In this document: positions 1 through 64,000 of the stretch, piece by piece
Numbering within the stretch: the stretch's first letter is position 1
Layout of the letters: the number at the start of each line of letters is the position of its first letter
Assembly (NCBI GenBank): GCA_902793005.1
Contig: CADBBQ010000004.1
Span: 9,396-73,395 of the forward strand
Origin: an uncultured Pseudomonadota bacterium
GTDB lineage: Bacteria > Pseudomonadota > Alphaproteobacteria > Rs-D84
DNA length: 64,000 nt
Reading direction: 5' to 3'
Notes under the pieces: model-generated
Databases searched by the model: none
What the model was told of the DNA's origin: nothing
What the model saw: the letters and a program-made list of their open reading frames with translations, nothing else
Position numbers and translations under genes: made by a program

Positions 1-63
1 AATCGGCATAGTTAATCCGGGATGAACAACAATATCGCGAAGTGGTAAAATATAATTTTTCAT
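1..63 (-). CDS. lon: Lon protease, first 21 codons only (gene runs off the window)
   Basis: Reverse-strand ATG at 63. Translation MKNYILPLRDIVVHPGLTMPI resembles the conserved LPLRD(I/V)VVFP start of the Lon N-domain. Too short for certainty. Confidence 0.45.
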   Translation of the reverse strand, partial: MKNYILPLRDIVVHPGLTMPI

Positions 64-162
64 AGCAAGTTTTAATATAGATTATTTTTGCATTTTTTCA
101 AGATAAAAACCCCAATAAATTTATCGGGGCTTTTTTTATTCGATTTTATTCGATTTTTTTCT

Positions 163-396
163 TTAACGACGACGATACCCGTTGCCAGAAAAAGAAGTGT
201 TGCTGGATGCAGAACGTTTTGACAAATAACGCGCCGCAATCAAAACCAACCATTCAACAGATAATGCCGCCATTGCCATTAATGTTGTTTCACAATTATC
301 CAAGCCGAACAATGCATATGCAATTTGGGCAACAAAAGAAATGTACAAAATACCAAACATACCTGTAAAAAATACTTTTTTAATTTTTCCAAACAT
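163..396 (-). CDS. Small hydrophobic (membrane) protein, hypothetical
   Basis: 77-aa ORF with two hydrophobic stretches and a basic tail. A hairpin plus T-run lies downstream at about 100-135. Confidence 0.4.
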   Translation of the reverse strand: MFGKIKKVFFTGMFGILYISFVAQIAYALFGLDNCETTLMAMAALSVEWLVLIAARYLSKRSASSNTSFSGNGYRRR

Positions 397-429
397 TTTT
401 AGTCCTTTTTATTTTAACAAATTAAAATA

Positions 430-735
430 CCGGGTTTCTGGTGCCAGGTACCCGGCGGACCCCGCAATAACTAAACGGATATAATCAACAATCGCCAATC
501 ATATCCAACGCTTTAATTAAGCAGCCATTGCAAGGCGAACATTGTCGTTCGCAGCGATTCTATCGCCATTCAGTTTTTAGTTAGTGTTTAACGACAACCA
601 CGTCGGATTCAAGTTAAATGCCTTTACTGCGCCTGTCGAAACTATGTCAGCCCCATAAAAGAAATTTAGAATAATTGGTGGAGCTGTGGGGTACCGCCCC
701 CCAGTCCAAAACGACTATTCCGCATAACGTTCAGA
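430..735 (-). ncRNA. ssrA: tmRNA, circularly permuted two-piece form (acceptor piece about 676-735, coding piece about 430-654)
   Basis: On the reverse strand, GGACTGGGG-GGCGGTA-CCCCA-CAGCTCCACCA ends at 676 (T-arm plus 3' acceptor strand plus CCA). A 21-nt gap follows, then GGGGCTGACATAGTTTCGAC starts at 654. GGGGCTG pairs with CAGCTCC and gives the G3:U70 alanine identity pair. The tag frame GCG AAC GAC AAT GTT CGC CTT GCA ATG GCT GCT TAA (552..517) encodes ANDNVRLAMAA. Outer ends are approximate. Confidence 0.85.
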
Positions 736-805
736 ATCATCACCACAAAGCGGCGATTGCATTATAAATCTTTGTGCTGGAAATTGCAAGTTTTTAAGTT
801 TATAA

Positions 806-2381
<1,576 letters not shown>

Positions 2382-2405
2382 TAAAAAATGATAAAGGAGA
2401 AAAAT

Positions 2406-3026
2406 ATGGCAACATTAAAAGGAACACAGACAGAAAAAAATTTATTGTTGGCGTTTGCCGGTGAATCCCAGGCCCGCAACAGATACACTATGTTTGCGTC
2501 GGCCGCAAAAAAAGAGGGCTTTCAGGCAATTGGTAAAATATTTTTGGAAACGGCGGAACACGAATATGAACACGCGTCGCGTTTATTCAAATTTATGGAA
2601 GGCGGTATGTTGGAAATAACGGCGTCTTTTCCGGCGGGTAAAATTGGCACAACATTGGAAAATTTAAAGGCATCTGCGTTCGGTGAAAATGAAGAAAACA
2701 CCGATATGTATCCGCGCTTTGCACAAATTGCCGCCCAGGAGGGTTTCCCGGCAATCGCAGAAGTTTTCAAAAATATTGGTTTGGCGGAACGTTATCACGA
2801 ATCTCGTTTTCGTGCCTTGGCCGAGGCAATTGAAAACGGCACATTGTTTAAATCTGACAAGGTTGTTATGTGGCGTTGCACAAATTGCGGTAATTGGCAT
2901 ATTGGTACCGAGGCACCAAAGGTTTGTCCGGCGTGCCTGCACGAACAGGGGTATTTCGTCAGCGAGGGTATCGTCACTCGTTGCGACACGACCGAGGGTT
3001 TCTGTGAATATGCAAACCGTGATTAA
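2406..3026 (+). CDS. rbr: Rubrerythrin
   Basis: AAGGAG RBS before the ATG at 2406. Ferritin-like EExxH pairs (ETAEHEYEH, ERYHESRF) and a C-terminal rubredoxin-type CxxC..CPAC (CTNCGNWH...VCPACLH). Confidence 0.9.
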   Translation: MATLKGTQTEKNLLLAFAGESQARNRYTMFASAAKKEGFQAIGKIFLETAEHEYEHASRLFKFMEGGMLEITASFPAGKIGTTLENLKASAFGENEENTDMYPRFAQIAAQEGFPAIAEVFKNIGLAERYHESRFRALAEAIENGTLFKSDKVVMWRCTNCGNWHIGTEAPKVCPACLHEQGYFVSEGIVTRCDTTEGFCEYANRD

Positions 3027-3053
3027 AAAAATCGCCCATTTGGGCGATTTTTA
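3027..3053. terminator. Bidirectional hairpin terminator between convergent genes
   Basis: AAAAAAATCGCCCATTTGGGCGATTTTT: perfect stem ATCGCCC/GGGCGAT flanked by an A-run and a T-run. Confidence 0.7.
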
Positions 3054-3287
3054 ATTAATCTCAATCACTTTATTATGTGATGTGTGTCCGCGGATTATAT
3101 GTATTGCAGAGCGCGCAACATCAAAATGTTTGGCCAGCATTTTAATAACCGCGTCATTTGCCTGACCGTCGGTTGGGGCGGTGGTTGTATGCACGCGGAT
3201 TGTGCCGTCATCATCAACGGTTATTGAATTTACGCGTGCACGTGGAATAACCCGAACATTAAAAATCTGTTTTGAATTTTGCATCAC
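3051..3287 (-). CDS. DUF167/YggU-family protein
   Basis: 78 aa. V.V.PRAR.N.I....G.I.V...APP.DG.AN..V...LAK......S.I.I..G..S..K pattern typical of the YggU family. Confidence 0.75.
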   Translation of the reverse strand: MMQNSKQIFNVRVIPRARVNSITVDDDGTIRVHTTTAPTDGQANDAVIKMLAKHFDVARSAIHIIRGHTSHNKVIEIN

Positions 3288-3606
3288 TCATCAAATGGAT
3301 ATGAAAATGAAACACTGATTGTCCCGCGCCTGCGCCGGTGTTTGCAACAATGCGGAAATTGCCGTTTATCCCCAATGTGTCGGCGACCTCGGTCACGGCG
3401 TGCCAAAAACCGGTCTGGACATCGTGCGGTGCACGAGTTGTAAAATCGTAAAAGTCTGTATATTCGCCGCGTGGAATTACCAAAACGTGCGTTTTTGCGC
3501 GTGGGTCAATGTTTTGAAAAGCAATGGCGTATTCATTTTCAAAAACGCGCGTGCTGGGCAATTCGTTCCGTAATATTTTTGCAAAGACATTATTTGTATC
3601 ATACAT
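3259..3606 (-). CDS. HIT-family (histidine triad) nucleotide hydrolase
   Basis: 115 aa with the triad VFHFHIHLM and an N-terminal FAKIL...P motif. Confidence 0.9.
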   Translation of the reverse strand: MYDTNNVFAKILRNELPSTRVFENEYAIAFQNIDPRAKTHVLVIPRGEYTDFYDFTTRAPHDVQTGFWHAVTEVADTLGINGNFRIVANTGAGAGQSVFHFHIHLMSDAKFKTDF

Positions 3607-3665
3607 ATATTATTCCTTTTATTTGTGTTATTAAGAATGATACACTTTTTTTGCTGAAAAACAAC

Positions 3666-3693
3666 CTTGAAATGTATAAATCGTGCACTATAT
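3666..3693 (+). promoter_or_regulatory. Possible sigma-32-type heat-shock promoter of groESL
   Basis: CTTGAAA (3666-3672), 13 nt, then CACTATAT (3686-3693), about 60 nt upstream of groES. Resembles CTTGAA-N13-17-CCCCATNT. Not a perfect match. Confidence 0.35.
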
Positions 3694-3752
3694 TGGTGGT
3701 ATCGGGGCTGGTGTTTGTTTGACCCCAATTTTATAAATAGGAGTTTTATATT

Positions 3753-4040
3753 ATGTTTAAACCACTGAATAATTATGTTTTGATGGAACGTGTCGCGGAA
3801 GATGTCAAAACCGCTGGCGGAATTATTATTCCGGACACGGCCAAGGAAAAGCCTGTTATGGGACGTGTTGTCGCGACGGGTGATGGTGAATTACAAAATG
3901 GGAATCGTGTGCCGATGACGGTTGCGGTTGGTGACACTGTGCTGTTCGCGAAATGGGCATCTTCATTAAATGATGTTAAATTGGATGGCCACGATTATGT
4001 TTTAATCAAAGAATCTGATATTTTGGGAATTGTGAAATAA
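3753..4040 (+). CDS. groES: Co-chaperonin GroES
   Basis: 95 aa. GGIIIPDTAKEKP mobile loop. Lies immediately upstream of groEL. Confidence 0.97.
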   Translation: MFKPLNNYVLMERVAEDVKTAGGIIIPDTAKEKPVMGRVVATGDGELQNGNRVPMTVAVGDTVLFAKWASSLNDVKLDGHDYVLIKESDILGIVK

Positions 4041-4053
4041 AAGGTGAATAAAA

Positions 4054-5670
4054 ATGGCAAAAGATATTGTTTTTGATACGGAAAAAATGGCGGCCGGTGT
4101 TGATAAATTGGCCAATGCCGTAAAAATTACTATGGGACCCAAGGGGCGCACGGTTGTGATTGATAAATCGTATGGCGCACCCGCCGCGACCAAGGACGGT
4201 GTGACGGTTGCACGTGCGGTATCGTTGCCGGATCCAATGGAAAATATTGGTGCGCGTATGGTCCAAGAGGTCGCAAAAAAGGCTGGCGATGATGCGGGTG
4301 ACGGTACAACAACTGCGACGGTTTTGGCACAAAAAATTATTCACGAAGGGCGTCGCGTTATTGCCGCGGGTATGAATCCGATGGATGTTAAACGTGGTAT
4401 TGATTTGGCGGTATCGGCGGTTGTTGCTGACATTGAAAAACACGCCCGTCCCGTCAAAGACGGTGCCGAGATTGCCCAGGTTGCAACAATTTCGGCCAAC
4501 GGGGATTCTGATATTGGTGCGAAAATTGCGGATGCGATGCAACGCGTCGGTCGCGAGGGCGTTATTACTGTCGAAGAGGCCAAAGGATTGGATACCGAAA
4601 TCGATGTTGTCGAAGGTATGCAATTTGACCAAGGATTTATGTCGCCATATTTCGTGACAAACAGTGAAAAAATGTTGGTCGAATTGGATAATGCCCAGGT
4701 CTTGGTTTCTGAAAAGAAAATCACTGGTTTACAGGCATTATTGCCAATTTTGGAACCGATTGCGCAAAGTGGCCGCCCATTGTTGATTATTGCCGAAGAT
4801 GTCGAATCCGAGGCTTTGGCGACATTGGTTTTGAATCGCCTGCGTGGTGGGTTAAAAGTTTGCGCGGTCAAAGCCCCCGGTTTTGGTGACCGTCGCAAAG
4901 AAATGTTGAAAGATATCGCGGTGGTGACCGGTGCGACGGTGATTTCGGACGATATGGGTATGACATTTGAAAATATTTCGATGGATATGTTGGGGACGGC
5001 TAAAAAGGTTGTCGTGTCCAAAGACAAAACATTACTGGCGCACGGCGGCGGTGATGCGGCGGCGATTACGGCGCGTGCGGATGAAATCCGCCAGACCCTG
5101 TCCACCACGACCAGTGATTATGAACGCGAAAAATTGTCCGAACGTTTGGCTAAATTGGTTGGCGGTGTTGCCGTTATCAAAGTCGGTGGTATGACCGAGG
5201 TCGAGGTCAAAGAAAAGAAAGACCGTGTTGATGACGCATTGGCGGCGACGCGTGCGGCGGTTGCCGACGGGATTGTTGCCGGTGGCGGTGTGGCGTTGGT
5301 GCGTGCCGCGGCGGCGTTGAAAGATTTGTCTGGCGATAACCGTGACCAAGATGTCGGTATTGATATTGTGCGGCGTGCGGTAATGGCACCGTGTGCACAA
5401 ATTGCTGAAAATGCCGGTGTGTCGGGTGAAATCGTTGTTGGCAAAGTTTCCGAAAATTCGGAATATAATTTCGGATATAATGCGCAAACGGCGGAATATG
5501 TCGATATGATGGCGGCGGGTATTATTGACCCGGCCAAGGTGGTTAAAACCGCAATTATGGCGGCGTCCAGTACCGCGGGCGTTATGTTGACAACTGGCGC
5601 GGTGATGGCGGAAATACCGGAAGAAAAATCTGAACCAAAAATGCCGGGCGGTATGCCGGGTATGATGTAA
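4054..5670 (+). CDS. groEL: Chaperonin GroEL
   Basis: 538 aa. [17 protein letters not shown] and a C-terminal GGMPGMM tail. Confidence 0.98.
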
Positions 5671-5698
5671 AAAAAACCGGGCAATGCCCGGTTTTTTT
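5671..5698 (+). terminator. Rho-independent terminator after groEL
   Basis: CCGGG-CAATG-CCCGG followed by T7. Confidence 0.8.
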
Positions 5699-5699
5699 C

Positions 5700-6120
5700 A
5701 GAGTTCAGTTTTCAAAGTTCAGAGTTCAGTTAATGAATAATTAGACAAAAGCCAAAGGCTTTTGTCATCCTGAGCGTAGTGAGATTACGTTGTGGCACCC
5801 CCACATAAGTAATCGAACGCAGTCGAAAGCGAGCGTTTCGCGAGCGTGGATCCAGGCATATTTGATGCCCTGGCGCATACGCGCCAACAAATTTGTCTTT
5901 GCCAAACCCAGATCCGCGTCATCCGCTATCGCGTCTGACTTTCGACTGGCGGGCCCCGCAAAATGTTGCGCATTTTGTGGGTACCCTGGCTCAGGATGAC
6001 AAAACGCTTTCGCATTTTGTCGGTTTGGCAAAGATTCCGCCCCAAGCGATAGCGTGGGGAGGGGAACCGCGAAGCGGTGGCGGGGGTGGTGGGGCAGTGC
6101 AAACGGGCGGTTTTTTTTAA
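5700..6120. repeat. Intergenic cluster of MITE-like palindromic repeats (families A1/A2) plus a GTTCAAA-type heptamer run
   Basis: 5744-5875 (GACAAAAGCC..GGCTTTTGTCATCCTGAGCGTAGTGAGATTACG...CATATTTGATGCCC) recurs reverse-complemented at about 52797-52930 and 55337-55466. 5896-6033 is bounded by CTTTGCCAAACCC / GGTTTGGCAAAG inverted termini. Confidence 0.85.
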
Positions 6121-6417
6121 ACCCCAAAACCGTAGCGTAAATGGCACTTTTACGCTACGGTTTTGAATTTTATAATACATTGATATTACTGTAAAAAACA
6201 CCCCTGAAAGAGTAGCGAAAAAACCTAGGTTAAAAAGCAACACTTTTTTTCACTTTTTTCAAAAATCGTTTTTTGCGTAAAAACAAAGACTTATCAATTT
6301 TGACAACACCCCGTCCAACCGTCGGAAAAAAACCTAGGTTTTTTTATACTAGTTGCATAGCGAACAAACGGCGGAAATCCGCCACCAACACAACCAGAGG
6401 GGAGTAGTTTTTTTGCC

Positions 6418-8673
6418 ATGAAAAAGTCTATATTCGAATCGTTAAAATTTTTCTGTGCCGCATTTTTGTGCGTGATTTTGTCTGCATTTGCAACACCAGC
6501 ACATGCGGATAATTCCTGTCGGAATCTCTTTGACCCGTCAACCGCCGAATTGGGTGATATTAGCAGTGAGACTGGGGTTATATCATCCAGTGTTCAATAC
6601 AGAATTGTGAGTGGCTTTATTCCTGTGACTCCTGGGGAAACATACACCGCCAGTGGTAAAATATATAATACGGGTGCCGGTTTGCATGATGTTATGATTA
6701 TCAGGGCATATTACGATTCAGGACAACGGTTTATTGCCGATTCCCGTACTATGTCTGATGCAACGTTTACAATTCCCAGTGGCGTGAGTTATGTTCGTGT
6801 GGAATATTGGACTGGCGAGAATGGGACCGCTGTAATTGCGCAAAGTCAGTTACAATTCGAACAAGGTTCCACCGCAACGGCGTACACGCCATACAACCCG
6901 CTGTGTGCGACGTGTGACGGTACGATTGTGAATTACACATCTGCAACGGGAACGGTGTCGCAATCCGGCACGCCAACACCAGACAATCCAATTGAACCGA
7001 CTTTTTACAAACAAGGAAATATGATTTTGCGCAAGGTTGGCGATTACGCAGATAGCTACGACGCAACCACAGGTAAGATTACTCGTCGCGTCGGTGTGAA
7101 AGTGTTGGATGGCACGGAATCGTGGTCTTATTATTCTGTACAACAAGGCAATATGTTTAGAATATCGATTGCAGGTGGTGTATTAAATGATAAAGGAGTA
7201 TTAGGAGTGCTTTGCAACTCTTACGAAGTTGTTGTGTCTGGCTCGAGGGCTAATGACACATTGAGTGGTACGACAAAAAACTATGATTTCATAAACAACA
7301 ATTACACAACATTAGAAGATTGGAAAGCCTACATTGCACAACAATATGCTGCTGGCACTCCGGTGACGGTGTGGTATCCGTTGGAAACGGAAACTACCGA
7401 AGATTGGACAGAAACGTCTTACTGTGAAACGCCAATCAAAATCGCGACAACGAAATATAATGAGTCTGCGTTTGGGCCGTTGAATACGGCGTTGGCAAAT
7501 GCGATTAGTGTTGTGGATTCGGTCGTGTCAAACACGATTACCCAGGCGGCGAGCATTGCGACTTTGCAGGCACAAAAACAAACGCGTCCAGCGAATGACA
7601 CTTGCCCGGCTTATAAACAATGTTTGTTGGTCGAGGACGAGCAAGGGGTTCCGCACTGGTACGAAATCACCGACCCGTTCCGCGATTTCGTCGCACCAAT
7701 TATTGCGAATAACGTCGCCCCCGCCAGCACCACGAACTCCGTCGGTTATACCCAATTGGAATATATCGAAAGTGATGGAAATTCTTTGATAGACACAGGA
7801 ATTGTTTTTAATGAAGGTGCTTTAAAATTTAAAGCAAACATTATGTTTAGATCTAATGGCGGCGTTGAACAAGAACTTATAGGCAATTATATTGCTGCAA
7901 ATCGTGCAAGTTTTGTTGCGGGAATATATTCCACAAATAAAGTTTTTGTGTATGGTAATGGTGGCAATGTTAATACAGAAGCTGTTTTAAATGAGTGGCA
8001 AACTTTTATTGGCGAAGGTGATTCTAGTGGCAATGTTACTATGATTTATAATAATCAAACAAAGATTGCGACGAGAAAATCTTTTTATAATGATACAAAC
8101 ATTGTGTTATTTGCTGGCGGTTCTGGAATGTTCAATCCGGCAAAATCCGCAATAAGATTAAACAAAATAGCTTTGTGGAGAAATGACACCTTGGTTCGTG
8201 ACTTTGTTCCAGTAAAACGCAACAGTGACGGTGCGATTGGGATGTATGACACCGTGACGAAAACTTTCTTTGCGAACGCAGGCACGGGTACATTTACCGC
8301 GGGACCCGTCGTTGCGAATACCGATGTTCCGGCGAACGGGATGTGGACCGCGACATGGGCGGCCGACGCAACGACAGGTGTCACCGCCGGCACTATCACC
8401 GGCGAGGGGTTGTGTAACGGGGTCACGGGAACAGAGAGCACAGCCGCGACCAGTACACAAACATCATCCGCCAATTGGTCAGTCGATGGCGCAAATTGTT
8501 GGTGCAAAACAACCGCGATTGACGACGGTGATGATACAACAATAGTGGATGGCGTGTGGGTGTTCTACTACGCGCGCAGTTCGGCCGCCGATTGTGCGCT
8601 CAACTGTGCGTACGCCTGCGCGGCCCGCGTCCGTGATAACGCGTCGTTTCGGTCAGCATTGTTCGGAGATTAA
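6418..8673 (+). CDS. Large secreted lectin/tail-fibre-like protein carrying a C-terminal DGR variable-repeat-like segment (remote DGR target candidate)
   Basis: 751 aa. Signal peptide ending PAHA. The central YTQLEYIESDGNSLIDTG jelly-roll-like region is an attribution from memory. The C-terminus WVFYYARSSAADCALNCAYACAARVRDNASFRSALFGD aligns codon for codon with the TR at 55749-55880. Confidence 0.85.
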   Translation: MKKSIFESLKFFCAAFLCVILSAFATPAHADNSCRNLFDPSTAELGDISSETGVISSSVQYRIVSGFIPVTPGETYTASGKIYNTGAGLHDVMIIRAYYDSGQRFIADSRTMSDATFTIPSGVSYVRVEYWTGENGTAVIAQSQLQFEQGSTATAYTPYNPLCATCDGTIVNYTSATGTVSQSGTPTPDNPIEPTFYKQGNMILRKVGDYADSYDATTGKITRRVGVKVLDGTESWSYYSVQQGNMFRISIAGGVLNDKGVLGVLCNSYEVVVSGSRANDTLSGTTKNYDFINNNYTTLEDWKAYIAQQYAAGTPVTVWYPLETETTEDWTETSYCETPIKIATTKYNESAFGPLNTALANAISVVDSVVSNTITQAASIATLQAQKQTRPANDTCPAYKQCLLVEDEQGVPHWYEITDPFRDFVAPIIANNVAPASTTNSVGYTQLEYIESDGNSLIDTGIVFNEGALKFKANIMFRSNGGVEQELIGNYIAANRASFVAGIYSTNKVFVYGNGGNVNTEAVLNEWQTFIGEGDSSGNVTMIYNNQTKIATRKSFYNDTNIVLFAGGSGMFNPAKSAIRLNKIALWRNDTLVRDFVPVKRNSDGAIGMYDTVTKTFFANAGTGTFTAGPVVANTDVPANGMWTATWAADATTGVTAGTITGEGLCNGVTGTESTAATSTQTSSANWSVDGANCWCKTTAIDDGDDTTIVDGVWVFYYARSSAADCALNCAYACAARVRDNASFRSALFGD
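8557..8670 (+). repeat. VR3: variable-repeat-like segment matching the TR
   Basis: Over the 78-nt core 8566-8643 there are 16 differences from the TR, all at TR adenines. The flanks diverge at non-A positions (TGGGTG vs TGGGTC; TCGTTTCGGTCAGCA vs GGCTTTCGGGCTGCG). Confidence 0.75.
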
Positions 8674-8679
8674 TGCGTG

Positions 8680-9500
8680 CCCAACCCCGGCCCGCTTACG
8701 CTGACGCTACAGCGGGGCCACCCCTTCCCACAACGGAGTGTGGTGTGTGTCTGTGCGGCGCGCCCGTGGGAAGGGAATGCAACAAATGCCAAACCCGACA
8801 AAATGCGAAAGCGTTTTGTCATCCTGAGCGAAGTCGAAAGTGAGTCACCAACTGTGACGAACGCGGATCTGGGTTTGGCAAAGATAGAGAACTGCCCCAC
8901 CACCTTCGGTGGTCCCCCCCTTCTTTTTGTGCTGGCGCACAGAAAAGACGGGGAATGTCCGGGGGAGAAATTTTACCCCCGCCACCACCTCCGGTGGTCC
9001 CCCTCCCCACGGGGGCGGAATCACCACCCGTCGCCAAAGACTATGGGTGGCAGGCCCCCCCGGTGGGCGCGGAACAGAAAAAGCCCAGGATTCAAGGTTT
9101 ATCCTCTATTCCCGTTCGGGGTGAACCTTGAATTCTGGACTTGGAATCGGGAAAGGAAAAGTTCAGGCGGGAAAAGTTCAGGCGCTGTTCGGGTTTGCAC
9201 CGAATTCAGTTCCCTAAAACACACAAACGGCTTTGGCAAATTGTTTGGAACAGCGTAAAAAAATCCCCAGATGGGGATTTTTTATTTTGGCGACGCCGTT
9301 TCACTTTGTCGCCGTGCACAACTACCTCCCCCTCGCGCGCTGACGCTTACTCGGGTACTCCTTCTTTCATAAAGAAGGAGAATGTCCGGTGGAATACCCA
9401 CCCCGTCTTTCAGGCACCCCCCGGTGGGCGGAGAATCAAATTACCCCGTCGCCTACGGCGCCACCCCTTCTTTGTGAAAGAAGGGGACGGTGCGAGAACG
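8680..9500. repeat. Intergenic cluster of palindromic repeats (A2 element 8786-8883; CCTTCTTTCATAAAGAAGG-type hairpins)
   Basis: The same elements recur at 52440-52900 and 55240-55540 in both orientations. ORFs called across this region are repeat read-through. Confidence 0.85.
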
Positions 9501-9506
9501 GTTTTT

Positions 9507-10085
9507 TTAATGGACTTTGTTATTTGTTGCGGATAATAACATTTGTTTCATTGTGTTATAATTTTGCTCTATCGATGCGTCCGCAATTGGAACATCTATG
9601 AATTTTACATTTGGATTCGTACCGAGCCATTGAATCGCAGGCAGGGTTTTTGTGAAAAATGTGTCCAGACGACGTTGCACCGCCGCTGCATCTGCATCGT
9701 CGGCACGACCGGCACCTTCGTTAATGCGATTTTGAATCCGTTTCAACATTAATTCGCGTGGAATATTTAAATACACCGCAATCATATCGAATTTGTCGGC
9801 AAATGTGTCAACCAGCCATTTTGCCTGGGATAACTGGCGCGGAAAACCGTCCAAAATCGTGTTGTTTGCCGGGTTGATTTTTTTCAATAATAAATTTTGC
9901 AATTCTTGGTCGGGGACAAATTCGCCACGTGCGATAATCGCCTTTAACGGATGTGTCGCGGGCAGGGCGCGCAACATTGCACCCGTTTCAATATAATCAT
10001 AGTTTGGGTTTTCTGTGATAAATTTTTTTGATAATGTTCCTTTGCCGGAACCTTGGCCCCCCATCATTAAAATTAATTTATTCAT
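9507..10085 (-). CDS. adk: Adenylate kinase
   Basis: Start taken at MNKLILMMGGQGSGKGT (P-loop). LID and AMP-binding segments follow (GDMLRA-like GAMLRA, DGFPR). Confidence 0.9.
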   Translation of the reverse strand: MNKLILMMGGQGSGKGTLSKKFITENPNYDYIETGAMLRALPATHPLKAIIARGEFVPDQELQNLLLKKINPANNTILDGFPRQLSQAKWLVDTFADKFDMIAVYLNIPRELMLKRIQNRINEGAGRADDADAAAVQRRLDTFFTKTLPAIQWLGTNPNVKFIDVPIADASIEQNYNTMKQMLLSATNNKVH

Positions 10086-10194
10086 ACAACTTTCCTTTGT
10101 TTTTCTAATTTTATGCGGAATATTTATAGCGGATTTTGGGGGCTTTTTCAAATGAAAAAATAAATTTGGTGCGTTATGTTGTTTTTATTTTTTT

Positions 10195-10350
10195 ATGGCG
10201 ATTTTGCATTTGCTACATCGCCAGGCACAACTACCCCGTCTTGCGACTTTGTCGCAATCCACCCCTTCTTTCATAAAGAAGGGGAATGTCCAGAACGTGG
10301 CGGTAAAAAAAATCCCGATAAATTTATCGGGATTTTTTTCGTGTTTTGCA
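10195..10350. repeat. Palindromic repeat copies downstream of rpsA
   Basis: CCACCCCTTCTTTCATAAAGAAGGGGAATGTCC hairpin and the ATCCCGATAAATTTATCGGGAT hairpin (also present at about 105-135). Confidence 0.7.
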
Positions 10351-10356
10351 AGAGGT

Positions 10357-12063
10357 TTATTTCTTGCTGTTTTCAATGGCAGCGCCCAAGATGTCGCCCA
10401 AGACAGAACCAGAGTCAGCCTCGTTCGCGAATTCTTTGACCGCTTGTTTTTCCAATGTCACTTGCAAGTGACGGATGGACAATTTAACCGTGTTATCTTC
10501 GACAGATACAACCGATGCCTCGACAGTGTCGCCAACATTGTATTTGGATGTATCTTGTTCGGATTTAACACGTGACAGGTCCGTGCGACGGATAACACCG
10601 CGCGCATCGCCCGCCAATTTCACAATCAATTCGTCCGGTGTGATTTCGGAAACCGTGCCCGATACGACCGCACCTTTCTTGATTGCGATGTTATTGTTTT
10701 CCGCACTTTCAGTCAATTGTTTAATGCCCAATGTGACACGTTCTTTGTCCGGATTGATGTCCAAAATTTTCGCAGTCACTTCTTGGCCACGAACGAATTT
10801 TTTCAATTCTTCTTCGTCCAATTTGTTCCAAGACAAATCAGAGATATGAACCATACCGTCCAAATCAGGTGTCAATGCAATGAACAAACCGAATTCAGTT
10901 GTGTTCTTGATTGGACCCGTTACAACATCGCCAACATTGTGTGTTTCAGCAAATTGCTTCCACGGATTTGGTTGCAATTGTTTATAGCCCAATGAAATAC
11001 GACGTTTTTCTTGGTCAATGTCCAAAACCACAACATTAACATCTTGGCCAACGGTCAAAACCTTGCTGGGGTGGATGTTTTTGTTTGTCCATGACAATTC
11101 AGACATATGGACCAGGCCCTCGATATTATTGCCTAAATCGATAAATGCGCCGTAATCGGTGATGGATGCAACGCGGCCGGAAACGGTGTCGCCAACATTA
11201 AATGCGCGACTGGCTGTTTCCCATGGGTCGTCTTCTAATTGTTTTGCACCCAATGAAATACGATGAGATTCTGGGTCGAATTGGATAACTTTGACCTTGA
11301 TTTTATCGCCAACTTTGACCAATTCACGTGGGTGATTGACGCGTTTCCACGACAAGTCTGTCACGTGCAATAAACCATCAATTCCGCCCAAATCAACAAA
11401 GACACCGTAATCGGTAATGTTTTTGACCGTACCTTCCAGAACTGCGCCCAGGGTGATGTTTTTCATCGCCTCTTTTTGTTGGGCGGCAATTGTGTCAGAT
11501 TGAATTGCACGACGGGAAACAATCGCGTTTGTGCGCAATGCGTCCATTTTCAAAACACGGAATTTGTCGGTCAAACCAATCATAGATTTCGCATCGCGAA
11601 CAGGTTTGTGGTCAATTTGAGATGACGGCATAAATGCAAATACGCCATTGATGTCAACGGTATAACCACCGCGGACAACATCGATAATTGTACCGGTTGG
11701 GTCTGTGCCTTCGGCAACAATTTTTTCCAAATCTTTCCAGGCTTTCTCGGCACGAGCCTTGGCATAAGACAAGACGGCGGTGCCTTCGCGGGATTCGTAT
11801 CTTTCAACGAAAACGTCGATGATGTCACCAACCTTTGGCACAGATGCGCCGAATTCTTTTAATGGAACGCGGCCCTCGGATTTCAGGCCCACATCAACCA
11901 AAACGAAATCGCCACGGATGTCTTTGACCGTGCCCTTGGTTGCGAAACCTTGCAAAGTTTCTTGTGAACCATAATTTTTATCAAACATAGCAACGAAATC
12001 TTCGTTTGCCACCGGATTAAATAAACCTTTGGATAAATCTTTCATATTTTTAGAATTAAACAA
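10357..12063 (-). CDS. rpsA: 30S ribosomal protein S1
   Basis: 568 aa with six S1/OB repeats (recurrent G..V.G.V......G.FVD.. pattern). Confidence 0.95.
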   Translation of the reverse strand: MFNSKNMKDLSKGLFNPVANEDFVAMFDKNYGSQETLQGFATKGTVKDIRGDFVLVDVGLKSEGRVPLKEFGASVPKVGDIIDVFVERYESREGTAVLSYAKARAEKAWKDLEKIVAEGTDPTGTIIDVVRGGYTVDINGVFAFMPSSQIDHKPVRDAKSMIGLTDKFRVLKMDALRTNAIVSRRAIQSDTIAAQQKEAMKNITLGAVLEGTVKNITDYGVFVDLGGIDGLLHVTDLSWKRVNHPRELVKVGDKIKVKVIQFDPESHRISLGAKQLEDDPWETASRAFNVGDTVSGRVASITDYGAFIDLGNNIEGLVHMSELSWTNKNIHPSKVLTVGQDVNVVVLDIDQEKRRISLGYKQLQPNPWKQFAETHNVGDVVTGPIKNTTEFGLFIALTPDLDGMVHISDLSWNKLDEEELKKFVRGQEVTAKILDINPDKERVTLGIKQLTESAENNNIAIKKGAVVSGTVSEITPDELIVKLAGDARGVIRRTDLSRVKSEQDTSKYNVGDTVEASVVSVEDNTVKLSIRHLQVTLEKQAVKEFANEADSGSVLGDILGAAIENSKK

Positions 12064-12093
12064 AGTTTGCCATTAAAAAATCGCAGGGCGATT

Positions 12094-12128
12094 TTCCAAA
12101 GTTCAAAGTTCAAAGTTCAAAGTTCAAT
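12094..12128. repeat. Heptamer tandem repeat (CAAAGTT)n
   Basis: CCAAAGTTCAAAGTTCAAAGTTCAAAGTTCAA. The same unit (either strand) recurs at about 5700-5730, 55646-55680, 56096-56112 and 56266-56295. Confidence 0.85.
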
Positions 12129-12355
12129 TTTTGTGTGCAACTTTGTTGCACTGCATTATTTGTACTTTGCACTTTGCAAATTGCACTTTAACAAATGTGC
12201 CGGGCACATTTGTAAGGACTTGTGGGGGTCATCGGATGATTTACGCGCCCACCCGCGAAAATCGAACCCATTTTATAGTAAGATTTTGAAAAAAGCAAGA
12301 AAAACATTGAAAAATTAGCAAAATATGATTTACTGAAATTGTGAAGGAGCCCAAA

Positions 12356-13009
12356 ATGCATTATTATGATATTAAATATCCTTATTTACAGTACGAGTAT
12401 ACAGATGGAGTTATGTGCTCTGTGCCGCCGAAAATGCTGGCATCTGTTTATAAACAGCATTATGGGAAAAAGCCAAAAACTTTCTTTGATTGTGGTGCGG
12501 CAATCGGAGTTGTTGTAAAATTGGCAATGGATTATGATATGGACGCACGCGGAATTGATATACGTGATTATTTTGCAAGCTTTGCATTTCGTCACCCGCT
12601 ATTTTCTGGTCGGCCATTTGATATCGAACAAGGCGACACACGCAAGGGTGTTGCAAAAAAAGATTTATTAAGATTGCGAGAGCAGGGGCGGATTCAAATT
12701 AAATCTATTTTAGATTGTAAACCGATTAAGGCAGATTTGGTTTATTGTAATGGTGTCCTTACATATTTTGACGAAGCGACTTTGCCGTCGGTTCTGGCAA
12801 AATTCCAAAATGTAAATATGGTATGTGCAATTCATAATACAATCGAAGATTATGTGGCGGCTAAAAAAATGGGACAAGAATTAGGAACCTGTCAGGAATT
12901 AAAAACTGTTAAACCAAATGATTGGTGGATTGATACGTTTGCGCAAAATGGATTTGATGCGAAGTTTAACCATTGGCTGCGTTGTTTTGTCGCCGTACCA
13001 CAACGGTAA
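12356..13009 (+). CDS. Putative class I SAM-dependent methyltransferase
   Basis: AAGGAG RBS then ATG at 12356. Motif-I-like FFDCGAAIGVVV followed by an acidic residue (ARGIDI). Confidence 0.55.
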   Translation: MHYYDIKYPYLQYEYTDGVMCSVPPKMLASVYKQHYGKKPKTFFDCGAAIGVVVKLAMDYDMDARGIDIRDYFASFAFRHPLFSGRPFDIEQGDTRKGVAKKDLLRLREQGRIQIKSILDCKPIKADLVYCNGVLTYFDEATLPSVLAKFQNVNMVCAIHNTIEDYVAAKKMGQELGTCQELKTVKPNDWWIDTFAQNGFDAKFNHWLRCFVAVPQR

Positions 13010-13011
13010 AA

Positions 13012-13485
13012 TTATTTATCAGATTTTTTTATTTCCATCGTGTCTAATAACGTGTCCAGTTTGCGCAGGGAACTGTTTTGGCAACCGCGGCCACGCCAGG
13101 ATAAAATTTCTGTGCCGGTTTTTTGTTCTACGATGGATACATTAAAATTCCACCACCAAAATCCATTAAACATACACCAAATGGGACGGAAAATTTCACT
13201 GCGTTCACGGACGCGAACGGAATATTTTGTGCCAGATGGAATTTGATATGTTTCCAGGTCAAAATCATTTGAATCGTCGGCGGTATCATGTGTTTTTATT
13301 AATGCGCCGGTGCGGATGTTGTATCCGCGGTTTTGCATAGCAACCTTGATAGAACGTTTCATTGAATAACCGCCAACGGGAACATAAATTTTTTGTGATG
13401 TGTCCAATGAATTTGGTTTGACATAAACACTGTTGCAGGCGGCAAGTGGCAAAATTATCGATAAAATGATGATAGTGCGAAACAT
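13012..13485 (-). CDS. Lipoprotein, hypothetical
   Basis: 157 aa. Signal peptide with lipobox LPLAAC. Confidence 0.6.
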   Translation of the reverse strand: MFRTIIILSIILPLAACNSVYVKPNSLDTSQKIYVPVGGYSMKRSIKVAMQNRGYNIRTGALIKTHDTADDSNDFDLETYQIPSGTKYSVRVRERSEIFRPIWCMFNGFWWWNFNVSIVEQKTGTEILSWRGRGCQNSSLRKLDTLLDTMEIKKSDK

Positions 13486-13590
13486 TGTGTTTATTTTCCT
13501 TTTGCTTTTTACTATAAATCATAATTTTTGTATCGCAATCTAAAAATTCATTGATTTTTGCAGTGTTGTTCATATAATGTAAGTGTTTTG

Positions 13591-13667
13591 GCACCCGTGG
13601 CTCAACTGGATAAAGCACCACCCTCCGAAGGTGGGGATTGCGCGTTCGAATCGCGCCGGGTGCGCCA
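13591..13667 (+). tRNA. tRNA-Arg (anticodon CCG)
   Basis: Hand-folded cloverleaf: acceptor GCACCCG/CGGGTGC, anticodon stem CCACC/GGTGG with loop CTCCGAA, T-arm GCGCG-TTCGAAT-CGCGC, encoded CCA. Confidence 0.9.
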
Positions 13668-13698
13668 TAAAAAACACCGCATTGATTGGCGGTATTTT

Positions 13699-15096
13699 TT
13701 ATTTATCCCACTTGTCACCGATGACGCTTTCGGCGACCAACGGCACGGACAGTTTTGTTATGTTTTCCATTGTTGATTTTATTTGGGCGGCAAATGTGTC
13801 GGCCGCGGACGCGTCGCATTCAAATATGATTTCGTCGTGAACCTGGAGAATCATTTTGATTTTGTCCGCGTTCGGGCGCACGATGTCATTTGCAATTTTT
13901 ACCATTGCGTAACGCATTAGGTCAGCCTCGAACCCTTGGATTGGGGCGTTGATTGCGGCGCGGATTGCATATTGGCGTAGCCTTGAATTTTTTATTTCCG
14001 GTAATTCAATGCGGCGGCCCCACGGGGTATAAACGTATGCGTTGTCGATTGCAAACTTTTTTGTGTCATCAATGTATTTTTTAATCTCGGGCAGGCCCGC
14101 CATATATGCGTCGATGATTTTTTTTGCCTCGTCGCGCGCGACCCCCAACTGTGCCGCCAATCCAAATGATGAAATGCCGTAAATGATTGAAAAGTTTACG
14201 GTCTTGGCCGCGCGACGTTGTGATTTTGAAACCGGTGTATCTGCATCAATATTAAATATTTTTCGTGCGGTTTGTTCGTGAATGTCGGCCCCAGAATTAA
14301 ATGTGTCGCAAAATGTTTTTATGTGTGCAACATCCGCCAACAGACGCAATTGAATTTGTGAATAATCAACCGATATCAAAACGCGACCCGCGGGCGCGAC
14401 AAAGCAACGACGGATTTCGGTTCCCAATTCTGTGCGGATGGGGATGTTTTGCAGGTTTGGATCGCGGCTGGAAAGGCGGCCTGTATTTGTTGATGTTTGC
14501 ATATATGTTGTGTGGATGCGTCCGTCGGTGGCAATTTGTTTTGGCAATGCGTCCGCATATGTTCCCGCCAATTTTGATATACTGCGCCAATTCAGGATTT
14601 TTTCAATTATTGGGTGTTCTTCGGCCAGTGCGTTCAGTGCATCCGCATCGGTGGAACGTTTCTTGTTTTCGGGTAATTTCAGTTCGTCAAACAAAACCGT
14701 CCCCAGTTGTTTCGGACTGGCGATATTAAATTCGTGGCCGGCCAAATCCCAGATTTCGCGCTGTAAATTTTCCAGTTGTGCGTGAAACACCGATGATAAA
14801 TTTTGCAGGCCGCCGCGATTAACCAAAACGCCGTTGCGTTCCATATCCACCAAAATTGGCATTAATGGCCGGTCGCACATTTCGTATAAATTTTTTAATT
14901 TTTCGTTTGCGTCTAATTCAGGCCGGAATTTTTCGTATAATGCAAAACAAACAACCGCGTCTTCGCCGGCATAATCGGTTGCGGGCGCGATATCAACCGT
15001 TGCAAATCTGCGATTGGCGTCAGAAACATTTGCCGGAAACAGTGATGCAAACTTTATATTTTCGTGATGTAAATATTTTGATGCCAATTCATCCAA
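13699..15096 (-). CDS. polA: DNA polymerase I, C-terminal polymerase-domain fragment (split gene)
   Basis: 465 aa with family-A motifs (DYSQIQLRLLA, RRAAKTVNFSIIYG, QVHDE). Starts inside a 23-bp tandem duplication. Confidence 0.85.
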   Translation of the reverse strand: MDELASKYLHHENIKFASLFPANVSDANRRFATVDIAPATDYAGEDAVVCFALYEKFRPELDANEKLKNLYEMCDRPLMPILVDMERNGVLVNRGGLQNLSSVFHAQLENLQREIWDLAGHEFNIASPKQLGTVLFDELKLPENKKRSTDADALNALAEEHPIIEKILNWRSISKLAGTYADALPKQIATDGRIHTTYMQTSTNTGRLSSRDPNLQNIPIRTELGTEIRRCFVAPAGRVLISVDYSQIQLRLLADVAHIKTFCDTFNSGADIHEQTARKIFNIDADTPVSKSQRRAAKTVNFSIIYGISSFGLAAQLGVARDEAKKIIDAYMAGLPEIKKYIDDTKKFAIDNAYVYTPWGRRIELPEIKNSRLRQYAIRAAINAPIQGFEADLMRYAMVKIANDIVRPNADKIKMILQVHDEIIFECDASAADTFAAQIKSTMENITKLSVPLVAESVIGDKWDK

Positions 15097-16505
15097 ACCG
15101 TGGATGCCAATTCATCCAAACCGTGGCCGTGTAATGTGCCGTGCAAAATATAGGACAGCAACATTGTGTCATCCATATTTTTTATTCTTGTAATATCAAT
15201 GCCGGCGTTTGCCAAGATGTGCAAATCGTATTTGAAATTGTGTGCGATTTTTGTGATTTTTTCGTCTGATAAAATTGGCATTATTTTTGCAATCACATCA
15301 GATACATTTAACTGGTTCGGGGCGCGCGTGTCGGTTTCAAATAAATTCGTGCCGGGTTTGATATGATTTAATGGAATATACGCACCGTGTGTTTTATTGT
15401 ATGCCAATGATATACCAACAATTTGTGCCGTCATTGCATCAACGCCGGTTGTTTCGGTATCAATGGCGACCGTGTCTGTTATATGTGATAAAAATGTATC
15501 CAGTTTTTTTATTGTGTCGATTGTTTCAAATTGCATATTCGCCAATTCGTCAATTGGCGCGGTGGGCGTGTCGCACGGTGCATCGGGCGCCGTGGGACAA
15601 ATTGACCCGGCATATGAAAATTCAGTTTGACGGGACGGGTCATAGTTTTCAATTGGGAATAATTTTTGAATTTTGTCGGCCAAAGAATTACTTTCGATTT
15701 CATTGCGGACATATTTTAATGCGGACGGAGTATTAAATACAAACGGCGTTATTTTTAAATCCGCCAAATCAACATCTGTTTTTAATGTGACCAATTTTTT
15801 TGACATATATGCCGCGTCGCGCCCATCAATCAATAAATTTCGCACGCGTTCATTTTTTATGTCATTGATATGTTCATAAATGCCATCCAGACTGCCAAAT
15901 TCGTTTACCAATTCCGCCGCCTTTTTCGGGCCAATGCCGTGGACGCCGGGAACATTGTCGGATGTGTCGCCGATTAAACTTTGTGCGTCAATAACCTGGG
16001 AAGGCGTGACACCGAATTTTTCGAAAACGCCGCGTTCGTGAATTTCGATTTCCTTCATCGTATCGTATAAAAATACGCAAGGCGACACCAATTGCATTAA
16101 ATCTTTATCACTGGATAATATACGGGTAGGGCGATTTATATCGCAAAAATTATGACACAATGTTGCGATAACATCGTCAGCCTCGACCCCGGGAATGCAC
16201 AAAACCGGCATACCAATTGCACGCATACAATCGCGCACCATATAGGATTGCGCAATTAGATCCGCCGGCGTTTCATCGCGATTTTGTTTGTATGCGTGAT
16301 ATATTTCTTGACGGAAAGTTTGACGCGATGCGTCGAAAACACACACAAAGCAATCGTCCGGTTTTGCCGCACCCAAAATTGGCAAAATCATATTTAAAAA
16401 ACCGTAAACCGCCCCGGTGGGTTTACCGTCCGCCCGCGTCAAACGTGCGTGCACACCGTAATATGCACGAAATAACAAAGAATTTCCGTCAATTAATGTC
16501 AGCAT
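15054..16505 (-). CDS. polA: DNA polymerase I, N-terminal 5'-3' exonuclease plus 3'-5' exonuclease-like fragment (split gene)
   Basis: 483 aa. 5' nuclease motifs (LIDGNSLLFRAYY, SSDKDLMQL, GDTSDNVPGV) and exo-domain motifs (DTETTG, HNFKYD). Terminates 16 codons after the duplication junction. Confidence 0.85.
   Translation of the reverse strand: MLTLIDGNSLLFRAYYGVHARLTRADGKPTGAVYGFLNMILPILGAAKPDDCFVCVFDASRQTFRQEIYHAYKQNRDETPADLIAQSYMVRDCMRAIGMPVLCIPGVEADDVIATLCHNFCDINRPTRILSSDKDLMQLVSPCVFLYDTMKEIEIHERGVFEKFGVTPSQVIDAQSLIGDTSDNVPGVHGIGPKKAAELVNEFGSLDGIYEHINDIKNERVRNLLIDGRDAAYMSKKLVTLKTDVDLADLKITPFVFNTPSALKYVRNEIESNSLADKIQKLFPIENYDPSRQTEFSYAGSICPTAPDAPCDTPTAPIDELANMQFETIDTIKKLDTFLSHITDTVAIDTETTGVDAMTAQIVGISLAYNKTHGAYIPLNHIKPGTNLFETDTRAPNQLNVSDVIAKIMPILSDEKITKIAHNFKYDLHILANAGIDITRIKNMDDTMLLSYILHGTLHGHGLDELASTVWMNWHQNIYITKI
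15081..15126. repeat. Perfect 23-bp tandem duplication that frameshifts polA
   Basis: ATGCCAATTCATCCAAACCGTGG at 15081-15103 is repeated exactly at 15104-15126. Deleting one copy restores ...HGHGLDELASKYLHHEN... in one frame. Confidence 0.95.
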
Positions 16506-16515
16506 ACATTATCCA

Positions 16516-17064
16516 TTAAAATACATAACGCAATTTCAAACGTGCATCGTATTGCAAGAAATCAGGCTTGTCAGTACCAATTTCCATAAAGTTTGGTGCG
16601 TACAGGGCACGACCTTCGACATCAAATTTTAATGGCATAGCCAAAATATCAAATGTCAATCCCAACATACCTTGGTATGCGACGGTTGATTTGATGTCAT
16701 ATTTAATGAGGTCTGATGAATAACTGCCGCCGAATACAGAACCCACACCAACACCAACATATGGGTGAATCATTGTGGACAGCATTTTGAAATATGCGTT
16801 CAACATTGCGTCATTTGTTGAAAATTTGTCGTTTGTTAAATGGTTATATTCGGCCTCGACCCGTAAGAGTGGAATATCAATACCAAAAATACCACCAAAT
16901 GATTGGCCAGAATAATTTTTATGATGACCATCGTTATAAATTGTGGAGCCACCCGCACCAAAAGAACCACCGACATACACATCAATAACCGGATTTGCCG
17001 ATGCCGCGTCGATTGTTGCGGTTGTTAAAATGGTACCAATAAAAATTTTTGAAATTTGTTTCAT
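16516..17064 (-). CDS. Small outer-membrane beta-barrel protein
   Basis: 182 aa. Signal peptide, alternating hydrophobic pattern, C-terminal LRYVF (terminal Phe). Confidence 0.7.
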   Translation of the reverse strand: MKQISKIFIGTILTTATIDAASANPVIDVYVGGSFGAGGSTIYNDGHHKNYSGQSFGGIFGIDIPLLRVEAEYNHLTNDKFSTNDAMLNAYFKMLSTMIHPYVGVGVGSVFGGSYSSDLIKYDIKSTVAYQGMLGLTFDILAMPLKFDVEGRALYAPNFMEIGTDKPDFLQYDARLKLRYVF

Positions 17065-17104
17065 TTTTTTCTCCTTTGTATGATATTATATTAAAAAAAG
17101 GGTT

Positions 17105-17638
17105 ATGAATATGCAAGAAAATAAACCGTTATTGATTGTGGGACTGGGAAATCCTGGGGCGGAATATGCGTTAACGCGTCATAATGTTGGATTTATGGCG
17201 GTGGATGCAATTGCGGGCGCGGGGGCGACGTGGAAGGCGGAAAAAAATGCGCTGACGACACGGGCGGATGTTGCGGGGCGCGCGGCAATTTTGGCAAAAC
17301 CACAAACATTTATGAACGACAGTGGTCGTGCAGTTTTGGCGTTGATGACTTTTTATAAAATCCCATTGGAAAATTTAATTGTGATTCACGATGATATGGA
17401 TTTACCAAATGGACATTTGCGTGAAAAAATTGGCGGGTCCAGTGCCGGTCACAACGGCATAAAATCAATTGATGCGGCGGTGGGACGTGAATATCGTCGT
17501 ATCAGGGTTGGTATTGCACATCCGCGTGATTTTGAAAATCCGATGGATCCGGCGGATTGGGTGTTGGGAAAATTTTCCGCCGAACAATTGAGCGAGATTA
17601 AAACCGCAATTGAAAAGGTAAAAACAATTATTGATTGA
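17105..17638 (+). CDS. pth: Peptidyl-tRNA hydrolase
   Basis: LIVGLGNPG..Y..TRHNVGF N-terminus and GHNG(I/L)KS motif. Confidence 0.95.
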   Translation: MNMQENKPLLIVGLGNPGAEYALTRHNVGFMAVDAIAGAGATWKAEKNALTTRADVAGRAAILAKPQTFMNDSGRAVLALMTFYKIPLENLIVIHDDMDLPNGHLREKIGGSSAGHNGIKSIDAAVGREYRRIRVGIAHPRDFENPMDPADWVLGKFSAEQLSEIKTAIEKVKTIID

Positions 17639-18623
17639 TGTTTGTTGCGTTCTGCAATAATTTCATACATTTACCGTTCGCATCACAGAATTTTGTGTTT
17701 TGGGTCATATGACACGCGGATTTGGCGGTGGCGCCGGCCTCACCGGTCGTGCCGGCGGGACACGCAGTGCACGTTGTGTTTAATCCGTTTGGTTCGCCAT
17801 AATAATTTGCATTGCATTTGCAAATGGTGCCATCAAATGTGGCATTGGAATCACTGCAATCGTCGCATGAGAAAGTATGATTTGTTGTATTAATGTTTTT
17901 TTGATAATTGTTGGCACAGGTGGCGGTTAAATATGTGCGACCGGCGTATGCACAGTTGCCGTTGGCCGGACATGAAATACATTGATCGTCGTTGGGGCCG
18001 CCCATATAATATTGGGCCTCGCACTGGCAATCGGTTATACTGGTTGAACCACTGTTGTAGGTAAACGAGTGTTGTGGGCACGATTTACATATGTATTCGC
18101 CATCATTTTGTGTCAGGTATTTGTTTTGTTCGCATTGACATTGAGAAACATTTGTGGCACCGGGGGCGGTTGTCGTAGAATTTGATGGACAAGAATTACA
18201 CGCATTCCCGTTTTTATAAAATCCCGTGTTGCAACGCCATGTGCAAGAGTCAGTAAACTGGGCATTTTGTGGCAGTGTTGTTGGGTCGCAAGCCGAACAT
18301 TCGTCCGGGGTGCCGTCACCATTGGTATCAACAGGAAAATAATCATCCACGCATTCCCAATCGGAACAACTGGACGCGCCGTCTGGATGTTGTTTTGTTG
18401 GGTCAGAGATGATTGTGTTATAATTAGAATCACCCTCGCAAGATTGACATGACGTAAAATTACCGTCATTATAATAGCCAGTTTGACATTGTGCGCATTC
18501 GCCCAAGCCACTATCAAAACATCCTGTTGAGCAACCGCTTGTTGTGTTGGCAGTGGTGCATGTTGTTTCGCCATAAATTGGTGTCAAAATAAAAATAACC
18601 AAAAATGCAAATATAAATTTCAT
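17628..18623 (-). CDS. Secreted cysteine-rich repeat protein (CxxC / C..CP.G repeats, eukaryotic surface-antigen-like)
   Basis: 331 aa. Signal peptide and about 40 Cys in repeated C..C..GYY.....C..C and CTACPAGTTGEAGATAKSAC units. Confidence 0.7.
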   Translation of the reverse strand: MKFIFAFLVIFILTPIYGETTCTTANTTSGCSTGCFDSGLGECAQCQTGYYNDGNFTSCQSCEGDSNYNTIISDPTKQHPDGASSCSDWECVDDYFPVDTNGDGTPDECSACDPTTLPQNAQFTDSCTWRCNTGFYKNGNACNSCPSNSTTTAPGATNVSQCQCEQNKYLTQNDGEYICKSCPQHSFTYNSGSTSITDCQCEAQYYMGGPNDDQCISCPANGNCAYAGRTYLTATCANNYQKNINTTNHTFSCDDCSDSNATFDGTICKCNANYYGEPNGLNTTCTACPAGTTGEAGATAKSACHMTQNTKFCDANGKCMKLLQNATNINQ

Positions 18624-18724
18624 GTTTCTCTTTTCCCTGTATTTATAATAAAAAAATATAAAAATTAACGCAATAAAAAAAGACGGTTATAAAAACCGTC
18701 CTTGTTTTTTGATAAATAAATGGG

Positions 18725-19177
18725 TTATCTGCTGGTGACATTATATCTTAATGTATCTGCAAAGAAACGAACAATTTCGGGATTATTAATAATTGATTCA
18801 GCCTTTAATTGTAATTCGCCTTTGCCAAAAACTTTCTTTGGGTTTACATTGTGACGTTCGCGTAATAAATTGACAAGATTTTTTAGTCCTGTTGTAGATA
18901 TTGTGCTATATTGATTATATATCTCTGGAATCATAAATATTGTATCAACGGTTTTATCAGAATTATATTTATTAATAGTATCCATAGAAATATTTTGCCA
19001 TTGTATATTAGGGTTTGTTCCGTACACTAATTCCACATTATGTTTTTGTTGGTTGTTGTTATTGCCGTTGTCGGGTTTCACCGGGTCTTTTTCACAGCCG
19101 CCAAATGCAAATGGTAATGCAACCAAAATTGTGCCGGCCAAAACTTTTTTAATATTATAAGAAACTGTTGTTTTCAT
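18725..19177 (-). CDS. Lipoprotein, hypothetical
   Basis: 150 aa. Lipobox FAFGGC followed by an N-rich linker. Confidence 0.6.
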   Translation of the reverse strand: MKTTVSYNIKKVLAGTILVALPFAFGGCEKDPVKPDNGNNNNQQKHNVELVYGTNPNIQWQNISMDTINKYNSDKTVDTIFMIPEIYNQYSTISTTGLKNLVNLLRERHNVNPKKVFGKGELQLKAESIINNPEIVRFFADTLRYNVTSR

Positions 19178-19386
19178 CAGAATACTCCTTTGGGTTTATA
19201 TATATGGATGTTGACATAAAATTTTGGTTTTGTCAATTGTTAAGTGTTGTGAAAAATTACCCCCTCCGTCGGCGAACCTGGCCCTATGAAATTCCAAAAA
19301 ATTTTCGTGGGTGGTTCGCCGACCATCCTCCCCGAACCGTCCGTCTCGCCAATGGGCGAGCCGCGACTGGGGCGGAATTGTTCATA

Positions 19387-22308
19387 TTAAAATTCAATCA
19401 ACCAAGATTGGCCGTTGGAATTGTTACCGCCGATATTGGATGTTGTGCCATTGTTATTGCACGTCCATTGTGCGGTGCTGTTACCGTTATATACACATTT
19501 GTTTGGTATGGTGTTATCACTGGTTGGACAATATGCGGTCAGTGCCTCTTGGTATCCGTCGTTTTGTTGTTGGTCCGATGTTATTGCATCGGTGTCTATG
19601 AAATAATTTACATCATAGTTATAATGCGCACTGCAATCATTATTTTCGTCACAGTTTTCGGGTTCGACATCAATATAATAAGCGTATGTGGGGGTTGCTT
19701 TTAATATGACATAATTGCCGTTGCAATTTATGGATGCGTTGCTGCCCGTTGTGCCGCCCGTGACATTGCCCGCACAGAATACATAATGTGTTTTATTGGT
19801 GTCGTCTGTGTATTTTGCAACCAATGTCATTGACGATATGTTGTTATTTGGTGTGCAGATTGCAGATTGGGCCGTGACTGGCTTGATGGCACCCGTATCA
19901 AACAAATTATCCAGGTATTCCAAAAGGCCGTTTGTCACGCCACCGTTCATACAACAATTGCCCCATTTGTCAACAATGTTACTTTCGCAACAATTGGTGT
20001 GTTCATTGTGTATTGTATTACTGGTGTGTGGTGTTGTGATTGTGCGCTGGCATAAAATGTTGCGGGCGGGACACGCCATAATCTCGGCTGGGGCGACGCA
20101 CATAATGGATGTGCCAACGGTGTAATCCAAACTGCCCGCGGGGCACGTGGATGTCGCACACGAATTACTGTTTTCATTTGTGTGTGTATTTTTTGCAAAC
20201 CACGATAATAATGTTGTTATATTCGAATCGTTTGGAATCAAGATACGATTTTCTTCTCTGTTGTCGGGTTTTGATTTGCAATTGCCCCAAATTTGTTCCG
20301 TTAAACGACATTTATAGCATTCAACCGAATTCGCGTTCCCAGAACCATAGCACGGATGATAGTTTGCATCTTTGTCGCTGCATATATCATACACAGAACT
20401 GTCGCCGTACATTTGTTCGTATAAATTCTGGGGCGATTGGTTATCCAATAATGCGTGAATGTCTTTGATGGTTTGGTCGCTGGCCTGGTACACGCAATTT
20501 TTTACATCGTCCCAACACGATGCGCGTGTCAATATTGAATGCCGGTTGACCGAACCGTTTATACTTTCGCACAGACCGAAATTGCCCGTGATTGATTTAC
20601 AAGAATTTATTATACAATCACGTCCAATTTCACGGCACGTGTTTATAATTTTATTATATGTTTCATTTGCCGCAATATCGATAACACCGGATTCCCATTC
20701 TGTTTGCGTGTTGTTGGATGCAATTGTCATATCGGCCGCGTCATATTTCATAATTGCATTACACGATGTGCGAACGTTTTCACATAATGCGTTTGCCGTT
20801 TTATCAGATATCACACCAAATGTTGACAGTGCACGTGAATCAAATTCCGCTAAATTTTCGTTCGCGTTATCTAAACATTGGGTTAATAATGTTGTGCAAC
20901 TTTGGCGGACTTCTTCCAATTTTTCATTTTGGGCCAGTTTTATTTTTGCCAATGCGTCATCCATAAATGCGTTCCATACATCGTCCGAAATTGATTGGCA
21001 ATTTTTTGTCGCCGGTTCGATATATTTTTTCTTGGCATTTAAATATGATACAAACGATGCGTTTTGGGGTACTTTTACCCAAGAATCGGTGGATGTTGGA
21101 CGCGTAATTAATGTTGATAAATTTACCAGGTTTGGGGATAAAAATGCCTCGCCAGTTGTGGGATTAATGTACCGACCGGATACATCCAAACATTTTGTTA
21201 AATTTTCACCACAAACATTTGTATTGGTCAGCATATCCAGCATTTTTGATTTGCATGTCAAAATGTCGTCGGAATTGTTGTCTTGGTAATTATTTAACCG
21301 TGTCATATCCAGTAATGCAGCCGATTCCAGTATTTTTGTGCGGGCCGATTGAGCCTGGGTATCATAGGCCTTTTTAACGGTGTTGCAATCTTGTTCGATT
21401 GCCATATTATAACTGTTTTCAACCAAAGTGATGTCGGTGGCGTCGCAAACCTCGGCCGCCATTTCACGACAAATTGGTAATGCCGCATTGCGCAGGGCAA
21501 TCCCACTTTTTGCGGTGGTTGATACGCCCGATAATGAATCAACGGAATCAAATGCCGAATCGATATCTAAATTCCAAGACAGTGCGGACATATTGTTACC
21601 CGCCGAATCAAAATCGGCGTTTAATTTTTTCGCAATTTCATCCAATGTCTTTTTGGATGCGGTTTTATCCACGGTTGCGTAATATGCCTCTTCGCCCTGG
21701 GATGCACGATTGATGACCGCGGCGTCGTCCGGGTCCATATTTACCTGGAGTAATCTTTGACTGAAATCCAATAATTTATCTTCGACATTGTCCAATGATT
21801 TTTGTGTGGCGTTAAATTCATTTGCGCGACTGGAACACGCGCAACGTTTTAACTGGGCGTTTTTATTTGCACAAAACTCGTCCATACAATCGAAAAATAC
21901 AGTTTTACATTTGCCAAAATCGCGTTGCATAACCGTGTCGCGTGTTATTGCCGCACGTGATAATAATCCACCACGCGAATTTCGGTTTGTTGCCACGCGT
22001 GCATTTGATAATGTGGGTTTGGTCGTGCGTGCCAATGTCGTGCGTGCCGATGTTGTGCGTGTTGCGTCGTGTGTGTTGGTTGTTGCCGCGCGTGATACAA
22101 TATTTTTGTTCGTTGATGTACGCGCAGAATTTGTTGGATTTGATGCGGTTCTGGATTTTACCGTAGTTGAATTTCTGGGCAATGTTGATTGTGTTTGTCG
22201 AACAGGGGAATTTTGCGAACGTGTAGAGTTTTTTGCAACGGCGGCAACTGCGCCATCACAGATTGGCACAGCAAAACACGCGGCTAAAAATAGATTTAGA
22301 GCCTTCAT
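19387..22308 (-). CDS. Very large secreted Cys-rich protein, hypothetical
   Basis: 973 aa. Signal peptide, S/T/R-rich low-complexity N-terminus, then many Cys including an FFDCMDEFC motif and a C-terminal CxxC-rich region. Confidence 0.75.
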   Translation of the reverse strand: MKALNLFLAACFAVPICDGAVAAVAKNSTRSQNSPVRQTQSTLPRNSTTVKSRTASNPTNSARTSTNKNIVSRAATTNTHDATRTTSARTTLARTTKPTLSNARVATNRNSRGGLLSRAAITRDTVMQRDFGKCKTVFFDCMDEFCANKNAQLKRCACSSRANEFNATQKSLDNVEDKLLDFSQRLLQVNMDPDDAAVINRASQGEEAYYATVDKTASKKTLDEIAKKLNADFDSAGNNMSALSWNLDIDSAFDSVDSLSGVSTTAKSGIALRNAALPICREMAAEVCDATDITLVENSYNMAIEQDCNTVKKAYDTQAQSARTKILESAALLDMTRLNNYQDNNSDDILTCKSKMLDMLTNTNVCGENLTKCLDVSGRYINPTTGEAFLSPNLVNLSTLITRPTSTDSWVKVPQNASFVSYLNAKKKYIEPATKNCQSISDDVWNAFMDDALAKIKLAQNEKLEEVRQSCTTLLTQCLDNANENLAEFDSRALSTFGVISDKTANALCENVRTSCNAIMKYDAADMTIASNNTQTEWESGVIDIAANETYNKIINTCREIGRDCIINSCKSITGNFGLCESINGSVNRHSILTRASCWDDVKNCVYQASDQTIKDIHALLDNQSPQNLYEQMYGDSSVYDICSDKDANYHPCYGSGNANSVECYKCRLTEQIWGNCKSKPDNREENRILIPNDSNITTLLSWFAKNTHTNENSNSCATSTCPAGSLDYTVGTSIMCVAPAEIMACPARNILCQRTITTPHTSNTIHNEHTNCCESNIVDKWGNCCMNGGVTNGLLEYLDNLFDTGAIKPVTAQSAICTPNNNISSMTLVAKYTDDTNKTHYVFCAGNVTGGTTGSNASINCNGNYVILKATPTYAYYIDVEPENCDENNDCSAHYNYDVNYFIDTDAITSDQQQNDGYQEALTAYCPTSDNTIPNKCVYNGNSTAQWTCNNNGTTSNIGGNNSNGQSWLIEF

Positions 22309-22514
22309 TTCCTTTCTTGTATGAAATGATAACAGATTTATTCAAATTTGGGCAAGAGTTTTTTTGTGGTTTTTGTCCGCTTTCATTCACTGCGTCCATT
22401 ACAGCGAGACATTCGTTTCTCTAACTCTACATCTCGATTGCTGGATGCAATCTCGCTGTAGCGAAAACGGGCCCCGCAAAATTTGAAAAATTTTGTGGGC
22501 AAACCCGAAAGCGG

Positions 22515-22599
22515 ATGGTGCAGCCAGGGGGACTTGAACCCCCAAGGATTTCTCCACAGCATCCTTAGTGCTGCGCGTATACCAATTCCGCCATGGCTG
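22515..22599 (-). tRNA. tRNA-Leu, anticodon reads AAG
   Basis: Type II tRNA: acceptor GCAGCCA/TGGCTGC, discriminator A, long variable arm TGGAGAAATCCTT, T-arm GGGGG-TTCAAGT-CCCCC. Anticodon stem CAGCA/TGCTG encloses loop C-T-A-A-G-G-A. Confidence 0.85.
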
Positions 22600-22695
22600 C
22601 AAGTGCAAATTCAGACGATATTCTTGCAATAAGATGTTTTCTTTTCAAGTTTTTTATGTTATAATAGGGGCGATAATATTAAATGGGAAGGAAAA

Positions 22696-24234
22696 ATGAT
22701 TAGAAATCTGCGCTTTTTGACGAGTTGTTCTGTGTTTGTAATGTTGTGCGGTGCGGCCAATGCGGCGGGGACATATTATAATTATAATGGGACGGTGCAA
22801 CGTAATTATACTTCGTCGGCAAATCCGTTTTTCAGTTATGGAACAAATAATGTAAATTCTGTGGCACCGGGGTGCAGTGGTGCCGCGTGCGCAAATGCGG
22901 GGGTAAATGTCAATAATAATTCCCCGGCCCAGGTGCGAAACACGTCCAGACAACAAACGCCGGTATATAATTCTGTTAATAAAAATGGTGGTTTTGGACT
23001 GAATTTGGGCTTGTCGCATCAGTTTGCCGAATGGAATTTTGATATGAATTCTGCGGGTTCAAAATTGCATTATGATAATTTGCATTGGAATGTGTTTGAT
23101 GTGGCGGCCAAGTATGATTTTAACTGGGGAAATAGTTTGGTGCGTTTACAGGCCGGTGGTCAATATGGAATGCAATTCGGTGATTCAACAATGGTTGATG
23201 ATGATATTACATCGGGCGGATTTGTTTTGCAGGATTGGAATGTTGATTTAACAAATGATGGTATCGCGGATCAGATTTGGACGCAACAGGGACGGTCTTT
23301 GTCGGTTGGAACATCAAATGATGGTGATATGATGGGATTGTTCGCCGGTGTTGGCTTGGTTGATGCGTGGCGGTTTGGAAATTTCAGAATAACACCGTCT
23401 GTGGGATATCGGTATTTCAAATATAAATTGGAAACAAAACAAAATTATGGTATGTCGTTGAATACGGTGTCTGGGGCGGATAACTATTGCGTGACCCGTG
23501 GCGAGGAAACACAATGCTTGCCATTTTTGGTGTTTGTTGATGGTTCGGGTAATCCGGCGTTGGGAACAATTGACCCCAATACATTTTATGTCGTGATTCC
23601 AAGTGGTGCCGAATTTGTCAGTACCGAGGATAATTATTACTATTATCAAAGTGGTATCAGTCATTCATACGAGGTTGAATGGATGGGACCATATTTGGCG
23701 TTGGATATGGTGTATGATATAACGGCAAATGATTCTGTGGATGCGCGTTTTGAATTAGGATTGCCGACATATACCGCAACGGCCGATCAGCCATATCGTC
23801 CTGATTGGCAACATCCAAAAAGTTTGGAAGACAAGGGTGGTTTTGGCGATGCGTATCATTTCGGATTTGGTGCGAATTGGTTGCACGCGCTTACGGATTC
23901 TGTGATGTTGACATTGGGTATGACATTTGATTATTACACTGTGTCGGGTGCGGATGCGACATCTTATTTGAATGCAGATTATTATATTTCGTCGTATTCT
24001 ACGCCGGCAAAACAGCAGAATGCTAATTTGGTTTCATCGTATGGCAGTACCGATTATAACAGTTGGACGGGAACAAATGCCGCACGGGATAAAGAAATTT
24101 ATGTCAGCAACCTGGAAACAATTGCGGCCGTTGATGCAATGAGTGCCGCGGGTTGGAAGCAAGAGGTTTCAGACGAAATAGAATCAATTTATAAATCGTT
24201 GGGGGTTCGTTTGGGAATCCAGGCAAAGTTCTAG
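22696..24234 (+). CDS. Outer-membrane beta-barrel protein, hypothetical
   Basis: 512 aa. Signal peptide ...ANAAG, aromatic-rich alternating strands, C-terminal ...LGIQAKF. Confidence 0.7.
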   Translation: MIRNLRFLTSCSVFVMLCGAANAAGTYYNYNGTVQRNYTSSANPFFSYGTNNVNSVAPGCSGAACANAGVNVNNNSPAQVRNTSRQQTPVYNSVNKNGGFGLNLGLSHQFAEWNFDMNSAGSKLHYDNLHWNVFDVAAKYDFNWGNSLVRLQAGGQYGMQFGDSTMVDDDITSGGFVLQDWNVDLTNDGIADQIWTQQGRSLSVGTSNDGDMMGLFAGVGLVDAWRFGNFRITPSVGYRYFKYKLETKQNYGMSLNTVSGADNYCVTRGEETQCLPFLVFVDGSGNPALGTIDPNTFYVVIPSGAEFVSTEDNYYYYQSGISHSYEVEWMGPYLALDMVYDITANDSVDARFELGLPTYTATADQPYRPDWQHPKSLEDKGGFGDAYHFGFGANWLHALTDSVMLTLGMTFDYYTVSGADATSYLNADYYISSYSTPAKQQNANLVSSYGSTDYNSWTGTNAARDKEIYVSNLETIAAVDAMSAAGWKQEVSDEIESIYKSLGVRLGIQAKF

Positions 24235-24249
24235 GGAATAAAATAAGAT

Positions 24250-24882
24250 ATGCGCGGAATTAAATTTTTTTGTGCGTTGTGTTGTTTTCTGTTCGCGTTT
24301 GATGCGGCGCGTGCCGTTGATATCACGGGGGTGGTGTCGGTTGATGTGACGGCGGATACCGCGGCCGCGGCCAAAAGTCAGGCATTTAATTCGGCTCGAC
24401 GTGATGTTATCGCGCGCGAATTGCGTAATTATGCAAATGCGGAACAATTGGATGCCGCAATTAAACAAAGTTCTGTTGATGAATTAATAGATATAATTTC
24501 TTCGTCGGCGGTATCTGGGGAACGAACATCGGATACGGCATATACGGCAAATATTTCGTTCGTGATTGATGGGGATGCGGCGAAAAGTTGGATGGAAAAG
24601 TATTCTGTGCAAAATTGGTTACCTTCATCCAGTGCGGCCGCGGTTGTGGCGCCGGAAAATTCAATCATTGCGGTTGTGACGTTGTATAATCCGATTTCTG
24701 ATTGGGCGGCATTAAATGCGGTGGCGCGGGCAGCAAATGTTGATATTGCAACAAAAAATATTATTGGGTCGCGTGTGTCGTTTGTTGTACGGGATGCGGA
24801 CGTGTCAAAATTGTCGCGTGCGTTGCGTGAAAATGGTTGGCGTGTTGCAAGTACCACAGGTGGAATTATTATTTCCAGATAA
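24250..24882 (+). CDS. Secreted protein, hypothetical
   Basis: 210 aa. Signal peptide ...AARAVD. 16 nt downstream of the preceding OMP gene. Confidence 0.6.
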   Translation: MRGIKFFCALCCFLFAFDAARAVDITGVVSVDVTADTAAAAKSQAFNSARRDVIARELRNYANAEQLDAAIKQSSVDELIDIISSSAVSGERTSDTAYTANISFVIDGDAAKSWMEKYSVQNWLPSSSAAAVVAPENSIIAVVTLYNPISDWAALNAVARAANVDIATKNIIGSRVSFVVRDADVSKLSRALRENGWRVASTTGGIIISR

Positions 24883-24956
24883 TTTTTGTTGAAATTATAC
24901 TTTTTATATTTTACATTTTTTCCTGTGTTAAATTTTTAATAAAAAGGGAAGGGCAT

Positions 24957-25823
24957 ATGAAAAAAATTGCAGTTGCATTGATGTGTATGGTGCCAACGGT
25001 TGGTTTTGCATTGGATACACCACACGAAACTAAATTTGATTTGAATATTCGCCGAATTGGTGTTGATTGGTCAAAAACGCAAATTGGCCACGCCGAGGAA
25101 TATGCGGATTCCCCGGTGTCGGCATTTACCGCCACATCCCAGGATTGGTTTGTTGGTGTATTTGATACCGCGTTGGAATATGGTTTTGATCGGTTTCGTT
25201 GGGATAATTCATTATTTATGACATATGGTAAAACAACACTGAAACCGTATGATGCACCAAAAACGACGGACGAAAAGGCGGATAAAATTTTGTTCACGTC
25301 TGACCTGTCGTATGCGGTGTGGGATTGGGAAAATGTAAAGTTGGGGCCAATTGTTCGTGCCGAATATGAATCTGAATTTGTTGGTAATCCGCATATTCGT
25401 AAAATCATCCGCCCATCTGCCGGTATCGCATTATTTGACCATAAAATATTCAAAACATTATACACAACCGCGGTTTATGAAAATGATTTCACGGATACGG
25501 ACAGTCCCGTCAGCAAATTGGCATTAGAGGCCGGGTGGCGCGCCGAATACGAAATTCGCGAAGGGGTCAAATTTAACAGTGATGGATACTATCGTGAATA
25601 TTTGGACTATTCGCGGTATGTTGCGACCGATTTTCGCCGTGATTTAAGTGTTAATGCCCGTTTGGATACGAACCTGTGGGGGAATTTCACATTTGGTCCG
25701 TATGTGAATTATCGGCGTGCCCTGGCGCGTGGGGCGGAACACTATGGTTCAAACACAACGGTTGGTTTGTCGTTTAACTATATAAATAAATTTAATTTGA
25801 AACGCGCAGAATCGTTGGAATAA
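24957..25823 (+). CDS. Outer-membrane protein-like, hypothetical
   Basis: Start moved to MKKIAVALMCMVPTVGFA (GGGAAGGG RBS upstream). Beta-rich, aromatic-rich sequence. Confidence 0.6.
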   Translation: MKKIAVALMCMVPTVGFALDTPHETKFDLNIRRIGVDWSKTQIGHAEEYADSPVSAFTATSQDWFVGVFDTALEYGFDRFRWDNSLFMTYGKTTLKPYDAPKTTDEKADKILFTSDLSYAVWDWENVKLGPIVRAEYESEFVGNPHIRKIIRPSAGIALFDHKIFKTLYTTAVYENDFTDTDSPVSKLALEAGWRAEYEIREGVKFNSDGYYREYLDYSRYVATDFRRDLSVNARLDTNLWGNFTFGPYVNYRRALARGAEHYGSNTTVGLSFNYINKFNLKRAESLE

Positions 25824-25832
25824 ATTGGTTAT

Positions 25833-25857
25833 AACGGCGCATCTGCGCCGTTTTTTA
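25833..25857 (+). terminator. Rho-independent terminator
   Basis: AACGGCGCA-TC-TGCGCCGTT followed by a T-run. Confidence 0.75.
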
Positions 25858-25973
25858 TTACATTTTATCTGGTTGATAAAACCGCATAAACTCCGTTGGT
25901 TTTGGATGTTTTTGTATTGACAATATGTTGTTTTCGTGTAAAGTGAATTTGAAATATATACCGGAGGTTAAAT

Positions 25974-26411
25974 ATGACAAGAAATGAAGTTTTATACAAT
26001 GTTATTGAAATTGTAAATGAACATAAATTGAAAGATGCACCCAAAACAACCGAATACAGTCGTCTGGCCGAGGATTTGGGGATGGATTCTTTGGATATAG
26101 TTGAAACTGGCATGGACATAGAAAGAAGATTAGATATTGAGTTTGATACAGATGAGTTCGAAGAAGTTAAATTCAATCTTAAATCAGTTAAAGATATGGT
26201 AGATTTTACGTGTAAAAAATTAAATATTCCAACCAATGGTGTTCAAAAAAACGTGGAAAAACCTGTGGTAAAACCGGTGCAACCACAAAACCCGGAAATT
26301 GAAAAATTGAAAGCGGTTGATTTGTCAAAACTGGCGGGCAAACCGGTACAATTGGGTGGCTATGAAGTTATTGTTCGCAAAATTGCCGATAACGCACAAA
26401 ATAGAAGATAA
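25974..26411 (+). CDS. Acyl-carrier-protein-like domain fused to the cassette C-terminal module
   Basis: The N-terminal 80 aa carry the phosphopantetheine-site motif LGMDSLDIVE. The C-terminus DLSKLAGKPVQLGGYEVIVRKIADNAQNRR matches the tails of 27120..27743 and 31905..33020. Confidence 0.75.
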   Translation: MTRNEVLYNVIEIVNEHKLKDAPKTTEYSRLAEDLGMDSLDIVETGMDIERRLDIEFDTDEFEEVKFNLKSVKDMVDFTCKKLNIPTNGVQKNVEKPVVKPVQPQNPEIEKLKAVDLSKLAGKPVQLGGYEVIVRKIADNAQNRR

Positions 26412-26426
26412 AATGGGGGGTAAGAT

Positions 26427-26756
26427 ATGAAACGCAAAAAAATTCAATATGCGCAACCATATAAAATTCGCGATATCCAAAGTGTTTTCAATGCTGATGA
26501 CGGAATTGCAGGATATGATGTAGAGGTTTGTTTTTGTGGCACCACAAATATTCCACAACCACGTTGGGCGGATCCTGAAAACGTTCATATGTATCAAGAT
26601 GTTAACGCGGGAACCAGTCGGGTTGTTTATTATTTTCCTTTTGTTGGATATGGTGTGATAAACTTTGGAAAGTTGGCTGCGGAACATTGGTTCAGAAAAA
26701 TGCTGAAACAAATGTGGGCAAATATTGAGTTTGGCGCGCAAGGTAAACAAAGATAA
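26427..26756 (+). CDS. Hypothetical protein (cassette array member)
   Basis: 109 aa. 16 nt after the previous stop. Ends ...GKQR with an AGATAAAAGGAAA stop/RBS junction. Confidence 0.55.
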   Translation: MKRKKIQYAQPYKIRDIQSVFNADDGIAGYDVEVCFCGTTNIPQPRWADPENVHMYQDVNAGTSRVVYYFPFVGYGVINFGKLAAEHWFRKMLKQMWANIEFGAQGKQR

Positions 26757-26766
26757 AAGGAAAAAA

Positions 26767-27105
26767 ATGTCTGAATGGGGAATTGAACAACACAGTACTT
26801 TTGGAAATGGCGGCGGTTGTTTTGTCGATTGTCTTTCTTGTGTTGGTGCAGTCGCGATTATTGTTGGATTGGCAACTATTGATAGCAAGCAAGATAAACC
26901 AAGAGCAAAAGATAAAGCGCAACCAAAAGTGGAATCTGTTAGGCAAAATGTTGTTGCCGTTCCTCAGGATACGGCGATGTATGTTCCTGAAAACGATGCG
27001 GTCTTTCGTGATATAGAAAAGCAAAACGAATTTTTGTTAAAGAAAACCGCCCGCGAAATAAACGAAATCGACAGATTGTCACGTATGCACAGCCACACAA
27101 GATAA
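26767..27105 (+). CDS. Small Cys-rich single-pass membrane protein (paralog of 29121..29414)
   Basis: Starts MSEWGIEQHSTFGNGGGCFVDCLSCVGAVAIIVGLA. Same EW-IE...FG-G..GC..C..C-TM layout as 29121..29414. Confidence 0.6.
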   Translation: MSEWGIEQHSTFGNGGGCFVDCLSCVGAVAIIVGLATIDSKQDKPRAKDKAQPKVESVRQNVVAVPQDTAMYVPENDAVFRDIEKQNEFLLKKTAREINEIDRLSRMHSHTR

Positions 27106-27119
27106 AAAAGGAAACAAAA

Positions 27120-27743
27120 ATGAAAGATGTCCCAAACACAGAATACATTACAATTAACAAAGATGGTGTTTTTGTTGGTGGAAAACCTGCAACAAAATAT
27201 CGTGGTGTAGAAATATATGATATAGATTATGTGAAAGAAAAATTTGCATGTATGCAGGACCAAAATCCAGAAATAGAGGAATTTCATATTGGTGCGTTTA
27301 TATACTATGGTAGACATGGACGTCCGGAGGATCCATATTGGAACGTTGATTCACAAAATGCAAATGTATGGTGTCGTGTAAAATTAAAAAATTCGTCGGC
27401 GGTTACTTGGATTTTTTGTGACTGGGTCAATGATGTTGCTCGTTGTGCCTTGGAATGTATGTTTTATTACGTGGGTTCCCACATATATGCACGCTATGGC
27501 ATGAGCAGCGACTGGTTCCGGTTGCAGGTATTGAAGTATGCAAGAATTGATAAGCAAAATACAAAATTGGAAAAATTAGAAAAAGTTGATTTTCGTTCGG
27601 CAGTGTTTGGGTCGAAACAAAATGCATTAACAAATGCGTTAAAAGATACAGATTTATCGCAATTTGTTGGGAAACCTGTGCAATTAAACGGTTATAAAAT
27701 CATTGTTGAAAAAATTGCTGAAACCAAACAAAACAAAAGATAA
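27120..27743 (+). CDS. Single-module paralog of the DGR target family with a decayed (fossil) VR
   Basis: N-terminus MKDVPNTEYITINKDGVFVGGKPATKYRG and WCRVKLKN...WIF...CALEC... are homologous to the modules of 31905..33020. The tail has the shared C-terminal module. Confidence 0.7.
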   Translation: MKDVPNTEYITINKDGVFVGGKPATKYRGVEIYDIDYVKEKFACMQDQNPEIEEFHIGAFIYYGRHGRPEDPYWNVDSQNANVWCRVKLKNSSAVTWIFCDWVNDVARCALECMFYYVGSHIYARYGMSSDWFRLQVLKYARIDKQNTKLEKLEKVDFRSAVFGSKQNALTNALKDTDLSQFVGKPVQLNGYKIIVEKIAETKQNKR

Positions 27744-27913
27744 AAGGAAACACAATGTATATAAAAGAAGTTGTTAGAGCGCTATATATATGCACTGTTC
27801 CGGGTGGCGGGTTTTGTGTCGTAATTTATTGACATTAGCCAAACGTATGCTATTCTGTCGAGTACAGGAGCAGAGAGTGTCTGGATTAACTTATATAAAA
27901 AGGGCACCGAAAA

Positions 27914-29101
27914 ATGAAAAAAGATTTAAGATTTCTGGCTAATATAAAAACAACTGTACTTGGTGGTGTAATATTACCTTTGTTATTGGCGTCTTGTGGT
28001 GGTGACAAACGCAGAACTTTGGTTGTGGTTGATGAGCCTTTGCCTGGTGATGTTAAAGGGTACGCTCTACCTGCACGTGACGTAGATTGTGGCAAATTAT
28101 ACGTTGTATGTTATGACAAAGACGGCTTGTGTTCTTATTTGAATCCAAATGACACATTAAAAATTGAATTGTTGGATGTTAATGGTGTTAATGCTAACGA
28201 TGATGATAGATACGAATATGGTGCAGATTTGTACATAACTGATTACCAAGATCCGCATTCATGTGGCGGTTGCGATGATGATAGATTTAGAAAATGGTGT
28301 CTGCGTGTAGATTTATCGGATAGCACCAGAAATATGTTATTGGCAAGACGCGCCAAAGATCCAAAAAGTCTTTTTTATGTTAACAGTTGTTTAAAAAAAG
28401 ATAATGATAGTTTAAAGATTGCTAATTTAATGTTATCGAAATTAGCATCTAAAAAATCTGATGACAGAATAAATTATATAAACGAAATTCAAACCAATGG
28501 AACGCCAACAGAAAAAAATATTTTGAAAAAGATATTAAAATCTGTCAAATTTAAAAACGATCAAACTGTTGTTGACGCTGGGATTTCTAAACAATTGGGA
28601 AAATATTGGCGTGACAAAAAACGTGATATCTTGGATACTGTTACTGTCGTTCGTGTTTATACAGAATCTCGCAGTATGGTAGATAGCAATGTTGACCGTC
28701 ACTATTCGTCTTCCGATGAAGAAAAAGGTGTTCATTTAAGAGCTGCAGGGAAAGGATATTTAGGCGTTGGAAAATCATCCTCATATGTTTCCGATAATGA
28801 AGAAAGACTTGATGAAAAAGGTCTGCGCTTAAAGGCTGCCGCAAAGGGCCAATTAGGTGTTGGTACATCCGCTTCACATATTGCTTCTGATGAAAAGGCT
28901 AATATAAAAATATACGAAGGAAAGATTTTATCTGTTGTTGCCAAGGATAAAAATGGTTATACATATAATTTTTCTTTGGCACCAGAAATGAATTGCAAAG
29001 TTGGTGATAAAATCGTATTAGAATATTTTGGTCGTGTTGCTGATAATAATGGGTATCGTGATCAAATTTTGATTCATGATATTATTTATAAAAGCCGATA
29101 A
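27914..29101 (+). CDS. Lipoprotein, hypothetical
   Basis: 395 aa. Lipobox LLLASC. Internal duplicated L(R/K)AAxKGxLGVGxSxS segment. Confidence 0.65.
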   Translation: MKKDLRFLANIKTTVLGGVILPLLLASCGGDKRRTLVVVDEPLPGDVKGYALPARDVDCGKLYVVCYDKDGLCSYLNPNDTLKIELLDVNGVNANDDDRYEYGADLYITDYQDPHSCGGCDDDRFRKWCLRVDLSDSTRNMLLARRAKDPKSLFYVNSCLKKDNDSLKIANLMLSKLASKKSDDRINYINEIQTNGTPTEKNILKKILKSVKFKNDQTVVDAGISKQLGKYWRDKKRDILDTVTVVRVYTESRSMVDSNVDRHYSSSDEEKGVHLRAAGKGYLGVGKSSSYVSDNEERLDEKGLRLKAAAKGQLGVGTSASHIASDEKANIKIYEGKILSVVAKDKNGYTYNFSLAPEMNCKVGDKIVLEYFGRVADNNGYRDQILIHDIIYKSR

Positions 29102-29120
29102 AAAACAAAAGGATAAAATA

Positions 29121-29414
29121 ATGAGGAATACCAGCGCGGAATGGATTGAATGGGCAAACCAAGAATATTTTGGTATTGGCGATAACAGTGGTAATTCTGG
29201 TTGCGGGTGTGGGGGTTGTTGCATTGTTGGAGTAATCATATTGGGAACACTGGCGTTGGTGGGCTGTGGTGGATACAAAATTGCTCAATCGATGATCCAA
29301 CCCGAAAAACCAAAAGTCGAAAAAGCACAAATTACAAATAATAACGCAAAGTATAATAAATCAACGTTGTTTATAAAATCTTTGGCATTAAATCAGAAAA
29401 TTAAACAAGCATAA
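29121..29414 (+). CDS. Small Cys-rich single-pass membrane protein (paralog of 26767..27105)
   Basis: Starts MRNTSAEWIEWANQEYFGIGDNSGNSGCGCGGCCIVGVIILGTLALVGC. Confidence 0.55.
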   Translation: MRNTSAEWIEWANQEYFGIGDNSGNSGCGCGGCCIVGVIILGTLALVGCGGYKIAQSMIQPEKPKVEKAQITNNNAKYNKSTLFIKSLALNQKIKQA

Positions 29415-29424
29415 GGACACATAA

Positions 29425-29856
29425 ATGGCTGGTGCATACAGTGTATTTGACGAAAATGGACACTATAAACCCGGAACTTATAATAACGGGTATGGTTCCA
29501 AAATAGGAATGCCGGTTAAAAAAAATCCAGAATGGTATGAAAGTGATTTTCATAGCACGTCCGCTATTTATCCAACGTATGTTTATGATGTGTATCCTTA
29601 TCGTACAATGGGTGGATTGTTTGGTAATAAGCCTGTCACATACTATAACGTTCGTGTTCGGTTTAATTCTGAATCCAAAGGGATGGAGCCACCACGCGCA
29701 TCGGATTGTGCAGAAATTTATGTGGATAACAGCCCTTATCAATCATATTGGGAAGCGGTATATGAATTTCACGATGGGTTATTAAAATCTGCACAACAAA
29801 AGGCAAATGATTTTCATACCGAAATCGTAAATCAAATACGTTCGAATAAAAGATAA
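29425..29856 (+). CDS. Hypothetical Tyr/Pro-rich protein (cassette array member)
   Basis: 143 aa. Ends ...SNKR with an AGATAAAAGGAAA junction. Confidence 0.55.
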   Translation: MAGAYSVFDENGHYKPGTYNNGYGSKIGMPVKKNPEWYESDFHSTSAIYPTYVYDVYPYRTMGGLFGNKPVTYYNVRVRFNSESKGMEPPRASDCAEIYVDNSPYQSYWEAVYEFHDGLLKSAQQKANDFHTEIVNQIRSNKR

Positions 29857-30046
29857 AAGGAAAAAAAATCCGTCGATTGTGGCGGGATTTTTTTATAAAA
29901 ATACTTGATTTTCCGATATTTTTGTGTCAAAATCAGGGCACGTCGTTTGACGAAGAACACAGTTTTCGTGGTTGATTCTGTCCATAACATATTGTTTTTG
30001 GCTAAATCCACGGGAACGAGGAATTAACAGAAAAAAGGATAAAATT

Positions 30047-30883
30047 ATGGCATTGCCTACATTTACTATGAAACAATTGATGGAGGCCGGCGTTCATTTT
30101 GGACACCACACTCGTCGTTGGAACCCGTTGATGACCCCATACGTTTATGGCGTCAAAGATAAAATTCATATTATCAATTTGAACAAAACTGCACCGTTGT
30201 TGCATCGTGCATTGGTCGCATTAGAGGCCGTTGCCGCCGCCGGTGGTAAAATCTTGTTCGTTGCAACCAAGCACCAGGCCAAAGATATCGTTCGCGATGC
30301 GGCCGAACGTTGCGGTCAATACTATGTGAACAATCGTTGGTTGGGTGGTATGTTGACAAACTGGACAACGGTTTCTCAGAGCATTCGTCGTTTGAAAAAA
30401 ATGGAAAATGACATCGCAAATGCTGACAAATTGGGTTTGACCAAAAAAGAAGTCGGCGTTATGACCAAAGAAGTCGAAAAATTGCGTTCTGTGTTTGGTG
30501 GTATTTTGGAAATGCACGGAACCCCTCAGGCGATGATTGTTATTGATGTGCCGCGTGAAATGAACGCTGTGCGCGAGGCAAAAATCTTGGACATCCCAAC
30601 AATCGCTATTTGTGATACGAACGCAAATCCGGAAATGGTTGACTATCCGGTGCCGGGTAATGACGATGCGGCACGTGCGACACAGTTGTATTGCGATTTG
30701 TTCGTTGATGCAATTTTGTCGGGTATTGAAAAACGTTTGGGCGGTGCGGCGGCCAAAAAGGCGGATGCTGACACGGATGCGGCCGATGAAATCGAGGCCG
30801 ATTTGAAAGATAAAGAGGCCAAAGAAAAATCCAAGGCATCGGTGGCACGCGCGGAACGTCGTGAAAAGAAAGCCGACAAATAA
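30047..30883 (+). CDS. rpsB: 30S ribosomal protein S2
   Basis: Start at MALPTFTMKQLMEAGVHFGHHTRRWNP. Acidic/basic C-terminal tail. Confidence 0.97.
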   Translation: MALPTFTMKQLMEAGVHFGHHTRRWNPLMTPYVYGVKDKIHIINLNKTAPLLHRALVALEAVAAAGGKILFVATKHQAKDIVRDAAERCGQYYVNNRWLGGMLTNWTTVSQSIRRLKKMENDIANADKLGLTKKEVGVMTKEVEKLRSVFGGILEMHGTPQAMIVIDVPREMNAVREAKILDIPTIAICDTNANPEMVDYPVPGNDDAARATQLYCDLFVDAILSGIEKRLGGAAAKKADADTDAADEIEADLKDKEAKEKSKASVARAERREKKADK

Positions 30884-30956
30884 AAATTAGACGCTGTTCG
30901 GGGATGCGTCCCCGAACGCAGAATTTTCAATATTATAAAAAGATAAGGAAATAACA

Positions 30957-31826
30957 ATGGCAGAAGTGACAGCAAAATTGATTCAAGAACTGCGCGAAAA
31001 AACCGCGGCAGGTATGTTGGATTGCAAAAAGGCATTAATCGAAAACAATGGCGATATTGATGCGGCGGCTGACTGGTTGCGTAAAAAAGGTATTGTCAAG
31101 GCGGCATCCAAGGCTGGTCGTGTTGCGGCATCTGGTTTGGTGACCGTTGTTAAATGCGATAACTTGGGTTGTGTCGTGGAATTAAATGCCGAAACTGATT
31201 TCGTTGCCAAAAATGAAAAGTTCCAAAAATTGGTTGCCGATGTCGCAAACAAAGCATTGGAATTGTCTGGCGATTTTGATGCCACATTGGCGGCGGTCAA
31301 AGATGATATCGCGGCAACAATTTCCACAATTGGCGAAAATATGAATTTGCGTCGTATTGCCAAGGTCAATGGCGACCACGTGTATTCTTATATTCACAAT
31401 GCATTGGTGCCGGGTATGGGACAAATCGGTGTTGCGGTTGCAATCAATGGTAATGACCCGAAAATCGATGAAATTGGACCAAAAATTGCAATGCACATTG
31501 CGGCAAACAAACCGGAATATATGACGATTGCGGATGTTGACCCGGTGGCGGTTGAACGTGAACGCCGTGTTTTCATTGAATCGGGCGCGACAAATGGCAA
31601 ACCTGAAAATATCGTTGAAAAAATGGTCCAGGGTCGTTTGCAAAAATACTATGCGGAATCCGTTTTAGAAGAACAACCGTTCGTTATGGATCCAAGTAAA
31701 TCTGTGAAACAAGTTGTGGCCGAGGCCGGTGGTAAATTGGCCGGGTTTGCATACTATGTTTTGGGCGAAGGTATCCAAAAACGCGAAGATAACTTGGCGG
31801 ATGAAGTTGCAAAAATGTTGCAATAG
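30957..31826 (+). CDS. tsf: Elongation factor Ts
   Basis: 289 aa. LRE.T.AGM.DCKKAL N-terminus and TDFVAKN motif. Follows rpsB. Confidence 0.97.
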   Translation: MAEVTAKLIQELREKTAAGMLDCKKALIENNGDIDAAADWLRKKGIVKAASKAGRVAASGLVTVVKCDNLGCVVELNAETDFVAKNEKFQKLVADVANKALELSGDFDATLAAVKDDIAATISTIGENMNLRRIAKVNGDHVYSYIHNALVPGMGQIGVAVAINGNDPKIDEIGPKIAMHIAANKPEYMTIADVDPVAVERERRVFIESGATNGKPENIVEKMVQGRLQKYYAESVLEEQPFVMDPSKSVKQVVAEAGGKLAGFAYYVLGEGIQKREDNLADEVAKMLQ

Positions 31827-31904
31827 TTTTGCATAAATAACAAACAACGGAGAGAGTCGCACAGATTTTATTTGTGCGACTTTTCCATCGAAAAAGGATG
31901 AAAT

Positions 31905-33020
31905 ATGGCGGATATTTCAAATACAGAATATATTACCGTAAATGCCAATGGGATTTTTGTTGGTGGCAAACCTGCAACAACATATCGTGGTGAAGAAATA
32001 AATTTGCCAGACAGCGTGCATAGAGATTTTGCCCACATCCAAACCTTAAATAAAAATGTTGCGGAATTGCATGTGTTGTCATCGGAAACACGTGGCGAAC
32101 GTGCAAAACCGGGTAATCCATCAGGAAAACAGGGTCCAAATACGTGGTGTCGGGTAAAGTTTGAAAACGGTAATTTTGGTGCGTGGGTCTTCTACAACGA
32201 GTACGCTTCGGCCGCCTTTTGTGCGTGCTACTGTGCGGTCGACTGCGCGTACGACGTCCGTAATAGCGCGTCGTTTCGGTCTGTAGTTTTGGGTGAGACA
32301 ATTGATAAAAGTAAAGCAAAACAAAACGTATTAACAAATGCGTTGAAAGATACAAATTTGTCGCAATGTGTGCCAGATATTCCAAATACAGCATATATTA
32401 CCATAAAATACTATTGGTATTATTTTTATGTTAATCATGATGACCGTTGTTGGGTTATTGGCGCTTTTGTTGGTGGGCATCATGTAGAAAAATATCATGG
32501 TCAGACAATATATGAGTATAACGCTGACGTACGAGATTATAACGCTGAAGCACGAGATGCATACACACGCCTGTTTAATAATAGTGAGTATAATTTTAGC
32601 GATATATATCCGCGCATTGCCAGTGGTTCTATTACAGAAGTTCATGTTGGTGCATTTGAAACGCGTGGCGAATATGCAAAGCCAGGCAATCCGGATGGTG
32701 TGTTTGGTCCAAATGCATGGTGTCGTGTGAAATATAAAAATGGAGATTTAGGTCCGTGGGTCTTTGTTAACGACTGTGGTTCGGCCGCCAATTGTGCGAG
32801 AAGGTGTGTGTTTCTCTGCGCGAGCAGTATCAGAGAATCTGCATCGTTTCGGGCCGCGTTGTGTGGGCCAATTGAAAAATCGAATGCGAATCTTGCTATG
32901 ACACAAAACGCATTAACAAATGTGTTAAAAGATACAGATTTGTCTAAATTTGTTGGCACGCATAAAATCGGTGCTTATGAAATTGTTGTCCGTAAATCTG
33001 GGCAGAATACAAGGGGGTAA
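31905..33020 (+). CDS. Two-module DGR target-family protein (tandem fusion, each module ending in a VR-like segment)
   Basis: 371 aa. Module 1 is MADISNTEYITV...WCRVKFENGNFGAWVF...FRSVVLGE. Module 2 is PDIPNTAYITI...WCRVKYKNGDLGPWVF...FRAALCGP. Ends with the shared C-terminal module. Confidence 0.8.
   Translation: MADISNTEYITVNANGIFVGGKPATTYRGEEINLPDSVHRDFAHIQTLNKNVAELHVLSSETRGERAKPGNPSGKQGPNTWCRVKFENGNFGAWVFYNEYASAAFCACYCAVDCAYDVRNSASFRSVVLGETIDKSKAKQNVLTNALKDTNLSQCVPDIPNTAYITIKYYWYYFYVNHDDRCWVIGAFVGGHHVEKYHGQTIYEYNADVRDYNAEARDAYTRLFNNSEYNFSDIYPRIASGSITEVHVGAFETRGEYAKPGNPDGVFGPNAWCRVKYKNGDLGPWVFVNDCGSAANCARRCVFLCASSIRESASFRAALCGPIEKSNANLAMTQNALTNVLKDTDLSKFVGTHKIGAYEIVVRKSGQNTRG
32184..32297 (+). 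repeat. VR4: VR-like segment, near A-only relationship to the TR
   Basis: 15 substitutions at TR adenines and 2 at non-A positions within the core (ACG to GAG, AGT to GCT). Its 3' flank GCGTCGTTTCGGTC is shared with VR3, not with the TR. Confidence 0.7.
32757..32867 (+). repeat. VR5: decayed VR-like segment
   Basis: Aligns to the TR through the invariant islands TGGGTCTT, TCGGCCGCCAATTGTGCG, TGCGCG and TTTCGGG, but has many non-adenine mismatches. Confidence 0.6.
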
Positions 33021-33022
33021 AG

Positions 33023-33199
33023 ATGTATAAAAAAACTGAAAATTATCCAATTAAAAATCCAATCGTGTTATGTGATAAAAATGGAAATTATTATGTTGCG
33101 TTTGATTCTAAAATTGGACATGAAGAATTTTCCGGCACACGCGAAGATGTTTTACAACAATTGGTTCGTCGTGTTAAAAGAATTTTGCATGTCAGATAA
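33023..33199 (+). CDS. Small hypothetical protein (58 aa; below the ORF-track cutoff)
   Basis: ATG 3 nt after the 31905..33020 stop. Translation MYKKTENYPIKNPIVLCDKNGNYYVAFDSKIGHEEFSGTREDVLQQLVRRVKRILHVR. Confidence 0.45.
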   Translation: MYKKTENYPIKNPIVLCDKNGNYYVAFDSKIGHEEFSGTREDVLQQLVRRVKRILHVR

Positions 33200-33216
33200 T
33201 TTTTAAAGGATGTATT

Positions 33217-33636
33217 ATGAACAGAAATCGGGTTGGTAAATTTAGAATGGATGACAACGAAAATCAGGCTGATATTACCTTGCTGGATGATAACAGTATA
33301 GTAATGATACCAAAGTCATACGTTGTAAAACGTGATGTAAATGGCAATGATATTCCTTTGTTGGCACCTGGGGATCGTTTCACAATTTTGCAAGATAATA
33401 TGGGTTATGGTTTTGCATATGTTTATAATAAACATTTGTATATGGTGGAAACACCATATGATGCCCGTGCCTTTGTTCGTGATATACCTTTTATGGACAG
33501 AATTGTTTTTGCCAGTGCTTTGCGTCGTGAGGTTGTACGTCGCAAACAAACACCGTCGTTGCGGGCGTATAAAAATTTGCAAAAATTGATTGCTGATCGT
33601 ATTGATACAGAACAAAGATTGATGAAACAATTATAA
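33217..33636 (+). CDS. Hypothetical protein
   Basis: 139-aa ORF with AAAGGA RBS. No motif recognised. Confidence 0.5.
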   Translation: MNRNRVGKFRMDDNENQADITLLDDNSIVMIPKSYVVKRDVNGNDIPLLAPGDRFTILQDNMGYGFAYVYNKHLYMVETPYDARAFVRDIPFMDRIVFASALRREVVRRKQTPSLRAYKNLQKLIADRIDTEQRLMKQL

Positions 33637-33723
33637 TTATTAAAAACCGCCAAATTTTTGGCGTTTTTTTGTTGAAAATGTCGGATTTTCTACTACTATG
33701 ACTATGAACCAAAGGAGTGTTCC

Positions 33724-34632
33724 ATGGCGAAGAAAAAAAGAAACTATAGTACTACCCCAAAAAGTATCACTGTTGATTTGAATAAGGTTCATATTGGTGG
33801 ACAATATGCGGATATGTTGCGTGCCAGCAATCAGGATAAATCGAATGCGGCATTGGTTACAAAACCAATTTTGGAACTGGAACCTGCACATATTGCGTCG
33901 GAACGCAGAGAATATGTTGAAAAGTGGAAATATTGGATGCAAGAGCCACGTTGGTGTGCTGGTTATTCTTGGTTGTTGTTGCGTGAAAATTATGAACTTT
34001 ATGAACGTGAAGAAGGATTGACCCGGGACGAATATTACGAAATTGCAAAGGTCGCCATCAATACAGGGCCAGAACAAATGAATCGGTTGCGTACAGATAA
34101 AGTGTCAGATGTGCGCTATTTTGAATTATGTAAAATTATGGCATCGCATGCGGCGTTTTATGGTGTTGATTATGAAAAATTGAACCGTGGGACATCAAAT
34201 GGCACGTATAAAATAGCAAATTTTGTAATTGATTCTTTTTATAAGGCAGAACATGAATGTCAGATTCAAAATGCGGCTCGCGGTCTAAGACGTGGTGAAA
34301 AATATCAAGATTATATGAGTGAGAGGGATGCTGCCCAGTTATTGTTTTATATGTGGTTAATTGTTCATAATGAATTGTTGGTTGGTGTTCGTGATAAAGA
34401 AATTACTGAATTTGTTGATAAAGGTTTGGTAAATCCAATGGATGCAGACAGATATATTGTTAAATTAACACAAAATGCGGCAAAGTCCCCTTGTACCGGG
34501 TTGATTAAATCCGTTAGATTGGGCCAGGGTTTACAAGTTCCTGAATTTTGTAAAAAAGCGCAGGACAAGGTGTTGGATATATATGAGGCATTGGTAGAGA
34601 AAAAATCAAATATGTTTGATTTTACCAGATAG
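33724..34632 (+). CDS. Hypothetical protein
   Basis: 302-aa ORF. No motif recognised. A terminator hairpin follows. Confidence 0.55.
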   Translation: MAKKKRNYSTTPKSITVDLNKVHIGGQYADMLRASNQDKSNAALVTKPILELEPAHIASERREYVEKWKYWMQEPRWCAGYSWLLLRENYELYEREEGLTRDEYYEIAKVAINTGPEQMNRLRTDKVSDVRYFELCKIMASHAAFYGVDYEKLNRGTSNGTYKIANFVIDSFYKAEHECQIQNAARGLRRGEKYQDYMSERDAAQLLFYMWLIVHNELLVGVRDKEITEFVDKGLVNPMDADRYIVKLTQNAAKSPCTGLIKSVRLGQGLQVPEFCKKAQDKVLDIYEALVEKKSNMFDFTR

Positions 34633-34654
34633 CAAAAAACTCTGTTCAGGGAAT

Positions 34655-34692
34655 TACCCGCAAAATTTAATAATTTTGCGGGGCTTTTTTAT
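34655..34692 (+). terminator. Rho-independent terminator
   Basis: CCCGCAAAATT-TAAT-AATTTTGCGGG followed by a T-run. Confidence 0.75.
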
Positions 34693-34761
34693 TGTATCTT
34701 GGGGTTGCAACAGATAATTTTTCATGATATTATTTTTTCTGATATAGAAAAAGGTTTTGTG

Positions 34762-35973
34762 ATGAAAAATAATTTGATGTTTGAATTGACCCAGCGTGGT
34801 TTTATTAATCAATGTTCTAATATGAATGCGGTTGCAGATTTATTGGATAACGGACAAATTGCAGTTTATTTGGGTTCGGATCCAACCGCGGATTCTTTGC
34901 ATGTGGGGCATTTGGTTCCGGTTATGATGATGCGCTGGTTGCAAAAATATGGCCATAAACCATTGATGTTGGTCGGTGGGGCAACGGGGCGTATTGGTGA
35001 TCCATCGGGACGTGATACGGGTCGCCCAATGATGACCGAAGAAGTTTTGGCAAAAAATGTTGCAGGGTTAAAAAAATCTTATTCTAAATTTTTGCGTTTT
35101 GGTGATGGCGAATCCGATGCGTTAATTGTTGATAACTATGATTGGATGCGTGGTTATTCGCATTTGGATTTCTTGGCGCAATATGGTTTGGATTTTACAA
35201 TTCCACGTATGCTTTCTATGGAAAGTGTGAAAAAGCGTTTGGAAAATGGTATGACTTTCTTGGAATTTAATTATATGACTTTCCAGGCGGTTGATTTCTT
35301 GACACTTTATAAAGAACATAATTGTGTTTTGCAACTGTGTGGTGCAGACCAATGGGGTAATGCGATTATGGGTGTGGAATTGATTCGTAAAAAAATGGGC
35401 AAGGAAGCCTATGTGTTATCTACATCCCTGATTACCGACGCAAACGGAAATAAAATTGGAAAATCTGCGGGTAATGCGGTTTGGGTTAATGAAGATAAAA
35501 CGACGCCTTATGAATATTATCAATATTTCCGTAATACACCGGATGATTTGGTTGAAAAATTCTTGAAAATTTTTACCGAAATTCCATTGGAAGAAATTGC
35601 AGAATTGTCGCGCAAGCAAGGTGCGGAATTGAACGAGGTTAAAAAAATACTGGCATATTCCGCAACCGAAATTGCACATGGGACGGACGCTGCGCGGGAT
35701 GCCGAGGCGGCCGCGGCGGCGTTGTTCGCCGGTGGTGCGAACAGTGCCAATGTGCCGTTTGTTGAATTAGAAATGCGCGAACCAATGAAAATTTTGGATT
35801 TCTTGGTTGCAATTAAATTGTTTGATTCTAAATCCGAGGCGCGTCGTAATGTCGAACAAGGCGGTATTCAAATCGATAATGAAAAAATTACTGATAAAGA
35901 ATTCGTCGTGTCAAATGCGGAACATATGGTTCAAAAAGGAAAGAAAACATTTTTGCGTGTTGTTGTAAAATAA
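34762..35973 (+). CDS. tyrS: Tyrosine--tRNA ligase
   Basis: Start at MKNNLMFELTQRGF. HIGH-type motif (SLHVGHLV), KMSKS-type motif (KIGKSAGN), C-terminal S4-like domain. Confidence 0.95.
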   Translation: MKNNLMFELTQRGFINQCSNMNAVADLLDNGQIAVYLGSDPTADSLHVGHLVPVMMMRWLQKYGHKPLMLVGGATGRIGDPSGRDTGRPMMTEEVLAKNVAGLKKSYSKFLRFGDGESDALIVDNYDWMRGYSHLDFLAQYGLDFTIPRMLSMESVKKRLENGMTFLEFNYMTFQAVDFLTLYKEHNCVLQLCGADQWGNAIMGVELIRKKMGKEAYVLSTSLITDANGNKIGKSAGNAVWVNEDKTTPYEYYQYFRNTPDDLVEKFLKIFTEIPLEEIAELSRKQGAELNEVKKILAYSATEIAHGTDAARDAEAAAAALFAGGANSANVPFVELEMREPMKILDFLVAIKLFDSKSEARRNVEQGGIQIDNEKITDKEFVVSNAEHMVQKGKKTFLRVVVK

Positions 35974-35977
35974 CATA

Positions 35978-36088
35978 ATGAAAAAAATACTGATTATTTT
36001 AATCGGTTGCGTGGTATTTGTGTCGCCGGCATTTTGTGCCAGTGAATTGTCGCGTATTCAATCAGAAATTAAACAGGTCGAACAATAA
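35978..36088 (+). other. Detached signal-peptide fragment of the EnvC-like gene, ended by an in-frame TAA
   Basis: ATG at 35978 encodes MKKILIILIGCVVFVSPAFCASELSRIQSEIKQVEQ, then TAA at 36086-36088. It is in the same frame as ORF 36098..37054. Confidence 0.7.
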
Positions 36089-36097
36089 AATAAAAAG

Positions 36098-37054
36098 TTG
36101 GCCGAACAGGTCAAGCAATCTGATAAAAACGTTGCACAAACAAAACAAGATTTGGTGCGAACCGCCGACAGGGTGAGTTCTTTGGAAGAACAACGCGGCA
36201 AAATGCAAAATAAAATTGATGAATTGGATGCCCGGCGGGCCAAAATTACAAAAGAACTGGAAACAAATAAATCACGCGTTTTTGATTCTGTGTCTGGGAT
36301 TTTATATATGGCGATGCGCCCCAGTTTTGATGCAAAAAATATGAACGATTATGTTTTGACATCGGCAATTTTGTCGGGTGTGTCTGGACAATTTGATGCC
36401 GATATACAACGGGCTTCGCAACAATTAGATGAATTGGAAAAAATTCGTAATGCACGCAGTGTTGAAAAAGAAAAATTGGACAGAACGGCAAAAAAATACA
36501 CTCGCGAACGAAACGAGTTGGATAAATTGTTAAAAACACGCAGTGCGCAAAATGAAAAATTAAAAACTGAACACGCCGCTTTACAGAAAAAATTAAAGGC
36601 GTTGTCGGAACGTGCAAAAAATATTTCGGAATTGTCCGCCGGCGTTGGCAGTTCGGAAATGTCATCGGATGCGCGTTTTTCACGACGGAAATTAAATTTG
36701 CCTGTGCGTGGACGGATTGTTGTAAGGTTTGGTGAAAAAACGGCACTGGGGTTGACATCGGATGGTTGGCGGATTCGCACATCGGGTGATGCGTTGGTGA
36801 CGGCGCCCGCCGATGGTGTGGTAAAGTTTGCCGATACTTTCCGCGGTTTTGGTCGGGTTGTTATTATGTCGCATAAAAATGGTTATAATACCGTTATCAC
36901 AAATATGGGACGCGTGGATGTTGTTCCAAATCAAGAGGTTTTGGCCGGCGAACCAATCGGTCGCATCAATCCGGATAAACGCGAAATGTATATGGAGGTG
37001 CGTCGTGGTAACAAGGCGGTTGACCCGGCGCGTTTGTTCCGCGAAGAAAATTAA
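36098..37054 (+). CDS. EnvC-like M23 (LytM-domain) peptidase: coiled-coil plus LytM domain, without its own signal peptide
   Basis: 318 aa. Long coiled-coil then a C-terminal M23 fold (G..I.....DG.V.FA....GFG.VVI..H..GY.T...). Precedes ctpA as in many alphaproteobacteria. Confidence 0.85.
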   Translation: MAEQVKQSDKNVAQTKQDLVRTADRVSSLEEQRGKMQNKIDELDARRAKITKELETNKSRVFDSVSGILYMAMRPSFDAKNMNDYVLTSAILSGVSGQFDADIQRASQQLDELEKIRNARSVEKEKLDRTAKKYTRERNELDKLLKTRSAQNEKLKTEHAALQKKLKALSERAKNISELSAGVGSSEMSSDARFSRRKLNLPVRGRIVVRFGEKTALGLTSDGWRIRTSGDALVTAPADGVVKFADTFRGFGRVVIMSHKNGYNTVITNMGRVDVVPNQEVLAGEPIGRINPDKREMYMEVRRGNKAVDPARLFREEN

Positions 37055-37145
37055 GTTGTTGAAATGCGAAATTTCGTGTTGCAGAAATTCTTTTTTTATA
37101 ATATGCTGGGTGTGATAAATTAGAGGAAAGAGAAAGGGCGTTTTT

Positions 37146-38609
37146 ATGTTGAAAAAAATCCTGGTTTTTGTGATGTTGGCAACCGTGGCGGTTGATTGTT
37201 TTGCAGGAAAAAAATCTGAAAAGACAGAGCCGGTTGTACATTTGACCGACGAAGAAATTTATACTGAATTGCAAAAGTTGGCGTTGGTGTTTGAAACCGC
37301 ACGTGATAATTTCGTCGAAGAGGCCGATGAAAAGAAAATGTTAGAGGCCGCAATGAACGGGATGTTGGCGGAATTGGATCCGCACTCGTCTTATTTGAAC
37401 GCTGATGATTTCAAAGATTTTAATGATAAAACCCAGGGGGAATTTGGTGGTTTGGGAATACAAATCACATCTGACCGTGGGGCGATTCGTGTTATTTCGC
37501 CAATTGATGATACGCCGGCGGCACGTGCGGGTATCAAGGCGGGTGATTATATTATGCGTATTGATGACGAACAAGTGTTCGATATGACTTTGAACCAGGC
37601 GGTTAAAAAAATGAAGGGGCGTCCCGGAACCAAGGTTAGATTGACCATTATGGATGAAGATCACGAAACTAAAACTTTGACATTGAAACGCGATATTATC
37701 AAAGTTAAATCGGTTAAATCTCGTGTTGTACAATTGGCGGATGGGGACGAGGGTTCACCAAAAATTGGTTATGTCAGAATTTCTGAATTTGGTGCGACAA
37801 CGGTCAAAGAATTGACGGATGCTATTAAAAAATTAGAAAAAAGCAAGGTCGCCGGCTATGTTTTGGATGTGCGTAATAATCCGGGTGGATATTTGACGGC
37901 GGCAATCGGCGTGTCGGATGCGTTTTTGGATGATGGTGAAATCGTTTCAACCCGTGGCAAGGAAAAAACAGATATTGACCGTAATTTCGCAAAACCGGGT
38001 GATTTAACAAATGGCAAGCCGATTGTGGTTTTGATAAATCACGGTTCGGCGTCGGCATCGGAAATTGTCGCCGGTGCATTGCAAGATAATGGACGTGCGT
38101 TGGTTATGGGCTCGCAATCTTTTGGCAAGGGCAGTGTGCAACAACAAAAACCATTGGGTGATGGGACGGCAATTCACATCACAATTGCGCGGTATTATAC
38201 CCCCAGCGGTCGTTCTATTCAAAACGAGGGTATCACCCCCGATGTCCAGGTTTTGCAATCACGTGTCAAAGTGTTGGAAAAACGCGATAGCGATTATTCC
38301 GAGGCGTCTTTTAAAAATTCGCTAAAAAACGAAGATGCGAAAAAAACGAAAAAGACCAAGACTGATGATTCTAAATCGCGCAAAGATGATGAAGACGAAG
38401 ATGATATTGATTTTAATAATTTGACCGAAGAAGAAAAAGATGCGCGCGATTATCAATTGCAACGCGGAATCAGTATGGTTATTGCAATGACAAAAATGCA
38501 AATGACGGTTGATGACCGGCGTGCGATTGTGACGGCGGAAAATGCTGAAAAAGAACAAAATAAAGCGCGGGAAAAATTACGTGCCGATGCCGAAACATCG
38601 GAAAAATAA
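37146..38609 (+). CDS. ctpA: Carboxy-terminal processing protease (S41, PDZ-containing)
   Basis: 487 aa. EFGGLGI..., PDZ segment (PAARAGIKAGD.I..ID), catalytic region (GSASASEIVAGALQD, SFGKGSVQ). Confidence 0.93.
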   Translation: MLKKILVFVMLATVAVDCFAGKKSEKTEPVVHLTDEEIYTELQKLALVFETARDNFVEEADEKKMLEAAMNGMLAELDPHSSYLNADDFKDFNDKTQGEFGGLGIQITSDRGAIRVISPIDDTPAARAGIKAGDYIMRIDDEQVFDMTLNQAVKKMKGRPGTKVRLTIMDEDHETKTLTLKRDIIKVKSVKSRVVQLADGDEGSPKIGYVRISEFGATTVKELTDAIKKLEKSKVAGYVLDVRNNPGGYLTAAIGVSDAFLDDGEIVSTRGKEKTDIDRNFAKPGDLTNGKPIVVLINHGSASASEIVAGALQDNGRALVMGSQSFGKGSVQQQKPLGDGTAIHITIARYYTPSGRSIQNEGITPDVQVLQSRVKVLEKRDSDYSEASFKNSLKNEDAKKTKKTKTDDSKSRKDDEDEDDIDFNNLTEEEKDARDYQLQRGISMVIAMTKMQMTVDDRRAIVTAENAEKEQNKAREKLRADAETSEK

Positions 38610-38613
38610 GAAT

Positions 38614-38639
38614 TGCCCGGGTTATTCCGGGTTTTTTTA
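38614..38639 (+). terminator. Rho-independent terminator after ctpA
   Basis: CCCGG-GTTATT-CCGGG followed by T7. Confidence 0.75.
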
Positions 38640-38720
38640 TAAGATAAGATTTAATATTTATATGGGGCTGAAAATCTGGCTTGAAATTGGTGTGTTTTTA
38701 ATTTAGAATATCGTGCGTCG

Positions 38721-38797
38721 GCGCCCATGGCTCAATTGGATAGAGCAACAGATTTCTAATCTGTGGGTTGCAGGTTCGAGTCCTGCTGGGCGCGCCA
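38721..38797 (+). tRNA. tRNA-Arg (anticodon TCT)
   Basis: Acceptor GCGCCCA/TGGGCGC, anticodon stem ACAGA/TCTGT with loop TTTCTAA, T-arm GCAGG-TTCGAGT-CCTGC, encoded CCA. Confidence 0.9.
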
Positions 38798-38804
38798 CGA
38801 ATTA

Positions 38805-38831
38805 AAAACCGGCATAAAATGCCGGTTTTTT
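38805..38831 (+). terminator. Hairpin terminator after tRNA-Arg
   Basis: ACCGGCA-TAAAA-TGCCGGT followed by a T-run. Confidence 0.7.
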
Positions 38832-38867
38832 ATTACGGTTTCCCCGCAGATACCAACGGTGTCGAGA

Positions 38868-38962
38868 GAGTCCTGCTGGGCGTACCACTTCGCCAAGGCT
38901 TCGTGGCACAGGCACCACTTCGCCAAGGCTTCGTGGTACAGGCGCCACAAATTAAAAACCGC
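38868..38962. repeat. Partial copy of the tRNA-Arg 3' end plus two 30-bp tandem units
   Basis: GAGTCCTGCTGGGCGTACCA (38868-38887) matches the tRNA 3' end (38778-38797) with 2 mismatches. CCACTTCGCCAAGGCTTCGTGGNACAGGCN occurs twice (38885-38914, 38915-38944). CCACAAATTAAAAACCG then echoes the post-tRNA sequence. Confidence 0.8.
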
Positions 38963-38983
38963 CATTTCGGCGGTGTTTTTGTA

Positions 38984-40156
38984 TCATATATCAACCGCAT
39001 TGGCAGAGCACCACGCCCATTGCAAATTATATCCACCTAAATCGCCCGCAATGTCAATGCATTCGCCAATAAAATATAATCCCGGACATAATTTAGATTC
39101 CATCGTTTTTGATGATATTTGGGATGTATCAACGCCACCGCGTGTGACCTCGGCCCCGGCAAATCCAAATAATGAAAAATCATCTGCGTTTAATTTGATG
39201 TTTTGGATGCGTGTGGCCAATTGGCGTAATTCACTGTCCCGTATGTCGGCGATGTTGCGCGTGTCTTTTGTTAAAAACTCTGATAATTTGTTTGGTAATT
39301 TTGTTGCCAATATTGTTTTTAGTTGTTTTCGGCCGTTTTTGTTTTTTTGCCAGCGTAACCAATCATATGCATCAATGTTCGGTATCAGGTTTATTGTAAA
39401 ACCGTTCGCACAATCGCGCACCGTTGCACGATATATCGCCGGTCCGCCCAGGCCGAAATGTGTGAATAACATATCGTCAAAGATTTTTTCACGCCCGATT
39501 GTGATATGGGCCGGGATTGATATGCCGGACAGCGTGGCATCAAAAATTTTTGTTTTTATTCCGCATAAACCTGGGCGAATTGGTATGATTTTATGCCCAA
39601 ATTGTTTCGCAATTTTGTACCCAATATCAGATATACCCAAGTCCGCGTATGATATGCCACCCGTTGCGACAATTAATTTTTGTGATGTGAATTTTTGATT
39701 GTCCTTGGTCGTAATAATGAAAGACTCATTTGTTTTTTCAACCGCGGTGACAGTTGTGTTTTGAAATATTTTTGCGTCATATGCGTCCGATAATAATGCG
39801 TTAATGATGTGTTTGGCATCGTCTGCGAAAAATTGTCCCGGTGTTTTTTCGTAAACTGTTATTTTGTGTGATTTGACCCAATTTACCATATCGGCGGGTG
39901 TAAAGCGGGCCAGGGCCGAACGCGTAAAATTTGGATTTTGGCCAAAATAATGTGATGCGTCGGCGTGCATATTTGTAAAATTGCATTTCCCGCCACCCGA
40001 TACAGCGACGCGTCGGGCGGGATTTTCGCCCATATCTAAAACGCATACGGATTTGTGTGCACGTGTGGCGTGTGCGGCCGTAAACAGTCCGGATGCACCA
40101 GCACCAATTATAATAAAATCGAATTTTGTGTTTGTCATATTTTCATATGTTGCCAT
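38984..40156 (-). CDS. FAD-dependent oxidoreductase, HI0933/YhiN (BaiN-like) family
   Basis: 390 aa. N-terminal dinucleotide fold FDFIIIGAGASGLF and SGGGKCNFTN motif typical of this family. Confidence 0.8.
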   Translation of the reverse strand: MATYENMTNTKFDFIIIGAGASGLFTAAHATRAHKSVCVLDMGENPARRVAVSGGGKCNFTNMHADASHYFGQNPNFTRSALARFTPADMVNWVKSHKITVYEKTPGQFFADDAKHIINALLSDAYDAKIFQNTTVTAVEKTNESFIITTKDNQKFTSQKLIVATGGISYADLGISDIGYKIAKQFGHKIIPIRPGLCGIKTKIFDATLSGISIPAHITIGREKIFDDMLFTHFGLGGPAIYRATVRDCANGFTINLIPNIDAYDWLRWQKNKNGRKQLKTILATKLPNKLSEFLTKDTRNIADIRDSELRQLATRIQNIKLNADDFSLFGFAGAEVTRGGVDTSQISSKTMESKLCPGLYFIGECIDIAGDLGGYNLQWAWCSANAVDI

Positions 40157-40233
40157 AATTTGGCCTAAAAATAAAGATTTTTTAATTTTTTTGACTTGCG
40201 CACCTGAAAAAAAGGTGCAATAATCCGTTTCGT

Positions 40234-40310
40234 GGGTTATTAGCTCAGTTGGTTAGAGCGGAGCGCTCATAACGCTTTGGTCGTGGGTTCGAGTCCTACA
40301 TAACCCACCA
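40234..40310 (+). tRNA. tRNA with CAT anticodon (elongator Met or lysidine-dependent Ile2; not resolvable by eye)
   Basis: Acceptor GGGTTAT/ATAACCC, anticodon loop CTCATAA, T-arm GTGGG-TTCGAGT-CCTAC, encoded CCA. Lacks the three G-C pairs of an initiator anticodon stem. Confidence 0.85.
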
Positions 40311-40448
40311 TCCGTCTCGCCACAGGCGAGCCGCGACTAAATCTGGAACGCGTTGCGCGTTACCGATTTGCAAAGAGACTTGATGCGTTGGTCGCGGACC
40401 GACGTTTTTTTATTTCTATTTTTGTGATATTTGTATAAACTGGGTCTT

Positions 40449-41717
40449 ATGACAGAATTGGTTCAGATTTTAAGTGATGTGCAAAAACAGGCGTTTGATA
40501 CAATTGAACGCACGCATCAAAATGTCCTGATTATGGGACAGGCCGGGACCGGAAAATCAACATTTATTAATTATCTGAAAAGTGCGTCAAAAAAACGTAT
40601 TGTGTGTGCCTGTCCGACGGCGGTGTCGGCACTGAACATCGGGGGACAAACAATTCACAGTTTGTTTCAAATTCAACCACGTGATTTTATTATGCCGGAA
40701 TTTTTGAAGTTAAAGGCAAAAACACGCAATATTTTGACAGCAACCGATGTCTTGATTATTGACGAGGTTTCTATGGTCGCCCCCGATTTGTTGGATGCGA
40801 TGGATTTGTTGGCGCGTCAGGCACGGCGGAATAACGACCCGTTTGGTGGAATTCAAATTGTCGCCATCGGCGATTTGTTTCAATTGCCGCCGGTTATTAC
40901 AAGTGATGCCACAGATTATTATCGGCAAGAATACGGATTCGAAAATTCTTATTTTTTCGACAGTCACGTTTATGCGCGTAGTGCATTTGTGCGGTTTTCG
41001 TTTGACAGGGTTTATCGGCAAAATGATGGGGCGTTGTTGGATAACCTGGTGCGGTTGCGCGGTGGTGATGTGTCGGCGTTGGATTTTTTTAATGGTTGCA
41101 AAATTACGGATGCGGCGCGTCGCGCAAATGCGGTTTTAATTACGCCGTATCGACAACAGGCCGAATATATAAATGCGGCCCGTTTGCGTGCGATAAATGC
41201 ACCGGAAATTTCTTTTGTTGGGGTACTGGAAGGGAATTTTTCTGAAAAAGATGTGCCTGCACCGATGAAATTAAATTTGAAAGTTGGGGCCTTGGTCGTG
41301 TTTGTGAAAAACAGTGATAAATGGCACAATGGTTCAATGGGACGGATTATCGATATGGGCGTGCACGGATTAAAGGTAGAATTGTTAAATGCGGCGCGGA
41401 CAATTGTAAATGTCAAACCGGAAAAGTGGGAAAAAATCGAATATATTCGTGATGAAAATGACAGATTACAAGAACACGAAATTGGGTCGTATAAACAATT
41501 CCCATTGAATCTGGGATATGCGATGACAATTCACAAGGCCCAGGGTAAAACACTGGATGCGGTGGTTGTGGATATTTCGCGTGGCGCATTTGCACACGGG
41601 CAAACATATGTCGCGTTGTCCCGTACGCGCAGTGCCGACGATATGCATATTGCAACGCCGTTGCGCCCGCGTGATGTGATTTTTGATAAACGCGTGTTGG
41701 AATTTATGAATTCTTGA
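40449..41717 (+). CDS. Pif1/RecD-like SF1 helicase
   Basis: Walker A GQAGTGKST, Walker B LIIDEVSM, GD..QLPPV and a C-terminal ...TIHKAQGKTLD motif. Confidence 0.85.
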   Translation: MTELVQILSDVQKQAFDTIERTHQNVLIMGQAGTGKSTFINYLKSASKKRIVCACPTAVSALNIGGQTIHSLFQIQPRDFIMPEFLKLKAKTRNILTATDVLIIDEVSMVAPDLLDAMDLLARQARRNNDPFGGIQIVAIGDLFQLPPVITSDATDYYRQEYGFENSYFFDSHVYARSAFVRFSFDRVYRQNDGALLDNLVRLRGGDVSALDFFNGCKITDAARRANAVLITPYRQQAEYINAARLRAINAPEISFVGVLEGNFSEKDVPAPMKLNLKVGALVVFVKNSDKWHNGSMGRIIDMGVHGLKVELLNAARTIVNVKPEKWEKIEYIRDENDRLQEHEIGSYKQFPLNLGYAMTIHKAQGKTLDAVVVDISRGAFAHGQTYVALSRTRSADDMHIATPLRPRDVIFDKRVLEFMNS

Positions 41718-42525
41718 TATGCGTGGATATATTGCGTAATTTTTCTGATAATTTGGATTTGATTGTATTAAATGCTTTTAATTTTTGTATATGATGCATA
41801 TTTATTTCGCCATCGGTAATTTTATTGTATGTTTCAGATACTTGTTTCGTTGATGCGTTGGGCCAAGTTGTGATTATTTTTAACAACATTGTGTATTCAT
41901 CACATAATGCAATGCCATCTAAATCCAATAATGCACGAAATTTTCCGTTTTCATCCAGTAATATGTTTGATGGATTCAAGTCCGCGTGGTGCATTTTGAC
42001 ATCGCCATATGTTGTGGTGCGTTTGTTGATTGTGTAATGAATGTTTGCCAGAAGTTTCCCAAAATCTTGAGTGTTGTGTTTTTTGCGGCGGTTGTGCAAA
42101 ACCAATTCGTCCAAGATTGTTTTTTTATCAATATGTATTTCGGAAATTTTTTTATCAGCCATTAAAACCGCGGGCAATATATTGTTATAAATTTGTGTTT
42201 CGGAAATTGATTGCGCTTTAATCGCGTGCGCCAATGTTTGTCCCGGAATTATTTCATAACGTTCAAAATGTACGCCACCAATACCGATGAATATTTTAGA
42301 ATCAGGCACCAAAACGCCGTTGGTTAATACTGATTGTGCCAATATTAAATTGCGTGATGCGGTTTTTATATCTGATATTTTGTAAATAAATTGACGGCCA
42401 AATTGTTCAACGATAAATAATGCGCTGGGGCGGATATTGTTATCAATTATTTTTTTGACCGGTACAATTGATTCTGGTTTGGGGCTTTGTGTTTCGATGA
42501 TGTGTATATAGTCAGTTTGATTCAT
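41704..42525 (-). CDS. Aminoglycoside/choline-kinase-like phosphotransferase (APH fold)
   Basis: 273 aa. Catalytic-loop motif HHADLNPSNILL followed by LLDLDG (DxD metal site). Confidence 0.65.
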   Translation of the reverse strand: MNQTDYIHIIETQSPKPESIVPVKKIIDNNIRPSALFIVEQFGRQFIYKISDIKTASRNLILAQSVLTNGVLVPDSKIFIGIGGVHFERYEIIPGQTLAHAIKAQSISETQIYNNILPAVLMADKKISEIHIDKKTILDELVLHNRRKKHNTQDFGKLLANIHYTINKRTTTYGDVKMHHADLNPSNILLDENGKFRALLDLDGIALCDEYTMLLKIITTWPNASTKQVSETYNKITDGEINMHHIQKLKAFNTIKSKLSEKLRNISTHIKNS

Positions 42526-42536
42526 TTTTGTATTCT

Positions 42537-43611
42537 TTATTTATATTGTTCCAGGTATGCCAACATAAAATCGTCCAAATCGCCATCCAACACGGCCGCA
42601 GAATCCGTTTTTTCAACATCGGTGCGAACATCTTTGACTAATTGATACGGATACAGAATATAATTTCTAATTTGGCTGCCCCACTCAATTTTTTTCTGGG
42701 CGGATTTGGCGGCGGCGTCGGCTTCTTCGCGTTTTTTTAATTCTAATTCGTACAGCCGTGAACGTAAAATTTTCATTGCCATATCTTTGTTTTGAAATTG
42801 ACTGCGTTCGTTTTGACACGTGACGACCGTGTTCGTTGGTATGTGTGTGATGCGGACGGCACTGTCGGTTTTGTTAACGTGTTGACCACCGGCACCGGAC
42901 GACCGATATGTGTCGATGCGTAAATCTTTTTCGTTTATTTCAATTTCGATATTGTCGTCAACGTCCGGCCATACGTCAACGGACGCAAAACTGGTTTGAC
43001 GTTTGCCGTTCGCGTTAAATGGCGATATGCGAACCAGGCGATGAACGCCAACCTCGGGTCGCAGCCATCCGTATGCGCGGATGCCGTCGATTTTCATTGT
43101 GATACTTTTTATTCCGGCAACGTCGCCGGGGTGTTCGTCAACAACTTCACAAGAAAAACCGTGCCGTTCCGCCCAACGGGTGTACATACGGGTTAACATT
43201 TGTGCCCAATCCATAGCCTCGGTCCCGCCGGCACCGGCCTGGATAAAAATAAATGCGTTATTATTGTCGTTTGGACCGTTAAATAATGTTATGAATTTTG
43301 CGCGTTTGGTGCGTTGTGACAAAGATTCAATGGCGGATAAAACATCCGGGTCTTCGGGTGCGATTTGATATAAATCATTCAGGTTTTTATAATCAGATTC
43401 CAACGTCGTAAAATCGGATAATGTTTTTTCTAAATTCGATTTTTTTTGCAATAATGCGCGTGCAGCGTCCGCGTCCGTCCATAAATTTTCATCCGCCACG
43501 CGTTCGTTTAATTCCATCAATTCAGATTTTATTTTGTCCGGGTCAAAGAAACCCCCTTAACGACGAGATGTCGTTTTCTATATCGGACAAGATTTCATTT
43601 TGTGTAATCAT
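42537..43611 (-). CDS. prfB: Peptide chain release factor 2, requires programmed +1 frameshift
   Basis: ORF0 is MITQNEILSDIENDISSLRGFL then TGA. The +1 frame continues DPDKIKSELMELNERV... through the SPF-type and GGQ (SGAGGQHVNKT) motifs. Confidence 0.93.
43542..43557 (-). promoter_or_regulatory. RF2 autoregulatory +1 frameshift site
   Basis: The reverse strand reads AGGGGG TTT CTT TGA C: an SD-like element, 3-nt spacer and the CTT-TGA-C slippery stop context. Confidence 0.9.
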
Positions 43612-43709
43612 ATTTTATATAGTAATGATTTTGTTGTCTAAATCAATAAATAATTGCATTGGGCATATAAATATGATAAAATTTAGTATAAGCGAGAGAG
43701 GCATTATAT

Positions 43710-44963
43710 ATGAAAAACATTGTTGCATTTTGTGGTATAATTGCGGCTGTATTCGGTACGGGCGGTGCGTTTGCGGTGTCTGCGGGTGTTGTGTCGGGTG
43801 GAAATACAAATCGTGGAACGGCCTTGGTTTCGAATTCGGCTGGTAATAATTTGCGCGGGATGGGCGGCATTGCAAATGCGTATAAACAAAATCAATTGGC
43901 AAATTATTATATGGCGACTCAATTGGATGTTGGTACCGCGTGCAGTGAACGTATTATGAAATGCCTGAACGAATATTGTGATGGGACGACGGTTTCGGGT
44001 GGAATTGTGCAAAATAAATGCGCGTATGTGACACAAAATGATTTGTATAATTATGCTTTGTTATGTTTACAGAAAGATAATTCACAATTATTACCACAGT
44101 ATAATGTGAATACGAAATACAGTACGGGTGCAATGAATACCGCGGCGCGTTTGTGCCCCCCATATGTCCAAGAAAATTTGATGTCTTATTTGTCTATGGC
44201 AAATATGGCGGATAAATTGTCTCGGGCCAGTTCGGATTTGTGTATTCAACGGCGCCAAGAATTAAGTGCGGCAATGTCTTGTCATTCGGTGGCGTTGGCG
44301 TATGGTAATGACACAACCAGTAAATTAACCGCACAATTGACGGATTATTGTGGTTCGGGTGTGCCGGGCGGTTCGGCCGAAATGGTGTCGCGTTTTGTAA
44401 ATGCCGGCAATGTCGGTGCAAATGTATGGGGTTGGGCCGAAAAAATCGTTGGATTGGATATTAATTCCAAGGGGGCTGATTGGCAATCGGCGGTTGATAA
44501 TGTGTTGGCTGGATATACCAATCGTATGAATTTGGCCTGTGGTGATAATTTGCAAATGAATCCAAGTGCGGCCACGGTTTCAACAACGGGAACGGCCGGG
44601 TTATTAACGGTCGCGGCGTTGGTTACGGACAGTAAAAAATTACCCGATGCGGCAACGGTCGCAAAAAATGCCGTGACTCCGGGGGCGTATTCGAATTTCT
44701 GGATGGATGTTGTTTCAAATAGTAATATTTTAGACCAAGCAACGGCAACCCAGGTTGTAAATGCGGGTTTGGCTAATTCTCCGTTGACGGCAAATGCCTT
44801 TTTAACAAGTTCCCAAATGACACAAATGCAAGAGGCTTATAAAAAAGGAACCAAAGTGTTTATAATTCGTGATGCAACGCGTTGCTATATCGTGCCGGTG
44901 CAGACTTTGACGGATGCCGAGGCAACATTGGTCGCATCGCAATTTTCAAATTGTCGTAAATAA
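43710..44963 (+). CDS. Secreted Cys-containing protein, hypothetical
   Basis: 417 aa. Signal peptide. C.....KCLNEYC motif resembling FFDCMDEFC in 19387..22308. Confidence 0.6.
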   Translation: MKNIVAFCGIIAAVFGTGGAFAVSAGVVSGGNTNRGTALVSNSAGNNLRGMGGIANAYKQNQLANYYMATQLDVGTACSERIMKCLNEYCDGTTVSGGIVQNKCAYVTQNDLYNYALLCLQKDNSQLLPQYNVNTKYSTGAMNTAARLCPPYVQENLMSYLSMANMADKLSRASSDLCIQRRQELSAAMSCHSVALAYGNDTTSKLTAQLTDYCGSGVPGGSAEMVSRFVNAGNVGANVWGWAEKIVGLDINSKGADWQSAVDNVLAGYTNRMNLACGDNLQMNPSAATVSTTGTAGLLTVAALVTDSKKLPDAATVAKNAVTPGAYSNFWMDVVSNSNILDQATATQVVNAGLANSPLTANAFLTSSQMTQMQEAYKKGTKVFIIRDATRCYIVPVQTLTDAEATLVASQFSNCRK

Positions 44964-45061
44964 TAATTGGTTTATGTTGTTTGCCGCGCGTAAAATGCGC
45001 GGTATTTTTTTGTTATGTAAACTTGTTTTTATTCTTGTTTTTTGATATAATGTGCGTTGAG

Positions 45062-46210
45062 ATGAAGGTTTCAAGGCGTACACTTTTGAAGATGTCAAGT
45101 GTAGGAATTGCGACATTTGCTATGATGCCGCGTGTGGCGTTTGCGGCCAAAAATTCGGTGTTGTCTGTGCGAACGGGTGTGCAACCAGGGGGCAAAACGC
45201 GTCTGGTTATTGAAACGTCCACGCGTCCATCGTATGACATTTCGTATCCACAAAATCAATTGGTTATATCGTTGTCTAATACCGGGACGGGTGGGTTTAG
45301 TCCAAAGTTGGCGGATGGAACATTGATAAAAAATATATCCAGTGTTCAAAATGGCGATAAATTAAATGTTGTCGCGGATTTACGTAAATCAATTGCGCCG
45401 ATTGATAAATCAAGTGTTATGGTGTTAAGTCCGAACGGTGATAATGAATATCGTTTGGTGTTTGATTTTGCCGCGGGAACTGGTGCGTCATCGGGGGCTG
45501 TGTCAAATACGGCCGAGAACACAACGGCAAATAAAAAATATATTATCGTGATTGATGCGGGACACGGTGGCAAAGACCCGGGATGCATAGGCAAGGGCGG
45601 AACAAAAGAAAAAACGGTCGTGTTGTCGGTTGCAAAAAAATTAAAACGTGAATTGGATTCTGCGGGGTTTAAAACATATCTGACACGCAGTGATGATACA
45701 TTTTTGAAATTGGCGGAACGTGCAGAAATCGCGGAAAAGCGACACGCAGATTTGTTCTTGTCATTGCACGCAAATGCAAACCCCAGTCGCCAAACCCGCG
45801 GGTATTCGGTTTATACTTTGTCCGAAAAAGCATCTGACGAAGAGGCGCAAAAGTTGGCGGAAACTGAAAATGCGGTGGATAAAATCGGGGTGTCTGGGTT
45901 TGAAAAGTTTTCCAAGGAAATACGTGTGGCTTTGTCGGCATTGCAACAACGGGCGGTGGCTGAATTGTCCGAAGAATATGCGTCAACGTGCGCCCGTGCG
46001 ATGGATAATGCGTCAATTGCAAAATTGCCGGGGCCCAGTATTCGACACGCACCATTTGCGGTGTTGCGTTCGACGGTGCCGGGGGCATTGATTGAATTGG
46101 GACATTTGTCAAATGCGACAGAGGAAAAATTGCTGAAATCGGATTCGCATCAGAATAAATTGGTGCGCGCGATTGTGAAATCTGTGAAAAATTATAATTT
46201 TGATGTTTAA
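45062..46210 (+). CDS. N-acetylmuramoyl-L-alanine amidase (AmiC-like, Tat signal, AMIN domain)
   Basis: Start at MKVSRRTLLKMSSVGIATFAMMPRVAFA (twin-Arg). Amidase_3 motifs IVIDAGHGGKDPG and LSLHANA. Confidence 0.9.
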   Translation: MKVSRRTLLKMSSVGIATFAMMPRVAFAAKNSVLSVRTGVQPGGKTRLVIETSTRPSYDISYPQNQLVISLSNTGTGGFSPKLADGTLIKNISSVQNGDKLNVVADLRKSIAPIDKSSVMVLSPNGDNEYRLVFDFAAGTGASSGAVSNTAENTTANKKYIIVIDAGHGGKDPGCIGKGGTKEKTVVLSVAKKLKRELDSAGFKTYLTRSDDTFLKLAERAEIAEKRHADLFLSLHANANPSRQTRGYSVYTLSEKASDEEAQKLAETENAVDKIGVSGFEKFSKEIRVALSALQQRAVAELSEEYASTCARAMDNASIAKLPGPSIRHAPFAVLRSTVPGALIELGHLSNATEEKLLKSDSHQNKLVRAIVKSVKNYNFDV

Positions 46211-46259
46211 TTGTTGAAAAATAAAAAGAAACGAATATAATCAGGTTCGTCGGTTTCTA

Positions 46260-46350
46260 GGAGATATGGCAGAGCTGGTTGAATGCGCACGACTCGAAAT
46301 CGTGTATACGGGCGACCGTATCGAGGGTTCGAATCCCCCTATCTCCGCCA
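46260..46350 (+). tRNA. tRNA-Ser (anticodon CGA)
   Basis: Type II tRNA: acceptor GGAGATA/TATCTCC, anticodon stem CACGA/TCGTG with loop CTCGAAA, long variable arm, TTCGAAT T-loop, encoded CCA. Confidence 0.88.
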
Positions 46351-46683
46351 GGAAATTAAAATCTTAAAACGCACCCAAAAGGTGCGTTTTTGATTTTAAC
46401 CTGGCTACGACGGGGGAATGCGCCAGAGCGCCTGGCGCATAAAATGCGCCGCACGAAAATAAAATTTTCGTGTAAGGGTGGCGCGCATGGCGAATACGAA
46501 GGCGAACAATTACAAAACCTGCAAAAACGGATATGTTTGATAGAGTTTTTTGCGTTTAGGTTTTGTTATTGTTTGTCGAGGAGGTTGGCAAGTTAAAATT
46601 CACCCGCCGTTTTTGGCGGGTTAATTTTTTGGCTTTTCAAAATTTGTATGGTTTGATATTATGTTGTGTGAAAGGAACAAATT

Positions 46684-47289
46684 ATGGAAAAACTAGATAT
46701 CTATGACGAATATATGAATAAAATAGGGACAGAATTGCGTCAAACTGTGCACGAGCGTGGTTTGTGGCACAAGACGGTTCATTGTTGGATATACGATGAG
46801 GACGGAAATGTATATTTTCAAATTCGTGCAGATTCTGGAAAACTGTATACGACCGCATCAGGGCATGTGTTGGCGGGTGAGACGGTACGTGACGCGTTCC
46901 AACGTGAAATTTATGAAGAAATTGGATTGAATATAGATGGGGCTGATGCGATTCCTTTGGAAATTGTATTCTGGCGACAAGATAAACCACAAAAAAATTG
47001 GTATGATCGCGCCTTTGCGCATGTATATAAGAATAAATTGCCTGTTGGTTTTTTCAATTTTAGTTTTCAAGAATCCGAAGTAACTGGTTTGGTTCGTATA
47101 AACGCAAAAGATTGTTTGGATTTATTAACAGATAAAAAAGCCTCTGTTGGGGCGACAAAAATTACAATTGATAAAACGATTGATGTGAATATTGCAAAAA
47201 ACGATTTTTTGGTCGCGCCCGATGAGACGCCAATAATTAAATATGGTTTTGTTTTACAAAGTATTATTCAACAAAATTCAAATGTTTAG
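46684..47289 (+). CDS. NUDIX hydrolase
   Basis: Nudix box GHVLAGETVRDAFQREIYEEIGL (GX5EX7REUXEEXGU). Confidence 0.85.
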   Translation: MEKLDIYDEYMNKIGTELRQTVHERGLWHKTVHCWIYDEDGNVYFQIRADSGKLYTTASGHVLAGETVRDAFQREIYEEIGLNIDGADAIPLEIVFWRQDKPQKNWYDRAFAHVYKNKLPVGFFNFSFQESEVTGLVRINAKDCLDLLTDKKASVGATKITIDKTIDVNIAKNDFLVAPDETPIIKYGFVLQSIIQQNSNV

Positions 47290-47478
47290 TTATTAGAGAT
47301 TCGCAACGAGATTCCTTGTTGTCTGGAAGTTTACCCGCCGTTTTTGGCAGTTGTGATTGATTTTTTGGGTGTTTTGTGATATAATACTTGTATATCTTGG
47401 TGGGCGACTTTTGGTCGCCTGTTTTTTTATTTCCGCCGCGTTTTCGGCGGATTTTTTATTTTAATAAAAGGAGATTTT

Positions 47479-47985
47479 ATGAATATGAGTATAATGGGGA
47501 TAAACTGGTTAAAAGGTAAAGAAGACAAAGTATTAGATAAACAAGGCAACCATATTATTTACGATGACCGAACTGGCAAACCAGTGAATATAAATAAACC
47601 ATTACCAAAAGGTGCAACTATTGGTTATGGTCATTTGATAAAAAATGGTGAAGATTTTAGAAACGGAATTTCAGAGGTCAAAGCCACCGAATTATTACGT
47701 GCCGATATCGCAACTGCGGAACGTGCCGTCCAAGACAATATAACAGTACCGTTATCACAGAATCAATATGATGCACTTGTGTCTTTGGCTTATAATATTG
47801 GTGCAAAAAATTTTGCAGATTCAACGGTTGTGAAATATATAAACAATCCAAAGTTTCACAGTTCTGTATATCAAAATTTAGAATCCGCGTGGAAAGCGTG
47901 GAATCGTTCGCAAGGCGAGATATCAAATGGTTTAATTAATCGCAGACAATGCGAATGGGATATGTATAATAAATTTGCGGTATAA
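47479..47985 (+). CDS. Phage-type lysozyme (GH24-like)
   Basis: LKGKEDKV...D..G..TIGYGHLI and ...LSQNQYDALVSLAYNIG... follow the T4/lambda-family lysozyme pattern. Confidence 0.8.
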   Translation: MNMSIMGINWLKGKEDKVLDKQGNHIIYDDRTGKPVNINKPLPKGATIGYGHLIKNGEDFRNGISEVKATELLRADIATAERAVQDNITVPLSQNQYDALVSLAYNIGAKNFADSTVVKYINNPKFHSSVYQNLESAWKAWNRSQGEISNGLINRRQCEWDMYNKFAV

Positions 47986-48003
47986 TAATACCGTATTGAT
48001 TTT
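47971..48003. repeat. 33-bp direct repeat, copy 1 (spans the lysozyme stop codon)
   Basis: AAATTTGCGGTATAATAATACCGTATTGATTTT, identical to 48569-48601. Confidence 0.9.
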
Positions 48004-48030
48004 ATAAATAAATATTTTTATAATCGCTGT

Positions 48031-48528
48031 ATGAAAAAAATTGTATTTATATTTGCGCTGTTGGTGCCTGTGGTTTCTGTTGCAGATAGGACATCAAATT
48101 TTATAGCAGAGGTTTTAGAATACGAAAAACCAACACAAAATGCTAATCTGGCACATAAAAATACTTATGGTGTGAATCAAGAAAAGTTGGATATGTATCG
48201 TGCGGCGCATCCGCGTTATAATTTTCCAAAACACATTCGGGATTTGAACAAAAAACAAGCAGAACAAATTTTGTCTTATTTTTGGGATAATTACAGGTTT
48301 GGTGATTATAAATATGATGAAATCCAAGAAAAAGTTTGGGATATGATGATTCATATGCAAATGTCTGAATTGGATAAAAAAATAAACGATGCCGTGCGTG
48401 AATATTACAATTTTGATGGTAATTTTTATGCGCCGTTTGGTTCGGTCGGTTTGGTCGGTTTGTTAAATGGTATGGCACTAAAACAGGTCCCTGATTTTTA
48501 TTTGATATTGAAAAAAATAAAATATTGA
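48031..48528 (+). CDS. Secreted protein, hypothetical
   Basis: 165 aa with a signal peptide. Lies between the two 33-bp direct repeats. Confidence 0.55.
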   Translation: MKKIVFIFALLVPVVSVADRTSNFIAEVLEYEKPTQNANLAHKNTYGVNQEKLDMYRAAHPRYNFPKHIRDLNKKQAEQILSYFWDNYRFGDYKYDEIQEKVWDMMIHMQMSELDKKINDAVREYYNFDGNFYAPFGSVGLVGLLNGMALKQVPDFYLILKKIKY

Positions 48529-48568
48529 GAATTTTATTTGATAAAAATTTTGTCCGCCTGCGCTGCTG

Positions 48569-48601
48569 AAATTTGCGGTATAATAATACCGTATTGATTT
48601 T
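48569..48601. repeat. 33-bp direct repeat, copy 2
   Basis: Identical to 47971-48003. Confidence 0.9.
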
Positions 48602-48603
48602 TC

Positions 48604-48632
48604 TTGACTTTTTGGCGGGTGTGCGGCATAAT
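48604..48632 (+). promoter_or_regulatory. Sigma-70-like promoter of rplM-rpsI
   Basis: TTGACT (48604-48609), 17-nt spacer, CATAAT (48627-48632), 32 nt upstream of the rplM ATG. Confidence 0.5.
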
Positions 48633-48664
48633 CGTGTCGTTCATATTAAACAAAGGGTTAAAAT

Positions 48665-49135
48665 ATGGTAGCAACAAAATCTTTAAAGGGTTGCGAATTA
48701 GAGGCCAAATGGTATCTGATTGACGCGACTGACTGCACATTGGGACGTTTGGCGGCATTTACGGCAAACATCTTGCGCGGGAAAAACAAACCGACGTGGA
48801 CGCCGAATTTGGATTGTGGTGATCACGTTATTATTATCAATGCCGACAAAGTTGCGTTGTCTGGGCACAAGGCTGATAAAGATAAATTTTATTGGCACTC
48901 GACATGGACCGGCAGTTTGAAAGAACGCACATTGGGACAAATGCGTGCGGAAAAACCGACATTGTTGGTTAAAAATGCGGTGAAACGTATGATGGGACGT
49001 CGTACAACGGTTGCATTGGCGGACAAACGTTTAACAAAATTGCACGTGTATGCCGGTGCGGAACATAAACACAGTGCGCAAAATCCAGTTGTAATTGATT
49101 TTGCCAGCCTGAATCCCAAAAACAAAAGAGGATAA
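48665..49135 (+). CDS. rplM: 50S ribosomal protein L13
   Basis: 156 aa. W.LIDA....GRLA...A..LRGK.KP..TP..D.GD.V...NA pattern. Confidence 0.96.
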   Translation: MVATKSLKGCELEAKWYLIDATDCTLGRLAAFTANILRGKNKPTWTPNLDCGDHVIIINADKVALSGHKADKDKFYWHSTWTGSLKERTLGQMRAEKPTLLVKNAVKRMMGRRTTVALADKRLTKLHVYAGAEHKHSAQNPVVIDFASLNPKNKRG

Positions 49136-49138
49136 GTT

Positions 49139-49654
49139 ATGACAGAAGCAAAAAAGACAACTGCAAAAAAACCAGCGGCCAAAAAGGCAACTGCGACAAA
49201 GACTGTCAAGGCGGTAAAATCCACTGCCAAGGTGGCGACATCGTCTGTGGCGGCAAATGTGAAATTGACGGGTGCGACATATGCAACCGGTAAACGTAAA
49301 GATTCCGTTGCCCGTGTTTATATGTTGCCAGGCAAGGGTAATATTACCGTGAACGGTGTTGCGATGGTGGAATATTTCCGTCGTCCGGTGTTGCAAATGA
49401 TTATTGCGCAACCGTTTGGCGTTGCAAAACGCGAAACCGAATATGATATTGTTGCGTTTGTGTCTGGTGGTGGCTTATCAGGCCAGGCCGGCGCGGTTAA
49501 ACACGGTATTTCCAAGGCGTTGGAAAAACGTGAACCGGAATTGCGTGCCCCGTTAAAGGCGGCCGGGTTCTTGACCCGCGACAGCCGTGTTGTTGAACGT
49601 AAACACTATGGTGTGCGCAAGGCGCGTCGTTCGACACAGTTCAGCAAACGTTAA
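49139..49654 (+). CDS. rpsI: 30S ribosomal protein S9 (with Lys/Ala-rich N-terminal extension)
   Basis: C-terminal GGG.SGQAGA..HGI..AL and ...RRSTQFSKR. Confidence 0.95.
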
Positions 49655-49762
49655 TTGTTATCGCCCGATGTTTTGTTTTTAGCAAAACATTGGGCGGGTT
49701 GGCGACCCCCTAAATCCCCCCAGCCAGGGGGACTTTGGGTGTTTTTGATAAGGAAATTACAT

Positions 49763-51061
49763 ATGATAAAGAAAGAAAAAGTCAAAGATTTACATTATTC
49801 TGTAAATGGCATTATCACGGCCGATGAAATCCAAGCGGCGGCGGATGAAATTTTATCAGAATATGGGAAAACTGCGAAAATGCCTGGATTTCGTGCGGGT
49901 CATATTCCACTTTCTGTATTGCGCCAGAAATTTAACGCAAATGCGACGGCGGATGCGATTGACAAATTGATGAATCGTGATTTGAACGCATTTACGGCGG
50001 AAAAAAACATTCGCTTGGCGGCGGCACCACGTGCCGATTTGCCGAAATGGGAAATGGGCAAAGACGCCGAATACACATTGGAATTTGATATTTTGCCGGA
50101 ATTGCCGGAAATTGATTTGGGAAAAATTACCGTCACAAAACCGGTTGCCGAATTAGATGAGGCCGAGGTTGACAAAGCCGTTGAAAACATTCGTCGTTCG
50201 CGCAGCACCGCCGAAAAGCAAGATGATAAATATGCGGCGCAAAATGGCGATACTGCGGTTATTGATTTCACCGGATTTATTGGCGATGACGCATTCGAAG
50301 GTGGCGCGGCAACCAAACATCATTTGGTTTTGGGTTCGGGGTCTTTTATTCCGGGATTCGAAGACCAAATTATCGGGCATAAATCTGGCGATAAATTTGA
50401 TGTCAATGTTAAATTCCCATCCGATTATCACGCGGAAAATCTGGCGGGTAAAAATGCGCGTTTTGCAACCGTCTTGCACGAGGTTCGCAAACACATTTTG
50501 CCAGAATTAAACGATGAATTGGCGAAAACGGTTGGATTTGACACGGTTGAAAAATTGCGTGCGCATATCAAAGACATTTTGAACGAACAATATGCGGATG
50601 CGTCGCAACGCGCGATGCGCAATGAATTGTTGGACGTGTTGGCGGATAAAGTCAAAATGGATTTGCCATCTGCGTTGGTTGAACAAGAATTGGCAATGGC
50701 GAAACAAGAACACGAACATCATAATGCCGAACACGGTCACGACCACAAATGGGACGACAAGGCCGAAAAGAAAGAGGCCGAACGTCGTGTTAAATTGGGC
50801 CTGATTTTGGCAGAGTGGGGCAATAAAAACAAAGTTGCCGTCACCCGTGATGATTTGCAACAGGCTATCTGGGCCGAGGCATCGCGTTATCCGGATCCGA
50901 AACAGATTTTTGAATTTTATAACAAAAATCAAAATGCGGTTGCGATGTTGCGCGGAATGCTGTTTGAACGCAAGGCTTTGGATGAAATGTTGAAAAATGT
51001 TAAAACCAAAGATAAAAAGGTTCCGGCCACGGAATTGTTTAAACAAGCCGATGTGAAATAA
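49763..51061 (+). CDS. tig: Trigger factor
   Basis: Start moved to MIKKEKVKDLHY (GGAAAT RBS region). GFRAGHIP signature and a central FKBP-type segment (GDTAVIDFTGFIGDDAFEGG). Confidence 0.93.
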   Translation: MIKKEKVKDLHYSVNGIITADEIQAAADEILSEYGKTAKMPGFRAGHIPLSVLRQKFNANATADAIDKLMNRDLNAFTAEKNIRLAAAPRADLPKWEMGKDAEYTLEFDILPELPEIDLGKITVTKPVAELDEAEVDKAVENIRRSRSTAEKQDDKYAAQNGDTAVIDFTGFIGDDAFEGGAATKHHLVLGSGSFIPGFEDQIIGHKSGDKFDVNVKFPSDYHAENLAGKNARFATVLHEVRKHILPELNDELAKTVGFDTVEKLRAHIKDILNEQYADASQRAMRNELLDVLADKVKMDLPSALVEQELAMAKQEHEHHNAEHGHDHKWDDKAEKKEAERRVKLGLILAEWGNKNKVAVTRDDLQQAIWAEASRYPDPKQIFEFYNKNQNAVAMLRGMLFERKALDEMLKNVKTKDKKVPATELFKQADVK

Positions 51062-51089
51062 AAAAATCCCCCAATCGGGGGATTTTTTT
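51062..51089 (+). terminator. Rho-independent terminator after tig
   Basis: ATCCCCC-AAT-CGGGGGAT followed by a T-run. Confidence 0.8.
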
Positions 51090-51859
51090 CCCGTCCCCGC
51101 ACAGCGGAGCGGCTAGAAAAGACGGGGGTGGGGAACATATTCATAAATGGAATAAATTCAATTTTTTTACTTGCTTTTGTTGGGTAAATTTTTCTATCAT
51201 AGGTTTGAATTCAACGGGGATTGAATTCGGGCCTTAGAAAGCCAGTAAAGTCCGGTGCAAAATTTGTTGCATCGTTATCTTTCCCATGCGTGTCGCGCGA
51301 CCACGTACAAAAATACTAGACGGATAAACTTGCTTTGTACGAAAAACGAATCGCATATACGACACAGGAATATTTCCCGTAACTTCCATAAAAGAAAAAT
51401 AACTTATTCAGATTTTGCACTGACATGTATATCATATTTGGTGGCATATCACGGTTGTGTATATGCATCCACGCCAGATGTTTTGTGCATGTGGAATCCC
51501 GGCATTTGTGTGTTGTATATTTTTTACACAGATGCGTGTACATTTTTATTAAAGCAAAAGATTGTAACCCTGGCGTTGGTGTTCATGGGCCTATCCCGTG
51601 ATAGACAAATTTGATTTTGTTTGGCGGGGTGCCGCTGGACCGCAAGGCAGTGGGATCAATGACTTTATGATTTTCTAACACCCCGACCGTGTTTTTGGGA
51701 ATATTTTCCTGAGACTTTCTTGGTCGACTTCCATAAAAAAATTTTTTTAACGGTAATTTTGATGTGTGCAAATGCGCGGCGCGTTTTTGTGCGTATTCCG
51801 CCCGCGCGGGCGCGCGGTGCGCGGTGCGTAGCACCGTCCCCGTGCGGTGGTTCGGACGA

Positions 51860-52975
51860 AGTCCGTCCCCTTCTTTATGAAAGAAGGGGTGGCATCCGAA
51901 GGATGACGGGGTAATTGTGCCGGGCGATGTAGTGAAACGAAATCGCCATAAAAAGGTTTTAAATCACAATTACCTCCCCCTACGCCGATAAATCGGCTTC
52001 GGGTACTCCTTCTTTCATAAAGAAGGAGACGGCGCATAAATGCGCCGGGGAAAAAGAGGAAAACATAGAGTTCAAAATTCAAGGTTTTGGTCCCATTCCC
52101 GTTCGGGGCTGGAACCTTGGACGTTGAACTTTGGGATAAACAAAGTTAGGTCGTGTGTCCCCCCGGGATGCCCCGAAATCCAACTCCCATTGAAAATAAT
52201 GGCTGTTCCCGGGGAGTGTGACAAAAACACGGTAGTGTTTTTGTCAAAGCAAATAACAAAGTACAAAGTACAAAGTACAAAGTACAAAGTACAAAGTACA
52301 AAGTGCAAAGTACAAATGATGCCGTGTGGCAACGCCACACACATATGGATATTCTCCTTCTTTATGAAAGAAGGAGTACCCGAGTAAGCGTCAGCGCGCG
52401 AGGGGGAGGTAGTTGTGAAAAGGTCTAAACTGCTGGTGTGGTTGTGATTATAGAGAAAAATATTATCACAACTACCCCACCGTCTTCGACGGTCCCCCCC
52501 TTCTTTCATAAAGAAGGGGAATGTCCGAGAGAAGATGGCGGTCCCCCCTTCTTTGGGAAAGAAGGGAATATCCGAGAGGGGCGGAATGTTTGCCAAACCG
52601 ACAAAACGCGTTTGCGTCTTGTCATCCTGAGCGAAGTCGAAAGTGAGTCACCAACGGTGACGAACGTGGATCTGGGTTTGGCAAAGACAAGGAACTGCCC
52701 CGTCACTCAACCGCGTTGCGGTTTCGTGCCACCCCTTCTTTTTACCCTGCGGGTAGAAAAGACGGGGAATGTCCGAGAGGGTGGCGCGGTGGCGCCGGGC
52801 ATCAAATATGCCTGGATCCGCGCTCGCGGAACGCTCGCTTTCGACTGCGTTCGATTACTTATGTGGGGTTGCCACAACGTAATCTCACTACGCTCAGGAT
52901 GACAAAAAATGTTGCAACATTTTTTGTCTGAATAAAAAAAAGAGAGAGAAACAAAATAAAAAAAAAGGATAGGAA
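51860..52975. repeat. Dense array of palindromic repeats and (CAAAGTA)n upstream of the DGR target gene
   Basis: Contains CCTTCTTT(C/A)(A/T)(T/G)AAAGAAGG hairpins (about 51868, 52006, 52353, 52497, 52545), heptamer run 52255-52316, A2 element 52600-52688 and A1 element (reverse orientation) 52797-52930. Confidence 0.85.
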
Positions 52976-52977
52976 AG

Positions 52978-55011
52978 ATGAAAAAGGTAAGTTTATTTAC
53001 GATTTTATTGTTATCTGGGGTGGGGGCATCGCCGGCGATGGCGGCGTTGACGTCCGCGGATGACATCCTGTCTGAATTGATGATTTATGGTGCGGTGTAT
53101 GGTGATACGGTTGCGGGCGGCCTGGGCGTGTCATATCGTTATCACGGTGATGACGTCGCGACCGAATATTTACAACATACCGACGGCACGGTGTATCACA
53201 AATCATACACATCGGGCCTGGGCACCGCCGGGGACAAGGGCGATTGGCAAAATCATTGGGAAACATATTTCCCACGTCGTGCTTTGTCCGACGGTACGCA
53301 ATTATCCGACGGCGTGACCGTGCACGGAATCTCGCAATGCACGCGCATAGGGGGCACTTTCGCCGTCCCAAATTACGATATGACCGACCCATATACCACC
53401 GTGACCGAGGATGGCGAACGCCAGTGTTGGTGCAAATTAACGCATGTACGCGAGGGCACGAGCGCCCCTGCAAACCTGGATGCGTTGGGTTATTCGGTTG
53501 GGGCCTCGTCTTGGGTCTTCCACAACACGTCCGGTTCGGCCGCCAATTGTGCGTACTACTGTGCGAACGGCTGCGCGAGCGCCGTCCGTCCTAACGCGGG
53601 CTTTCGGGCTGCGGTTTTTGGTGGGGGCGCCTTGGGGCATGCGACCCCGGCGGATATGTGTGGGCAAAATTTAGCGAACGGAAAATTATATGATTACCAG
53701 GTCCCGCGTGTGGCAAAACTGGCCGCCGGGACATATACCGCATCCATTGCCGCCGCGGACGGCGGCAAATGGATGTTGCGGTTACGCGGCGTCGCAGACA
53801 ATACCGCCGTCACGGGCGAAGCCCTGACGGCGGCGCTGGCGTCGAGTGGTTTGGCACTCGACGACAGCGAAATTTCGAATCGCGACGGGTGGGTTTTTGG
53901 CAATGCGGCCGACGCCAATGCTTTGACTTTTACAATTAGGTCCGGCGAATACATCGTCGAAATCGCGAAACAGGACGCCACCGGCGCACAGGATTTAATG
54001 CTGGAACACGGGGATGTGGCGAATGCCTATGTCGCGCCAACGCCGTGTATCCGCATCGCCGGGACGAAAATCGCGGCCGCGGCGTTCGAACGCGCCGATG
54101 CGGTGCGCGCGCGGTTGGTTAATGTCGTTGACCACGTCGTCAGCCAAACTATTACCCAGGCCGGCCACATCGCCACATTACAAACGCAAAAACAAACCCG
54201 CCCGGCCGACGACCCGACGGACGCAAATAACGCCGAAAATTGCCCCGAGGGGAAAAAATGCTTGCTGGTGACGGACGAAAACAAAACGCCGCACTGGTAC
54301 GAAATTTTTGACCCGATACACGAGTGGTATGATGCGTGGGTTACCGCCGGTAAACCCGCCGTCAAAGTGGAAATGGACGGCAGTAACTATTCATTTTATA
54401 ACGCGTTCTATCGCGGGGACAAAACGTGGCGCAAAACATATATCGACGGAACGACATCAACATATGACCGTCCGTTTGACCACGCGACGCGCTGCACAAA
54501 CCCCAGTTATAACACCGAAACGCAAAAAGCTCGTCCGTGCTATTCCGAGGTTGGAATGTTTAAAACACTGGGCGATGGCGAATGGGCCGAGGTTTATACG
54601 TCTGGCGACGGCACGAATTCACCGGTTGGTGTGGTGTATGGCATATCCAAGTGCACATCGGTCGCGGGACCAACAAATTACACCGGTGGTGGAACGCTAC
54701 TGTCGCAATTGTCCGCCGCGGACCAGGCAAAGTGGGCGGAATTGCCGGCTTTGCACGGTCAACCAGAACGCGAAGGATACGACAGCGAGAGTTTCAAACA
54801 ATGCTGGTGCAAGGTGGATGGCGTTGGTGTCCCGGGTGCGGATGGAAACCCTGCAAACGGAAGTATCTATCCGGTTGGGGCCTCGTCTTGGGTCTTCGGC
54901 CGCACGGGCGGTTCGGCCGCCATTTGTGCGAGCTACTGTGCGCGCGACTGCGCGTCCAACGTCCGTGTTTACGCGGGCTTTCGGGCTGCGGTTTTTGGTG
55001 GGCTGGAATGA
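52978..55011 (+). CDS. Secreted DGR variable protein with two lectin-like VR-bearing modules
   Basis: 677 aa. Signal peptide ...SPAMA. Module ends are ...CWCKLTHV...VGASSWVFHNTSGSAANCAYYCANGCASAVRPNAGFRAAVFGG (internal) and ...CWCKVDGV...VGASSWVFGRTGGSAAICASYCARDCASNVRVYAGFRAAVFGGLE (C-terminal). Confidence 0.92.
   Translation: MKKVSLFTILLLSGVGASPAMAALTSADDILSELMIYGAVYGDTVAGGLGVSYRYHGDDVATEYLQHTDGTVYHKSYTSGLGTAGDKGDWQNHWETYFPRRALSDGTQLSDGVTVHGISQCTRIGGTFAVPNYDMTDPYTTVTEDGERQCWCKLTHVREGTSAPANLDALGYSVGASSWVFHNTSGSAANCAYYCANGCASAVRPNAGFRAAVFGGGALGHATPADMCGQNLANGKLYDYQVPRVAKLAAGTYTASIAAADGGKWMLRLRGVADNTAVTGEALTAALASSGLALDDSEISNRDGWVFGNAADANALTFTIRSGEYIVEIAKQDATGAQDLMLEHGDVANAYVAPTPCIRIAGTKIAAAAFERADAVRARLVNVVDHVVSQTITQAGHIATLQTQKQTRPADDPTDANNAENCPEGKKCLLVTDENKTPHWYEIFDPIHEWYDAWVTAGKPAVKVEMDGSNYSFYNAFYRGDKTWRKTYIDGTTSTYDRPFDHATRCTNPSYNTETQKARPCYSEVGMFKTLGDGEWAEVYTSGDGTNSPVGVVYGISKCTSVAGPTNYTGGGTLLSQLSAADQAKWAELPALHGQPEREGYDSESFKQCWCKVDGVGVPGADGNPANGSIYPVGASSWVFGRTGGSAAICASYCARDCASNVRVYAGFRAAVFGGLE
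53495..53625 (+). repeat. VR1 (internal variable repeat)
   Basis: 131 nt collinear with the TR. 13 substitutions, all at TR adenines. No other mismatch. Confidence 0.92.
54872..55004 (+). repeat. VR2 (C-terminal variable repeat)
   Basis: 133 nt collinear with the TR. 18 substitutions, all at TR adenines. No other mismatch. Ends 7 nt before the stop codon. Confidence 0.93.
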
Positions 55012-55021
55012 TAAACCTTTT

Positions 55022-55054
55022 CGCATCAAAAACCCTGTGCGGGTTTTTGATGCG
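55022..55054 (+). other. 14-bp-stem hairpin 18 nt downstream of VR2
   Basis: CGCATCAAAAACCC-TGTGC-GGGTTTTTGATGCG, a perfect inverted repeat. Confidence 0.8.
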
Positions 55055-55059
55055 GGTGG

Positions 55060-55745
55060 ACGACCCAACCCTGGTTGCACCAATGGTGCAACCACCCCTT
55101 CCCTGGCCAGGGAAGGGGGAACTGAGGCGTAAATGGGGTCCCACGGAATTGGGAAATTCCGTGGGCGAAAATGGGGGGTGCGGGGGCGACTCCCCCGCCG
55201 CGCGCAGCGCGGATTTGCCAAACCGGACAAAAGCCAATGGCTTTTGTCATCCTGAGCGAAGTCGAAAGTGAGTCACCAACGGTGACGAACGCGGATCTGG
55301 GTTTGGCAAGGGCAAATTTGTTGGCGCGGCGGCGCCGGGCATCAAATATGCCTGGATCCACGCTCGCGAAACGCTCGCTTTCGACTGCGTTCGATTACTT
55401 ATGGGGCGGTGCCTCAACGTAATCTCACTACGCTCAGGATGACAAAAACGCGGATGCGTTTTTGTTAACAAATTACCCCGTCATCCTTCGGATGCCACCC
55501 CTTCTTTGGGAAAGAAGGGGACGGTGCGAGAGCCGGATGCACGATTTTTCAGACTAAAACACGGTAGTGTTTTTGTTAAAGTACAAAGTACAAAGTACAA
55601 AGTACAAATAATGCCGTGTGGCAACGCCACACACATATGGGACATTAATTGAACTTTGAACTTTGAAAACTGAACTCTGAAAAATGGTGTATCACTGGTA
55701 AAACCCGTGGTTCAGGTGTCAGTTGCTGGGTCGGATTCGGCGTGT
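55060..55745. repeat. Palindromic repeat and heptamer array between the target gene and the TR
   Basis: A2 element 55225-55312, A1 element (reverse) 55337-55466, CCTTCTTTGGGAAAGAAGG hairpin about 55496, (CAAAGTA)n 55578-55608, (AACTTTG)n 55646-55680. Confidence 0.85.
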
Positions 55746-55748
55746 TGG

Positions 55749-55880
55749 CGGTTGGGGCCTCGTCTTGGGTCTTCAACAACACGAACAGTTCGGCCGCCAA
55801 TTGTGCGAACAACTGTGCGAACAACTGCGCGAACAACGTCCGTAATAACGCGGGCTTTCGGGCTGCGGTTTTTGGTGGGC
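55749..55880 (+). repeat. DGR template repeat (TR)
   Basis: CGGTTGGGGCCTCGTCTTGGGTCTTC AAC AAC ACG AAC AGT TCGGCCGCC AAT TGTGCG AAC AAC TGTGCG AAC AAC TGCGCG AAC AAC GTCCGT AAT AAC GCGGGCTTTCGGGCTGCGGTTTTTGGTGGGC. The 26 adenines are confined to 14 codons. All invariant blocks are adenine-free. Confidence 0.92.
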
Positions 55881-55884
55881 TCCT

Positions 55885-56700
55885 GGGAATCGGTGTTATG
55901 ACTTTATCCCAGATAAAGTTTGGCCAACCTGTGGGGACAAAGGATGCAACAAAGTACAAAGTACAAAGTACAAATAATGTTGAACTTTGGATGAAATCCT
56001 TTTCAGATGATGCCGACAAAAAACACGGTAGTGTTTTTGTCAAAGTACAAAGTACAAATAACAAAGTACAAAGTACAAAGTACAAAGTACAAATAATGTT
56101 GAACTTTGAACTTTGGATTGGTGGATTCTGTTTCGAATTGTGCCGATTTATCAAGGCGGAGTGATATTACCGCATTGCAAACAAAAACGCGTTCGCGTTT
56201 TTATCAAAGTACAAAGTACAAATAACAAAGTACAAATAGTGTGTCGGCATAGCCGACGGCAACAATTGAACTTTGAACTTTGAACTTTGAAAACTGATAT
56301 GTTTGCTTTGAAATAAATACACAGGGGGGTGTTGGGTCAGTAATTCTGTTCTGTATCGTGGTGACCACCCGACGCCCCAAAGGGCTATGGGTGGCAGGCC
56401 TCCCTTCGCCCCAATAGGGCTATGGGTGGCAGGCCTCCCTTCGCCCCAAATACAAAAACGCGGACGCGTTTTTGTCATTGCGAGCGAACGAGTTCAATTT
56501 GCGTGCAACGCAAAGCCGAACGAGTGAGACGTGGCAATCCAGTCAATAATAAAGTCCAGCCTGCGGCTGGTGCTTTAATAGACCTGGATCCCCACGTGTC
56601 GCAAAACTGCGAATGCACGACATCGCAGGTTTTGCTCCCTCGGGATGACACAACGTTGAAAACGTTGTGTCTGAAATTTGAATTAACAATGGAGAGATAA
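55885..56700. repeat. Heptamer runs and palindromic or tandem repeats between the TR and the accessory ORF
   Basis: (CAAAGTA)n at 55958-55985, 56040-56093 and 56205-56235. (AACTTTG)n at 56096-56112 and 56266-56295. A roughly 35-bp unit CCCCAA(A/T)AGGGCTATGGGTGGCAGGCCTCCCTTCG occurs twice at about 56377-56447. Confidence 0.8.
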
Positions 56701-56704
56701 AAAA

Positions 56705-57031
56705 ATGACTATTGAAGAAATTGCCCAGGTGCGGGCGGTGGATTGTCCGGCGTTTTCTGTGTTCGCCAAGGACAAATTGCCTTTGCCGGGTGTTAAAAAA
56801 CGCTTGGATGAAATTTTAAATAAAGAAATCTTGGTCGTCGATTTCCGAATTACAAAATCAAAAAAACGCGAGGGGTCCGAGTGCCTGCAAATCCAATTCG
56901 TGTGCGATGATGTTATCTGTGTTGCATTTACTGGGTCGTCAGTTTTGGCGACCCAAATTCAATCTGTACGGGAAAAAATTCCTTTTCGAACGTGCGTTAC
57001 AAAAATCGATAAATATTATTCTTTTTCGTGA
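56705..57031 (+). CDS. DGR accessory protein candidate (in the Avd position; not recognisably Avd by eye)
   Basis: 108-aa ORF ending 24 nt before the RT ATG. GGAGAG RBS-like sequence upstream. Confidence 0.65.
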   Translation: MTIEEIAQVRAVDCPAFSVFAKDKLPLPGVKKRLDEILNKEILVVDFRITKSKKREGSECLQIQFVCDDVICVAFTGSSVLATQIQSVREKIPFRTCVTKIDKYYSFS

Positions 57032-57055
57032 TTTTTTCGTTGGTGGTTGCTGAAT

Positions 57056-58081
57056 ATGAAAACCTATAATAATTTATGGGATGAATTTATATCGCCCGAA
57101 AATTTCCAGTTGGCTGCGCGCAAGGCAATTAAAAGCAAAAAATCTAAATCCGCCGTCGCAAAATTTATGGCGAATAAAGATGCGTTGCTGGATAAACTGC
57201 GCCGGGATATTATGTCGGGCGTGTTCCGCACGTCCCCATATGTCGTCAAAACAATTTTCGAACCAAAACAGCGTCAAATTTATGTCTTGCCGTTGTATCC
57301 TGACCATATTTTGCACCACGCGCTGGTTAATGTGCTGGGGCCGATTTGGTTGAAAATGTTCGTCGCCGATTCGTTCGCGTGTATCCCGGGACGCGGCCTG
57401 CATTCGGCATCTACGCGCGCAATGGAATTGGTGCGGCGAAATAAATATGTGCTGCAATGTGATATCAGAAAATTTTACCCCAGTATTCGGCACGATGTGA
57501 TGAAACGAATTCTGCGCCGGAAAATTTCAGACAGGCGGATTCTGCGTTTGCTTGATTGCGTCGTCGATTCTGTCGAGGGGGATAAAAATGTCCCGATTGG
57601 AAATTTAACCAGTCAATGGTTCGGTAATGTGTTCTTGAACGAGTTAGACCATTTCGTCAAAGAAAAACTGCAATGGCGCGAATATATCCGGTATTGCGAT
57701 GATTTTTGCTTGTTCGGAAATGACAAGGCGGCGTTGCGCGCGGCGTTGGCCCAAATCCAAGATTTCGTCCATCAGGAATTGCAATTGGAATTTTCCAAGT
57801 CTGTGATTTATCCCGTTTGGCGCGGATTCGATTTTATCGGGTATCGACATTTCCGCGGATTTATCTTGTTGCGGAAAACAACCGCACGACGCATCAAGAA
57901 AAATGTCATAAATATGGCACGATACCACGATTTCGGCGAACACAGTGTAGGGCAATTGGCCGCATATCACGGTTGGGCCAAGTGGGCAAATACATATCGG
58001 TTTAAACGAAAAATTCAACGCGCGGTGGGTCATTACGGGGGCGATGCCGCAAAATTCTTGCGTAAAAATTTCTGGTTTTAA
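57056..58081 (+). CDS. DGR-type reverse transcriptase
   Basis: RT motifs 1-7: KPKQRQIYVLP, (I)PGRGLHSA, QCDIRKFYPSI, the DGR-diagnostic motif 4 PIGNLTSQWFGNVFLNELDHF, catalytic RYCDDFCLF and FIGYRH. Start taken at the ATG (MKTYNNLW). Confidence 0.93.
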   Translation: MKTYNNLWDEFISPENFQLAARKAIKSKKSKSAVAKFMANKDALLDKLRRDIMSGVFRTSPYVVKTIFEPKQRQIYVLPLYPDHILHHALVNVLGPIWLKMFVADSFACIPGRGLHSASTRAMELVRRNKYVLQCDIRKFYPSIRHDVMKRILRRKISDRRILRLLDCVVDSVEGDKNVPIGNLTSQWFGNVFLNELDHFVKEKLQWREYIRYCDDFCLFGNDKAALRAALAQIQDFVHQELQLEFSKSVIYPVWRGFDFIGYRHFRGFILLRKTTARRIKKNVINMARYHDFGEHSVGQLAAYHGWAKWANTYRFKRKIQRAVGHYGGDAAKFLRKNFWF

Positions 58082-58107
58082 AAAAAATCGCATATGCGAT
58101 TTTTTTT
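58082..58107. terminator. Bidirectional terminator between the RT and the LOG gene
   Basis: A-run, ATCGCATATGCGAT palindrome, T-run. Confidence 0.75.
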
Positions 58108-58678
58108 AGTTTTCGAGTTTAGTTGTGGAATAATTTAATATTTTTTTTATTAATTCGTCAGGGGTGCGTGCGCCGTGGATGTTATATTCGTGCACGTTTT
58201 CAATAAAACCACAGTTCTGCATATGTATAAACAGGCGCGAAAACGGATGCCAAAAATCCGATGTGTTCAGGAAAAATAACGGCTTTTGCGTTTCACCAAT
58301 TTGCTGCATCGTCATAATGTCTGTTAATTCGTTCAATGTTCCCAGGCCCCCCGGTAATATAATAAACGCGTCGGATTCTTGGAACATTTCCGTCTTGCGT
58401 GCGTTGATGGATTCCGTCATACGTAATTCTATGCCGGTGTGCGCCGGTTCTTGGCGGGCAATAATGTGCGATGTCGTCACGCCCAAGACCGCACCACCGT
58501 TGTCCAATGCCGCGTTGCATACCGTTCCCATTAATCCAACATCGCCACCACCAAATATTAATTTTATCCCGTTTTTTGCCAATAATTCCCCAACCCTTGC
58601 CGCATCACGTGCAAATTTCGGGTCGTTGCCAAATTCGTGCCCACAATATACCGCAATCGATTTTATGATTTTCTTCAT
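58106..58678 (-). CDS. LOG-family (TIGR00730) nucleotide phosphoribohydrolase
   Basis: 190 aa. GGG..GLMG and PGGLGTLNEL (PGGxGTxxE) motifs. Confidence 0.85.
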   Translation of the reverse strand: MKKIIKSIAVYCGHEFGNDPKFARDAARVGELLAKNGIKLIFGGGDVGLMGTVCNAALDNGGAVLGVTTSHIIARQEPAHTGIELRMTESINARKTEMFQESDAFIILPGGLGTLNELTDIMTMQQIGETQKPLFFLNTSDFWHPFSRLFIHMQNCGFIENVHEYNIHGARTPDELIKKILNYSTTKLEN

Positions 58679-58729
58679 AGATTATTTTCCTTTATTTTTC
58701 GAAATTATATCATAAAATGAATATGTGGC

Positions 58730-59638
58730 GTGGATTCGGTGTGCTTGCTGCGGTGGTGTGTGGATGCGGGGTTGTCTGTGGTGGCATTGCACGTAAATCA
58801 CGGATTGCGTGCCGCCGCCGAGGTCGAGACACAATATGTGCGCGATTTGTGTGCGTCTTGGTCGGTGCCGTGCCAGATTTTTTACTGGGCGGGGGATAAA
58901 AATATGCCGGGGCTGGAAAGCGCGGCGCGTGATGCACGGTATAAATTTATGACCGATTTTTGCAAACAAAATAATATTGATGCGTTGTTTGTCGCGCACC
59001 AGGCCGATGACCAAATCGAAACTTTTTTGATGAATCTGGGGCGGGGCAGTGGGCTGTATGGCTTGGCCGCGATGCGACGCGAAACATATCGCGATGGGGT
59101 TAAAATTGTGCGTCCTTTGTTGGATGTGGGGCGGGATGAGTTGCGCACGTGGTGCGATGCGCATAATGTTAAATATTTTATCGATGAAATGAACCGTGAT
59201 CCGCACTATACGCGTGTTAAAATTCGACAAAATCGGCATTTAATGTCTGAAAAGTTGGGAATAACGGATGCGCGAATTTTGTTGGCGATTGAAAACCTGG
59301 GGCGGGTGCGTGATAAAATCGAAAGTGATGTTGCCGGATTGGTCGCAAGCGTGATGACGGATGAAAAGCGTGCCGTGTTTTCGGATGTTTTTTTGTTTGA
59401 CCTGGACGCGGATATTCGATTAAAATTCGTCGGCACATTGATTCAAAAAATTGGGGGGGATAAATATCCGCCACGCTTGAATTCGTTGGCAAATGCACTA
59501 TACAAATTACAGTCTGATTGTAAATTTACACTGGGACATTGTACTGTGCGACGGATGCGGGATAAAATTCTGGTCGTGCCCGAGGGCGCAAAAACAACGT
59601 TTAGGAAGAAAAGAAATGAAAAAAGTAAAAATAAGTGA
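58730..59638 (+). CDS. tilS: tRNA(Ile)-lysidine synthase, N-terminally truncated relative to the family
   Basis: ...DSVCLLRW....LSVVALHVNHGLR...ARY..F......I..L..AH...DQ.ET motifs. The in-frame upstream codons read TGA-ATA-TGT-GGC-GTG-GAT-TCG, so the SGGxDS PP-loop is cut to (CG)VDS. Confidence 0.8.
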   Translation: MDSVCLLRWCVDAGLSVVALHVNHGLRAAAEVETQYVRDLCASWSVPCQIFYWAGDKNMPGLESAARDARYKFMTDFCKQNNIDALFVAHQADDQIETFLMNLGRGSGLYGLAAMRRETYRDGVKIVRPLLDVGRDELRTWCDAHNVKYFIDEMNRDPHYTRVKIRQNRHLMSEKLGITDARILLAIENLGRVRDKIESDVAGLVASVMTDEKRAVFSDVFLFDLDADIRLKFVGTLIQKIGGDKYPPRLNSLANALYKLQSDCKFTLGHCTVRRMRDKILVVPEGAKTTFRKKRNEKSKNK

Positions 59639-61535
59639 TAAATCGTCTTGGTTTTTAATATTGTTCGCAATTTTGTTCGGTGTTATGGTCGTGCGCACAA
59701 TCGTCGGAAAAAATAATTCGGCTGTGGATTTGAATTCTGGGGCGACGCCGGTGATTGTAAATACCAGGCCGGTCGTGTTGTCTTTTTCGGATGTTATGCG
59801 GCGCGCGGGCGATATTAAAAATATTACTGTGCGTGGCGCGGATGCAACTGGCGTGTTAAAAGACGGAACGAAATTTACCGCAACTGTTAATTCGGATACA
59901 GAATTTTTAAAAGATTTGTCCGACAAGGGGGCGTCGGTTTCAATCGATGCGTCGCGGGGGGCGTTGGATATATTGGGAATATGGTTGCCAATATTGTTTT
60001 CGGCGTTGTTTATATTTTGGCTGTTGCGTGGATTGCGTGGTGGTGCGGGTGGATTAAATCGGACGCTGTTGGCGCAAAACCCGACCAAGGTCACAACCGG
60101 AAAGCCTAAAACTACATTTGCAGATGTTGCCGGAATTGATTCTGAAAAACAAGAATTACAAGAAATTGTGGAATTTTTGAAAAACAAGGATAAATTCCGT
60201 GCGCTGGGCGCGCGGGTGCCGCGTGGCGTGCTGTTGGCGGGTGAACCGGGTACGGGTAAAACTTTATTGGCGCGTGCCATCGCGGGCGAGGCGAACGTTC
60301 CGTTCTTTGCCACATCGGGCAGTGATTTTTCCGGAATTATCGTTGGATTGGGGGTCGCAAAAATCAAAGAAATGTTCGAAATGGCAAAACGAAATGCGCC
60401 GTGTATCTTGTTTATTGATGAAATTGACGCCATCGGTCAAAAACGCAGTTCGCATTCAATTAATGACCAAGATCGTGAACAAACATTGAATCAATTGCTG
60501 ATTGAAATGGATGGGTTTGCAAATGAAACCGGAATTATTGTAATTGGTGCGACTAATCGTCCAGATATGTTGGATGCGGCGTTGCTGCGTCCGGGACGTT
60601 TCGATCGCCAGGTTCATATTGAATTGCCTGATTTGGCGGGGCGGGATGCGATTTTGCAACTGCACGCGAAAAAATTTAAAATATCCAAAGATGTCAGTAT
60701 GCACGATGTTGCACGTGGAACAACCGGTTTTTCGGGCGCAGATTTGGAAAATTTGTTAAATGAGGGCGCGTTGCACGCGGTGCGTGCGGGGCATAAATCG
60801 GTGGAGCAATCTGACCTGGACGAGGCACGTGATAAAATTTTAATGGGCCCAAAGAAAAATCGTAAAATGCGTCCCCAGGACATAAAACTGGCCGCGCATC
60901 ACGAGGCCGGACACGCATTCGTCAGTATGATGTATGCCGATGTCACCGACCCGATTTTAAAGGCGACAATTATTCCACGTGGACGTGCGCTGGGGATGGT
61001 GCAACATTTGCCGGTGGATGACAAGGTTTCTATGACCATATCAGAGGTTCGTGCCGATTTGGCGGTGTCTTTGGCGGGGCGTGCGGCGGAACAAATCTTT
61101 TTCGGCGCGGATAAAATCACAACGGGTGCCGAAAGTGATATTGACCAGGCAACACGTCTTGCGCGGTATGCGATTGCAACGGCGGGATTGTCGCCGAAAT
61201 TGGGTATGGTTGCGGTCAAACAGGTGACATCTTTTGGTACGCGTTCGCAATTGGAAACGGCATCTGAAAAGACCGCGGAATTGGTTGATGCCGAGGTTCG
61301 TTCTTGGTTGGATGTCGCATATAAAGATGCGGTTAAAATTTTAACGAAAAATAAAAAGACCGTGGCGCGCTTGGCGGATGAATTGTTAAAACGTGAAACA
61401 TTGACTGGCGACGAAATCCGTGAAATTATTTTCGGTAAAAAATCGGCAAAGTCTGCGGAAAAATCTGATGTGGCAACCAAGGGTGCAAAACGTGTTTTGC
61501 GTGAACATAAAAAATCTAAAAAATCCGCCGATTAA
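59616..61535 (+). CDS. ftsH: ATP-dependent zinc metalloprotease FtsH
   Basis: Start at [17 protein letters not shown] (TM1). Walker A GEPGTGKT, Walker [12 protein letters not shown] ([16 protein letters not shown]) and zinc site HEAGHA. Confidence 0.96.
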
Positions 61536-61542
61536 ATTTGAA

Positions 61543-62163
61543 ATGCTGATGATGGTGCCAGAAAACACCAATTCTGTGTTGGTATCACGTGGCGCGGATG
61601 CGGTGATTTTTGACGCGTGGGGGCGTGTCGCGGCGTGGCGTGATATGTTGCAAGAACGCGGATTAAATTTGCGCGCGATTTATGCAACCCACGGTCATCC
61701 CGACCATATATCGGCGGCACCTGAATTAGCGCGTGATGCAAATGTTGATTGGTTTTTGAATCCGGCGGATGAATTTTTGATGTGTGACGCAAACGATTTT
61801 TTGGATATGTTTCGTTTGCCGCATATTGCGCCCGATTATAAAAGACCTGTGCCGATGCCGATTGGCGAAGTTGAAATTTTGCCGGATGTAAAAATGCGGG
61901 TTATTCCGTCCCCGGGCCATACGCCGGGTGGCGTTATGTTTTGGTTTCCTGAATATAAAGTGTTGCTGATTGGGGATACACTGTTCCAAGAATCTGTCGG
62001 GCGATATGATTTGCCAGGTGGGGATGTGAAAAAATTATTTGAATCCATACATCGGTTATACAATATGAATTTGGACGATGATACAACGGTAATTCACGGG
62101 CACGGTATGCATACAACAATTGGTTGGTTAAAGAATAACAATCCGTTTTTTACTGCGCACTAA
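61543..62163 (+). CDS. MBL-fold hydrolase (glyoxalase II-like)
   Basis: THGHPDH metal motif and later GH..G and D..F segments. Start taken at the ATG at 61543, after the ftsH stop. Confidence 0.8.
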   Translation: MLMMVPENTNSVLVSRGADAVIFDAWGRVAAWRDMLQERGLNLRAIYATHGHPDHISAAPELARDANVDWFLNPADEFLMCDANDFLDMFRLPHIAPDYKRPVPMPIGEVEILPDVKMRVIPSPGHTPGGVMFWFPEYKVLLIGDTLFQESVGRYDLPGGDVKKLFESIHRLYNMNLDDDTTVIHGHGMHTTIGWLKNNNPFFTAH

Positions 62164-62923
62164 ATACCAATACGCGAATAATTCCACCCAAATCAGGGAC
62201 AGATTTTATAAAACGCCAACCGGCATTTTCGAAAATTTTTTTGACATTGCCTTCCATCCCGATTCCGATTTCAACATAAATGCGGCCATTATCGCGAATC
62301 CATTGTTTGCCGTTTTTTGCAATTGCCATATATGCCGCCAATCCGTTGTTTTCGGCGAACAGAGCCATTTTTGGGTCGTGTGATGCCCCCACATCCACAC
62401 GTCGGTCACCGCGCGCAATGTACGGTGGGTTTGATACAATTACATCTGCGAATTGTTCAGGCAAAGCGGATGCCTGATTAAAATCGCCATATCGCACAGA
62501 AATTTTTTTATCCAGTCCCAATTCGCTAACATTTTTGCGTGCAACGCGCAATGCGGCGCGCGATTTATCGATTGCGATTCCAACGGCGGGTGCGTTTTTC
62601 ACAATTGCACATATTATACAGCCCGTACCGGTTCCGATATCGGCGACGGTGAAATTTTTTACGCCCGTGTAATCTTTTAATACGGCCTCGACCAGGGTTT
62701 CGGTATCTGGGCGCGGGTCCAATGTGTGTTTGTTTGTATAGAATTTTAATCCATAAAACCATTTGTTGTGGATGATTTTTGCAACCGGCACACCCCGGTG
62801 CAACGCCCACATAACCCGCCACAGGTGTATCCGTGACATTTTTGGAAATGCGTCTGTGATTATTCGGGCAACGTGAGGTCCCGCAATCCCGGACAAAATT
62901 GTGAATGCTTGATTTGTTTTCAT
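62150..62923 (-). CDS. prmC: Release-factor glutamine N5-methyltransferase (HemK/PrmC)
   Basis: SAM motif DIGTGTGCI and catalytic NPPY (VSNPPYI). Start taken at MKTNQAF. Confidence 0.88.
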   Translation of the reverse strand: MKTNQAFTILSGIAGPHVARIITDAFPKMSRIHLWRVMWALHRGVPVAKIIHNKWFYGLKFYTNKHTLDPRPDTETLVEAVLKDYTGVKNFTVADIGTGTGCIICAIVKNAPAVGIAIDKSRAALRVARKNVSELGLDKKISVRYGDFNQASALPEQFADVIVSNPPYIARGDRRVDVGASHDPKMALFAENNGLAAYMAIAKNGKQWIRDNGRIYVEIGIGMEGNVKKIFENAGWRFIKSVPDLGGIIRVLVFSAQ

Positions 62924-62944
62924 ATTTTTATTATAATGCGTCTT

Positions 62945-64000
62945 ATGAGAAAAGTAAAAGAATATCTGAATACTTCGGTTTTGACCAAGATTGTAATTGC
63001 GTTGGCGGTATTGTTGACGTTGGTTGCGTTGTTTGTTGTTTTGTCGCATCGTGCGCCGATTTCGGCGGAAAAATCTGTCGTGTCGTCGGATGCGTGTAAA
63101 ACGGTTGTTGTGGTGTCGTCGGGCGACACATTGTCGGGATTATTATCAAAACAGGGCCTGTCCAACACGCAAATCAATGAAATTGTGCGTGTGTTGAAAT
63201 CCAATGGTGTGGCGGGCCTGCGTGCGGACCGTGATAAAATTGAGTTTGTACGTGCGGCGGCCGAATCGCCGGTGAATAAAATTGTGGTGATTCCGTCCCC
63301 CTGGCGCCAGGTTGAATTAACCTGTGACAATAATGGGGCGTGGAAATGCAATACGGTGGATATAGAACGCGACACGCGTGCGGTGTATAAATCGGGCGTT
63401 ATTCTTGACGGGGACAGTTTTTATCTGGCGGGGATGCGTGCGGGTATTCCGGCGGGTGTTTTGGCAGATGTGTATGATTTATTGGCTTTTGAAATGGATT
63501 TTGAACGGGATGTTCGCGCCGGACAAAAGTTTTCCGTTTTATACGAAGAAAACTTTTCCGGTGGCGCACATATTGATAACGGTCACGTGTTGGCGGTGTC
63601 GTTTGATGCACTACGCGGAAATGTCAAAATGTATCGGTTTAAAAAGAAAGACGGCACGGTCGGTTTTTATAACGAAAAGGGCGACGGTGCAATTAAATCT
63701 TTGAAACGCACACCAATTAACAATGCCAAAGTCACTAGCAGTTTTCAAACCCGGCGTAAACATCCTGTGTTGGGATTTACCCGTGCACACAAAGGTGTCG
63801 ATTTCCGTGCGCCAACCGGTACGCCAATTCCGGCGGCCGGTGCGGGCCGTGTTGTAAAGCGCGGATATAACAGTGGCCACGGTAATTTTATTCGTATTCG
63901 CCATAATGGTTCGTTTGAAACATTGTATGCACATATGTCCAAATTTAAAAGTGGCGTGAATGTCGGAACCGTTGTAAAGCAGGGCCAAATTATCGGTTTT
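62945..64000 (+). CDS. M23 family metallopeptidase with N-terminal TM and LysM/OapA-like region (3' end outside the window)
   Basis: Not in the ORF track because no stop lies in the window. ATG at 62945 gives MRKVKEYLNTSVLTKIVIALAVLL... The C-terminal part has HKGVDFRAPTGTPI and GHGNFIRIRH...LYAHMS M23 motifs. The frame is open to 64000. Confidence 0.85.
   Translation, partial: MRKVKEYLNTSVLTKIVIALAVLLTLVALFVVLSHRAPISAEKSVVSSDACKTVVVVSSGDTLSGLLSKQGLSNTQINEIVRVLKSNGVAGLRADRDKIEFVRAAAESPVNKIVVIPSPWRQVELTCDNNGAWKCNTVDIERDTRAVYKSGVILDGDSFYLAGMRAGIPAGVLADVYDLLAFEMDFERDVRAGQKFSVLYEENFSGGAHIDNGHVLAVSFDALRGNVKMYRFKKKDGTVGFYNEKGDGAIKSLKRTPINNAKVTSSFQTRRKHPVLGFTRAHKGVDFRAPTGTPIPAAGAGRVVKRGYNSGHGNFIRIRHNGSFETLYAHMSKFKSGVNVGTVVKQGQIIGF

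Follow-up and report, generated by a model that had tools for sequence, protein, structure and literature searches.

The window, the whole 64-kb stretch of DNA analysed here, carries a DGR cassette and, tens of kilobases away from it, repeats that resemble the cassette's template. The features relevant to this relationship, all on the forward strand, are as follows.

6418-8673 (+): gene from the ORF list for a 751-aa protein with a signal-peptide-like N-terminus; VR3 forms its C-terminus
8557-8643 (+): VR3, a tract homologous to the template repeat (TR), with adenine-only differences in its core at 8563-8643
8644-8670 (+): 3' flank of VR3, encoding S-F-R-S-A-L-F-G-D and diverged from the TR 3' end (16/27 identity)
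32184-32296 (+): VR4, a VR-like copy within a 371-aa ORF (31905-33020), with the same 3' junction, TCGTTTCGGTC, as VR3
32757-32869 (+): fifth copy, decayed, within the 371-aa ORF that also holds VR4, with many non-adenine differences; its 3' flank opens with TCGTTTCGG
52978-55011 (+): 677-aa adjacent target gene, holding VR1 (53495-53625, internal) and VR2 (54872-55004, C-terminal)
55022-55054 (+): hairpin (14-bp stem) that begins 18 nt after VR2 ends; arms CGCATCAAAAACCC / GGGTTTTTGATGCG
55749-55881 (+): TR of the DGR cassette; its variable positions are all AAC/AAT codons
56705-57031 (+): 108-aa accessory ORF directly upstream of the RT, not recognisable as Avd
57047-58081 (+): DGR reverse transcriptase (RT), Pfam RVT_1 (E = 9e-12), with motifs IGNLTSQ and YCDD

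The hallmark motifs of DGR RTs are [LIV]GxxxSQ and YxDD. These RT motifs, an adenine-only TR/VR pair and ongoing diversification identify the region 52978-58081 as a DGR cassette. VR1 and VR2 differ from the TR at adenines only and match it through both flanks for ~130 nt, with TR-identical flanks of 17 nt on the 5' side and about 30 nt on the 3' side. In two related cassettes (L018 and L021), too, the match of adjacent VRs to their own TR extends through both flanks. That flanks are normally transferred is shown by VR2 of a related strain (L004), which mirrors a SNP in the TR 5' flank. The TR core itself is identical in L004 and another related strain, L034.

The 751-aa protein, recognised as secreted with a VR at its C-terminus by the initial annotation, has 370 homologues, many of which share a C-terminal CWC...WVF...CAxxCAxxCAxxVR..FR..FG module. 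This family forms a large set of DGR-target paralogues from gut and rumen Alphaproteobacteria MAGs. VR4 and the decayed copy, located between VR3 and the cassette, are additions to the initial annotation.

Adenine signature and flanks of VR3

VR3 lies 47 kb from the TR. Its alignment to the TR is ungapped, anchored on GTTCGGCCGCC, and covers 8557-8643. The 81-nt core (8563-8643) encloses the 8566-8643 tract that had been described as differing from the TR at 16 positions, all adenines, and this description holds for the longer core: its 16 mismatches affect 16 of the 26 TR adenines and none of the 55 other positions, leaving the islands TCGGCCGCC, TGTGCG (twice), TGCGCG and GTCCGT intact. The probability that 16 random mismatches in the core would all land on A is 1.6e-10. 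Conservation extends to synonymous sites, as none of the 27 non-adenine third codon positions is changed in the core vs 6/8 in the 3' flank (P = 1.7e-5). The C-to-G change reported in the 5' flank is at 8562, where it converts GTC to GTG and is likewise synonymous. In the mutagenised tract all differences from the TR are A-to-N, as the published criterion for non-adjacent targets asks (PMC5758913). A degenerate pattern of the core gave 5 matches in the window vs 0 in 100 shuffles, which speaks against a chance resemblance.

These observations support VR3 as a genuine DGR-written variable repeat. Because its mismatches are adenine-only and synonymous conservation is confined to the core, the core was written from a TR with the same core, rather than being a drifting inherited paralogue. 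There is also evidence for which lineage of TR this may have been. VR3 carries GCCGCC and GTCCGT, as does the window TR, at sites where related cassettes have TRs reading GCG/GCT and GTCCGC/GTTCGC, and this agreement at the sites distinguishing TR types points to the window TR's lineage. DGR writing is further supported by an orthologue in another species (L033), which shows many adenine-site differences from VR3 and just 2 non-adenine core differences from the window TR. Ectopic gene conversion from VR1/VR2 was considered as another source of the core and is not favoured, with uninterrupted identity between copies of at most 11 nt.

Beyond the core, similarity falls away. The 27-nt 3' flank, TCGTTTCGGTCAGCATTGTTCGGAGAT, matches the TR 3' end, GGCTTTCGGGCTGCGGTTTTTGGTGGG, at 16/27 positions (59%), in line with the figure of about 60% first given. 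The published criteria for non-adjacent targets (PMC5758913) also ask for an IMH-like, imperfect TR/VR repeat with a GC-rich start at this end. Here a shared CGCG is followed by a 3-nt mismatch and a shared TTTCGG, a likeness much weaker than at VR1 and VR2, which are 100% identical to the TR in this segment. Uninterrupted identity thus extends 4 nt (CGCG) past the last TR adenine (idx 120, 8639), or 8 nt (ATAACGCG, 8636-8643) past the last changed adenine. The first 11 nt of the flank, TCGTTTCGGTC, are common to VR3, VR4 and the VR of a related locus (L002).

The mismatched flank had been put forward as evidence on the homing determinant of VR3. The mismatch is real but carries less weight than proposed, since the TR/VR repeat that follows the A-to-N region (IMH vs IMH*) is normally imperfect in DGRs (PMC5758913). 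In the DGR of Bordetella phage BPP-1, efficient homing requires the 3' IMH and a stem-loop (PMC3240598, PMC12875486). The element described here may resemble that system: the 3' end of VR3 would be an imperfect copy of the TR 3' end just past the A-to-N region, and a hairpin follows the active C-terminal VR2. However, IMH and IMH* are nearly identical in BPP-1, unlike VR3 and the TR at 59%, and the active VRs here have TR-identical 3' ends. VR3 further differs from BPP-1 in having no significant hairpin after it. The VR2 hairpin stands out as a DNA fold (z = -4.4; 0/200 shuffles equally stable), and no comparable structure was found downstream of VR3 or VR4 by the same comparison of DNA folds with shuffles. 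As the hairpin downstream of VR1 is also no better than shuffles, leaving only that of VR2 significant, the presence of a hairpin is weak evidence on VR activity.

Variation of the repeats between samples

A strain comparison had been set beforehand as the test of how VR3 is serviced. VR3 was compared across nine assemblies, namely the window and eight independent metagenome contigs. Each of the 8 contigs comes from a different sample and shares 99.6-100% identity with the window, with 0 differences in VR3. VR3 is therefore not an assembly artefact, given that the same sequence recurs in 8 independent contigs. By contrast, in three samples (ERZ28612982, ERZ27280566 and ERZ920178), VR1 and VR2 each carry 15 substitutions vs the window, and these (15 + 15 nt) all fall at TR adenines except one T-to-C. 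Outside VR1/VR2, the same three samples show 1-2 SNPs and one 14-nt repeat-unit indel (L015) over up to 8.2 kb. At the protein level, the two alleles of the 677-aa target, P0122 and P0123, are distinguished by 20 residues, every one inside VR1 or VR2. The near-clonal samples hold just two VR1/VR2 alleles, in consensus assemblies that hide minor variants, and a third VR2 allele is found in L004, from a strain ~1% diverged.

VR4 behaves like VR3. It differs from the TR at 15 adenine sites and 2 non-adenine sites. The 8 contigs read, out of 9 listed, all encode an identical VR4 protein, and they include samples that carry the alternative VR1/VR2 allele. The VR4 DNA is also identical in L005, where the genes around it are 3-4% diverged.

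The comparison gave the orphan outcome, with VR3 invariant in 8 contigs and VR1/VR2 differing in three. Adenine-site variation, the mark of an active VR, was absent from VR3 across all 8 contigs, three of which carry the alternative VR1/VR2 allele. Three alternatives had been offered for VR3, namely in-trans targeting with a different 3' homing determinant, service by a second TR, and recent orphaning. The result points to the last, or to a target gone cold, as VR3 is fixed while VR1/VR2 vary, and does not support present trans-targeting by the in-window TR. The contrast, with 2/2 adjacent repeats changed vs 0/2 remote ones, rests on few events, and purifying selection could hide ongoing mutagenesis of VR3.

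A remote target that has probably gone cold

The interpretation that best accommodates these data is that VR3 is a genuine remote target of a DGR but has now gone cold, being either quiescent or orphaned, to which we assign a probability of roughly 55%. Under this scenario, an adenine-mutagenised cDNA would once have overwritten the 81-nt core (8563-8643), its template being a repeat with a core identical to that of the in-window TR. The flanks would have escaped overwriting and remained as diverged coding sequence with the family-typical 'ASFRSA(L/V)FG', in a secreted paralogue of the protein that the cassette itself targets, whose C-terminus VR3 forms. One VR3 allele would then have become fixed while the cassette-adjacent VR1/VR2 undergo rewriting. 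The coldness of VR3 may be due to its lack of TR-identical flanks and of a downstream hairpin of the VR2 type. Its last writer may have been this TR, by way of homology confined to the core, or else another or a former TR whose 3' end is of the TCG type. A point against this scenario is the perfect synonymous conservation of the core beside saturated flanks. It argues that core-only rewriting has happened, and with it that mismatched flanks are no absolute block to homing.

Remote DGR targets are already known, for example the seven of the Treponema denticola DGR, and 45/372 surveyed DGRs have such targets (PMC5758913, PMC4891356). Like those of T. denticola, VR3 sits in a paralogue of the adjacent target and is separated from the TR and RT by tens of kb, with adenine-only differences in its tract. 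It also forms the C-terminal end of a secreted or surface protein, in a host genome that is cellular and not obviously phage. Unlike these remote targets, however, the TR identity of VR3 stops at the tract start and ~4 nt past the last adenine. Both of its flanks are ~40% diverged, whereas the adjacent VRs of its own element match the TR over ~130 nt, and its population data are without turnover. A metagenome survey has sorted DGR loci into 'active' and 'inactive' (PMC8144416), and VR3 is similar to the latter in combining a historical adenine signature with no detectable present variation. It differs from them in that activity varies among the targets of apparently one element within the same population, with the adjacent ones active and the remote ones static.

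Current trans-targeting of VR3 by the in-window TR is not supported by the population data, and the possibility that VR3 is still an active target, rewritten at a rate below that of VR1/VR2, is unlikely, though it keeps a real share of the probability. Here, cDNA would enter by homology that stops with the invariant core, its 3' junction falling no later than the GCG/TCG boundary, so that the flanks are never converted, and the present allele would merely be fixed in the sampled clone. The core's identity to the TR at 55/55 non-adenine sites, including synonymous ones, beside saturated flanks speaks for this, as do its agreement with this TR at the type-distinguishing sites and the normal imperfection of IMH/IMH* pairs. 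Between species, TR cores are near-invariant and TR flanks diverge, as expected if the core provides shared homology for dispersed targets. Close relatives (L034, at 97.5% identity, and L030/31) also have cassettes that lack an adjacent target, which suggests that trans targeting is routine in this lineage. However, VR3 in 8 contigs and VR4 stayed unchanged while VR1/VR2 turned over, VR4 did so despite the 3-4% divergence of its flanking genes, and the short 3' identity and lack of a significant hairpin at VR3 also weigh against current activity.

A broader version of this idea, in which the remote repeats (VR3, VR4 and orthologues) would be serviced in trans via the invariant 81-nt core alone, is somewhat harder to credit and should be seen as speculative. 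The core, a TR segment nearly identical between species, would then act as a universal donor for a dispersed family of free-flank targets. Homing in this lineage would require no TR-matching IMH, and would go together with a non-Avd 108-aa accessory protein and a non-CLec, cysteine-stapled helix as the variable scaffold.

Alternatively, VR3 and VR4 might belong to a second TR outside the window, with its own or a shared RT, the same core and an end reading ...AACGCGTCGTTTCGGTC, although we consider this improbable. GCG followed by TCGTTTCGG is common to VR3, VR4 and the decayed copy, and a junction of GCG and TCGTTTCG unites these three with the VRs of L001 and L002; VR3, VR4 and L002 are identical over the 11 nt after GCG. 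TRs with TCG-type ends do occur in related cassettes (L021 and L029), and the L033 orthologue has a flank that agrees with a TR flank of the L021 type at 20/22 positions. Downstream of VR3 lies the same intergenic repeat mosaic as in the stretch separating VR2 from the TR, which is compatible with a former cassette beside VR3. Against this, the known TRs of the TCG type carry GCT and GTCCGC in the core, unlike VR3, the flanks of VR3 and VR4 differ at 7/27 positions, so that no one TR fits both throughout, and VR3 is static regardless.

Searches for such a template also weigh against it. No second TR or RT was found within the 64-kb window, and the degenerate core pattern, run on the window, on 185,579 species-representative genomes and on JGI metagenomes, recovered no second TR, the sole TR found in these collections being the GGC-type TR of L004. 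Scanning viral contigs with the same pattern gave zero matches. A protein search with the TR-frame peptide for TR ORFs with an SFRS end scored nothing, and an exhaustive search of representatives found many TR-like N-rich ORFs, none with an exact NNASFRS end and none accompanied by genomic context. The TR of L030, which has the TGGGTGTTC of VR3, was rejected as the second TR for its 3 non-adenine core mismatches to VR3 and its GAC-type flank. L001 and L002 were also considered as remote VRs with mismatched flanks and were dropped as evidence, their own TRs not being known.

Finally, that VR3 is an ordinary non-DGR paralogue, resembling the TR by chance or protein-level constraint, is effectively refuted: at the protein level the whole family does conserve the scaffold (residues C, A, W, V, R), but the adenine-only mismatches and the 27/27 non-adenine synonymous positions kept in the core, and not in the flank, contradict it, and the decayed copy (32757-32869), whose many non-adenine changes illustrate the state of a non-refreshed paralogue, indicates that protein constraint alone fails to keep synonymous positions.

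VR3 adds a member to the known remote targets and not a principle. Its value lies in a natural experiment on target recognition, in which two flank-matching repeats turn over and two core-only repeats are fixed. If flank swaps reproduce this contrast, the cis determinants would be mapped for a lineage very common in gut and rumen Alphaproteobacteria.

Variable module and accessory protein

Neither a C-type lectin (CLec) nor an Ig fold is recognisable in the variable module. Pfam detected none in the VR protein, and Pfam, NCBIfam and PHROG searches of the target proteins returned zero matches. A confident AF2 model (pLDDT 85.6) had no Foldseek match in the PDB (best E = 5.5, TM < 0.3) or BFVD, and the family profile gave zero matches to PDB sequences.

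With regard to the accessory protein, an Avd type (PF05635-like four-helix bundle) was sought in the 108-aa ORF, which gave no match in Pfam, NCBIfam or PHROG, and its single-sequence structure model was unusable (pLDDT 37). In its accessory protein as well as in the scaffold of its variable protein, this lineage seems to depart from the Bordetella paradigm. The 108-aa ORF is nevertheless 79-94% identical across six related cassettes and adjacent to the RT every time, and one of the related cassettes, L021, additionally carries a separate PF05635 gene.

Sequence of the remote repeat VR3

The window is part of a cellular chromosome, encoding GroES/GroEL, ribosomal protein S1, adenylate kinase, EF-Ts, L13/S9 and trigger factor, and its nearest public genomes are uncultured Alphaproteobacteria MAGs. 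It carries a DGR cassette and several repeats related to the template repeat (TR), including VR3, a remote repeat about 47 kb from the TR in the 751-aa protein (ORF 6418-8673), and VR4, which was recovered with a degenerate search for the core pattern.

DGR cassette, variable modules and repeat copies in the window
52978-58081: DGR cassette, comprising target gene, TR, 108-aa ORF and reverse transcriptase (RT)
53495-53625: VR1, internal in the 677-aa target gene of the cassette, which has two variable repeats
54872-55004: VR2, C-terminal in the same gene
55749-55881: TR, the template repeat
56705-57031: 108-aa ORF, adjoining the RT
57047-58081: RT, with a Pfam RVT_1 match and both IGNLTSQ and YCDD
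8296-8670: variable module, the C-terminal 125 aa of the 751-aa protein; confident AlphaFold (AF2) model, pLDDT 85.6
53260-53631, 54610-55008, 32013-32297: further copies of the variable module
32184-32296: VR4, in a 371-aa ORF (31905-33020), differing from the TR at 15 adenine sites and 2 non-adenine sites
32757-32869: decayed fifth copy in the same 371-aa ORF, with many non-adenine differences

All repeat copies were aligned with GTTCGGCCGCC as the anchor. For VR1 and VR2, the match to the TR extends over approximately 130 nt, including both flanks, and all differences are confined to TR adenines. The match of VR3 spans 8557-8643, with no TR similarity 5' of 8557. Between 8563 and 8643, its 16 mismatches fall on 16/26 adenines and 0/55 other positions (P = 1.6e-10 for 16 random mismatches all on adenines), while 8562 is a synonymous C-to-G change and the 3' flank (8644-8670) is identical to the TR at 16/27 positions. 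The adenine-only core, 5' change and diverged 3' flank described in the initial annotation are therefore correct as written.

Non-adenine third codon positions in the VR3 frame equal those of the TR at 27/27 sites in the core and 2/8 in the 3' flank, where the other 6/8 differ (Fisher P = 1.7e-5), which contradicts a core drifting independently as a paralogue. The decayed copy provides an internal control for this conservation, as its non-adenine differences also affect third positions of former AAC codons. Exact recurrence of the VR3 sequence in eight independent contigs shows that it is not an assembly artefact. Together, the sequence statistics show that the VR3 core was overwritten by DGR cDNA, and from this overwriting we infer the act of homing itself.

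The departure from TR-like sequence occurs at a single point, GCG/TCGTTTCG, in VR3, VR4, the decayed copy and the VRs of loci from two other species (L001/L003 and L002). The VR3 junction, GCG/TCGTTTCGG, is also present in both copies of the 371-aa ORF, and the first 11 nt after GCG are common to VR3, VR4 and L002. At the protein level, this junction corresponds to a family-typical ending, ASFRSA(V/L)FG, seen in many homologues. In an orthologue of the 751-aa gene from another species (P0017, locus L033), the 5' edge is likewise TGGGTGTTC. Relative to VR3, this orthologue is changed at many adenine positions, and it has only two non-adenine differences from the window TR core; in the 3' flank, its synonymous differences from VR3 are saturated.

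Strain comparison of the four repeats

The 751-aa protein was compared in eight samples, each represented by one ENA contig. Over 2.5-15 kb these contigs share 99.6-100% identity with the window; 2/8 carry V171G, and VR3 shows zero differences. The 677-aa protein, by comparison, has two alleles that are 20 residues apart, all inside VR1 and VR2. The alternative allele, found in ERZ28612982, ERZ27280566 and ERZ920178, has 15 substituted nt in each of VR1 and VR2, of which all but one, a T-to-C, lie at TR adenines, and up to 8.2 kb of sequence outside the repeats holds 1-2 SNPs and one 14-nt repeat-unit indel (contig L015). VR3 is unchanged in all three of these samples (contigs L009, L006 and L007), as is the VR4 protein in ERZ27280566 and ERZ28612982, and all contigs examined carry an identical VR4. 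In a JGI metagenome contig (L005), VR4 is likewise identical to that of the window, with flanking genes 3-4% diverged and 11-18% divergence further away. A third VR2 allele occurs in another JGI metagenome strain (L004, approximately 1% diverged). Here, the TR 5' flank carries a G-to-T SNP that recurs in VR2, which shows that homing to adjacent repeats carries the flanks along.

For VR3, the initial annotation had proposed an in-trans target, a second TR or a recently orphaned VR, and had named an invariant VR3 beside varying VR1 and VR2 as the mark of an orphan. This is the outcome observed: VR1 and VR2 turn over and VR3 and VR4 do not, a contrast that comprises few independent events and is drawn from consensus assemblies, which hide minor variants. 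This set of options is partly supported, with the orphan, or cold, branch favoured.

The T-to-C change in the alternative VR2 allele (contigs L014/L015/L016; window 54924) converts AAT TGT to ATC TGT. As 1 among 15 substitutions, it points to a low rate of non-A changes within an actively rewritten repeat.

Candidate templates and a proposed mechanism

Related cassettes, with RTs 72-84% identical to that of the window, have almost invariant non-coding TR cores (1-4 differences from the window's in 87 nt; L018, L019, L021, L029, L030 and L032) and TR flanks whose divergence falls largely on synonymous-type positions. GCG is followed by the codon GGC in the window and L018/19, by TCG in L021 and L029, and by GAC in L030/31. 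Adjacent VRs always track their own TR through both flanks. For instance, L018 and L019, whose RT proteins are identical, have TRs that differ at 3 positions, and the adjacent VR in L018 follows its TR at all 3.

Trans targeting of VR3 by the present window TR is a less likely but tenable explanation. It is supported by a 97.5% identical strain (L034) that shares the TR core and 3' flank of the window but lacks the adjacent 677-aa gene, and by L030 and L031, in which the 6 kb upstream of the TR contain no target. In Bordetella phage, efficient retrohoming requires a 3' IMH and a stem-loop (PMC3240598, PMC12875486), and VR3 appears to be without equivalents of either: a 14-bp hairpin lies downstream of VR2 (z = -4.4), and no significant hairpin was found downstream of VR3. 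By this analogy, the window TR would target VR3 very inefficiently at best. A TR with a window-type core and a TCGTTTCGGTC end, lost or elsewhere in the genome, would neatly explain both VR3 and VR4, but none was found in the window, species-representative genomes or JGI metagenomes. The flank of L033 matches that of an L021-type TR at 20/22 positions; in other species, orthologous remote repeats may therefore resemble their own TR in the flank. Known TCG-type TRs are ruled out as the VR3 donor because they have GCT and GTCCGC instead of the GCCGCC and GTCCGT shared by VR3 and the window TR.

VR3 is now a repeat without TR-matching flanks and without current turnover in the contigs compared. 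The perfect synonymous conservation of its core argues that a core-limited replacement did happen, whether as a rare event from the window TR or from a TR with better-matching flanks. Core-only trans-homing as a reading of the remote repeats is unlikely, at roughly one chance in five.

Non-adjacent targets occur in 45/372 DGRs, Treponema having as many as seven, and imperfect IMH/IMH* pairs are the rule (PMC5758913); metagenomes commonly contain inactive DGR loci (PMC8144416). VR3 is a further example of a non-adjacent target, and the particular feature of its system is the differing activity of targets within one element, which correlates with flank identity.

The variable module and its surroundings

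The AF2 model of the variable module comprises five strands followed by a long C-terminal helix that is predicted to bear the variable codons, two every four residues, in a CAxxCAxxCAxxVRxxA pattern. Six cysteines are conserved, four of them invariant and two found in 90% or more of sequences. No Pfam match was obtained for the module, and its model has no Foldseek match in PDB or BFVD; it may represent a DGR variable scaffold distinct from both the C-type lectin and the Ig fold. The module and N-rich TR ORFs are widespread.

The 108-aa ORF has no Pfam, NCBIfam or PHROG match and is not recognisably Avd. Its product is more conserved than the RT (79-94% identical across cassettes with RTs 72-84% identical to the window's), and the L021 cassette has an extra PF05635 (Avd-family) gene. 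In L034 (GCA_045131685.1, JBGURE010000006.1; the counterpart of window 52347-64000), the TR 5' flank differs at 5/17 nt and the whole 677-aa gene is absent between repeat mosaics, leaving a cassette without an adjacent target.

Both the 751-aa gene and the 677-aa gene/TR are bordered by an intergenic mosaic of short repeats, 40-190 nt long and 80-98% identical. Arrays of an AAAGTAC heptamer and a 35-nt tandem repeat (56373-56450) form part of this mosaic, and indels between samples fall within its regions (8706-8732, 9155-9169 and 52256-52269).

Repeat mosaic in the window
5744-6030
8787-8961
9317-9497
51863-52908
55216-55684
55949-56241

Weak tblastn similarity to the module (E = 0.004) was detected at 27339-27464 in ORF 27120-27743, the 5' part of which resembles the 371-aa gene family; the ORF may be another, strongly decayed member. 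In L002 (DFKW01000002.1, Alphaproteobacteria UBA3635), a VR2-type gene with a TCG-type 3' flank lies between the S1 gene (window 10285-14189) and a segment matching window 62204-63996, so that, compared with the window, this genome shows rearrangement around its VR-bearing genes.

Follow-up and report, generated by a model that had tools for sequence, protein, structure and literature searches.

The 371-aa ORF at 31905–33020 contains two stretches that resemble the template repeat (TR) of a DGR, and the question raised by this locus is whether the ORF is still rewritten as a target and, if not, how it came to be abandoned. The window, by which we mean the whole 64-kb stretch of DNA that was analysed, stems from an uncultured rumen/gut alphaproteobacterium; its sequence is present in gut metagenomes of cattle and sheep, and MAGs of rumen Alphaproteobacteria contain related loci. 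Retrohoming copies the TR into a VR while randomising the adenines, and the non-adenine positions of live VRs keep being reset to the TR. In characterised DGRs the target must match the TR just 3' of the last variable codon for the cDNA to be integrated.

One DGR is found within the window, in a cassette that spans 52978–58081. It consists of a TR, a candidate accessory gene and a reverse transcriptase (RT), with two VRs upstream of the TR.

55766–55879, + strand: TR of the resident DGR; A at each of the 26 variable positions, with AAC or AAT at every variable codon
56705–57031, + strand: 108-aa ORF, candidate accessory gene, immediately upstream of the RT and found in all related cassettes fetched
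57047–58081, + strand: DGR reverse transcriptase, matching PF00078 (E 9e-12), with IGNLTSQ at aa 184 and YCDD at aa 216

The RT combines an RVT_1 domain with the [LIV]GxxxSQ and YxDD motifs that characterise its clade, and its relatives, at 72–99% identity, occur in cassettes with TRs. In one of these (L011) the TR is the same as that of the window and the RT is 99% identical; the TR is also identical in contigs of metagenomes X2 and X3. The 108-aa ORF and the RT lie about 1.2 kb downstream of the TR. No NCBIfam match was obtained for the 108-aa ORF, the relatives of which are without a precomputed Pfam match, and no Avd-like (PF05635) ORF is seen between the TR and the RT. The related cassette L016 does carry a PF05635 gene.

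A BLAST search of the window with VR4, the TR-like stretch in the first half of the 371-aa ORF, returns six plus-strand copies, each about 112 nt long, at 8557, 32184, 32757, 53512, 54889 and 55766 (E 1e-22 to 1e-24). Mismatches to the TR were counted separately in the core, which is delimited by the first and last TR adenines and comprises 26 A sites and 48 non-A sites, and in the flank, defined as the following 30 nt.

53512–53625, + strand: VR1, active, internal to ORF 52978–55011; mismatches 13/26 A, 0/48 non-A, 0/30 flank
54889–55002, + strand: VR2, active, at the C-terminus of ORF 52978–55011; 18/26 A, 0/48 non-A, 0/30 flank
8557–8670, + strand: VR3, static, at the C-terminus of ORF 6418–8673 (751 aa); 16/26 A, 0/48 non-A, 12/30 flank
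32184–32297, + strand: VR4, frozen former VR with its core at 32193–32266; 15/26 A, 2/48 non-A, 8/30 flank
32757–32870, + strand: VR5, decayed former VR; 17/26 A, 13/48 non-A, 13/30 flank
27408–27611, + strand: decayed VR-like stretch of a single-module paralogue, longer by some 15 codons and containing another FR motif (DFRSAVFG) at 27588–27611; counted from 27408, 21/26 A, 24/48 non-A, 26/30 flank

VR1 and VR2, both held by the same 677-aa ORF, differ from the TR solely at TR adenines. The same is true of the core of VR3; VR4 has two non-A core changes (ACG to GAG and AGT to GCT) and VR5 has 13, and none of these three copies has an IMH-like match to the TR in its 3' flank. VR4 lies 25 kb and VR3 48 kb from the RT. 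The initial annotation had given 15 A-site substitutions and two non-A core changes for VR4, which is exact, and its many non-A mismatches in VR5 are borne out by the count; equal non-A counts in VR3, VR4 and VR5, which it had named as the outcome that would speak against its reading, were not obtained (0, 2 and 13). Mismatches are enriched at adenine sites in VR4 (Fisher, p = 4e-7), in VR5 (p = 1.6e-3) and in the paralogue (p = 8.5e-3), and the strong adenine-specific enrichment in VR4 and VR5 points to both being former DGR targets.

The ORF that holds VR4 and VR5 is built from two modules of one small protein family, as seen from the ORF list, module alignments and an AF2 model.

31905–33020, + strand: 371-aa ORF, two fused modules
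31905–32372, + strand: module 1 (aa 1–156), its tail ending after ...QNVLTNALKDTNLSQCV in the alignment to single-module relatives
32364–32381, + strand: fusion junction, CAATGTGTG followed by CCAGATATT (..QCV to PDI..)
32373–33017, + strand: module 2 (aa 157–371), with two lineage-specific insertions and an intact tail ...DLSKFVGTHKIGAYEIVVRK
32517–32558, + strand: 21-nt tandem duplication in module 2 (YNADVRD/YNAEARD), of which L003 is without one copy

Modules 1 and 2 have in common with the 207-aa paralogue the N-terminus xDIPNTEYITxN..G.FVGGKPAT.YRG, a WCRVK...W(V/I)F core, the VR and a tail QNALTNALKDTDLS.FVGKPVQLNGY.I.V.K. Module 1 stops inside this tail at ...ALKDTNLSQCV (aa 156) and module 2 begins with PDIPNTAYITI (aa 157), at exactly the boundaries from which the initial annotation had proposed a head-to-tail gene fusion. 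That proposal holds. The canonical single-module N-terminus is M(T/A)DIPNTEYIT, and the junction of L003, which has 6 extra nt and reads ...QCV-D-MTDIPNTAY, retains the start of module 2 as ATG-ACA-GAT. Outside the VR the two modules are 49% identical. In the module tree, a check that had been suggested together with the fusion, they fall in separate paralogue clades, module 1 with modules of other MAGs (68–76% identity) and module 2 as a long branch; a recent tandem duplication is ruled out by this level of identity and by the different clades. Judged by alignment and phylogeny, the 371-aa ORF is a head-to-tail fusion of two diverged paralogues. Its orthologues are 371, 371 and 365 aa long, and an AF2 model of the ORF shows one fold twice, with a disordered linker at aa 132–157. 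No signal peptide is visible by eye. Two-module relatives show different junctions, and some family proteins have 2 to 5 matched stretches; fusion is therefore a recurrent event in this module family. Contigs of metatranscriptome X11 extend across the 371-aa gene; such contigs cannot tell RNA from DNA carry-over and expression of the gene is only suggested by them.

Turnover of the different copies was followed in Logan contigs of four main metagenomes, of which three runs (X1–X3) belong to one study, and in orthologous loci. Mapping at 80% likeness mixed contigs of the TR, VR1 and VR2, and the sample comparison was limited to contigs anchored in unique flanks. VR1 and VR2 vary across X1–X4. 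The VR1 contig that starts from unique upstream sequence is identical to the window in X2 and differs from both at 15 sites in X3, and all listed variant positions in the VR1 region are among the 26 TR-adenine positions. In VR2, where contigs break at 54897, variants are likewise on TR-A positions, and the VR2 orthologue of L011 differs from the TR at A sites only. The population hypervariability of these two VRs is limited to TR-adenine positions, the sole listed variant off them being at 54880, 5' of VR2, and the turnover of VR1 and VR2 exceeds the point-mutation rate.

In contrast, VR3 shows zero differences in contigs covering 8300–8712 (X1) and 8300–8729 (X2 and X3). The same holds for VR4 in X1, X2, X3, X5, L001 and L002 and for VR5 in X1, X5, L001 and L002. 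The X5 allele of the 371-aa gene has five differences, every one outside VR4. Both L001 and L002 differ from the window gene at 19 of 1116 nt, none of them in VR4 or VR5, in a comparison that covers a short time since dS of the gene against L001 is very low (0.038). L003 differs at 83 aligned positions including gaps, of which VR4 contains two (AGC to AAC and TCG to TTG) and VR5 one. Turnover from strain to strain or from sample to sample is thus not seen for VR3, VR4 or VR5 in these contig-level data, in which rare variants are dropped and low-frequency diversification of VR3 or VR4 could escape. Target activity is all-or-none and not graded: VR1 and VR2 are rewritten, and VR3, VR4 and VR5 are static at contig resolution, VR3 no less so than VR5 despite its perfect core. 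The 371-aa ORF is no longer a live DGR target. Of the series from active to fossil that had been proposed for this window, the rise in non-A and flank counts from VR1 and VR2 through VR3, VR4 and VR5 to the paralogue stands. A gradation in activity does not: population variation, named at the time as a check, is present at TR-A positions in VR1 and VR2 and equally missing from the three other copies.

What the static copies have in common is the sequence of their 3' flank.

32268–32281, + strand: T-type flank GCGTCGTTTCGGTC, an exact match to the VR3 flank at 8641–8654

This 14-mer occurs exactly twice in the window, at 8641 and 32268, and the resident TR reads GCGGGCTTTCGGGC at the same position, as expected from the earlier remark that VR3 and VR4 share a 3' flank unlike that of the TR. 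VR3, VR4 and VR5 all have a TCG codon here (GCG TCG TTT CGG versus GCG GGC TTT CGG in the resident TR), and their flank mismatches begin 3 nt past the last variable codon. RT homologues at 72–84% identity lead to cassettes with their own TRs (L014, L015, L016, L018 and L019). The TR flanks of L014 and L015 are window-like (GCG GGC TT. CG.), those of L016 and L018 read GCG TCG TTC CG, with GCGTCGTTCCG at the flank position, and that of L019 is different again. The frozen VRs carry the flank type of sister-lineage TRs, and in sequence they look like relics of another TR/flank type. Because the flank of VR3 and VR4 is of this sister-lineage type, the decay series mixes time since abandonment with a change in TR/flank type.

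A TR that matches VR3 or VR4 perfectly in core and flank was not found in a scan of JGI metagenomes or among the five related cassettes; a perfect match to a different TR was the other outcome that had been named as contrary to the initial reading. Neither VR3 nor VR4 is matched better by the five related-cassette TRs than by the resident one (3–6 non-A core mismatches), and no recovered TR has fewer than two non-A core mismatches to VR4. When the 64-nt TR core was searched for exactly in JGI metagenome contigs, one contig only was obtained, L011, which has the resident GGC flank, and a degenerate VR pattern run on GTDB genomes and IMG/VR yields VR-like copies only and no TR. As no perfectly matching TR was found, we infer the TCG-type donor TR from the flanks that it would have left behind. 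When the sequence 3' of the live VRs was examined for a conserved hairpin, only a weak, imperfect one was obtained within the GGC-type flank, too weak to serve as evidence.

Several other explanations of these patterns have to be considered. VR4 and VR5 might never have been retrohomed, their likeness to the TR being domain paralogy and the adenine pattern a reflection of positions that vary freely in the family. Those variable positions coincide with the TR AAC codons by construction, and VR5 and the paralogue show modest adenine enrichment. VR4, however, is identical to the TR at 46 of the 48 non-A sites, synonymous third positions included, whereas the remainder of module 1 has no DNA similarity to other target genes. 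GC content changes as well, with 57% in VR4 and 55–57% in the VRs of the 371-aa gene against 38% in the remaining gene. The sharp identity block of VR4 is a footprint of cDNA replacement, and an origin by paralogy alone is very unlikely. The non-A differences of VR4 and VR5 could also stem from non-canonical mutagenesis by the DGR itself, through RT misincorporation or integration repair, instead of decay. According to Wu et al. (2018; PMC5758913), 23% of DGRs show non-A-to-N differences, and these authors raise this possibility for targets of one DGR that differ in pattern. In the present case identical non-A changes are fixed across all orthologues and samples, the flank is diverged too, and module 2 carries indels and has a dN/dS near 1; moreover VR1 and VR2, which are homed by the same RT, have no non-A changes in the window, nor does VR2 in L011. 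We regard this explanation as very improbable.

The more serious alternative is that VR3 and VR4 are still live, being homed rarely or by a second DGR with a TCG-type TR beyond the 64-kb window. TCG-type TRs are known in the related cassettes L016 and L018, and contigs of X3 and X10 that are at least 93% identical to the 40–90 nt upstream of VR4 run into other VR sequences, one of which differs from the TR at adenines only over the 30 letters shown. The combination in VR3 of a perfect core (0/48) with a diverged flank (12/30) is hard to square with old abandonment and is a point against our overall account; a source with a window-type core and a TCG flank, either recent or still at work, would account for it. 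On the other hand, VR3 is static in X1–X3 and VR4 in all six of the samples and loci given above, while VR1 and VR2 vary in X1–X3, and the exact-core scan of JGI contigs recovered a GGC-flank TR only, with VR4 keeping its two or more non-A core mismatches to each TR. On balance a second TR is unlikely, with a small residual probability that it owes to the contrast between the core and flank of VR3, which abandonment does not fully explain.

The account that we prefer, and consider probable, is that the 371-aa ORF is a fused ORF of two abandoned DGR-target modules that were orphaned by a change in TR and flank type and have since drifted. The module family would be a DGR target in rumen Alphaproteobacteria, and both modules of the ORF would once have been rewritten by mutagenic retrohoming. 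Past retrohoming would explain that the differences of VR4 and VR5 concentrate on TR adenines and that they form GC-rich islands in an AT-rich gene. A deletion is likely to have taken away some 24 codons from the end of gene 1 together with the spacer and the gene 2 start codon, joining the two genes head to tail. The TR that last homed into VR3, VR4 and VR5 was most likely of the TCG type, representing either an earlier state of the resident element or an element of a donor strain, and these VRs would have been orphaned when the resident TR and the live VR1 and VR2 carried the GGC type. With a mismatched 3' flank a VR would receive no cDNA, keep its last content and drift by ordinary mutation, as is probably the case for VR3–VR5. 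We infer both the order of these events and the causal part played by the flank mismatch in the inactivity. Drift after abandonment has probably reached different stages, with non-A core changes of 0 in VR3, 2 in VR4, 13 in VR5 together with module indels, and 24 in the paralogue together with an insertion.

Module 1 and the paralogue have probably been retained as proteins of fixed sequence. Compared with the orthologues of L001 and L003, dN/dS is 0.12–0.14 for module 1 and 0.98–1.22 for module 2, with 9 to 35 substitutions per comparison. By these values purifying selection continues to act on module 1, and module 2, from small counts, seems to be evolving about neutrally. dS between the window and L001 varies strongly along the locus: it is 0.51 for rpsB, 0.16 for tsf and 0.038 for the 371-aa gene, and then 0.58 for tyrS and 1.05 for the next gene (M23 peptidase). 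This sharp local drop at the 371-aa gene shows that the segment was recently exchanged between otherwise well-separated lineages.

Relatives of the locus differ in what follows the gene. In L001 and L002 the 371-aa gene is directly followed by a third module (P0011), which is fused in frame to a 58-aa domain. In L001 the VR of this module has a GGC-type flank over 20 nt and one non-A core mismatch to the TR of the window, and from its sequence it is apparently live.

33006–33021, + strand: 16-nt repeat AATACAAGGGGGTAAA, single copy; two copies bracket the third module in L001
33023–33199, + strand: 58-aa ORF (MYKKTENYP...), orphaned C-terminal domain of the third module; fused in L001 (P0011) and in P0008–P0013

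L003, like the window, has one copy of AATACAAGGGGGTAAA and then directly the 58-aa ORF. Recombination between the 16-nt direct repeats that bracket the module explains its presence or absence. Whole modules would be gained and lost as cassettes through such short direct repeats at module junctions, and the window would have lost the neighbouring module that still looks live in its close relative.

Seen against known systems, the case is largely an expected instance of DGR target abandonment; what is new is the direct evidence for decay and the link to flank type. As in the DGR of Bordetella phage BPP-1 (Mtd/TR/Brt/Avd, with the IMH at the 3' end of the VR), the RT has the I/LGxxxSQ motif, TR adenines map to variable AAC codons, and VR1 and VR2 match the TR 3' of the last adenine. 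The IMH requirement for homing (Guo et al., 2008, as cited in PMC4891356) is consistent with the inactivity of copies whose 3' flank is altered. Unlike BPP-1, the cassette is chromosomal, in a rumen alphaproteobacterium, and has a conserved 108-aa ORF before the RT where no Avd gene is seen; its target domain is not recognisably a C-type lectin, and it has several targets, with one ORF holding two. Wu et al. (2018; PMC5758913) document targets that are multiple, internal or non-adjacent, as well as targets with non-A differences, the cause of which is left open there. As in Treponema denticola and other DGRs whose targets are multiple or non-adjacent (PMC5758913; Nimkulrat et al., 2016, PMC4891356), several VRs depend on a single TR, some VRs are internal, and VR-like copies are found at distances of tens of kb from the RT; unlike in those systems, the distant copies are shown to be static while the adjacent ones vary, and the distant copies have a different 3' flank type. 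The DGR ANKO01000117.1_3531_4562 of Wu et al. (2018; PMC5758913) similarly combines clean and 'dirty' co-resident targets, one with seven non-A differences and an indel and another with A-to-N differences only. The choice between mutagenesis and mutation was left open in that case, whereas the orthologue and population data presented here favour decay after abandonment. Paralogous target modules arrayed side by side are also known from a system in PMC5758913. The modules of the window differ in being fused in one ORF, and its arrays, which flank rpsB-tsf on either side at a distance from the RT, mix frozen and live members.

DGR surveys usually count any mostly A-to-N TR-like repeat as a target and leave non-adenine mismatches unexplained. 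Here a single window contains VRs of one TR family in live, orphaned and decayed states, public population data show which of them turn over, and it is by the 3' flank that live and frozen copies can be told apart. This leads to a testable model of abandonment, in which a mismatch in flank or TR type is followed by drift, by fusion or by loss of the cassette through repeat recombination, and it calls for caution, since the mismatch pattern alone is insufficient for calling remote targets.

The AF2 model of module 1 has a pLDDT of 88.7 and a pTM of 0.80, with a shallow alignment behind the prediction. It places the VR on a predicted helix (residues 103–120) with C-A-x-x periodicity. A Foldseek search of this model against the PDB and BFVD gives no match at E <= 0.001, a family profile has no match among PDB sequences, and neither Pfam nor NCBIfam has a matching family. 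A C-type lectin identity of the module finds no support in these negative searches, and the CLec/FGE-sulfatase-like fold of the Mtd, TvpA and TaqVP class is not recovered in the predicted model. The profile search collects 435 clusters at 50% identity, most of which are single modules of 130–210 aa; some proteins have 2 to 5 matched stretches (e.g. P0025, P0095 and P0155). The family is unannotated and without a structural match, and it may be a new kind of variable scaffold. A broader reading, tentative and in our view rather doubtful when its parts are taken jointly, is that the modules are an undescribed DGR target scaffold of about 130 aa without a detectable C-type lectin or Ig fold, with the variable codons on one face of the C-A-x-x helix; that they spread as cassettes in tandem arrays, as single genes, fusions of 2 to 5 and fusions to ACP-like or other tails; and that the match of the VR 3' flank to the current TR variant switches targets on and off. 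If this were true, frozen VRs would record earlier TR states.

The furthest diverged copy in the window belongs to the single-module paralogue.

27120–27743, + strand: single-module paralogue, 207 aa, former VR unrecognisable

Its relationship to the 371-aa ORF is, as the initial annotation had it, apparent at the protein level only: the N-terminus, core and tail are common, and the BLAST search of the window with VR4 finds no match in its VR-like stretch. The orthologue of this paralogue in L020 differs at 11 nt, four of which change an amino acid.

Between the window and L001, a locus from a close relative, dS across window 29972–37054 is 0.51 for rpsB, 0.16 for tsf and 0.038 for the 371-aa gene (31905–33020), in which a module carrying VR4 is fused to a second carrying VR5; the two values that follow are 0.58 for tyrS and 1.05 for the M23 peptidase gene. 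This gradient points to an apparent recent exchange of the module gene between lineages that had already diverged. In L001 the 371-aa gene is followed by a third module (11120–11734) whose VR looks live; this module is fused to a 58-aa MYKKTENYP domain and has a copy of the direct repeat AATACAAGGGGGTAAA on either side. Of this arrangement, one copy of the repeat (33006–33021) remains in the window and, of the fusion, just the 58-aa ORF (33023–33199). Between that ORF and tyrS lies a 1.46-kb stretch (33217–34632) with two ORFs of 139 and 302 aa, neither of which has a Pfam match. The stretch is missing from the related loci L001 and L002, and at least its first part is present in L003.

Both flanks of rpsB–tsf are hot spots for module arrays. 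Five modules are found within 8 kb in the related locus L004, while L001 has two modules 5' of rpsB and three 3' of tsf (6863–7943 among its module regions). In a further related locus, L020 (1–4254), two genes, one of 229 aa and one of 304 aa with two modules, are situated just 5' of the orthologue of the 207-aa single-module paralogue, and window 27758–29883 has no counterpart there. The 207-aa paralogue itself contains two FR motifs (window 27510–27611), DWFRLQVL and, 26 codons on, DFRSAVFG, the latter preceding the normal module tail. This double FR motif may be a scar left by a deletion that took most of a second module.

In three sequencing runs (X3, X7 and X10, read as assembled Logan contigs), contigs that are at least 93% identical to window 32145–32192, just 5' of VR4, run into different VR sequences. 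One of these, GCC GAC ACG TAC AGT TCG GCC GCC GTT, shows adenine-only differences from the TR across the 30 letters displayed. Strains that co-occur may carry Module-1-like genes that are still being diversified. Contigs from X11, a sheep rumen metatranscriptome, span the end of tsf through module 1 as well as module 2 including VR5 (window 31770–33017), which suggests that the fused 371-aa gene is transcribed, with DNA carry-over as an alternative source of these contigs.

The two live VRs share a single reading frame, that of the 677-aa target gene (52978–55011) adjoining the TR, and are placed in it as follows.

VR1: internal, aa 179–216 of the 677-aa target gene
VR2: C-terminus of the 677-aa target gene

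The two-VR layout is kept in P0163, a 666-aa orthologue from the related locus L016, with flanks that are TCG-type. Within the window's DGR cassette, the interval from TR to RT (55880–57046) shows no Avd-like gene. A 108-aa ORF immediately 5' of the RT is found in every related cassette fetched, and L016 additionally carries a PF05635 (Avd-family) gene (6072–6470).

Dispersed repeats of 60–190 nt each, 75–99% identical and in part inverted, flank both large GC-rich target genes and occupy the intervals between VR2, TR and RT.

5760–5947, dispersed repeats
8787–8961, dispersed repeats
9317–9497, dispersed repeats
52220–52908, dispersed repeats
55214–55448, dispersed repeats
55547–55673, dispersed repeats
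56019–56297, dispersed repeats

They look like miniature mobile elements, and when translated as ORFs yield recurrent peptides such as FVILSEVESESPTVTNADLGLAK.

Parts of the module also occur in other proteins. P0095, P0119 and P0155 are larger proteins with three to five repeats of the motif CWCR(V/I)T...W(V/I)...C..C..C, and therefore the VR-bearing sub-domain is also tandemly repeated elsewhere; the N-terminus of P0095 resembles a signal peptide. An ACP-like protein in the window (25974–26411; PP-binding match, E 2.5e-6) ends, from 26319, in the tail of about 30 aa, DLSKLAGKPVQLGGYEVIVRKIA, that the modules also have. In this respect the tail resembles a portable unit at the C-terminus, perhaps with a role in sorting or docking. 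P0021 is a fusion of an ACP with a module.

Follow-up and report, generated by a model that had tools for sequence, protein, structure and literature searches.

A chromosomal cassette that very probably diversifies two sites in one gene of an uncultured rumen alphaproteobacterium

The cassette and its repeats

The stretch of DNA analysed here (64,000 nt; the window) comes from an uncultured rumen alphaproteobacterium and carries a diversity-generating retroelement (DGR) cassette that is chromosomal and surrounded by housekeeping genes. The following features were recognised:

52978..55011, + strand: DGR target gene with two variable repeats (VRs), a single 677-aa ORF
52978..53043, + strand: probable Sec signal peptide, MKKVSLFTILLLSGVGASPAMA, with an AxA cleavage site, as read off the translation
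53278..53631, + strand: N-terminal six-cysteine module, residues ~101–218, from homology to the C-terminal module and the module alignment
53495..53625, + strand: VR1, internal, residues 173–216, from comparison with TR and the strain variant L030
54574..55008, + strand: C-terminal six-cysteine module, residues ~533–677, from module homology, alignment and an AlphaFold2 model of the module
54872..55004, + strand: VR2, C-terminal, residues 632–676 of 677, from comparison with TR and the strain variant L030
55022..55054, no strand assigned: 14-bp inverted repeat (hairpin/cruciform) starting 18 nt past VR2, with no T-run after it
55749..55881, + strand: template repeat (TR), encoding WVFNNTNSSAANCANNCANNCANNVRNNAGFRAAVFGG, with 26 adenines in 131–133 nt, from repeat comparison
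56705..57031, + strand: conserved ORF of 108 aa immediately before the reverse transcriptase (RT) and kept in related cassettes, a candidate accessory factor, not Avd
57047..58081, + strand: DGR RT with IGNLTSQ at 57596–57616 and YCDD, from RVT_1, phrog_1423 and Brt matches

The frame of the target gene is unbroken throughout. The sequence-only reading had described a single secreted protein with one internal and one C-terminal VR, and this description stands: one protein with a signal peptide, inferred from its translation, contains two VRs, each a recipient of information from TR, and VR1 lies within the coding sequence, remote from any stop codon or terminator, with 461 further residues after it. 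The three repeat copies are in register (53495–53625, 54872–55002/4 and 55749–55879/81), lie as direct repeats within 2.4 kb and have identical flanking blocks of 25–30 nt, the last ~50 nt being the same in TR, VR1 and VR2. The mismatches to TR, 13 in VR1 and 18 in VR2, all fall on TR adenines (13/13, hypergeometric P = 3.6e-11, and 18/18, hypergeometric P = 2.0e-16), in agreement with the earlier statement that both match TR outside its adenines. Of the copies in the window, only that at 55749–55881 has all 22 core adenines intact. Both VRs of this uninterrupted ORF are matched by the same TR, with differences confined to template adenines, and 10 of the 14 codons with adenines are not the same in the two VRs, the count given in the sequence-only reading. 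Four other loci (L001/L002, L003, L005 and L007) each have a TR of their own that matches both VRs; the TR/VR mismatches at these loci are at adenines only, except for two non-A changes in VR1 of L005.

An RT with the [I/L/V]GxxxSQ motif (IGNLTSQ, residues 184–190) adjoins TR, which is on the same strand and ends 1,166 nt before the RT. It matches RVT_1 (9e-12) and phrog_1423 (5e-102), and aligns over its full length with Brt of phage BPP-1 (33% identity, E = 1e-53). The 108-aa ORF beside it is ~80% identical in L003, L005, L007 and L019, 100% identical in L001 and split in L012. Its homologues form ~100 clusters, nearly all of ~108 aa, the named ones being Alphaproteobacteria MAGs, and the protein has a calculated pI of 8.6. 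It has no match in Pfam, NCBIfam or PHROG and no similarity to BPP-1 Avd. None of the cassette ORFs matches PF05635 (Avd), and an Avd-like protein from L007, used as a tblastn query, found nothing in the window. Avd is present in ~74% of DGRs but is not universal. DGR lineages without it are already known (PMC5758913). By guilt by association, the 108-aa protein may have an accessory role.

Fold of the VR-bearing module

The two modules of the target protein are homologous, as had been noted from the letters alone (43% identity, E = 2e-20), and the homology survives removal of the TR-encoded part (E = 2e-4). They are not adjacent, with ~415 residues of other domains between them. The cysteines are C121, C150, C152, C191, C195 and C199 in the N-terminal module and C559, C609, C611, C650, C654 and C658 in the C-terminal one. 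In order, the module pattern is …CxC…WVF…Cx3Cx3C…VR…FRAAVFG, and the ~44 C-terminal residues of each module are VR-encoded, with 12 AAC/AAT codons arranged as pairs at each fourth residue. The CxC and Cx3Cx3C cysteines are invariant across the family. Variability has a period of ~4 (peak at 90–95°, negligible power at 160–180°), and variable and conserved positions fall on opposite helical faces. From these alignments the module appears as an unannotated six-cysteine domain (CxC…Cx3Cx3C) in which the variable residues have a helix-like periodicity.

An AlphaFold2 model of the C-terminal module (pLDDT 71, pTM 0.60) has, with modest confidence, five β-strands followed by two helices containing the VR; the VR itself is predicted to be helical, at a confidence of ~67–72. 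The module may contain disulfides and display its variable residues on a helical surface. The expectation that the modules would have a C-type-lectin or FGE-like fold was not borne out by searches in Pfam and NCBIfam, a PDB profile, hhalign against Mtd, or Foldseek with the pLDDT-71 model. The target has no match in Pfam or in NCBIfam (Fib_succ_major included), the targets have none in PHROGs, and a PDB sequence profile search was empty at E <= 10. Profiles for FGE-sulfatase, DUF1566 and Mtd gave no match to the window modules at E <= 10 or to 96 family members at E <= 0.01. The hhalign probability for the module against Mtd was 0.2%, and Foldseek searches of the module model against PDB and BFVD returned no match at E < 0.6. 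Foldseek with the full-length model gave weak β-sandwich/CBM-like matches in the central region (E >= 0.018), which were unusable given the pLDDT of 58 for that model.

It is tentatively proposed that the protein is a bivalent helix-display binder built on an unannotated six-cysteine α/β module and diversified by an Avd-less DGR. In this proposal the VRs would be carried on neither C-type-lectin nor Ig scaffolds, and the CxC β-strand would be disulfide-stapled to the Cx3Cx3C helix. Through the paired AAC codons at each fourth residue, the DGR would rewrite one whole helix face. The module, which occurs in ~700 cluster representatives and often in multiple copies in large surface proteins, would be served by an Avd-less cassette dependent on the new 108-aa accessory protein. 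If real, such a scaffold and cassette would add a third structural class to the natural DGR variable proteins, and a cystine-stapled helix-display scaffold other than a C-type lectin would widen the range of known structures that tolerate massive sequence variation.

A competing explanation, which concerns the structure only, is that both modules are C-type-lectin/FGE-like domains, much diverged and miniaturised, and that a shallow alignment has produced a spurious helical prediction. This is a serious possibility, if a somewhat doubtful one. The VR keeps the spacing SW … ~28 residues … GFR that is typical of FGE-type DGR VRs, and the confidence of the model over the VR, stated above, is modest enough to leave room for a divergent CLec fold. 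VRs of the CLec2 and CLec3 types also escaped motif searches until threading was used (Wu et al., PMC5758913). Against a lectin fold stand the empty profile searches with the window modules and the 96 family members, the hhalign and Foldseek results, the period of ~4 with variable and conserved positions on opposite helix faces, and the invariant cysteine pattern throughout the family.

Turnover of the internal and C-terminal VRs

Activity was judged by comparing assembled consensus sequences across different samples. The same gene is present in two sequences from other samples, L030 and L031, with no differences in ~1,770 nt outside the VRs, and L030 is 99.93% identical to the window over the 3 kb upstream of the gene. 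Within VR1, L030 and the window differ at 15 positions, all at TR adenines (15/15), and within VR2 at another 15, of which 14 are at TR adenines, so that 29/30 of the pooled differences are at such positions. Whether VR2 alone varies in the population had been posed as a check on the two-VR interpretation; with 15 nt changed in each VR and identity outside them, L030 shows that it does not. Variants that differ only in their VRs occur in four further clusters. P0014 and P0295 differ in VR1 alone (9/44; rest 0/578), while the changes between P0014 and both P0294 and P0296, between P0005 and P0283, and between P0009 and P0291 are confined to VR2. These variants uphold the earlier suggestion that the two VRs have diversified independently. 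Among near-identical pairs, VR2-only changes number four and VR1-only changes one, counts too small to conclude that VR2 is the more active.

More distant comparisons add a second kind of evidence. L004 and L028 differ by 2.6% outside the VRs, by 17.6% in VR1 and by 22% in VR2, and eight non-adenine differences between them are identical in both VRs; the window and L001 likewise have strain-specific non-A alleles that are common to TR, VR1 and VR2. At non-A positions, then, VR1 and VR2 evolve in concert with TR, as far as alleles in assembled sequences reveal. On comparative evidence alone, these data establish both the adenine specificity and the recent, independent turnover of the two VRs.

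It is very probable that the window holds a chromosomal DGR that diversifies two sites in one gene of this uncultured rumen alphaproteobacterium. The RT, probably partnered by the adjacent 108-aa protein in place of Avd, would copy the TR transcript (55749–55881) into cDNA while misincorporating opposite template adenines. The cDNA would then replace one of two homologous acceptors of 131–133 nt, either VR1 within the coding sequence or VR2 at its 3' end. Since each event would rewrite one site, VR1 and VR2 would drift independently. The product, a probable signal-peptide protein with two independently variable surfaces, is most likely a binder, bivalent or of dual specificity, acting on the cell envelope or outside it; the two-headed binding protein put forward in the sequence-only reading is a reasonable inference.

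The inverted repeat after VR2 is predicted to fold as DNA at -16.8 kcal/mol (z = -6.5), with none of 200 shuffles as stable, and it sits at the position matching the target element of phage BPP-1, in which a downstream hairpin/cruciform is required for efficient homing (PMC3240598). It has no T-tract and was not called as a terminator; promoter and terminator counts showed no excess over shuffles, and Rfam gave nothing above gathering score in 51000–58200. The fold downstream of VR1 is indistinguishable from shuffles in the window (z = +0.2), with z = -6.9 in L007 and z = -1.2 in L027. By eye, several lineages have inverted repeats at the same codon positions after VR1, but shuffling backs a coding hairpin in L007 only, and a conserved one was not accepted. 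Nor was any 3' motif specific to the VRs (IMH vs IMH*), present in VR1 and VR2 and absent from TR, consistent across lineages.

A looser, adenine-masked search recovered two further TR-like stretches far off in the window (8557–8643 and 32184–32270, VR3 and VR4), which exact-flank searches had not picked up. Their core mismatches are adenine-biased but include non-A changes, and their 3' flanks have diverged and carry a different allele. Neither varies among cluster variants, and both were treated as frozen rather than as active targets.

The remote copies serve as an example of a frozen VR in this system, and it is very unlikely that VR1 is another such relic, a duplicated VR module that no longer accepts retrohoming and leaves VR2 as the only diversified site. 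A relic would fit the lack of a significant hairpin after VR1 in the window lineage, the preponderance of VR2-only changes among near-identical pairs and the two non-A mismatches in VR1 of L005. It is contradicted by the L030 differences in VR1, all at TR adenines where the gene outside the VRs is unchanged, by the P0295 variant altered in VR1 alone, and by the way VR1 mirrors non-A allele changes in TR, none of which resembles VR3 or VR4 with their diverged flanks, non-A changes and lack of variation. Assembly chimeras between VR1 and VR2 are an improbable source of these differences because the new VR1 sequences of L030/L031 and P0295 equal neither VR2 nor TR.

Ordinary homologous gene conversion among the three repeats, in place of reverse transcription, could in principle keep VR1, VR2 and TR similar, given their proximity and identical flanking blocks, but is extremely unlikely: it cannot yield differences confined to the A positions of one copy (31/31 within the window and 29/30 in the strain comparison) or explain a TR copy that retains all adenines in every lineage, and a bona fide DGR RT adjoins TR. 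Comparison of homologues demonstrates that the two-repeat architecture is conserved, being kept in at least 12 full-length homologues (42–88% identity), all from rumen or gut Alphaproteobacteria. It is hardly conceivable that assembly or annotation has joined two single-VR genes into an artefactual 677-aa ORF. Repeats can provoke mis-assembly and some single-module relatives (P0012–P0021) share the C-terminal half only, but the full-length two-module frame recurs in these homologues and in more than 25 variants, from independent samples and assemblers and in three chromosomal contexts, with the 415 residues between the VRs conserved and free of stop codons.

Precedents and significance

The arrangement is less novel than the sequence-only reading implied: both multi-VR targets and targets whose VRs are internal have been published (Wu 2018, Schillinger 2012, Doré 2024), including three-VR targets described as 'all subject to mutagenesis', which makes the arrangement in the window rare, not new (PMC5758913, PMC3521204, PMC10907252, PMC6642488, PMC11661182). 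Marichromatium purpuratum 984 has three VRs within one 3366-bp ORF, and DGR4/5 of Thiohalocapsa PB-PSB1 combine a vWA with three tandem CLec domains; as in the window, there are several VRs per ORF served by one TR, upstream VRs are internal, and all VRs are apparently mutagenised, with diversification unequal between them (PMC3521204, PMC5758913, PMC10907252). Those proteins differ in having tandem C-terminal FGE-sulfatase/CLec repeats and in being cytoplasmic conflict-system sensors (MoxR/vWA), whereas the window protein has a signal peptide, no FGE-sulfatase or CLec match, and modules near the N-terminus and at the C-terminus, ~415 residues apart. The Ig1/Ig2 targets of Wu et al. (2018) resemble it in having the VR inside the coding sequence, where the 3' recognition sequence, as for VR1, has to serve as coding sequence as well (PMC5758913). 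Their genes each have one VR, the fold is predicted to be Ig and most are phage-associated, in contrast to the two VRs and Cys-rich module found here.

DGR VRs are thought to be C-terminal because in other positions the cis-acting homing signals would need to lie inside protein-coding sequence (PMC8144416, PMC5758913). A single TR that serves an internal and a C-terminal site of the same gene is a natural test of this rule. Since each site turns over alone and a hairpin after VR1 was undetected in the window, the locus offers a clean natural system for defining the minimal needs of an acceptor, which bear on engineering DGRs that can diversify internal parts of any chosen gene.

The Bordetella phage BPP-1 DGR (mtd-avd-TR-brt) shares with the cassette an adenine-specific transfer from TR to VR, an RT homologous over its full length and with the [I/L/V]GxxxSQ motif, a TR preceding the RT on the same strand, and a GC-containing inverted repeat after the C-terminal VR (PMC3240598). 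The window differs from BPP-1 in that one gene has two acceptor sites, the internal one lying 1.4 kb before the stop codon. The place of Avd is taken by a 108-aa ORF that is not related to Bbp7/Avd, and hhalign finds no relation between the VR module and the C-type-lectin domain of Mtd. The BPP-1 system is phage-borne, whereas that of the window lies on a chromosome with housekeeping genes around it.

In Legionella LdtA and Treponema TvpA there is one VR, at the C-terminus, the CLec domains are of the DUF1566 or FGE type, and the protein is anchored as a lipoprotein. Neither these domains nor such anchoring were detected in the window target. Both nonetheless belong to cellular DGRs that, as proposed for the window, diversify an exported, presumably ligand-binding protein (PMC5758913). 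In rumen Alphaproteobacteria with small genomes, an exported protein bearing two surfaces that vary independently suggests recognition that is bivalent or of dual specificity.

The two-repeat target gene and its cassette

The element is a diversity-generating retroelement (DGR) with the defining features of that class, arranged as follows.

52978-55011, plus strand: target ORF of 677 aa, a single uninterrupted open frame
53495-53625: first copy of the repeat unit, the internal variable repeat VR1 (residues 173-216, with 461 residues after it)
54872-55002: second copy, the C-terminal variable repeat VR2 (residues 632-676)
55749-55879: third copy, within the template repeat (TR, 55749-55881)
56705-57031, plus strand: ORF of 108 aa, pI 8.6, directly upstream of the reverse transcriptase
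57047-58081, same strand as TR: reverse transcriptase (RT) ORF, starting 1,166 nt downstream of TR

The three copies of the unit, each of about 131 nt and in register, were recovered by a repeat search, and an ungapped comparison identified the third as the template. Relative to it, VR1 has 13 changes and VR2 18, each at a template adenine (13/13 and 18/18), as the sequence-only reading had claimed in stating that both repeats match TR outside its adenines. With 26 A in the 131-133 nt of template, a distribution of this kind would arise by chance with a probability of 3.6e-11 (VR1) or 2.0e-16 (VR2). Ten of the 14 adenine-containing codons differ between the two repeats, exactly the count given earlier. 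The modules ending in VR1 and VR2 are homologous (43% identity, E = 2e-20), and the homology still holds for the sequence outside the TR-encoded part (28% identity, E = 2e-4), indicating that whole domains were duplicated and not the repeat alone. Just upstream of the N-terminal module, residues ~43-108 (53104-53301) have diverged beyond blastn alignment from L001, the related locus of another strain; the target genes of the two are only 91% identical overall, and the flanking genes ~98-99% identical. This stretch is, on that comparison, a putative second mosaic or hypervariable segment, of non-DGR origin.

The RT ORF matches RVT_1 (9e-12) and phrog_1423 (5e-102), shows 33% identity over its full length to Brt, the RT of Bordetella phage BPP-1 (E = 1e-53), and carries the DGR-diagnostic IGNLTSQ motif as well as YCDD. 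No gene for the BPP-1 accessory protein Avd (PF05635) was found in the window; among related cassettes, L007 alone has an additional Avd-like ORF (PF05635; L007:9180-9578). In related cassettes the 108-aa ORF has counterparts of about 80% identity (that of L001 is 100% identical, and that of L012 is split). Its homologues fall into about 100 clusters, nearly all of ~108 aa; the few with names are hypothetical proteins from MAGs of Alphaproteobacteria or Rickettsiales. The ORF has no family match in Pfam, NCBIfam or PHROG and no similarity to BPP-1 Avd, and is a candidate for a new accessory protein in this Avd-less cassette.

In the window, housekeeping genes surround the cassette (rplM, rpsI and tig upstream; a tilS-like gene and ftsH downstream). 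The related loci belong to rumen MAGs that carry the label Alphaproteobacteria. The order target, TR, 108-aa ORF, RT recurs in three chromosomal neighbourhoods, namely tig / tilS-ftsH (L001, L004, L030), secretin-TcpQ / plsY-dprA-dnaA (L003, L005) and tyrosine integrase / RNase J (L007), from which it follows that the cassette moves as a unit. A 77-nt TR core (55766-55842) is 100% identical in L003, L005 and L019 and has one change each in L007 and L012. The RT proteins of these cassettes share only ~71-80% identity. Conservation so far beyond that expected from synonymous freedom suggests either that the template RNA is constrained at the nucleotide level or that TRs were recently exchanged.

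Turnover at both variable repeats

Both VRs are used, as judged from four independent lines of comparative evidence that agree. The first comes from the loci L001/L002, L003, L005 and L007, the RTs of which share about 79-99% identity with that of the window: each has its own TR, from which both of its VRs differ at adenines only, the sole exception being two non-A changes in VR1 of L005. Secondly, TR, VR1 and VR2 of the window all read GGGGCCTCGTCTTGGG, and those of L001 all read GGGTCCTCTGCGTGGG. Likewise, divergence between L004 and L028 outside the VRs is 2.6% over 1,700 nt, as against 17.6% in VR1 (Fisher P = 2.6e-11) and 22% in VR2 (P = 4e-16), with eight non-A differences that are identical in the two repeats. 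Such concerted changes require that, since the strains separated, the template of each strain has rewritten both of its sites.

The third line is the variant P0276, from the 90%-identity cluster of the window protein, the DNA of which was found in other samples (L030, L031). Outside the VRs its gene shows no differences from the window over ~1,770 nt (and L030 is 99.93% identical over 3 kb upstream), but there are 15 in VR1, all 15 at template adenines, and 15 in VR2, 14 of them at template adenines and the other a T>C at 54924. Finally, variant proteins on an identical background may change at one VR alone: P0014 and P0295 differ in VR1 only (9/44 residues; rest 0/578), while P0014 differs in VR2 only from P0294 and from P0296, as do P0005 from P0283 and P0009 from P0291. 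Both VRs have changed between P0008 and each of P0285, P0287 and P0289. The single-VR changes show that VR1 and VR2 diversify independently, but their ratio, four VR2-only to one VR1-only, rests on too few cases to indicate a rate difference. The earlier proposals of two active, independently diversified repeats, and of homing into an internal coding site, are supported; variation confined to VR2 would have marked VR1 as a frozen copy, and it was seen at both.

An internal control is provided by two remote repeats, found by an adenine-masked search of the window for TR-like cores.

8557-8643, plus strand: VR3, an 87-nt core at the C-terminus of a 751-aa ORF (6418-8673)
32184-32270, plus strand: VR4, internal in a 371-aa ORF (31905-33020)

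The VR3 gene is a paralogue of the target, with the central KQTRPA…HWYEI region in common. Its core has 13 adenine-site mismatches and one non-A, both flanks have diverged, and its sole cluster variant differs at residue 171, outside VR3. The VR4 protein is built from the same Cys-rich module, present twice (second copy at ~32760-32860); VR4 shows adenine-biased mismatches plus two non-A, again with diverged flanks. A cluster variant of its gene has nine differences, none in either module, and the distant homologue P0035 carries essentially the same 'variable' residues. Both repeats have an 'ASFRS' allele at the 3' end, as against 'AGFRAA' in the window TR. VR3 and VR4 look like frozen former targets (VR3 probably a former or remote one), and VR1 is unlike them.

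The module family and its predicted fold

The sequence-only reading expected C-type-lectin (CLec) or FGE-like folds, an assignment that found no support. Pfam gave no match for the full target (E <= 0.1) or for the modules taken singly (E <= 10), and NCBIfam and PHROG gave none for the target; a 15-sequence module profile retrieved nothing from PDB sequences at E <= 10, and hhalign of the module against the BPP-1 target Mtd gave a probability of 0.2%. Run against 1.84 billion cluster representatives, the profile matched 707 proteins (E <= 1e-3), many of them with 2-7 module copies. Among 96 members scanned, 36 have Listeria-Bacteroides (Flg_new) repeats and none FGE-sulfatase or DUF1566.

AlphaFold2 modelled the full-length target poorly (pLDDT 58) and the C-terminal module usably but modestly (pLDDT 71, pTM 0.60), as five β-strands followed by two helices containing the VR. 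Foldseek found nothing for this module at E < 0.6 in PDB or BFVD, and only weak β-sandwich matches for the full-length model. Two motifs are invariant in the family, a CxC (CWCK) in a strand and a Cx3Cx3C within the VR, and each module has six cysteines; CxC plus Cx3C is a classic cystine-stabilised α/β arrangement. Positional entropy over 60 distinct VR sequences has a period of about four residues (Fourier peak at 90-95°, strong at 100°, negligible at 160-180°), and on a helical wheel the variable and conserved positions lie about 180° apart. This is moderate evidence that the VR may form a Cys/Ala-backed helix with its opposite face rewritten by the DGR. A very divergent CLec fold is a tentative possibility, given that published CLec2 and CLec3 VRs were likewise missed by motif searches (PMC5758913).

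Published multi-repeat targets and flanking sequences

Several or internal VRs in one target are rare but published, so the novelty implied earlier was overstated. Internal VRs occur in Ig1, Ig2 and one CLec2 target, the IMH (3' sequence) of such a VR then being under coding-sequence constraint (Wu et al. 2018, PMC5758913). One 3,366-bp ORF of Marichromatium purpuratum has tandem FGE domains and three VRs (Schillinger et al. 2012, PMC3521204), and in Thiohalocapsa the targets of DGR4/5 contain three CLec VR domains in tandem, diversified unequally in metagenomes (Doré et al. 2024, PMC10907252). For 31 DGRs a single ORF was reported to contain several VRs (Yan et al. 2019, PMC6642488), and two to three VRs for seven targets in a 2024 MAG survey (PMC11661182). 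The window target is a variant of this architecture that departs from the published cases in several ways: its modules are non-adjacent, near the N-terminus and at the C-terminus, about 415 residues apart; it has a probable signal peptide; the module family is unannotated, with no CLec signature; the cassette has the conserved 108-aa ORF in place of Avd; and the comparative evidence for independent turnover per site is unusually clean.

The C-terminal rule has been explained by cis elements that need to be intergenic (Roux et al. 2021, PMC8144416), and efficient homing in BPP-1 requires a 24-bp inverted repeat close to the 3' end of VR (PMC3240598).

55022-55054: hairpin with a 14-bp stem, 18 nt past VR2 and 11 nt past the stop codon (z = -6.5)

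This hairpin has no T-tract and no terminator call, and was rejected as a terminator. Near VR1, the linker codons (…GALG-xxxxx-MCG…) of several lineages show inverted repeats, but against dinucleotide shuffles only that of L007 is significant (z = -6.9). The corresponding sequence in the window is not (z = +0.2), so that turnover at its internal site proceeds with no hairpin of the BPP-1 type that could be demonstrated. No IMH/IMH*-type distinction (VR versus TR 3' sequence) was found, the last ~50 nt being identical in TR, VR1 and VR2.

Other repeats surround the targets. One of ~112 nt (76-88% identity; core CATCCTGAGCGAAGTCGAAAGTGAGTCACC…, in which copies agree within one mismatch) has exactly three copies in 64 kb, all adjoining DGR targets: downstream of the VR3 gene (8792-8903) and upstream (52595-52706) and downstream (55220-55331) of the two-VR gene. 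Another, of 127 nt (94%), lies on either side of the latter (52782-52908 / 55322-55448). Both may represent MITE-like elements, or else remnants left when the target gene was duplicated. The heptamer AAAGTAC forms arrays (52236-52335, 55556-55634, 55936-56126 and 56184-56262) that include CAAATAA variants, adjoin small GC hairpins and cluster round the target gene and between TR and the 108-aa ORF; L001 and L007 have similar ones.

Follow-up and report, generated by a model that had tools for sequence, protein, structure and literature searches.

A chromosomal diversity-generating retroelement with a 108-residue candidate accessory protein and conserved RNA around its template repeat in the Candidatus Enterousia group

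Diversity-generating retroelements (DGRs) are, to our knowledge, the most powerful natural protein diversifiers, and work to engineer them for targeted mutagenesis is under way. All of the mechanistic work that we know of rests on the Bordetella phage system, in which the Avd protein is essential. The DGR of Bordetella phage BPP-1 has the order mtd-avd-TR-brt, and its template repeat (TR) lies in a structured RNA with a spacer of 140 nt. Avd is a basic, all-helical, barrel-forming homopentamer with a reported pI of 9.5; it is present in about 74% of catalogued DGRs, and about 29% are classed as having no accessory gene (PMC5758913). Roughly one quarter of catalogued DGRs are without Avd, from which the authors of the survey concluded that there must be a mechanism independent of it (Wu et al. 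2018, PMC5758913). The archaeal virus ANMV-1 also carries a DGR (KP703175), with a tail-fibre-like target reported as predicted to be Mtd-like, and the published figure labels one of its ORFs 'Avd' (Paul et al. 2015, PMC4372165); assignments of 'Avd' in archaeal DGRs were based on likeness in pI and size, not on homology.

The locus described here lies in a stretch of 64,000 nucleotides that was analysed as a whole (the window), and the evidence supports its interpretation as a chromosomal DGR. The host is an uncultured alphaproteobacterium from gut or rumen that belongs to the Candidatus Enterousia group. Its features are listed in Table 1. Unlike the BPP-1 element, it is carried by a bacterial chromosome and not by a phage, the gene order is target-TR-accessory-reverse transcriptase (RT), two variable repeats (VR1 and VR2) are found in a single gene, and a 108-aa predicted beta-barrel protein is encoded in place of Avd.

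Table 1. Features of the locus in the window
Feature	Position	Strand	Basis
Target gene, 677 aa	52978–55011	+	ORF list and translation; both VRs in frame
VR1, internal variable repeat, 131 nt	53495–53625	+	Mismatches to TR at adenines only; varies among strains
VR2, C-terminal variable repeat, 133 nt	54872–55004	+	Mismatches to TR at adenines only; strain comparison
Hairpin, 14-bp stem, 5-nt loop	55022–55054	+	Inverted repeat I9; 18 nt downstream of VR2
Conserved upstream hairpin, arms 55545–55553 (TTTTTCAGA) and 55676–55684 (TCTGAAAAA)	55545–55684	+	Covarying in 31-species alignment
Bracketing duplex, 5' strand (TGGTGTATCACT)	55685–55696	+	Covariation, shuffles, cognate energies
TR, 132 nt, 26 adenines	55749–55880	+	Alignment to VRs and codon frame
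Predicted H-type pseudoknot directly 3' of TR	55883–55919	+	Per-sequence helix search
Structured spacer RNA: long-range stem enclosing several hairpins, then 3' helix	55918–56378	+	28-species alignment A2
Bracketing duplex, 3' strand (AGTGATATTACC)	56160–56171	+	Same covariation and energy tests
Candidate accessory gene, 108 aa, predicted OB-like beta-barrel	56705–57031	+	Homologues, synteny with RT, AF2 model
DGR reverse transcriptase, 341 aa	57056–58081	+	RVT_1; best PDB match bRT 8ub7_A; phrog_1423

Repeats, target gene and reverse transcriptase

Ungapped alignment of the TR with the two VRs gave 13 mismatches for VR1 (A>C 5, A>G 5, A>T 3) and 18 for VR2 (A>G 10, A>T 5, A>C 3). All of them fall on TR adenines (31/31; VR1 13/13, VR2 18/18), and neither alignment contains, inside the repeats, any of the non-adenine mismatches that an earlier preliminary description of this DNA had named as contrary to a DGR. 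The sole non-A difference is at TR position 132, the point where VR1 homology stops. The probability of every mismatch hitting the 26 A positions by chance is 3.6e-11 for VR1 and 2.0e-16 for VR2. In the frame of the target ORF, which is common to both VRs, the first codon position holds 14 of the adenines and the second the other 12, while the third has none; the 14 adenine-bearing codons (10 AAC, 2 AAT, 1 ACG and 1 AGT) cannot reach a stop codon. Adenine-only differences in AAY codons are also the pattern of BPP-1. About 50–70% of the adenine sites are altered in each VR, which resembles the density of roughly 50% reported for Bacteroides DGRs, and the number of possible peptides per VR is 15^12 × 16 = 2.1e15. 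The preliminary description had placed the 26 adenines in positions 1 and 2 of 14 codons and had counted 13 and 18 differences at adenine sites only, both of which proved exact on codon-frame tabulation and ungapped alignment, and its estimate of a diversity of the order of 10^15 per VR agrees with the value given above.

The 3' end of the TR occurs in just three copies within the window. The TR and VR 3' ends are identical as far as the homology boundary, and no IMH* substitutions are visible in the TR/VR alignment, so that, unlike in BPP-1, there is no IMH/IMH* difference to explain directionality. Three other TR-like segments (nt 8540–8671, 32167–32298 and 32740–32871) were considered as current targets and rejected, as they depart from the TR at numerous non-A positions and lack a matching 3' end. 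The gene that carries two of these three segments is missing from most strains and is identical in the sole strain having it.

The target protein begins with a signal-peptide-like sequence and is built from two paralogous modules, each bearing a VR; VR2 ends 7 nt before the stop codon, and the variable region is rich in CAxxC. No matches to the protein were found in Pfam, NCBIfam or PHROG, and only three homologues were retrieved. The C-terminal module, also without a Pfam match, was modelled (AF2) from 8 sequences with a pLDDT of 60.5, and the Foldseek output is noise at such confidence. The chromosomal DGRs of Legionella (LdtA), Treponema (TvpA) and Bacteroides (pilins) likewise have targets with a signal peptide and hypervariable residues at the C-terminus, but those targets adopt recognised C-type lectin or pilin folds and those elements carry Avd or Avd-like proteins, some with MSL too. 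No fold was recognised for the secreted target found here, which is also a difference from BPP-1. The secreted two-module target probably makes contact with hosts, other microbes or phages. As in BPP-1, a VR at the C-terminus of the target (here one of the two) is followed by a hairpin, with a DNA fold z-score of -3.2 that was not equalled by any of 200 shuffled sequences (0/200). This hairpin could serve in target recognition, as the terminator of the target gene, or both. The same DNA fold test against shuffles returned no significant hairpin downstream of VR1, and counts of promoters and terminators were not above those of shuffled sequence.

Among solved structures the best match to the RT is the Bordetella phage enzyme, bRT (8ub7_A, E = 8.8e-47, aligned over the full length at residues 2–316, about 33% identity), whereas group II RTs score 5.6e-20 and retron-type enzymes 1e-15. 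It matches phrog_1423 at 1e-101, and its scores against the NCBIfam models for group II, retron and DRT enzymes are all far under the cut-offs. The protein contains the PIGNLTSQWFGNVFLNELDHF string, PIGNLTSQ as motif 4 (I/LGxxxSQ) and the YCDDF box, and the counterparts of bRT residues K29, R74, I76, D138, I181, G182, Q187 and D215/D216 are conserved in the alignment with bRT. The homologous RT, with its IGxxxSQ motif, catalytic aspartates and R74/I181 counterparts, is a further likeness to BPP-1; it keeps the catalytic residues as well as those which, in the cryo-EM description of bRT, touch the template base and the incoming nucleotide. The motifs reported in the preliminary description (PIGNLTSQWFGNVFLNELDHF, YCDDF) are present as claimed, and the clustering with group II or retron enzymes that it had raised as an objection did not occur. 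The homologue search provided no outgroup because the matches listed all belong to one clade (at least 55% identity), and by pairwise identity the RTs that are paired with the 108-aa protein show no clear split from bRT. Another ORF of the window (nt 836–1861) has the same length as the RT and was considered as a second RT, but it specifies the GTPase Obg.

Conserved RNA around the template repeat

The TR is surrounded by conserved, covarying RNA, which includes a 13-bp duplex bracketing the repeat. The upstream hairpin covaries at the matching position in an alignment of TR-upstream sequences from 31 species. In the bracketing duplex, 95.5% of cells are paired (37–52% when slid), compensatory changes are seen in 11 of the 13 pairs, and none of 500 shuffles (0/500) reach the observed values. 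Cognate strands have a mean energy of -23.5 kcal/mol compared with -15.3 kcal/mol for non-cognate strands; the duplex of the window is the weakest of the set, at -13.9 kcal/mol. A local hairpin of the spacer (P5) is better read as one strand of this long-range duplex. A duplex of about 13 bp that joins sequences upstream and downstream of a TR in structured RNA is also known from BPP-1, and the bracketing duplexes of Avd-type DGRs average 13 bp (bioRxiv 10.1101/2023.10.23.563531). By analogy, the duplex described here would work like the distal-sequence duplex in the DGR from Bordetella phage.

The spacer structure, with its long-range CCUGY/RCAGG stem, was assessed with an alignment of 28 species (A2), in which 95.3% of cells are paired (27–47% when slid) and 22 pairs are compensatory (2–10 when slid), a result reached by 0/500 shuffles. 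Elsewhere this RNA has a length of about 240–250 nt, and a version free of insertions occurs among the relatives. Unlike the spacer of BPP-1, it is of a longer type (about 250 nt) and has no Rfam family. In the pseudoknot, stem a pairs CTGGGA (nt 55883–88) with TCCCAG (nt 55907–12), and stem b pairs ACTTTAT (nt 55901–07) with ATAAAGT (nt 55913–19). The per-sequence helix search returned interleaved helices of differing sequence in most of 29 sequences, and at least six short variants are without them. A template:primer duplex between the TR 3' end and the spacer, like that of BPP-1, was also looked for, but inspection by eye revealed no consistent covariation, and no priming nucleotide was identified.

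The spacer RNA of the window carries three MITE-like insertions (nt about 55947–55990, 56017–56125 and 56176–56305), apparently situated in the loops of two hairpins and in a variable stretch, and a fourth is found in the loop of the hairpin upstream of the TR. Their bounds were read from the window sequence and the located conserved blocks. The distance from the TR to the accessory gene is 824 nt in the window compared with 213–300 nt in most species, and other strains of the same species also have long spacers (577–754 nt). Despite the insertions, the conserved blocks and most helices remain readable. The insertions are presumably tolerated because of their location in loops, but the three in the spacer and the 824-nt length could mean that function is impaired in the strain of the window.

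The 108-residue protein beside the reverse transcriptase

All ORFs that lie upstream of the target or between VR2 and the RT were compared with Pfam, NCBIfam and the PDB, and none matched Avd (PF05635), although Avd proteins are poorly conserved, so that a lack of Pfam matches falls short of proving its absence. Nor does Avd appear among the Pfam assignments already computed for related loci or in any cassette examined, and the space within the cassette of the window is already taken up by repeats and conserved RNA. Sequence comparison of the 108-aa protein with Pfam, NCBIfam and the PDB likewise gave no match, and its family has no Pfam model, but it is well represented in other genomes, with 101 homologues of equal length, an alignment with 22 invariant columns and a wider family of 813 cluster representatives. 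Of 71 related species, 69 have the gene beside an RT of DGR type, and the surrounding genome context differs among them. The order VR-TR-accessory-RT is found in about 30 related species, in nearly all of which the TR ends 213–300 nt before the accessory gene.

The family also matches phrog_19665, a group with no annotated function. The accessory gene directly follows a DGR-like RT in 76 of 80 phage contigs, and 49 of the contigs also bear adenine-specific TR/VR pairs in the order VR-TR-RT-accessory (the family profile scan used a narrower alignment in place of the broad family alignment). Gene order is reversed between the groups, being accessory-RT in the alphaproteobacterial loci and RT-accessory in phages. 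Natural fusions, with the accessory domain at the C-terminus of the RT, are represented by P0243, P0311 and the Bacteroides phage p00 RT. The DGR of ANMV-1 encodes a member of the same family (AJP62065.1, 98 aa, 41% identical, E = 1e-21), which adjoins the RT in a cassette that is also without a Pfam Avd; it differs from the locus of the window in its order (RT then accessory) and its archaeal virus host. The cassettes that Wu et al. (2018, PMC5758913) placed in Architecture A and Lineage 3 are similar in being Avd-less and in having the TR adjoining the RT, but in the window a particular, conserved protein partner is present as well.

AF2 modelled the protein with a pLDDT of 92 and a mainly beta structure. 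Its strands cover residues 41–51, 59–67, 70–76, 94–101 and 104–107, and the order of strands and helix fits the OB fold (a five-stranded barrel in which a helix separates strands 3 and 4). Comparison with PDB structures gave weak matches (TM 0.38–0.45, none at E <= 1e-3), which we take to be largely OB-type domains (RuvBL domain II, RPA, SSB, Teb1, HIN), and comparison with BFVD returned phage entries named 'ssDNA binding protein' and RT-fused domains (E down to 3.7e-6). The pI is 8.6 (mean of the wider family, 7.9). The possibility that the protein is itself Avd was rejected, as there is no PF05635 match and the predicted fold is mainly beta, in contrast to the basic all-helical barrel of Avd. 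Of the four accessory classes compared, namely Avd, HRDC, MSL and CH1 (160–169 aa, pI 4.7), it fits none (PMC5758913); poorly supported candidates, PAG1–4, have also been listed. The literature searched contains no description of a new accessory protein for DGRs, be it of OB fold or of another kind. From the synteny, the fusion to RTs and the predicted fold, we infer that the 108-aa protein stands in for Avd, and that it may bind the RT and the flanking RNA, possibly also single-stranded cDNA.

Strain comparison, alternative explanations and significance

Activity was assessed using assemblies of the same species from different samples, which provided four strain versions. Samples that carry the species include ERZ27274635, ERZ1051501, ERZ1062272 and ERZ28613061. 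Pairs of strains differ in their VRs at 13–18 TR-A sites and at 1–8 non-A positions, the latter including changes that mirror the TR of the same strain. Each strain's VRs show adenine-only mismatches to their own TR, with the exception of the base at the VR1 boundary and, in strain L007, of two positions at the 5' end of VR2. The TR variant GCGTCGTTTCGGTCTGCGGTG of L007 recurs in both L007 VRs, the variant CCTCTGCGTGGG of L009 recurs in both L009 VRs, and the direction of sequence transfer across strains is always from TR to VR. The TR is 95.5–100% identical across the compared strains while the VRs vary; identity between strains is 88–89% for the target gene outside the VRs, 99–100% for the accessory gene and 97–98% for the RT gene. 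These assemblies approximate the A-site-restricted heterogeneity that had been proposed as a check, and the VR differences are concentrated at TR-adenine sites. As read from the assembled genomes, the comparison shows that TR sequence has moved into both VRs since the strains diverged, and it suggests that the element was recently active.

Considered as a whole, the locus is best explained (probability of about 0.8) as an intact, recently active DGR, together with the mechanism outlined here and the roles proposed for the accessory protein, the bracketing duplex and the insertions. The DGR RT would reverse transcribe an RNA that holds the TR together with its structured flanks and would misincorporate opposite template adenines, and the mutagenised cDNA would replace VR1 or VR2 in the one secreted protein, allowing about 2e15 peptides per VR. 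Binding of the 108-aa protein to the RT and the flanking RNA, possibly also to single-stranded cDNA, would give a priming-competent ribonucleoprotein. The DGR interpretation of the preliminary description is upheld by the TR/VR alignment, the RT matches and the strain comparison, but nt 55749–58081 do not constitute the complete element that it had delimited: the target gene with both VRs (nt 52978–55011) and the upstream RNA element (nt 55545–55696) belong to it as well. That account had also overlooked the accessory gene, the absence of Avd and the structured RNA.

An explanation by which the repeats are paralogous segments under gene conversion and positive selection, and the RT is an unrelated retron or group II enzyme, could draw on the three TR-like segments, which are further paralogous modules with non-adenine differences. 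It is already refuted, and hardly any weight can be given to it, as all 31 differences fall on the adenines of one copy (P 1e-11 to 1e-16), this invariant copy is non-coding and sits beside an RT that best matches bRT, transfer across strains runs only from TR to VR, and the pattern is repeated in about 30 species and 49 phage contigs. That the DGR of the window's strain is a recent fossil, inactivated by the MITE-like insertions and with VR differences that predate them, is improbable. Three insertions do break the conserved spacer and a fourth the TR-upstream hairpin, the TR-to-accessory distance far exceeds that of most species, and the bracketing duplex is the weakest of its set; the insertions are, however, in hairpin loops or a variable stretch that leave conserved blocks and most helices readable, strains with long spacers (577–754 nt) still show their own TR changes in both VRs, and the RT and accessory ORFs are intact.

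A real DGR in which the 108-aa protein is dispensable for retrohoming, being an RT-associated domain, a regulator or cargo, and in which no accessory is needed, also appears unlikely. Such a reading is consistent with the 29% or so of catalogued DGRs that are classed as accessory-less (PMC5758913), with the weakness of the matches to solved folds, and with a family mean pI that is below the value reported for Avd. It would have to accommodate the near-obligate pairing with DGR RTs in bacteria, phages and an archaeal virus, maintained with gene order reversed between groups, the independent fusions to the RT C-terminus, the strong conservation (22 invariant columns), and the 99–100% identity of the gene between strains with target genes about 88% identical.

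A plain DGR would be ordinary, and the interest of this locus is in its accessory protein and RNA; the type of system is known, and the variant is new through the non-Avd candidate accessory protein. The genome comparisons point to DGR activity in Candidatus Enterousia, a lineage of the gut and rumen that is uncultured. The covariation-supported RNA scaffold retains the TR-bracketing duplex known from the Avd-type system, and the locus offers a concrete candidate for the missing partner of Avd-less DGRs, with hundreds of members, strict synteny with the RT and natural fusions. We see an even chance that the 108-aa family is a widespread OB-like class of DGR accessory proteins, adjacent or fused to the RT and using its own TR-flanking RNA scaffold, that replaces Avd in a large part of the DGRs called 'Avd-less' in phages, in an archaeal virus and in alphaproteobacteria of the gut. 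The RNA, the RT and the 108-aa protein make up a small, defined set of parts for reconstitution and for comparison with bRT-Avd. If the proposed role is correct, many cassettes catalogued as accessory-less would in fact carry an accessory gene, and the Avd-independent mechanism would become directly testable.

Template repeat, variable repeats and their targets

The element is a diversity-generating retroelement (DGR), a known kind of system, and the preliminary description of its repeats proved exact to the base, its interpretation as a DGR being upheld as well. An ungapped scan with the 132-nt template repeat (TR, 55749-55880) as query returned two strong copies, at 53495 (118/132 identical) and 54872 (114/132), and these variable repeats (VR1 and VR2) lie in the same frame within one ORF, the target gene (52978-55011). 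Exact alignment bore out the claim that differences from the TR are confined to adenines (13/13 in VR1 and 18/18 in VR2; the probability of all mismatches falling on A positions is 3.6e-11 and 2.0e-16, respectively), the sole further difference between TR and VR1 being position 132, where the VR1 homology ends. The 26 TR adenines had been placed only in the first two positions of 14 codons; in the target frame, 14 are at position 1, 12 at position 2 and none at position 3 (10 AAC, 2 AAT, 1 ACG and 1 AGT codons). For the 3'-terminal 26 nt of the repeat, the window contains exactly three copies.

The 341-aa reverse transcriptase (RT, 57056-58081) contains the DGR motifs previously quoted for it and matches Pfam RVT_1. 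Its closest solved relative is bRT, the RT of the Bordetella phage BPP-1 DGR (8ub7_A, E = 8.8e-47, residues 2-316), compared with E = 5.6e-20 for group II intron RTs and 1e-15 for retron-type RTs. It also matches phrog_1423 at 1e-101, and its scores against the NCBIfam group II, retron and defence-RT models are all well short of the cut-offs. When aligned to 8ub7_A, it keeps counterparts of bRT K29, R74, I76, D138, I181, G182, Q187 and D215/D216, residues which, according to the bRT cryo-EM study, contact the template base or incoming nucleotide or are catalytic.

Coordinates of repeats and other features in the window
Feature	Positions	Strand	Remarks
VR1	53495-53625		13 mismatches to TR, all at TR adenines
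VR2	54872-55004		18 mismatches to TR, all at TR adenines
Further VR-like modules	8540-8671; 32167-32298; 32740-32871		End of ORF 6418-8673 (first); ORF 31905-33020 (other two); 73-92/132 identical to TR
Composite MITE-like repeat	12097-12190; 52117-52330; 55553-55680; 55947-55990; 56017-56125; 56176-56305	- (first copy)	55553-55680, upstream of TR; last three, in spacer
Second repeat family	55236-55450; 52610-52910; 5755-6010		Between VR2 and TR; upstream of target gene; inverted, upstream of paralogue 6418-8673
Two-piece (permuted) alphaproteobacterial tmRNA	426-793	-	165 bits

The window is cellular chromosome, encoding Obg, rubrerythrin, GroEL, ribosomal protein S2, EF-Ts, trigger factor and FtsH as well as five tRNAs, and the alphaproteobacterial two-piece type of its tmRNA confirms the taxonomic placement. 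The nearest genomes are MAGs labelled Candidatus Enterousia or just Alphaproteobacteria, from horse, ruminant and human gut. The DGR is flanked by the trigger factor gene on one side and by a LOG-family gene, tilS and ftsH on the other; in other species the same cassette is found in quite different gene neighbourhoods.

Several versions of the locus from other samples were found through the exact accessory-protein sequence in other assemblies. The TRs of these strains are 95.5-100% identical, while VR1 and VR2 differ between strains at 13-18 TR-adenine positions per pair and at 1-8 non-A positions, including ones that mirror the strain's own TR. For example, the TR of locus L007 reads GCGTCGTTTCGGTCTGCGGTG where the window has GCGGGCTTTCGGGCTGCGGTT, that of L009 reads CCTCTGCGTGGG where the window has CCTCGTCTTGGG, and in each case the change is present in both VRs. 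Mismatches between VRs and their own-strain TR are all at adenines, except at the boundary base of VR1 and, in L007, at two positions at the 5' end of VR2. Identity between strains is 88-89% in the rest of the target gene, 99-100% in the accessory gene and 97-98% in the RT gene. Seen in consensus assemblies, not reads, this pattern is the footprint that repeated TR-to-VR retrohoming since strain divergence would be expected to leave.

The target protein (677 aa) has an N-terminal signal-peptide-like sequence and two related modules, each ending W-V-F...S-A-A-x-C-A-x-x-C-A-x-x-C-A-x-x-V-R-x-x-A-G-F-R-A-A-V-F-G, so that VR1 is internal and VR2 C-terminal; a strong hairpin follows VR2, with no significant counterpart after VR1. 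Targets with multiple VRs are rare, but there is precedent: a set of 372 DGRs included one gene with three VRs. Three further VR-like modules were rejected as current targets of this TR because they also differ from it at non-A sites and at the 3' end. In two of them (8540-8671 and 32167-32298), ~60% of TR-A sites differ versus ~24% of other sites, and from their sequences the three are suggestive of past targets or of targets served by a different template. The 371-aa gene carrying two of these modules, downstream of EF-Ts, is missing in most other strains (loci L088-L097), which have a 58-aa ORF there instead; L093 alone has the gene, and the module detected in it is identical. At the protein level, the target (~53995-54330) and a 751-aa paralogue (~7500-7800; positions approximate) share a central VVDxVVSxTITQAxxIATLQxQKQTRP...C...CLLVxDE...PHWYEIxDP segment, suggesting that this genome encodes a modular secreted-protein family.

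RNA structure around the template and its repeat insertions

The spacer, the ~250 nt between TR and accessory gene, shows strong conservation between species, and no Rfam family matches it. On a 28-species alignment, the spacer structure comprises a long-range stem (CCUGY/RCAGG), three to four internal hairpins and a 12-bp 3' helix with an inner 3-bp stem. In this structure 95.3% of cells are paired, versus 27-47% with partners slid, and 22 pairs show compensatory changes, versus 2-10 slid; no shuffle reached the observed values. Directly 3' of the TR, most species have an H-type pseudoknot, both stems of which keep pairing despite sequence change, as judged from a per-sequence helix search and not a formal count; it is absent from at least six short variants. 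Upstream of the TR, a covarying hairpin is followed by a 13-nt strand that pairs with a strand inside the spacer, and the resulting duplex encloses the TR. This bracketing duplex is 95.5% paired (37-52% slid), has compensatory changes in 11 of its 13 pairs, and averages -23.5 kcal/mol for cognate strands versus -15.3 for mismatched species pairs. It resembles the pairing (mean 13 bp) of distal upstream and downstream sequences described by Handa et al. in Avd-type DGRs (bioRxiv 10.1101/2023.10.23.563531). A local spacer hairpin in the initial model is more plausibly a single strand of the bracketing duplex.

All conserved RNA blocks are present in the window, at a TR-to-accessory distance of 824 nt. 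Three composite-repeat insertions interrupt the spacer; as read from the sequence, they fall in the variable region and within the second and third hairpin loops, and a fourth occupies the loop of the TR-upstream hairpin. The composite repeat consists of a short hairpin (AAAACACGGTAGTGTTTTT or AAAAACGCGnnnGCGTTTTT), (CAAAGTA)n, a spacer and (TTGAACT)n, the two heptad arrays being imperfectly complementary (~1 mismatch per heptad). Copies cluster around the DGR, inside its RNA loops, and others lie elsewhere in the window; since the same families are found elsewhere, the insertions were rejected as DGR parts and are regarded as genome-wide MITE-like elements. They seem to be tolerated, as other strains of the species with spacers of 577-754 nt still show TR-to-VR transfer. 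The bracketing duplex of the window is the weakest of the set (-13.9 kcal/mol). Between the last spacer helix and the accessory gene are ~330 nt of other repeats; a 35-nt unit (CCCCAAAGGGCTATGGGTGGCAGGCCTCCCTTCGC) is tandemly duplicated at 56375-56444, directly after that helix. A second repeat family (~210-300 nt) has inverted ends, TTTTGTCATCCTGAGCGAAG ... CGCTCAGGATGACAAAA.

A family of DGR accessory proteins

Directly upstream of the RT gene (gap 24 nt) is an ORF of 108 aa (56705-57031). Beside the RVT_1 match of the RT, no ORF in or near the cassette matched Avd, the usual DGR helper protein (PF05635), or another Pfam or NCBIfam family. Among close relatives, the accessory protein has 101 homologues, nearly all of 108 aa, with 54-88% identity and 22 invariant positions. 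Of 71 species-level genomes, 69 have its gene adjoining a DGR-type RT, generally 0-30 nt upstream of it; one of the 69 encodes the RT on the opposite strand. About 30 of those genomes yielded a TR whose VR mismatches are adenine-specific, and nearly all of these TRs end 213-300 nt upstream of the accessory gene. Two accessory-RT cassettes, on separate contigs, are present in some Enterousia-group genomes (L022/L064, L052/L082 and L060/L063), and a single genome can therefore contain multiple DGRs of this type.

A confident AlphaFold2 model (46 sequences, pLDDT 92) has short N-terminal helices, strands 41-51, 59-67 and 70-76, a helix (79-87) and strands 94-101 and 104-107, an order that is predicted to be that of an OB-type barrel. 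No comparison with solved structures reached E 1e-3; the weak matches were, in our reading, largely OB-type (RuvBL domain II, RPA, SSB, Teb1, HIN). Among predicted viral structures, the best matches were phage proteins with an RT domain and an accessory-like domain (E = 3.7e-6 and 5e-6), and entries named ssDNA-binding protein were also matched. The window protein has a pI of 8.6 and the wider family a mean of 7.9 +/- 1.4, less basic than the 9.5 reported for Avd (PMC5758913).

An exhaustive profile search returned 813 cluster representatives at E <= 1e-3 (319 at E <= 1e-10), mostly of 95-105 aa. Several matches are fusions, such as P0311 (414 aa) and P0243 (507 aa), in which a DGR-type RT (RVT_1, IGNY(L/I)SQW, Y(C/A)DDMV) precedes the accessory domain; the RT of Bacteroides phage p00 (434 aa) is a fusion of the same type. 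There are also odd relatives (P0292, 150 aa; P0320, 196 aa; P0251, 233 aa): in two, the first 50-125 residues of a DGR RT lead straight into the accessory domain, as though the core of the RT had dropped out, and one has two tandem accessory domains behind an acidic N-terminus. Distant members match phrog_19665 (function unknown) and no Pfam family. In the published DGR of the archaeal virus ANMV-1, a 98-aa protein encoded directly after the RT shares 41% identity with the window protein, and the cassette has no Avd domain; the original papers on archaeal DGRs assigned 'Avd' roles by resemblance in pI and size instead of by homology. One accessory subfamily, scanned against viral contigs, matched 231 of them; of the 80 of these that were examined, 76 have a DGR-like RT immediately upstream on the same strand and 49 have adenine-specific TR/VR pairs, always in the order VR-TR-RT-accessory with a TR-RT distance of 97-197 nt. 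Relative to these contigs, the order of accessory and RT genes is reversed in the Enterousia group.

The adjacency to RTs, the fusions and the TR/VR pairs in phage contigs indicate that the accessory protein is a regular DGR component. None of the four published accessory classes, as described, accommodates it (Avd, HRDC, MSL and CH1; PMC5758913), and no description of the family was found in the searchable literature, the PAG1-4 candidates of Wu et al. (PMC5758913) being outside that comparison. Synteny, fusion and the absence of Avd make it likely that the family is a functional substitute for Avd in many DGRs. It is this family, together with the covariation-supported RNA scaffold that keeps a TR-bracketing duplex and with the MITE insertions in its loops as a natural experiment, that raises the element above the ordinary.
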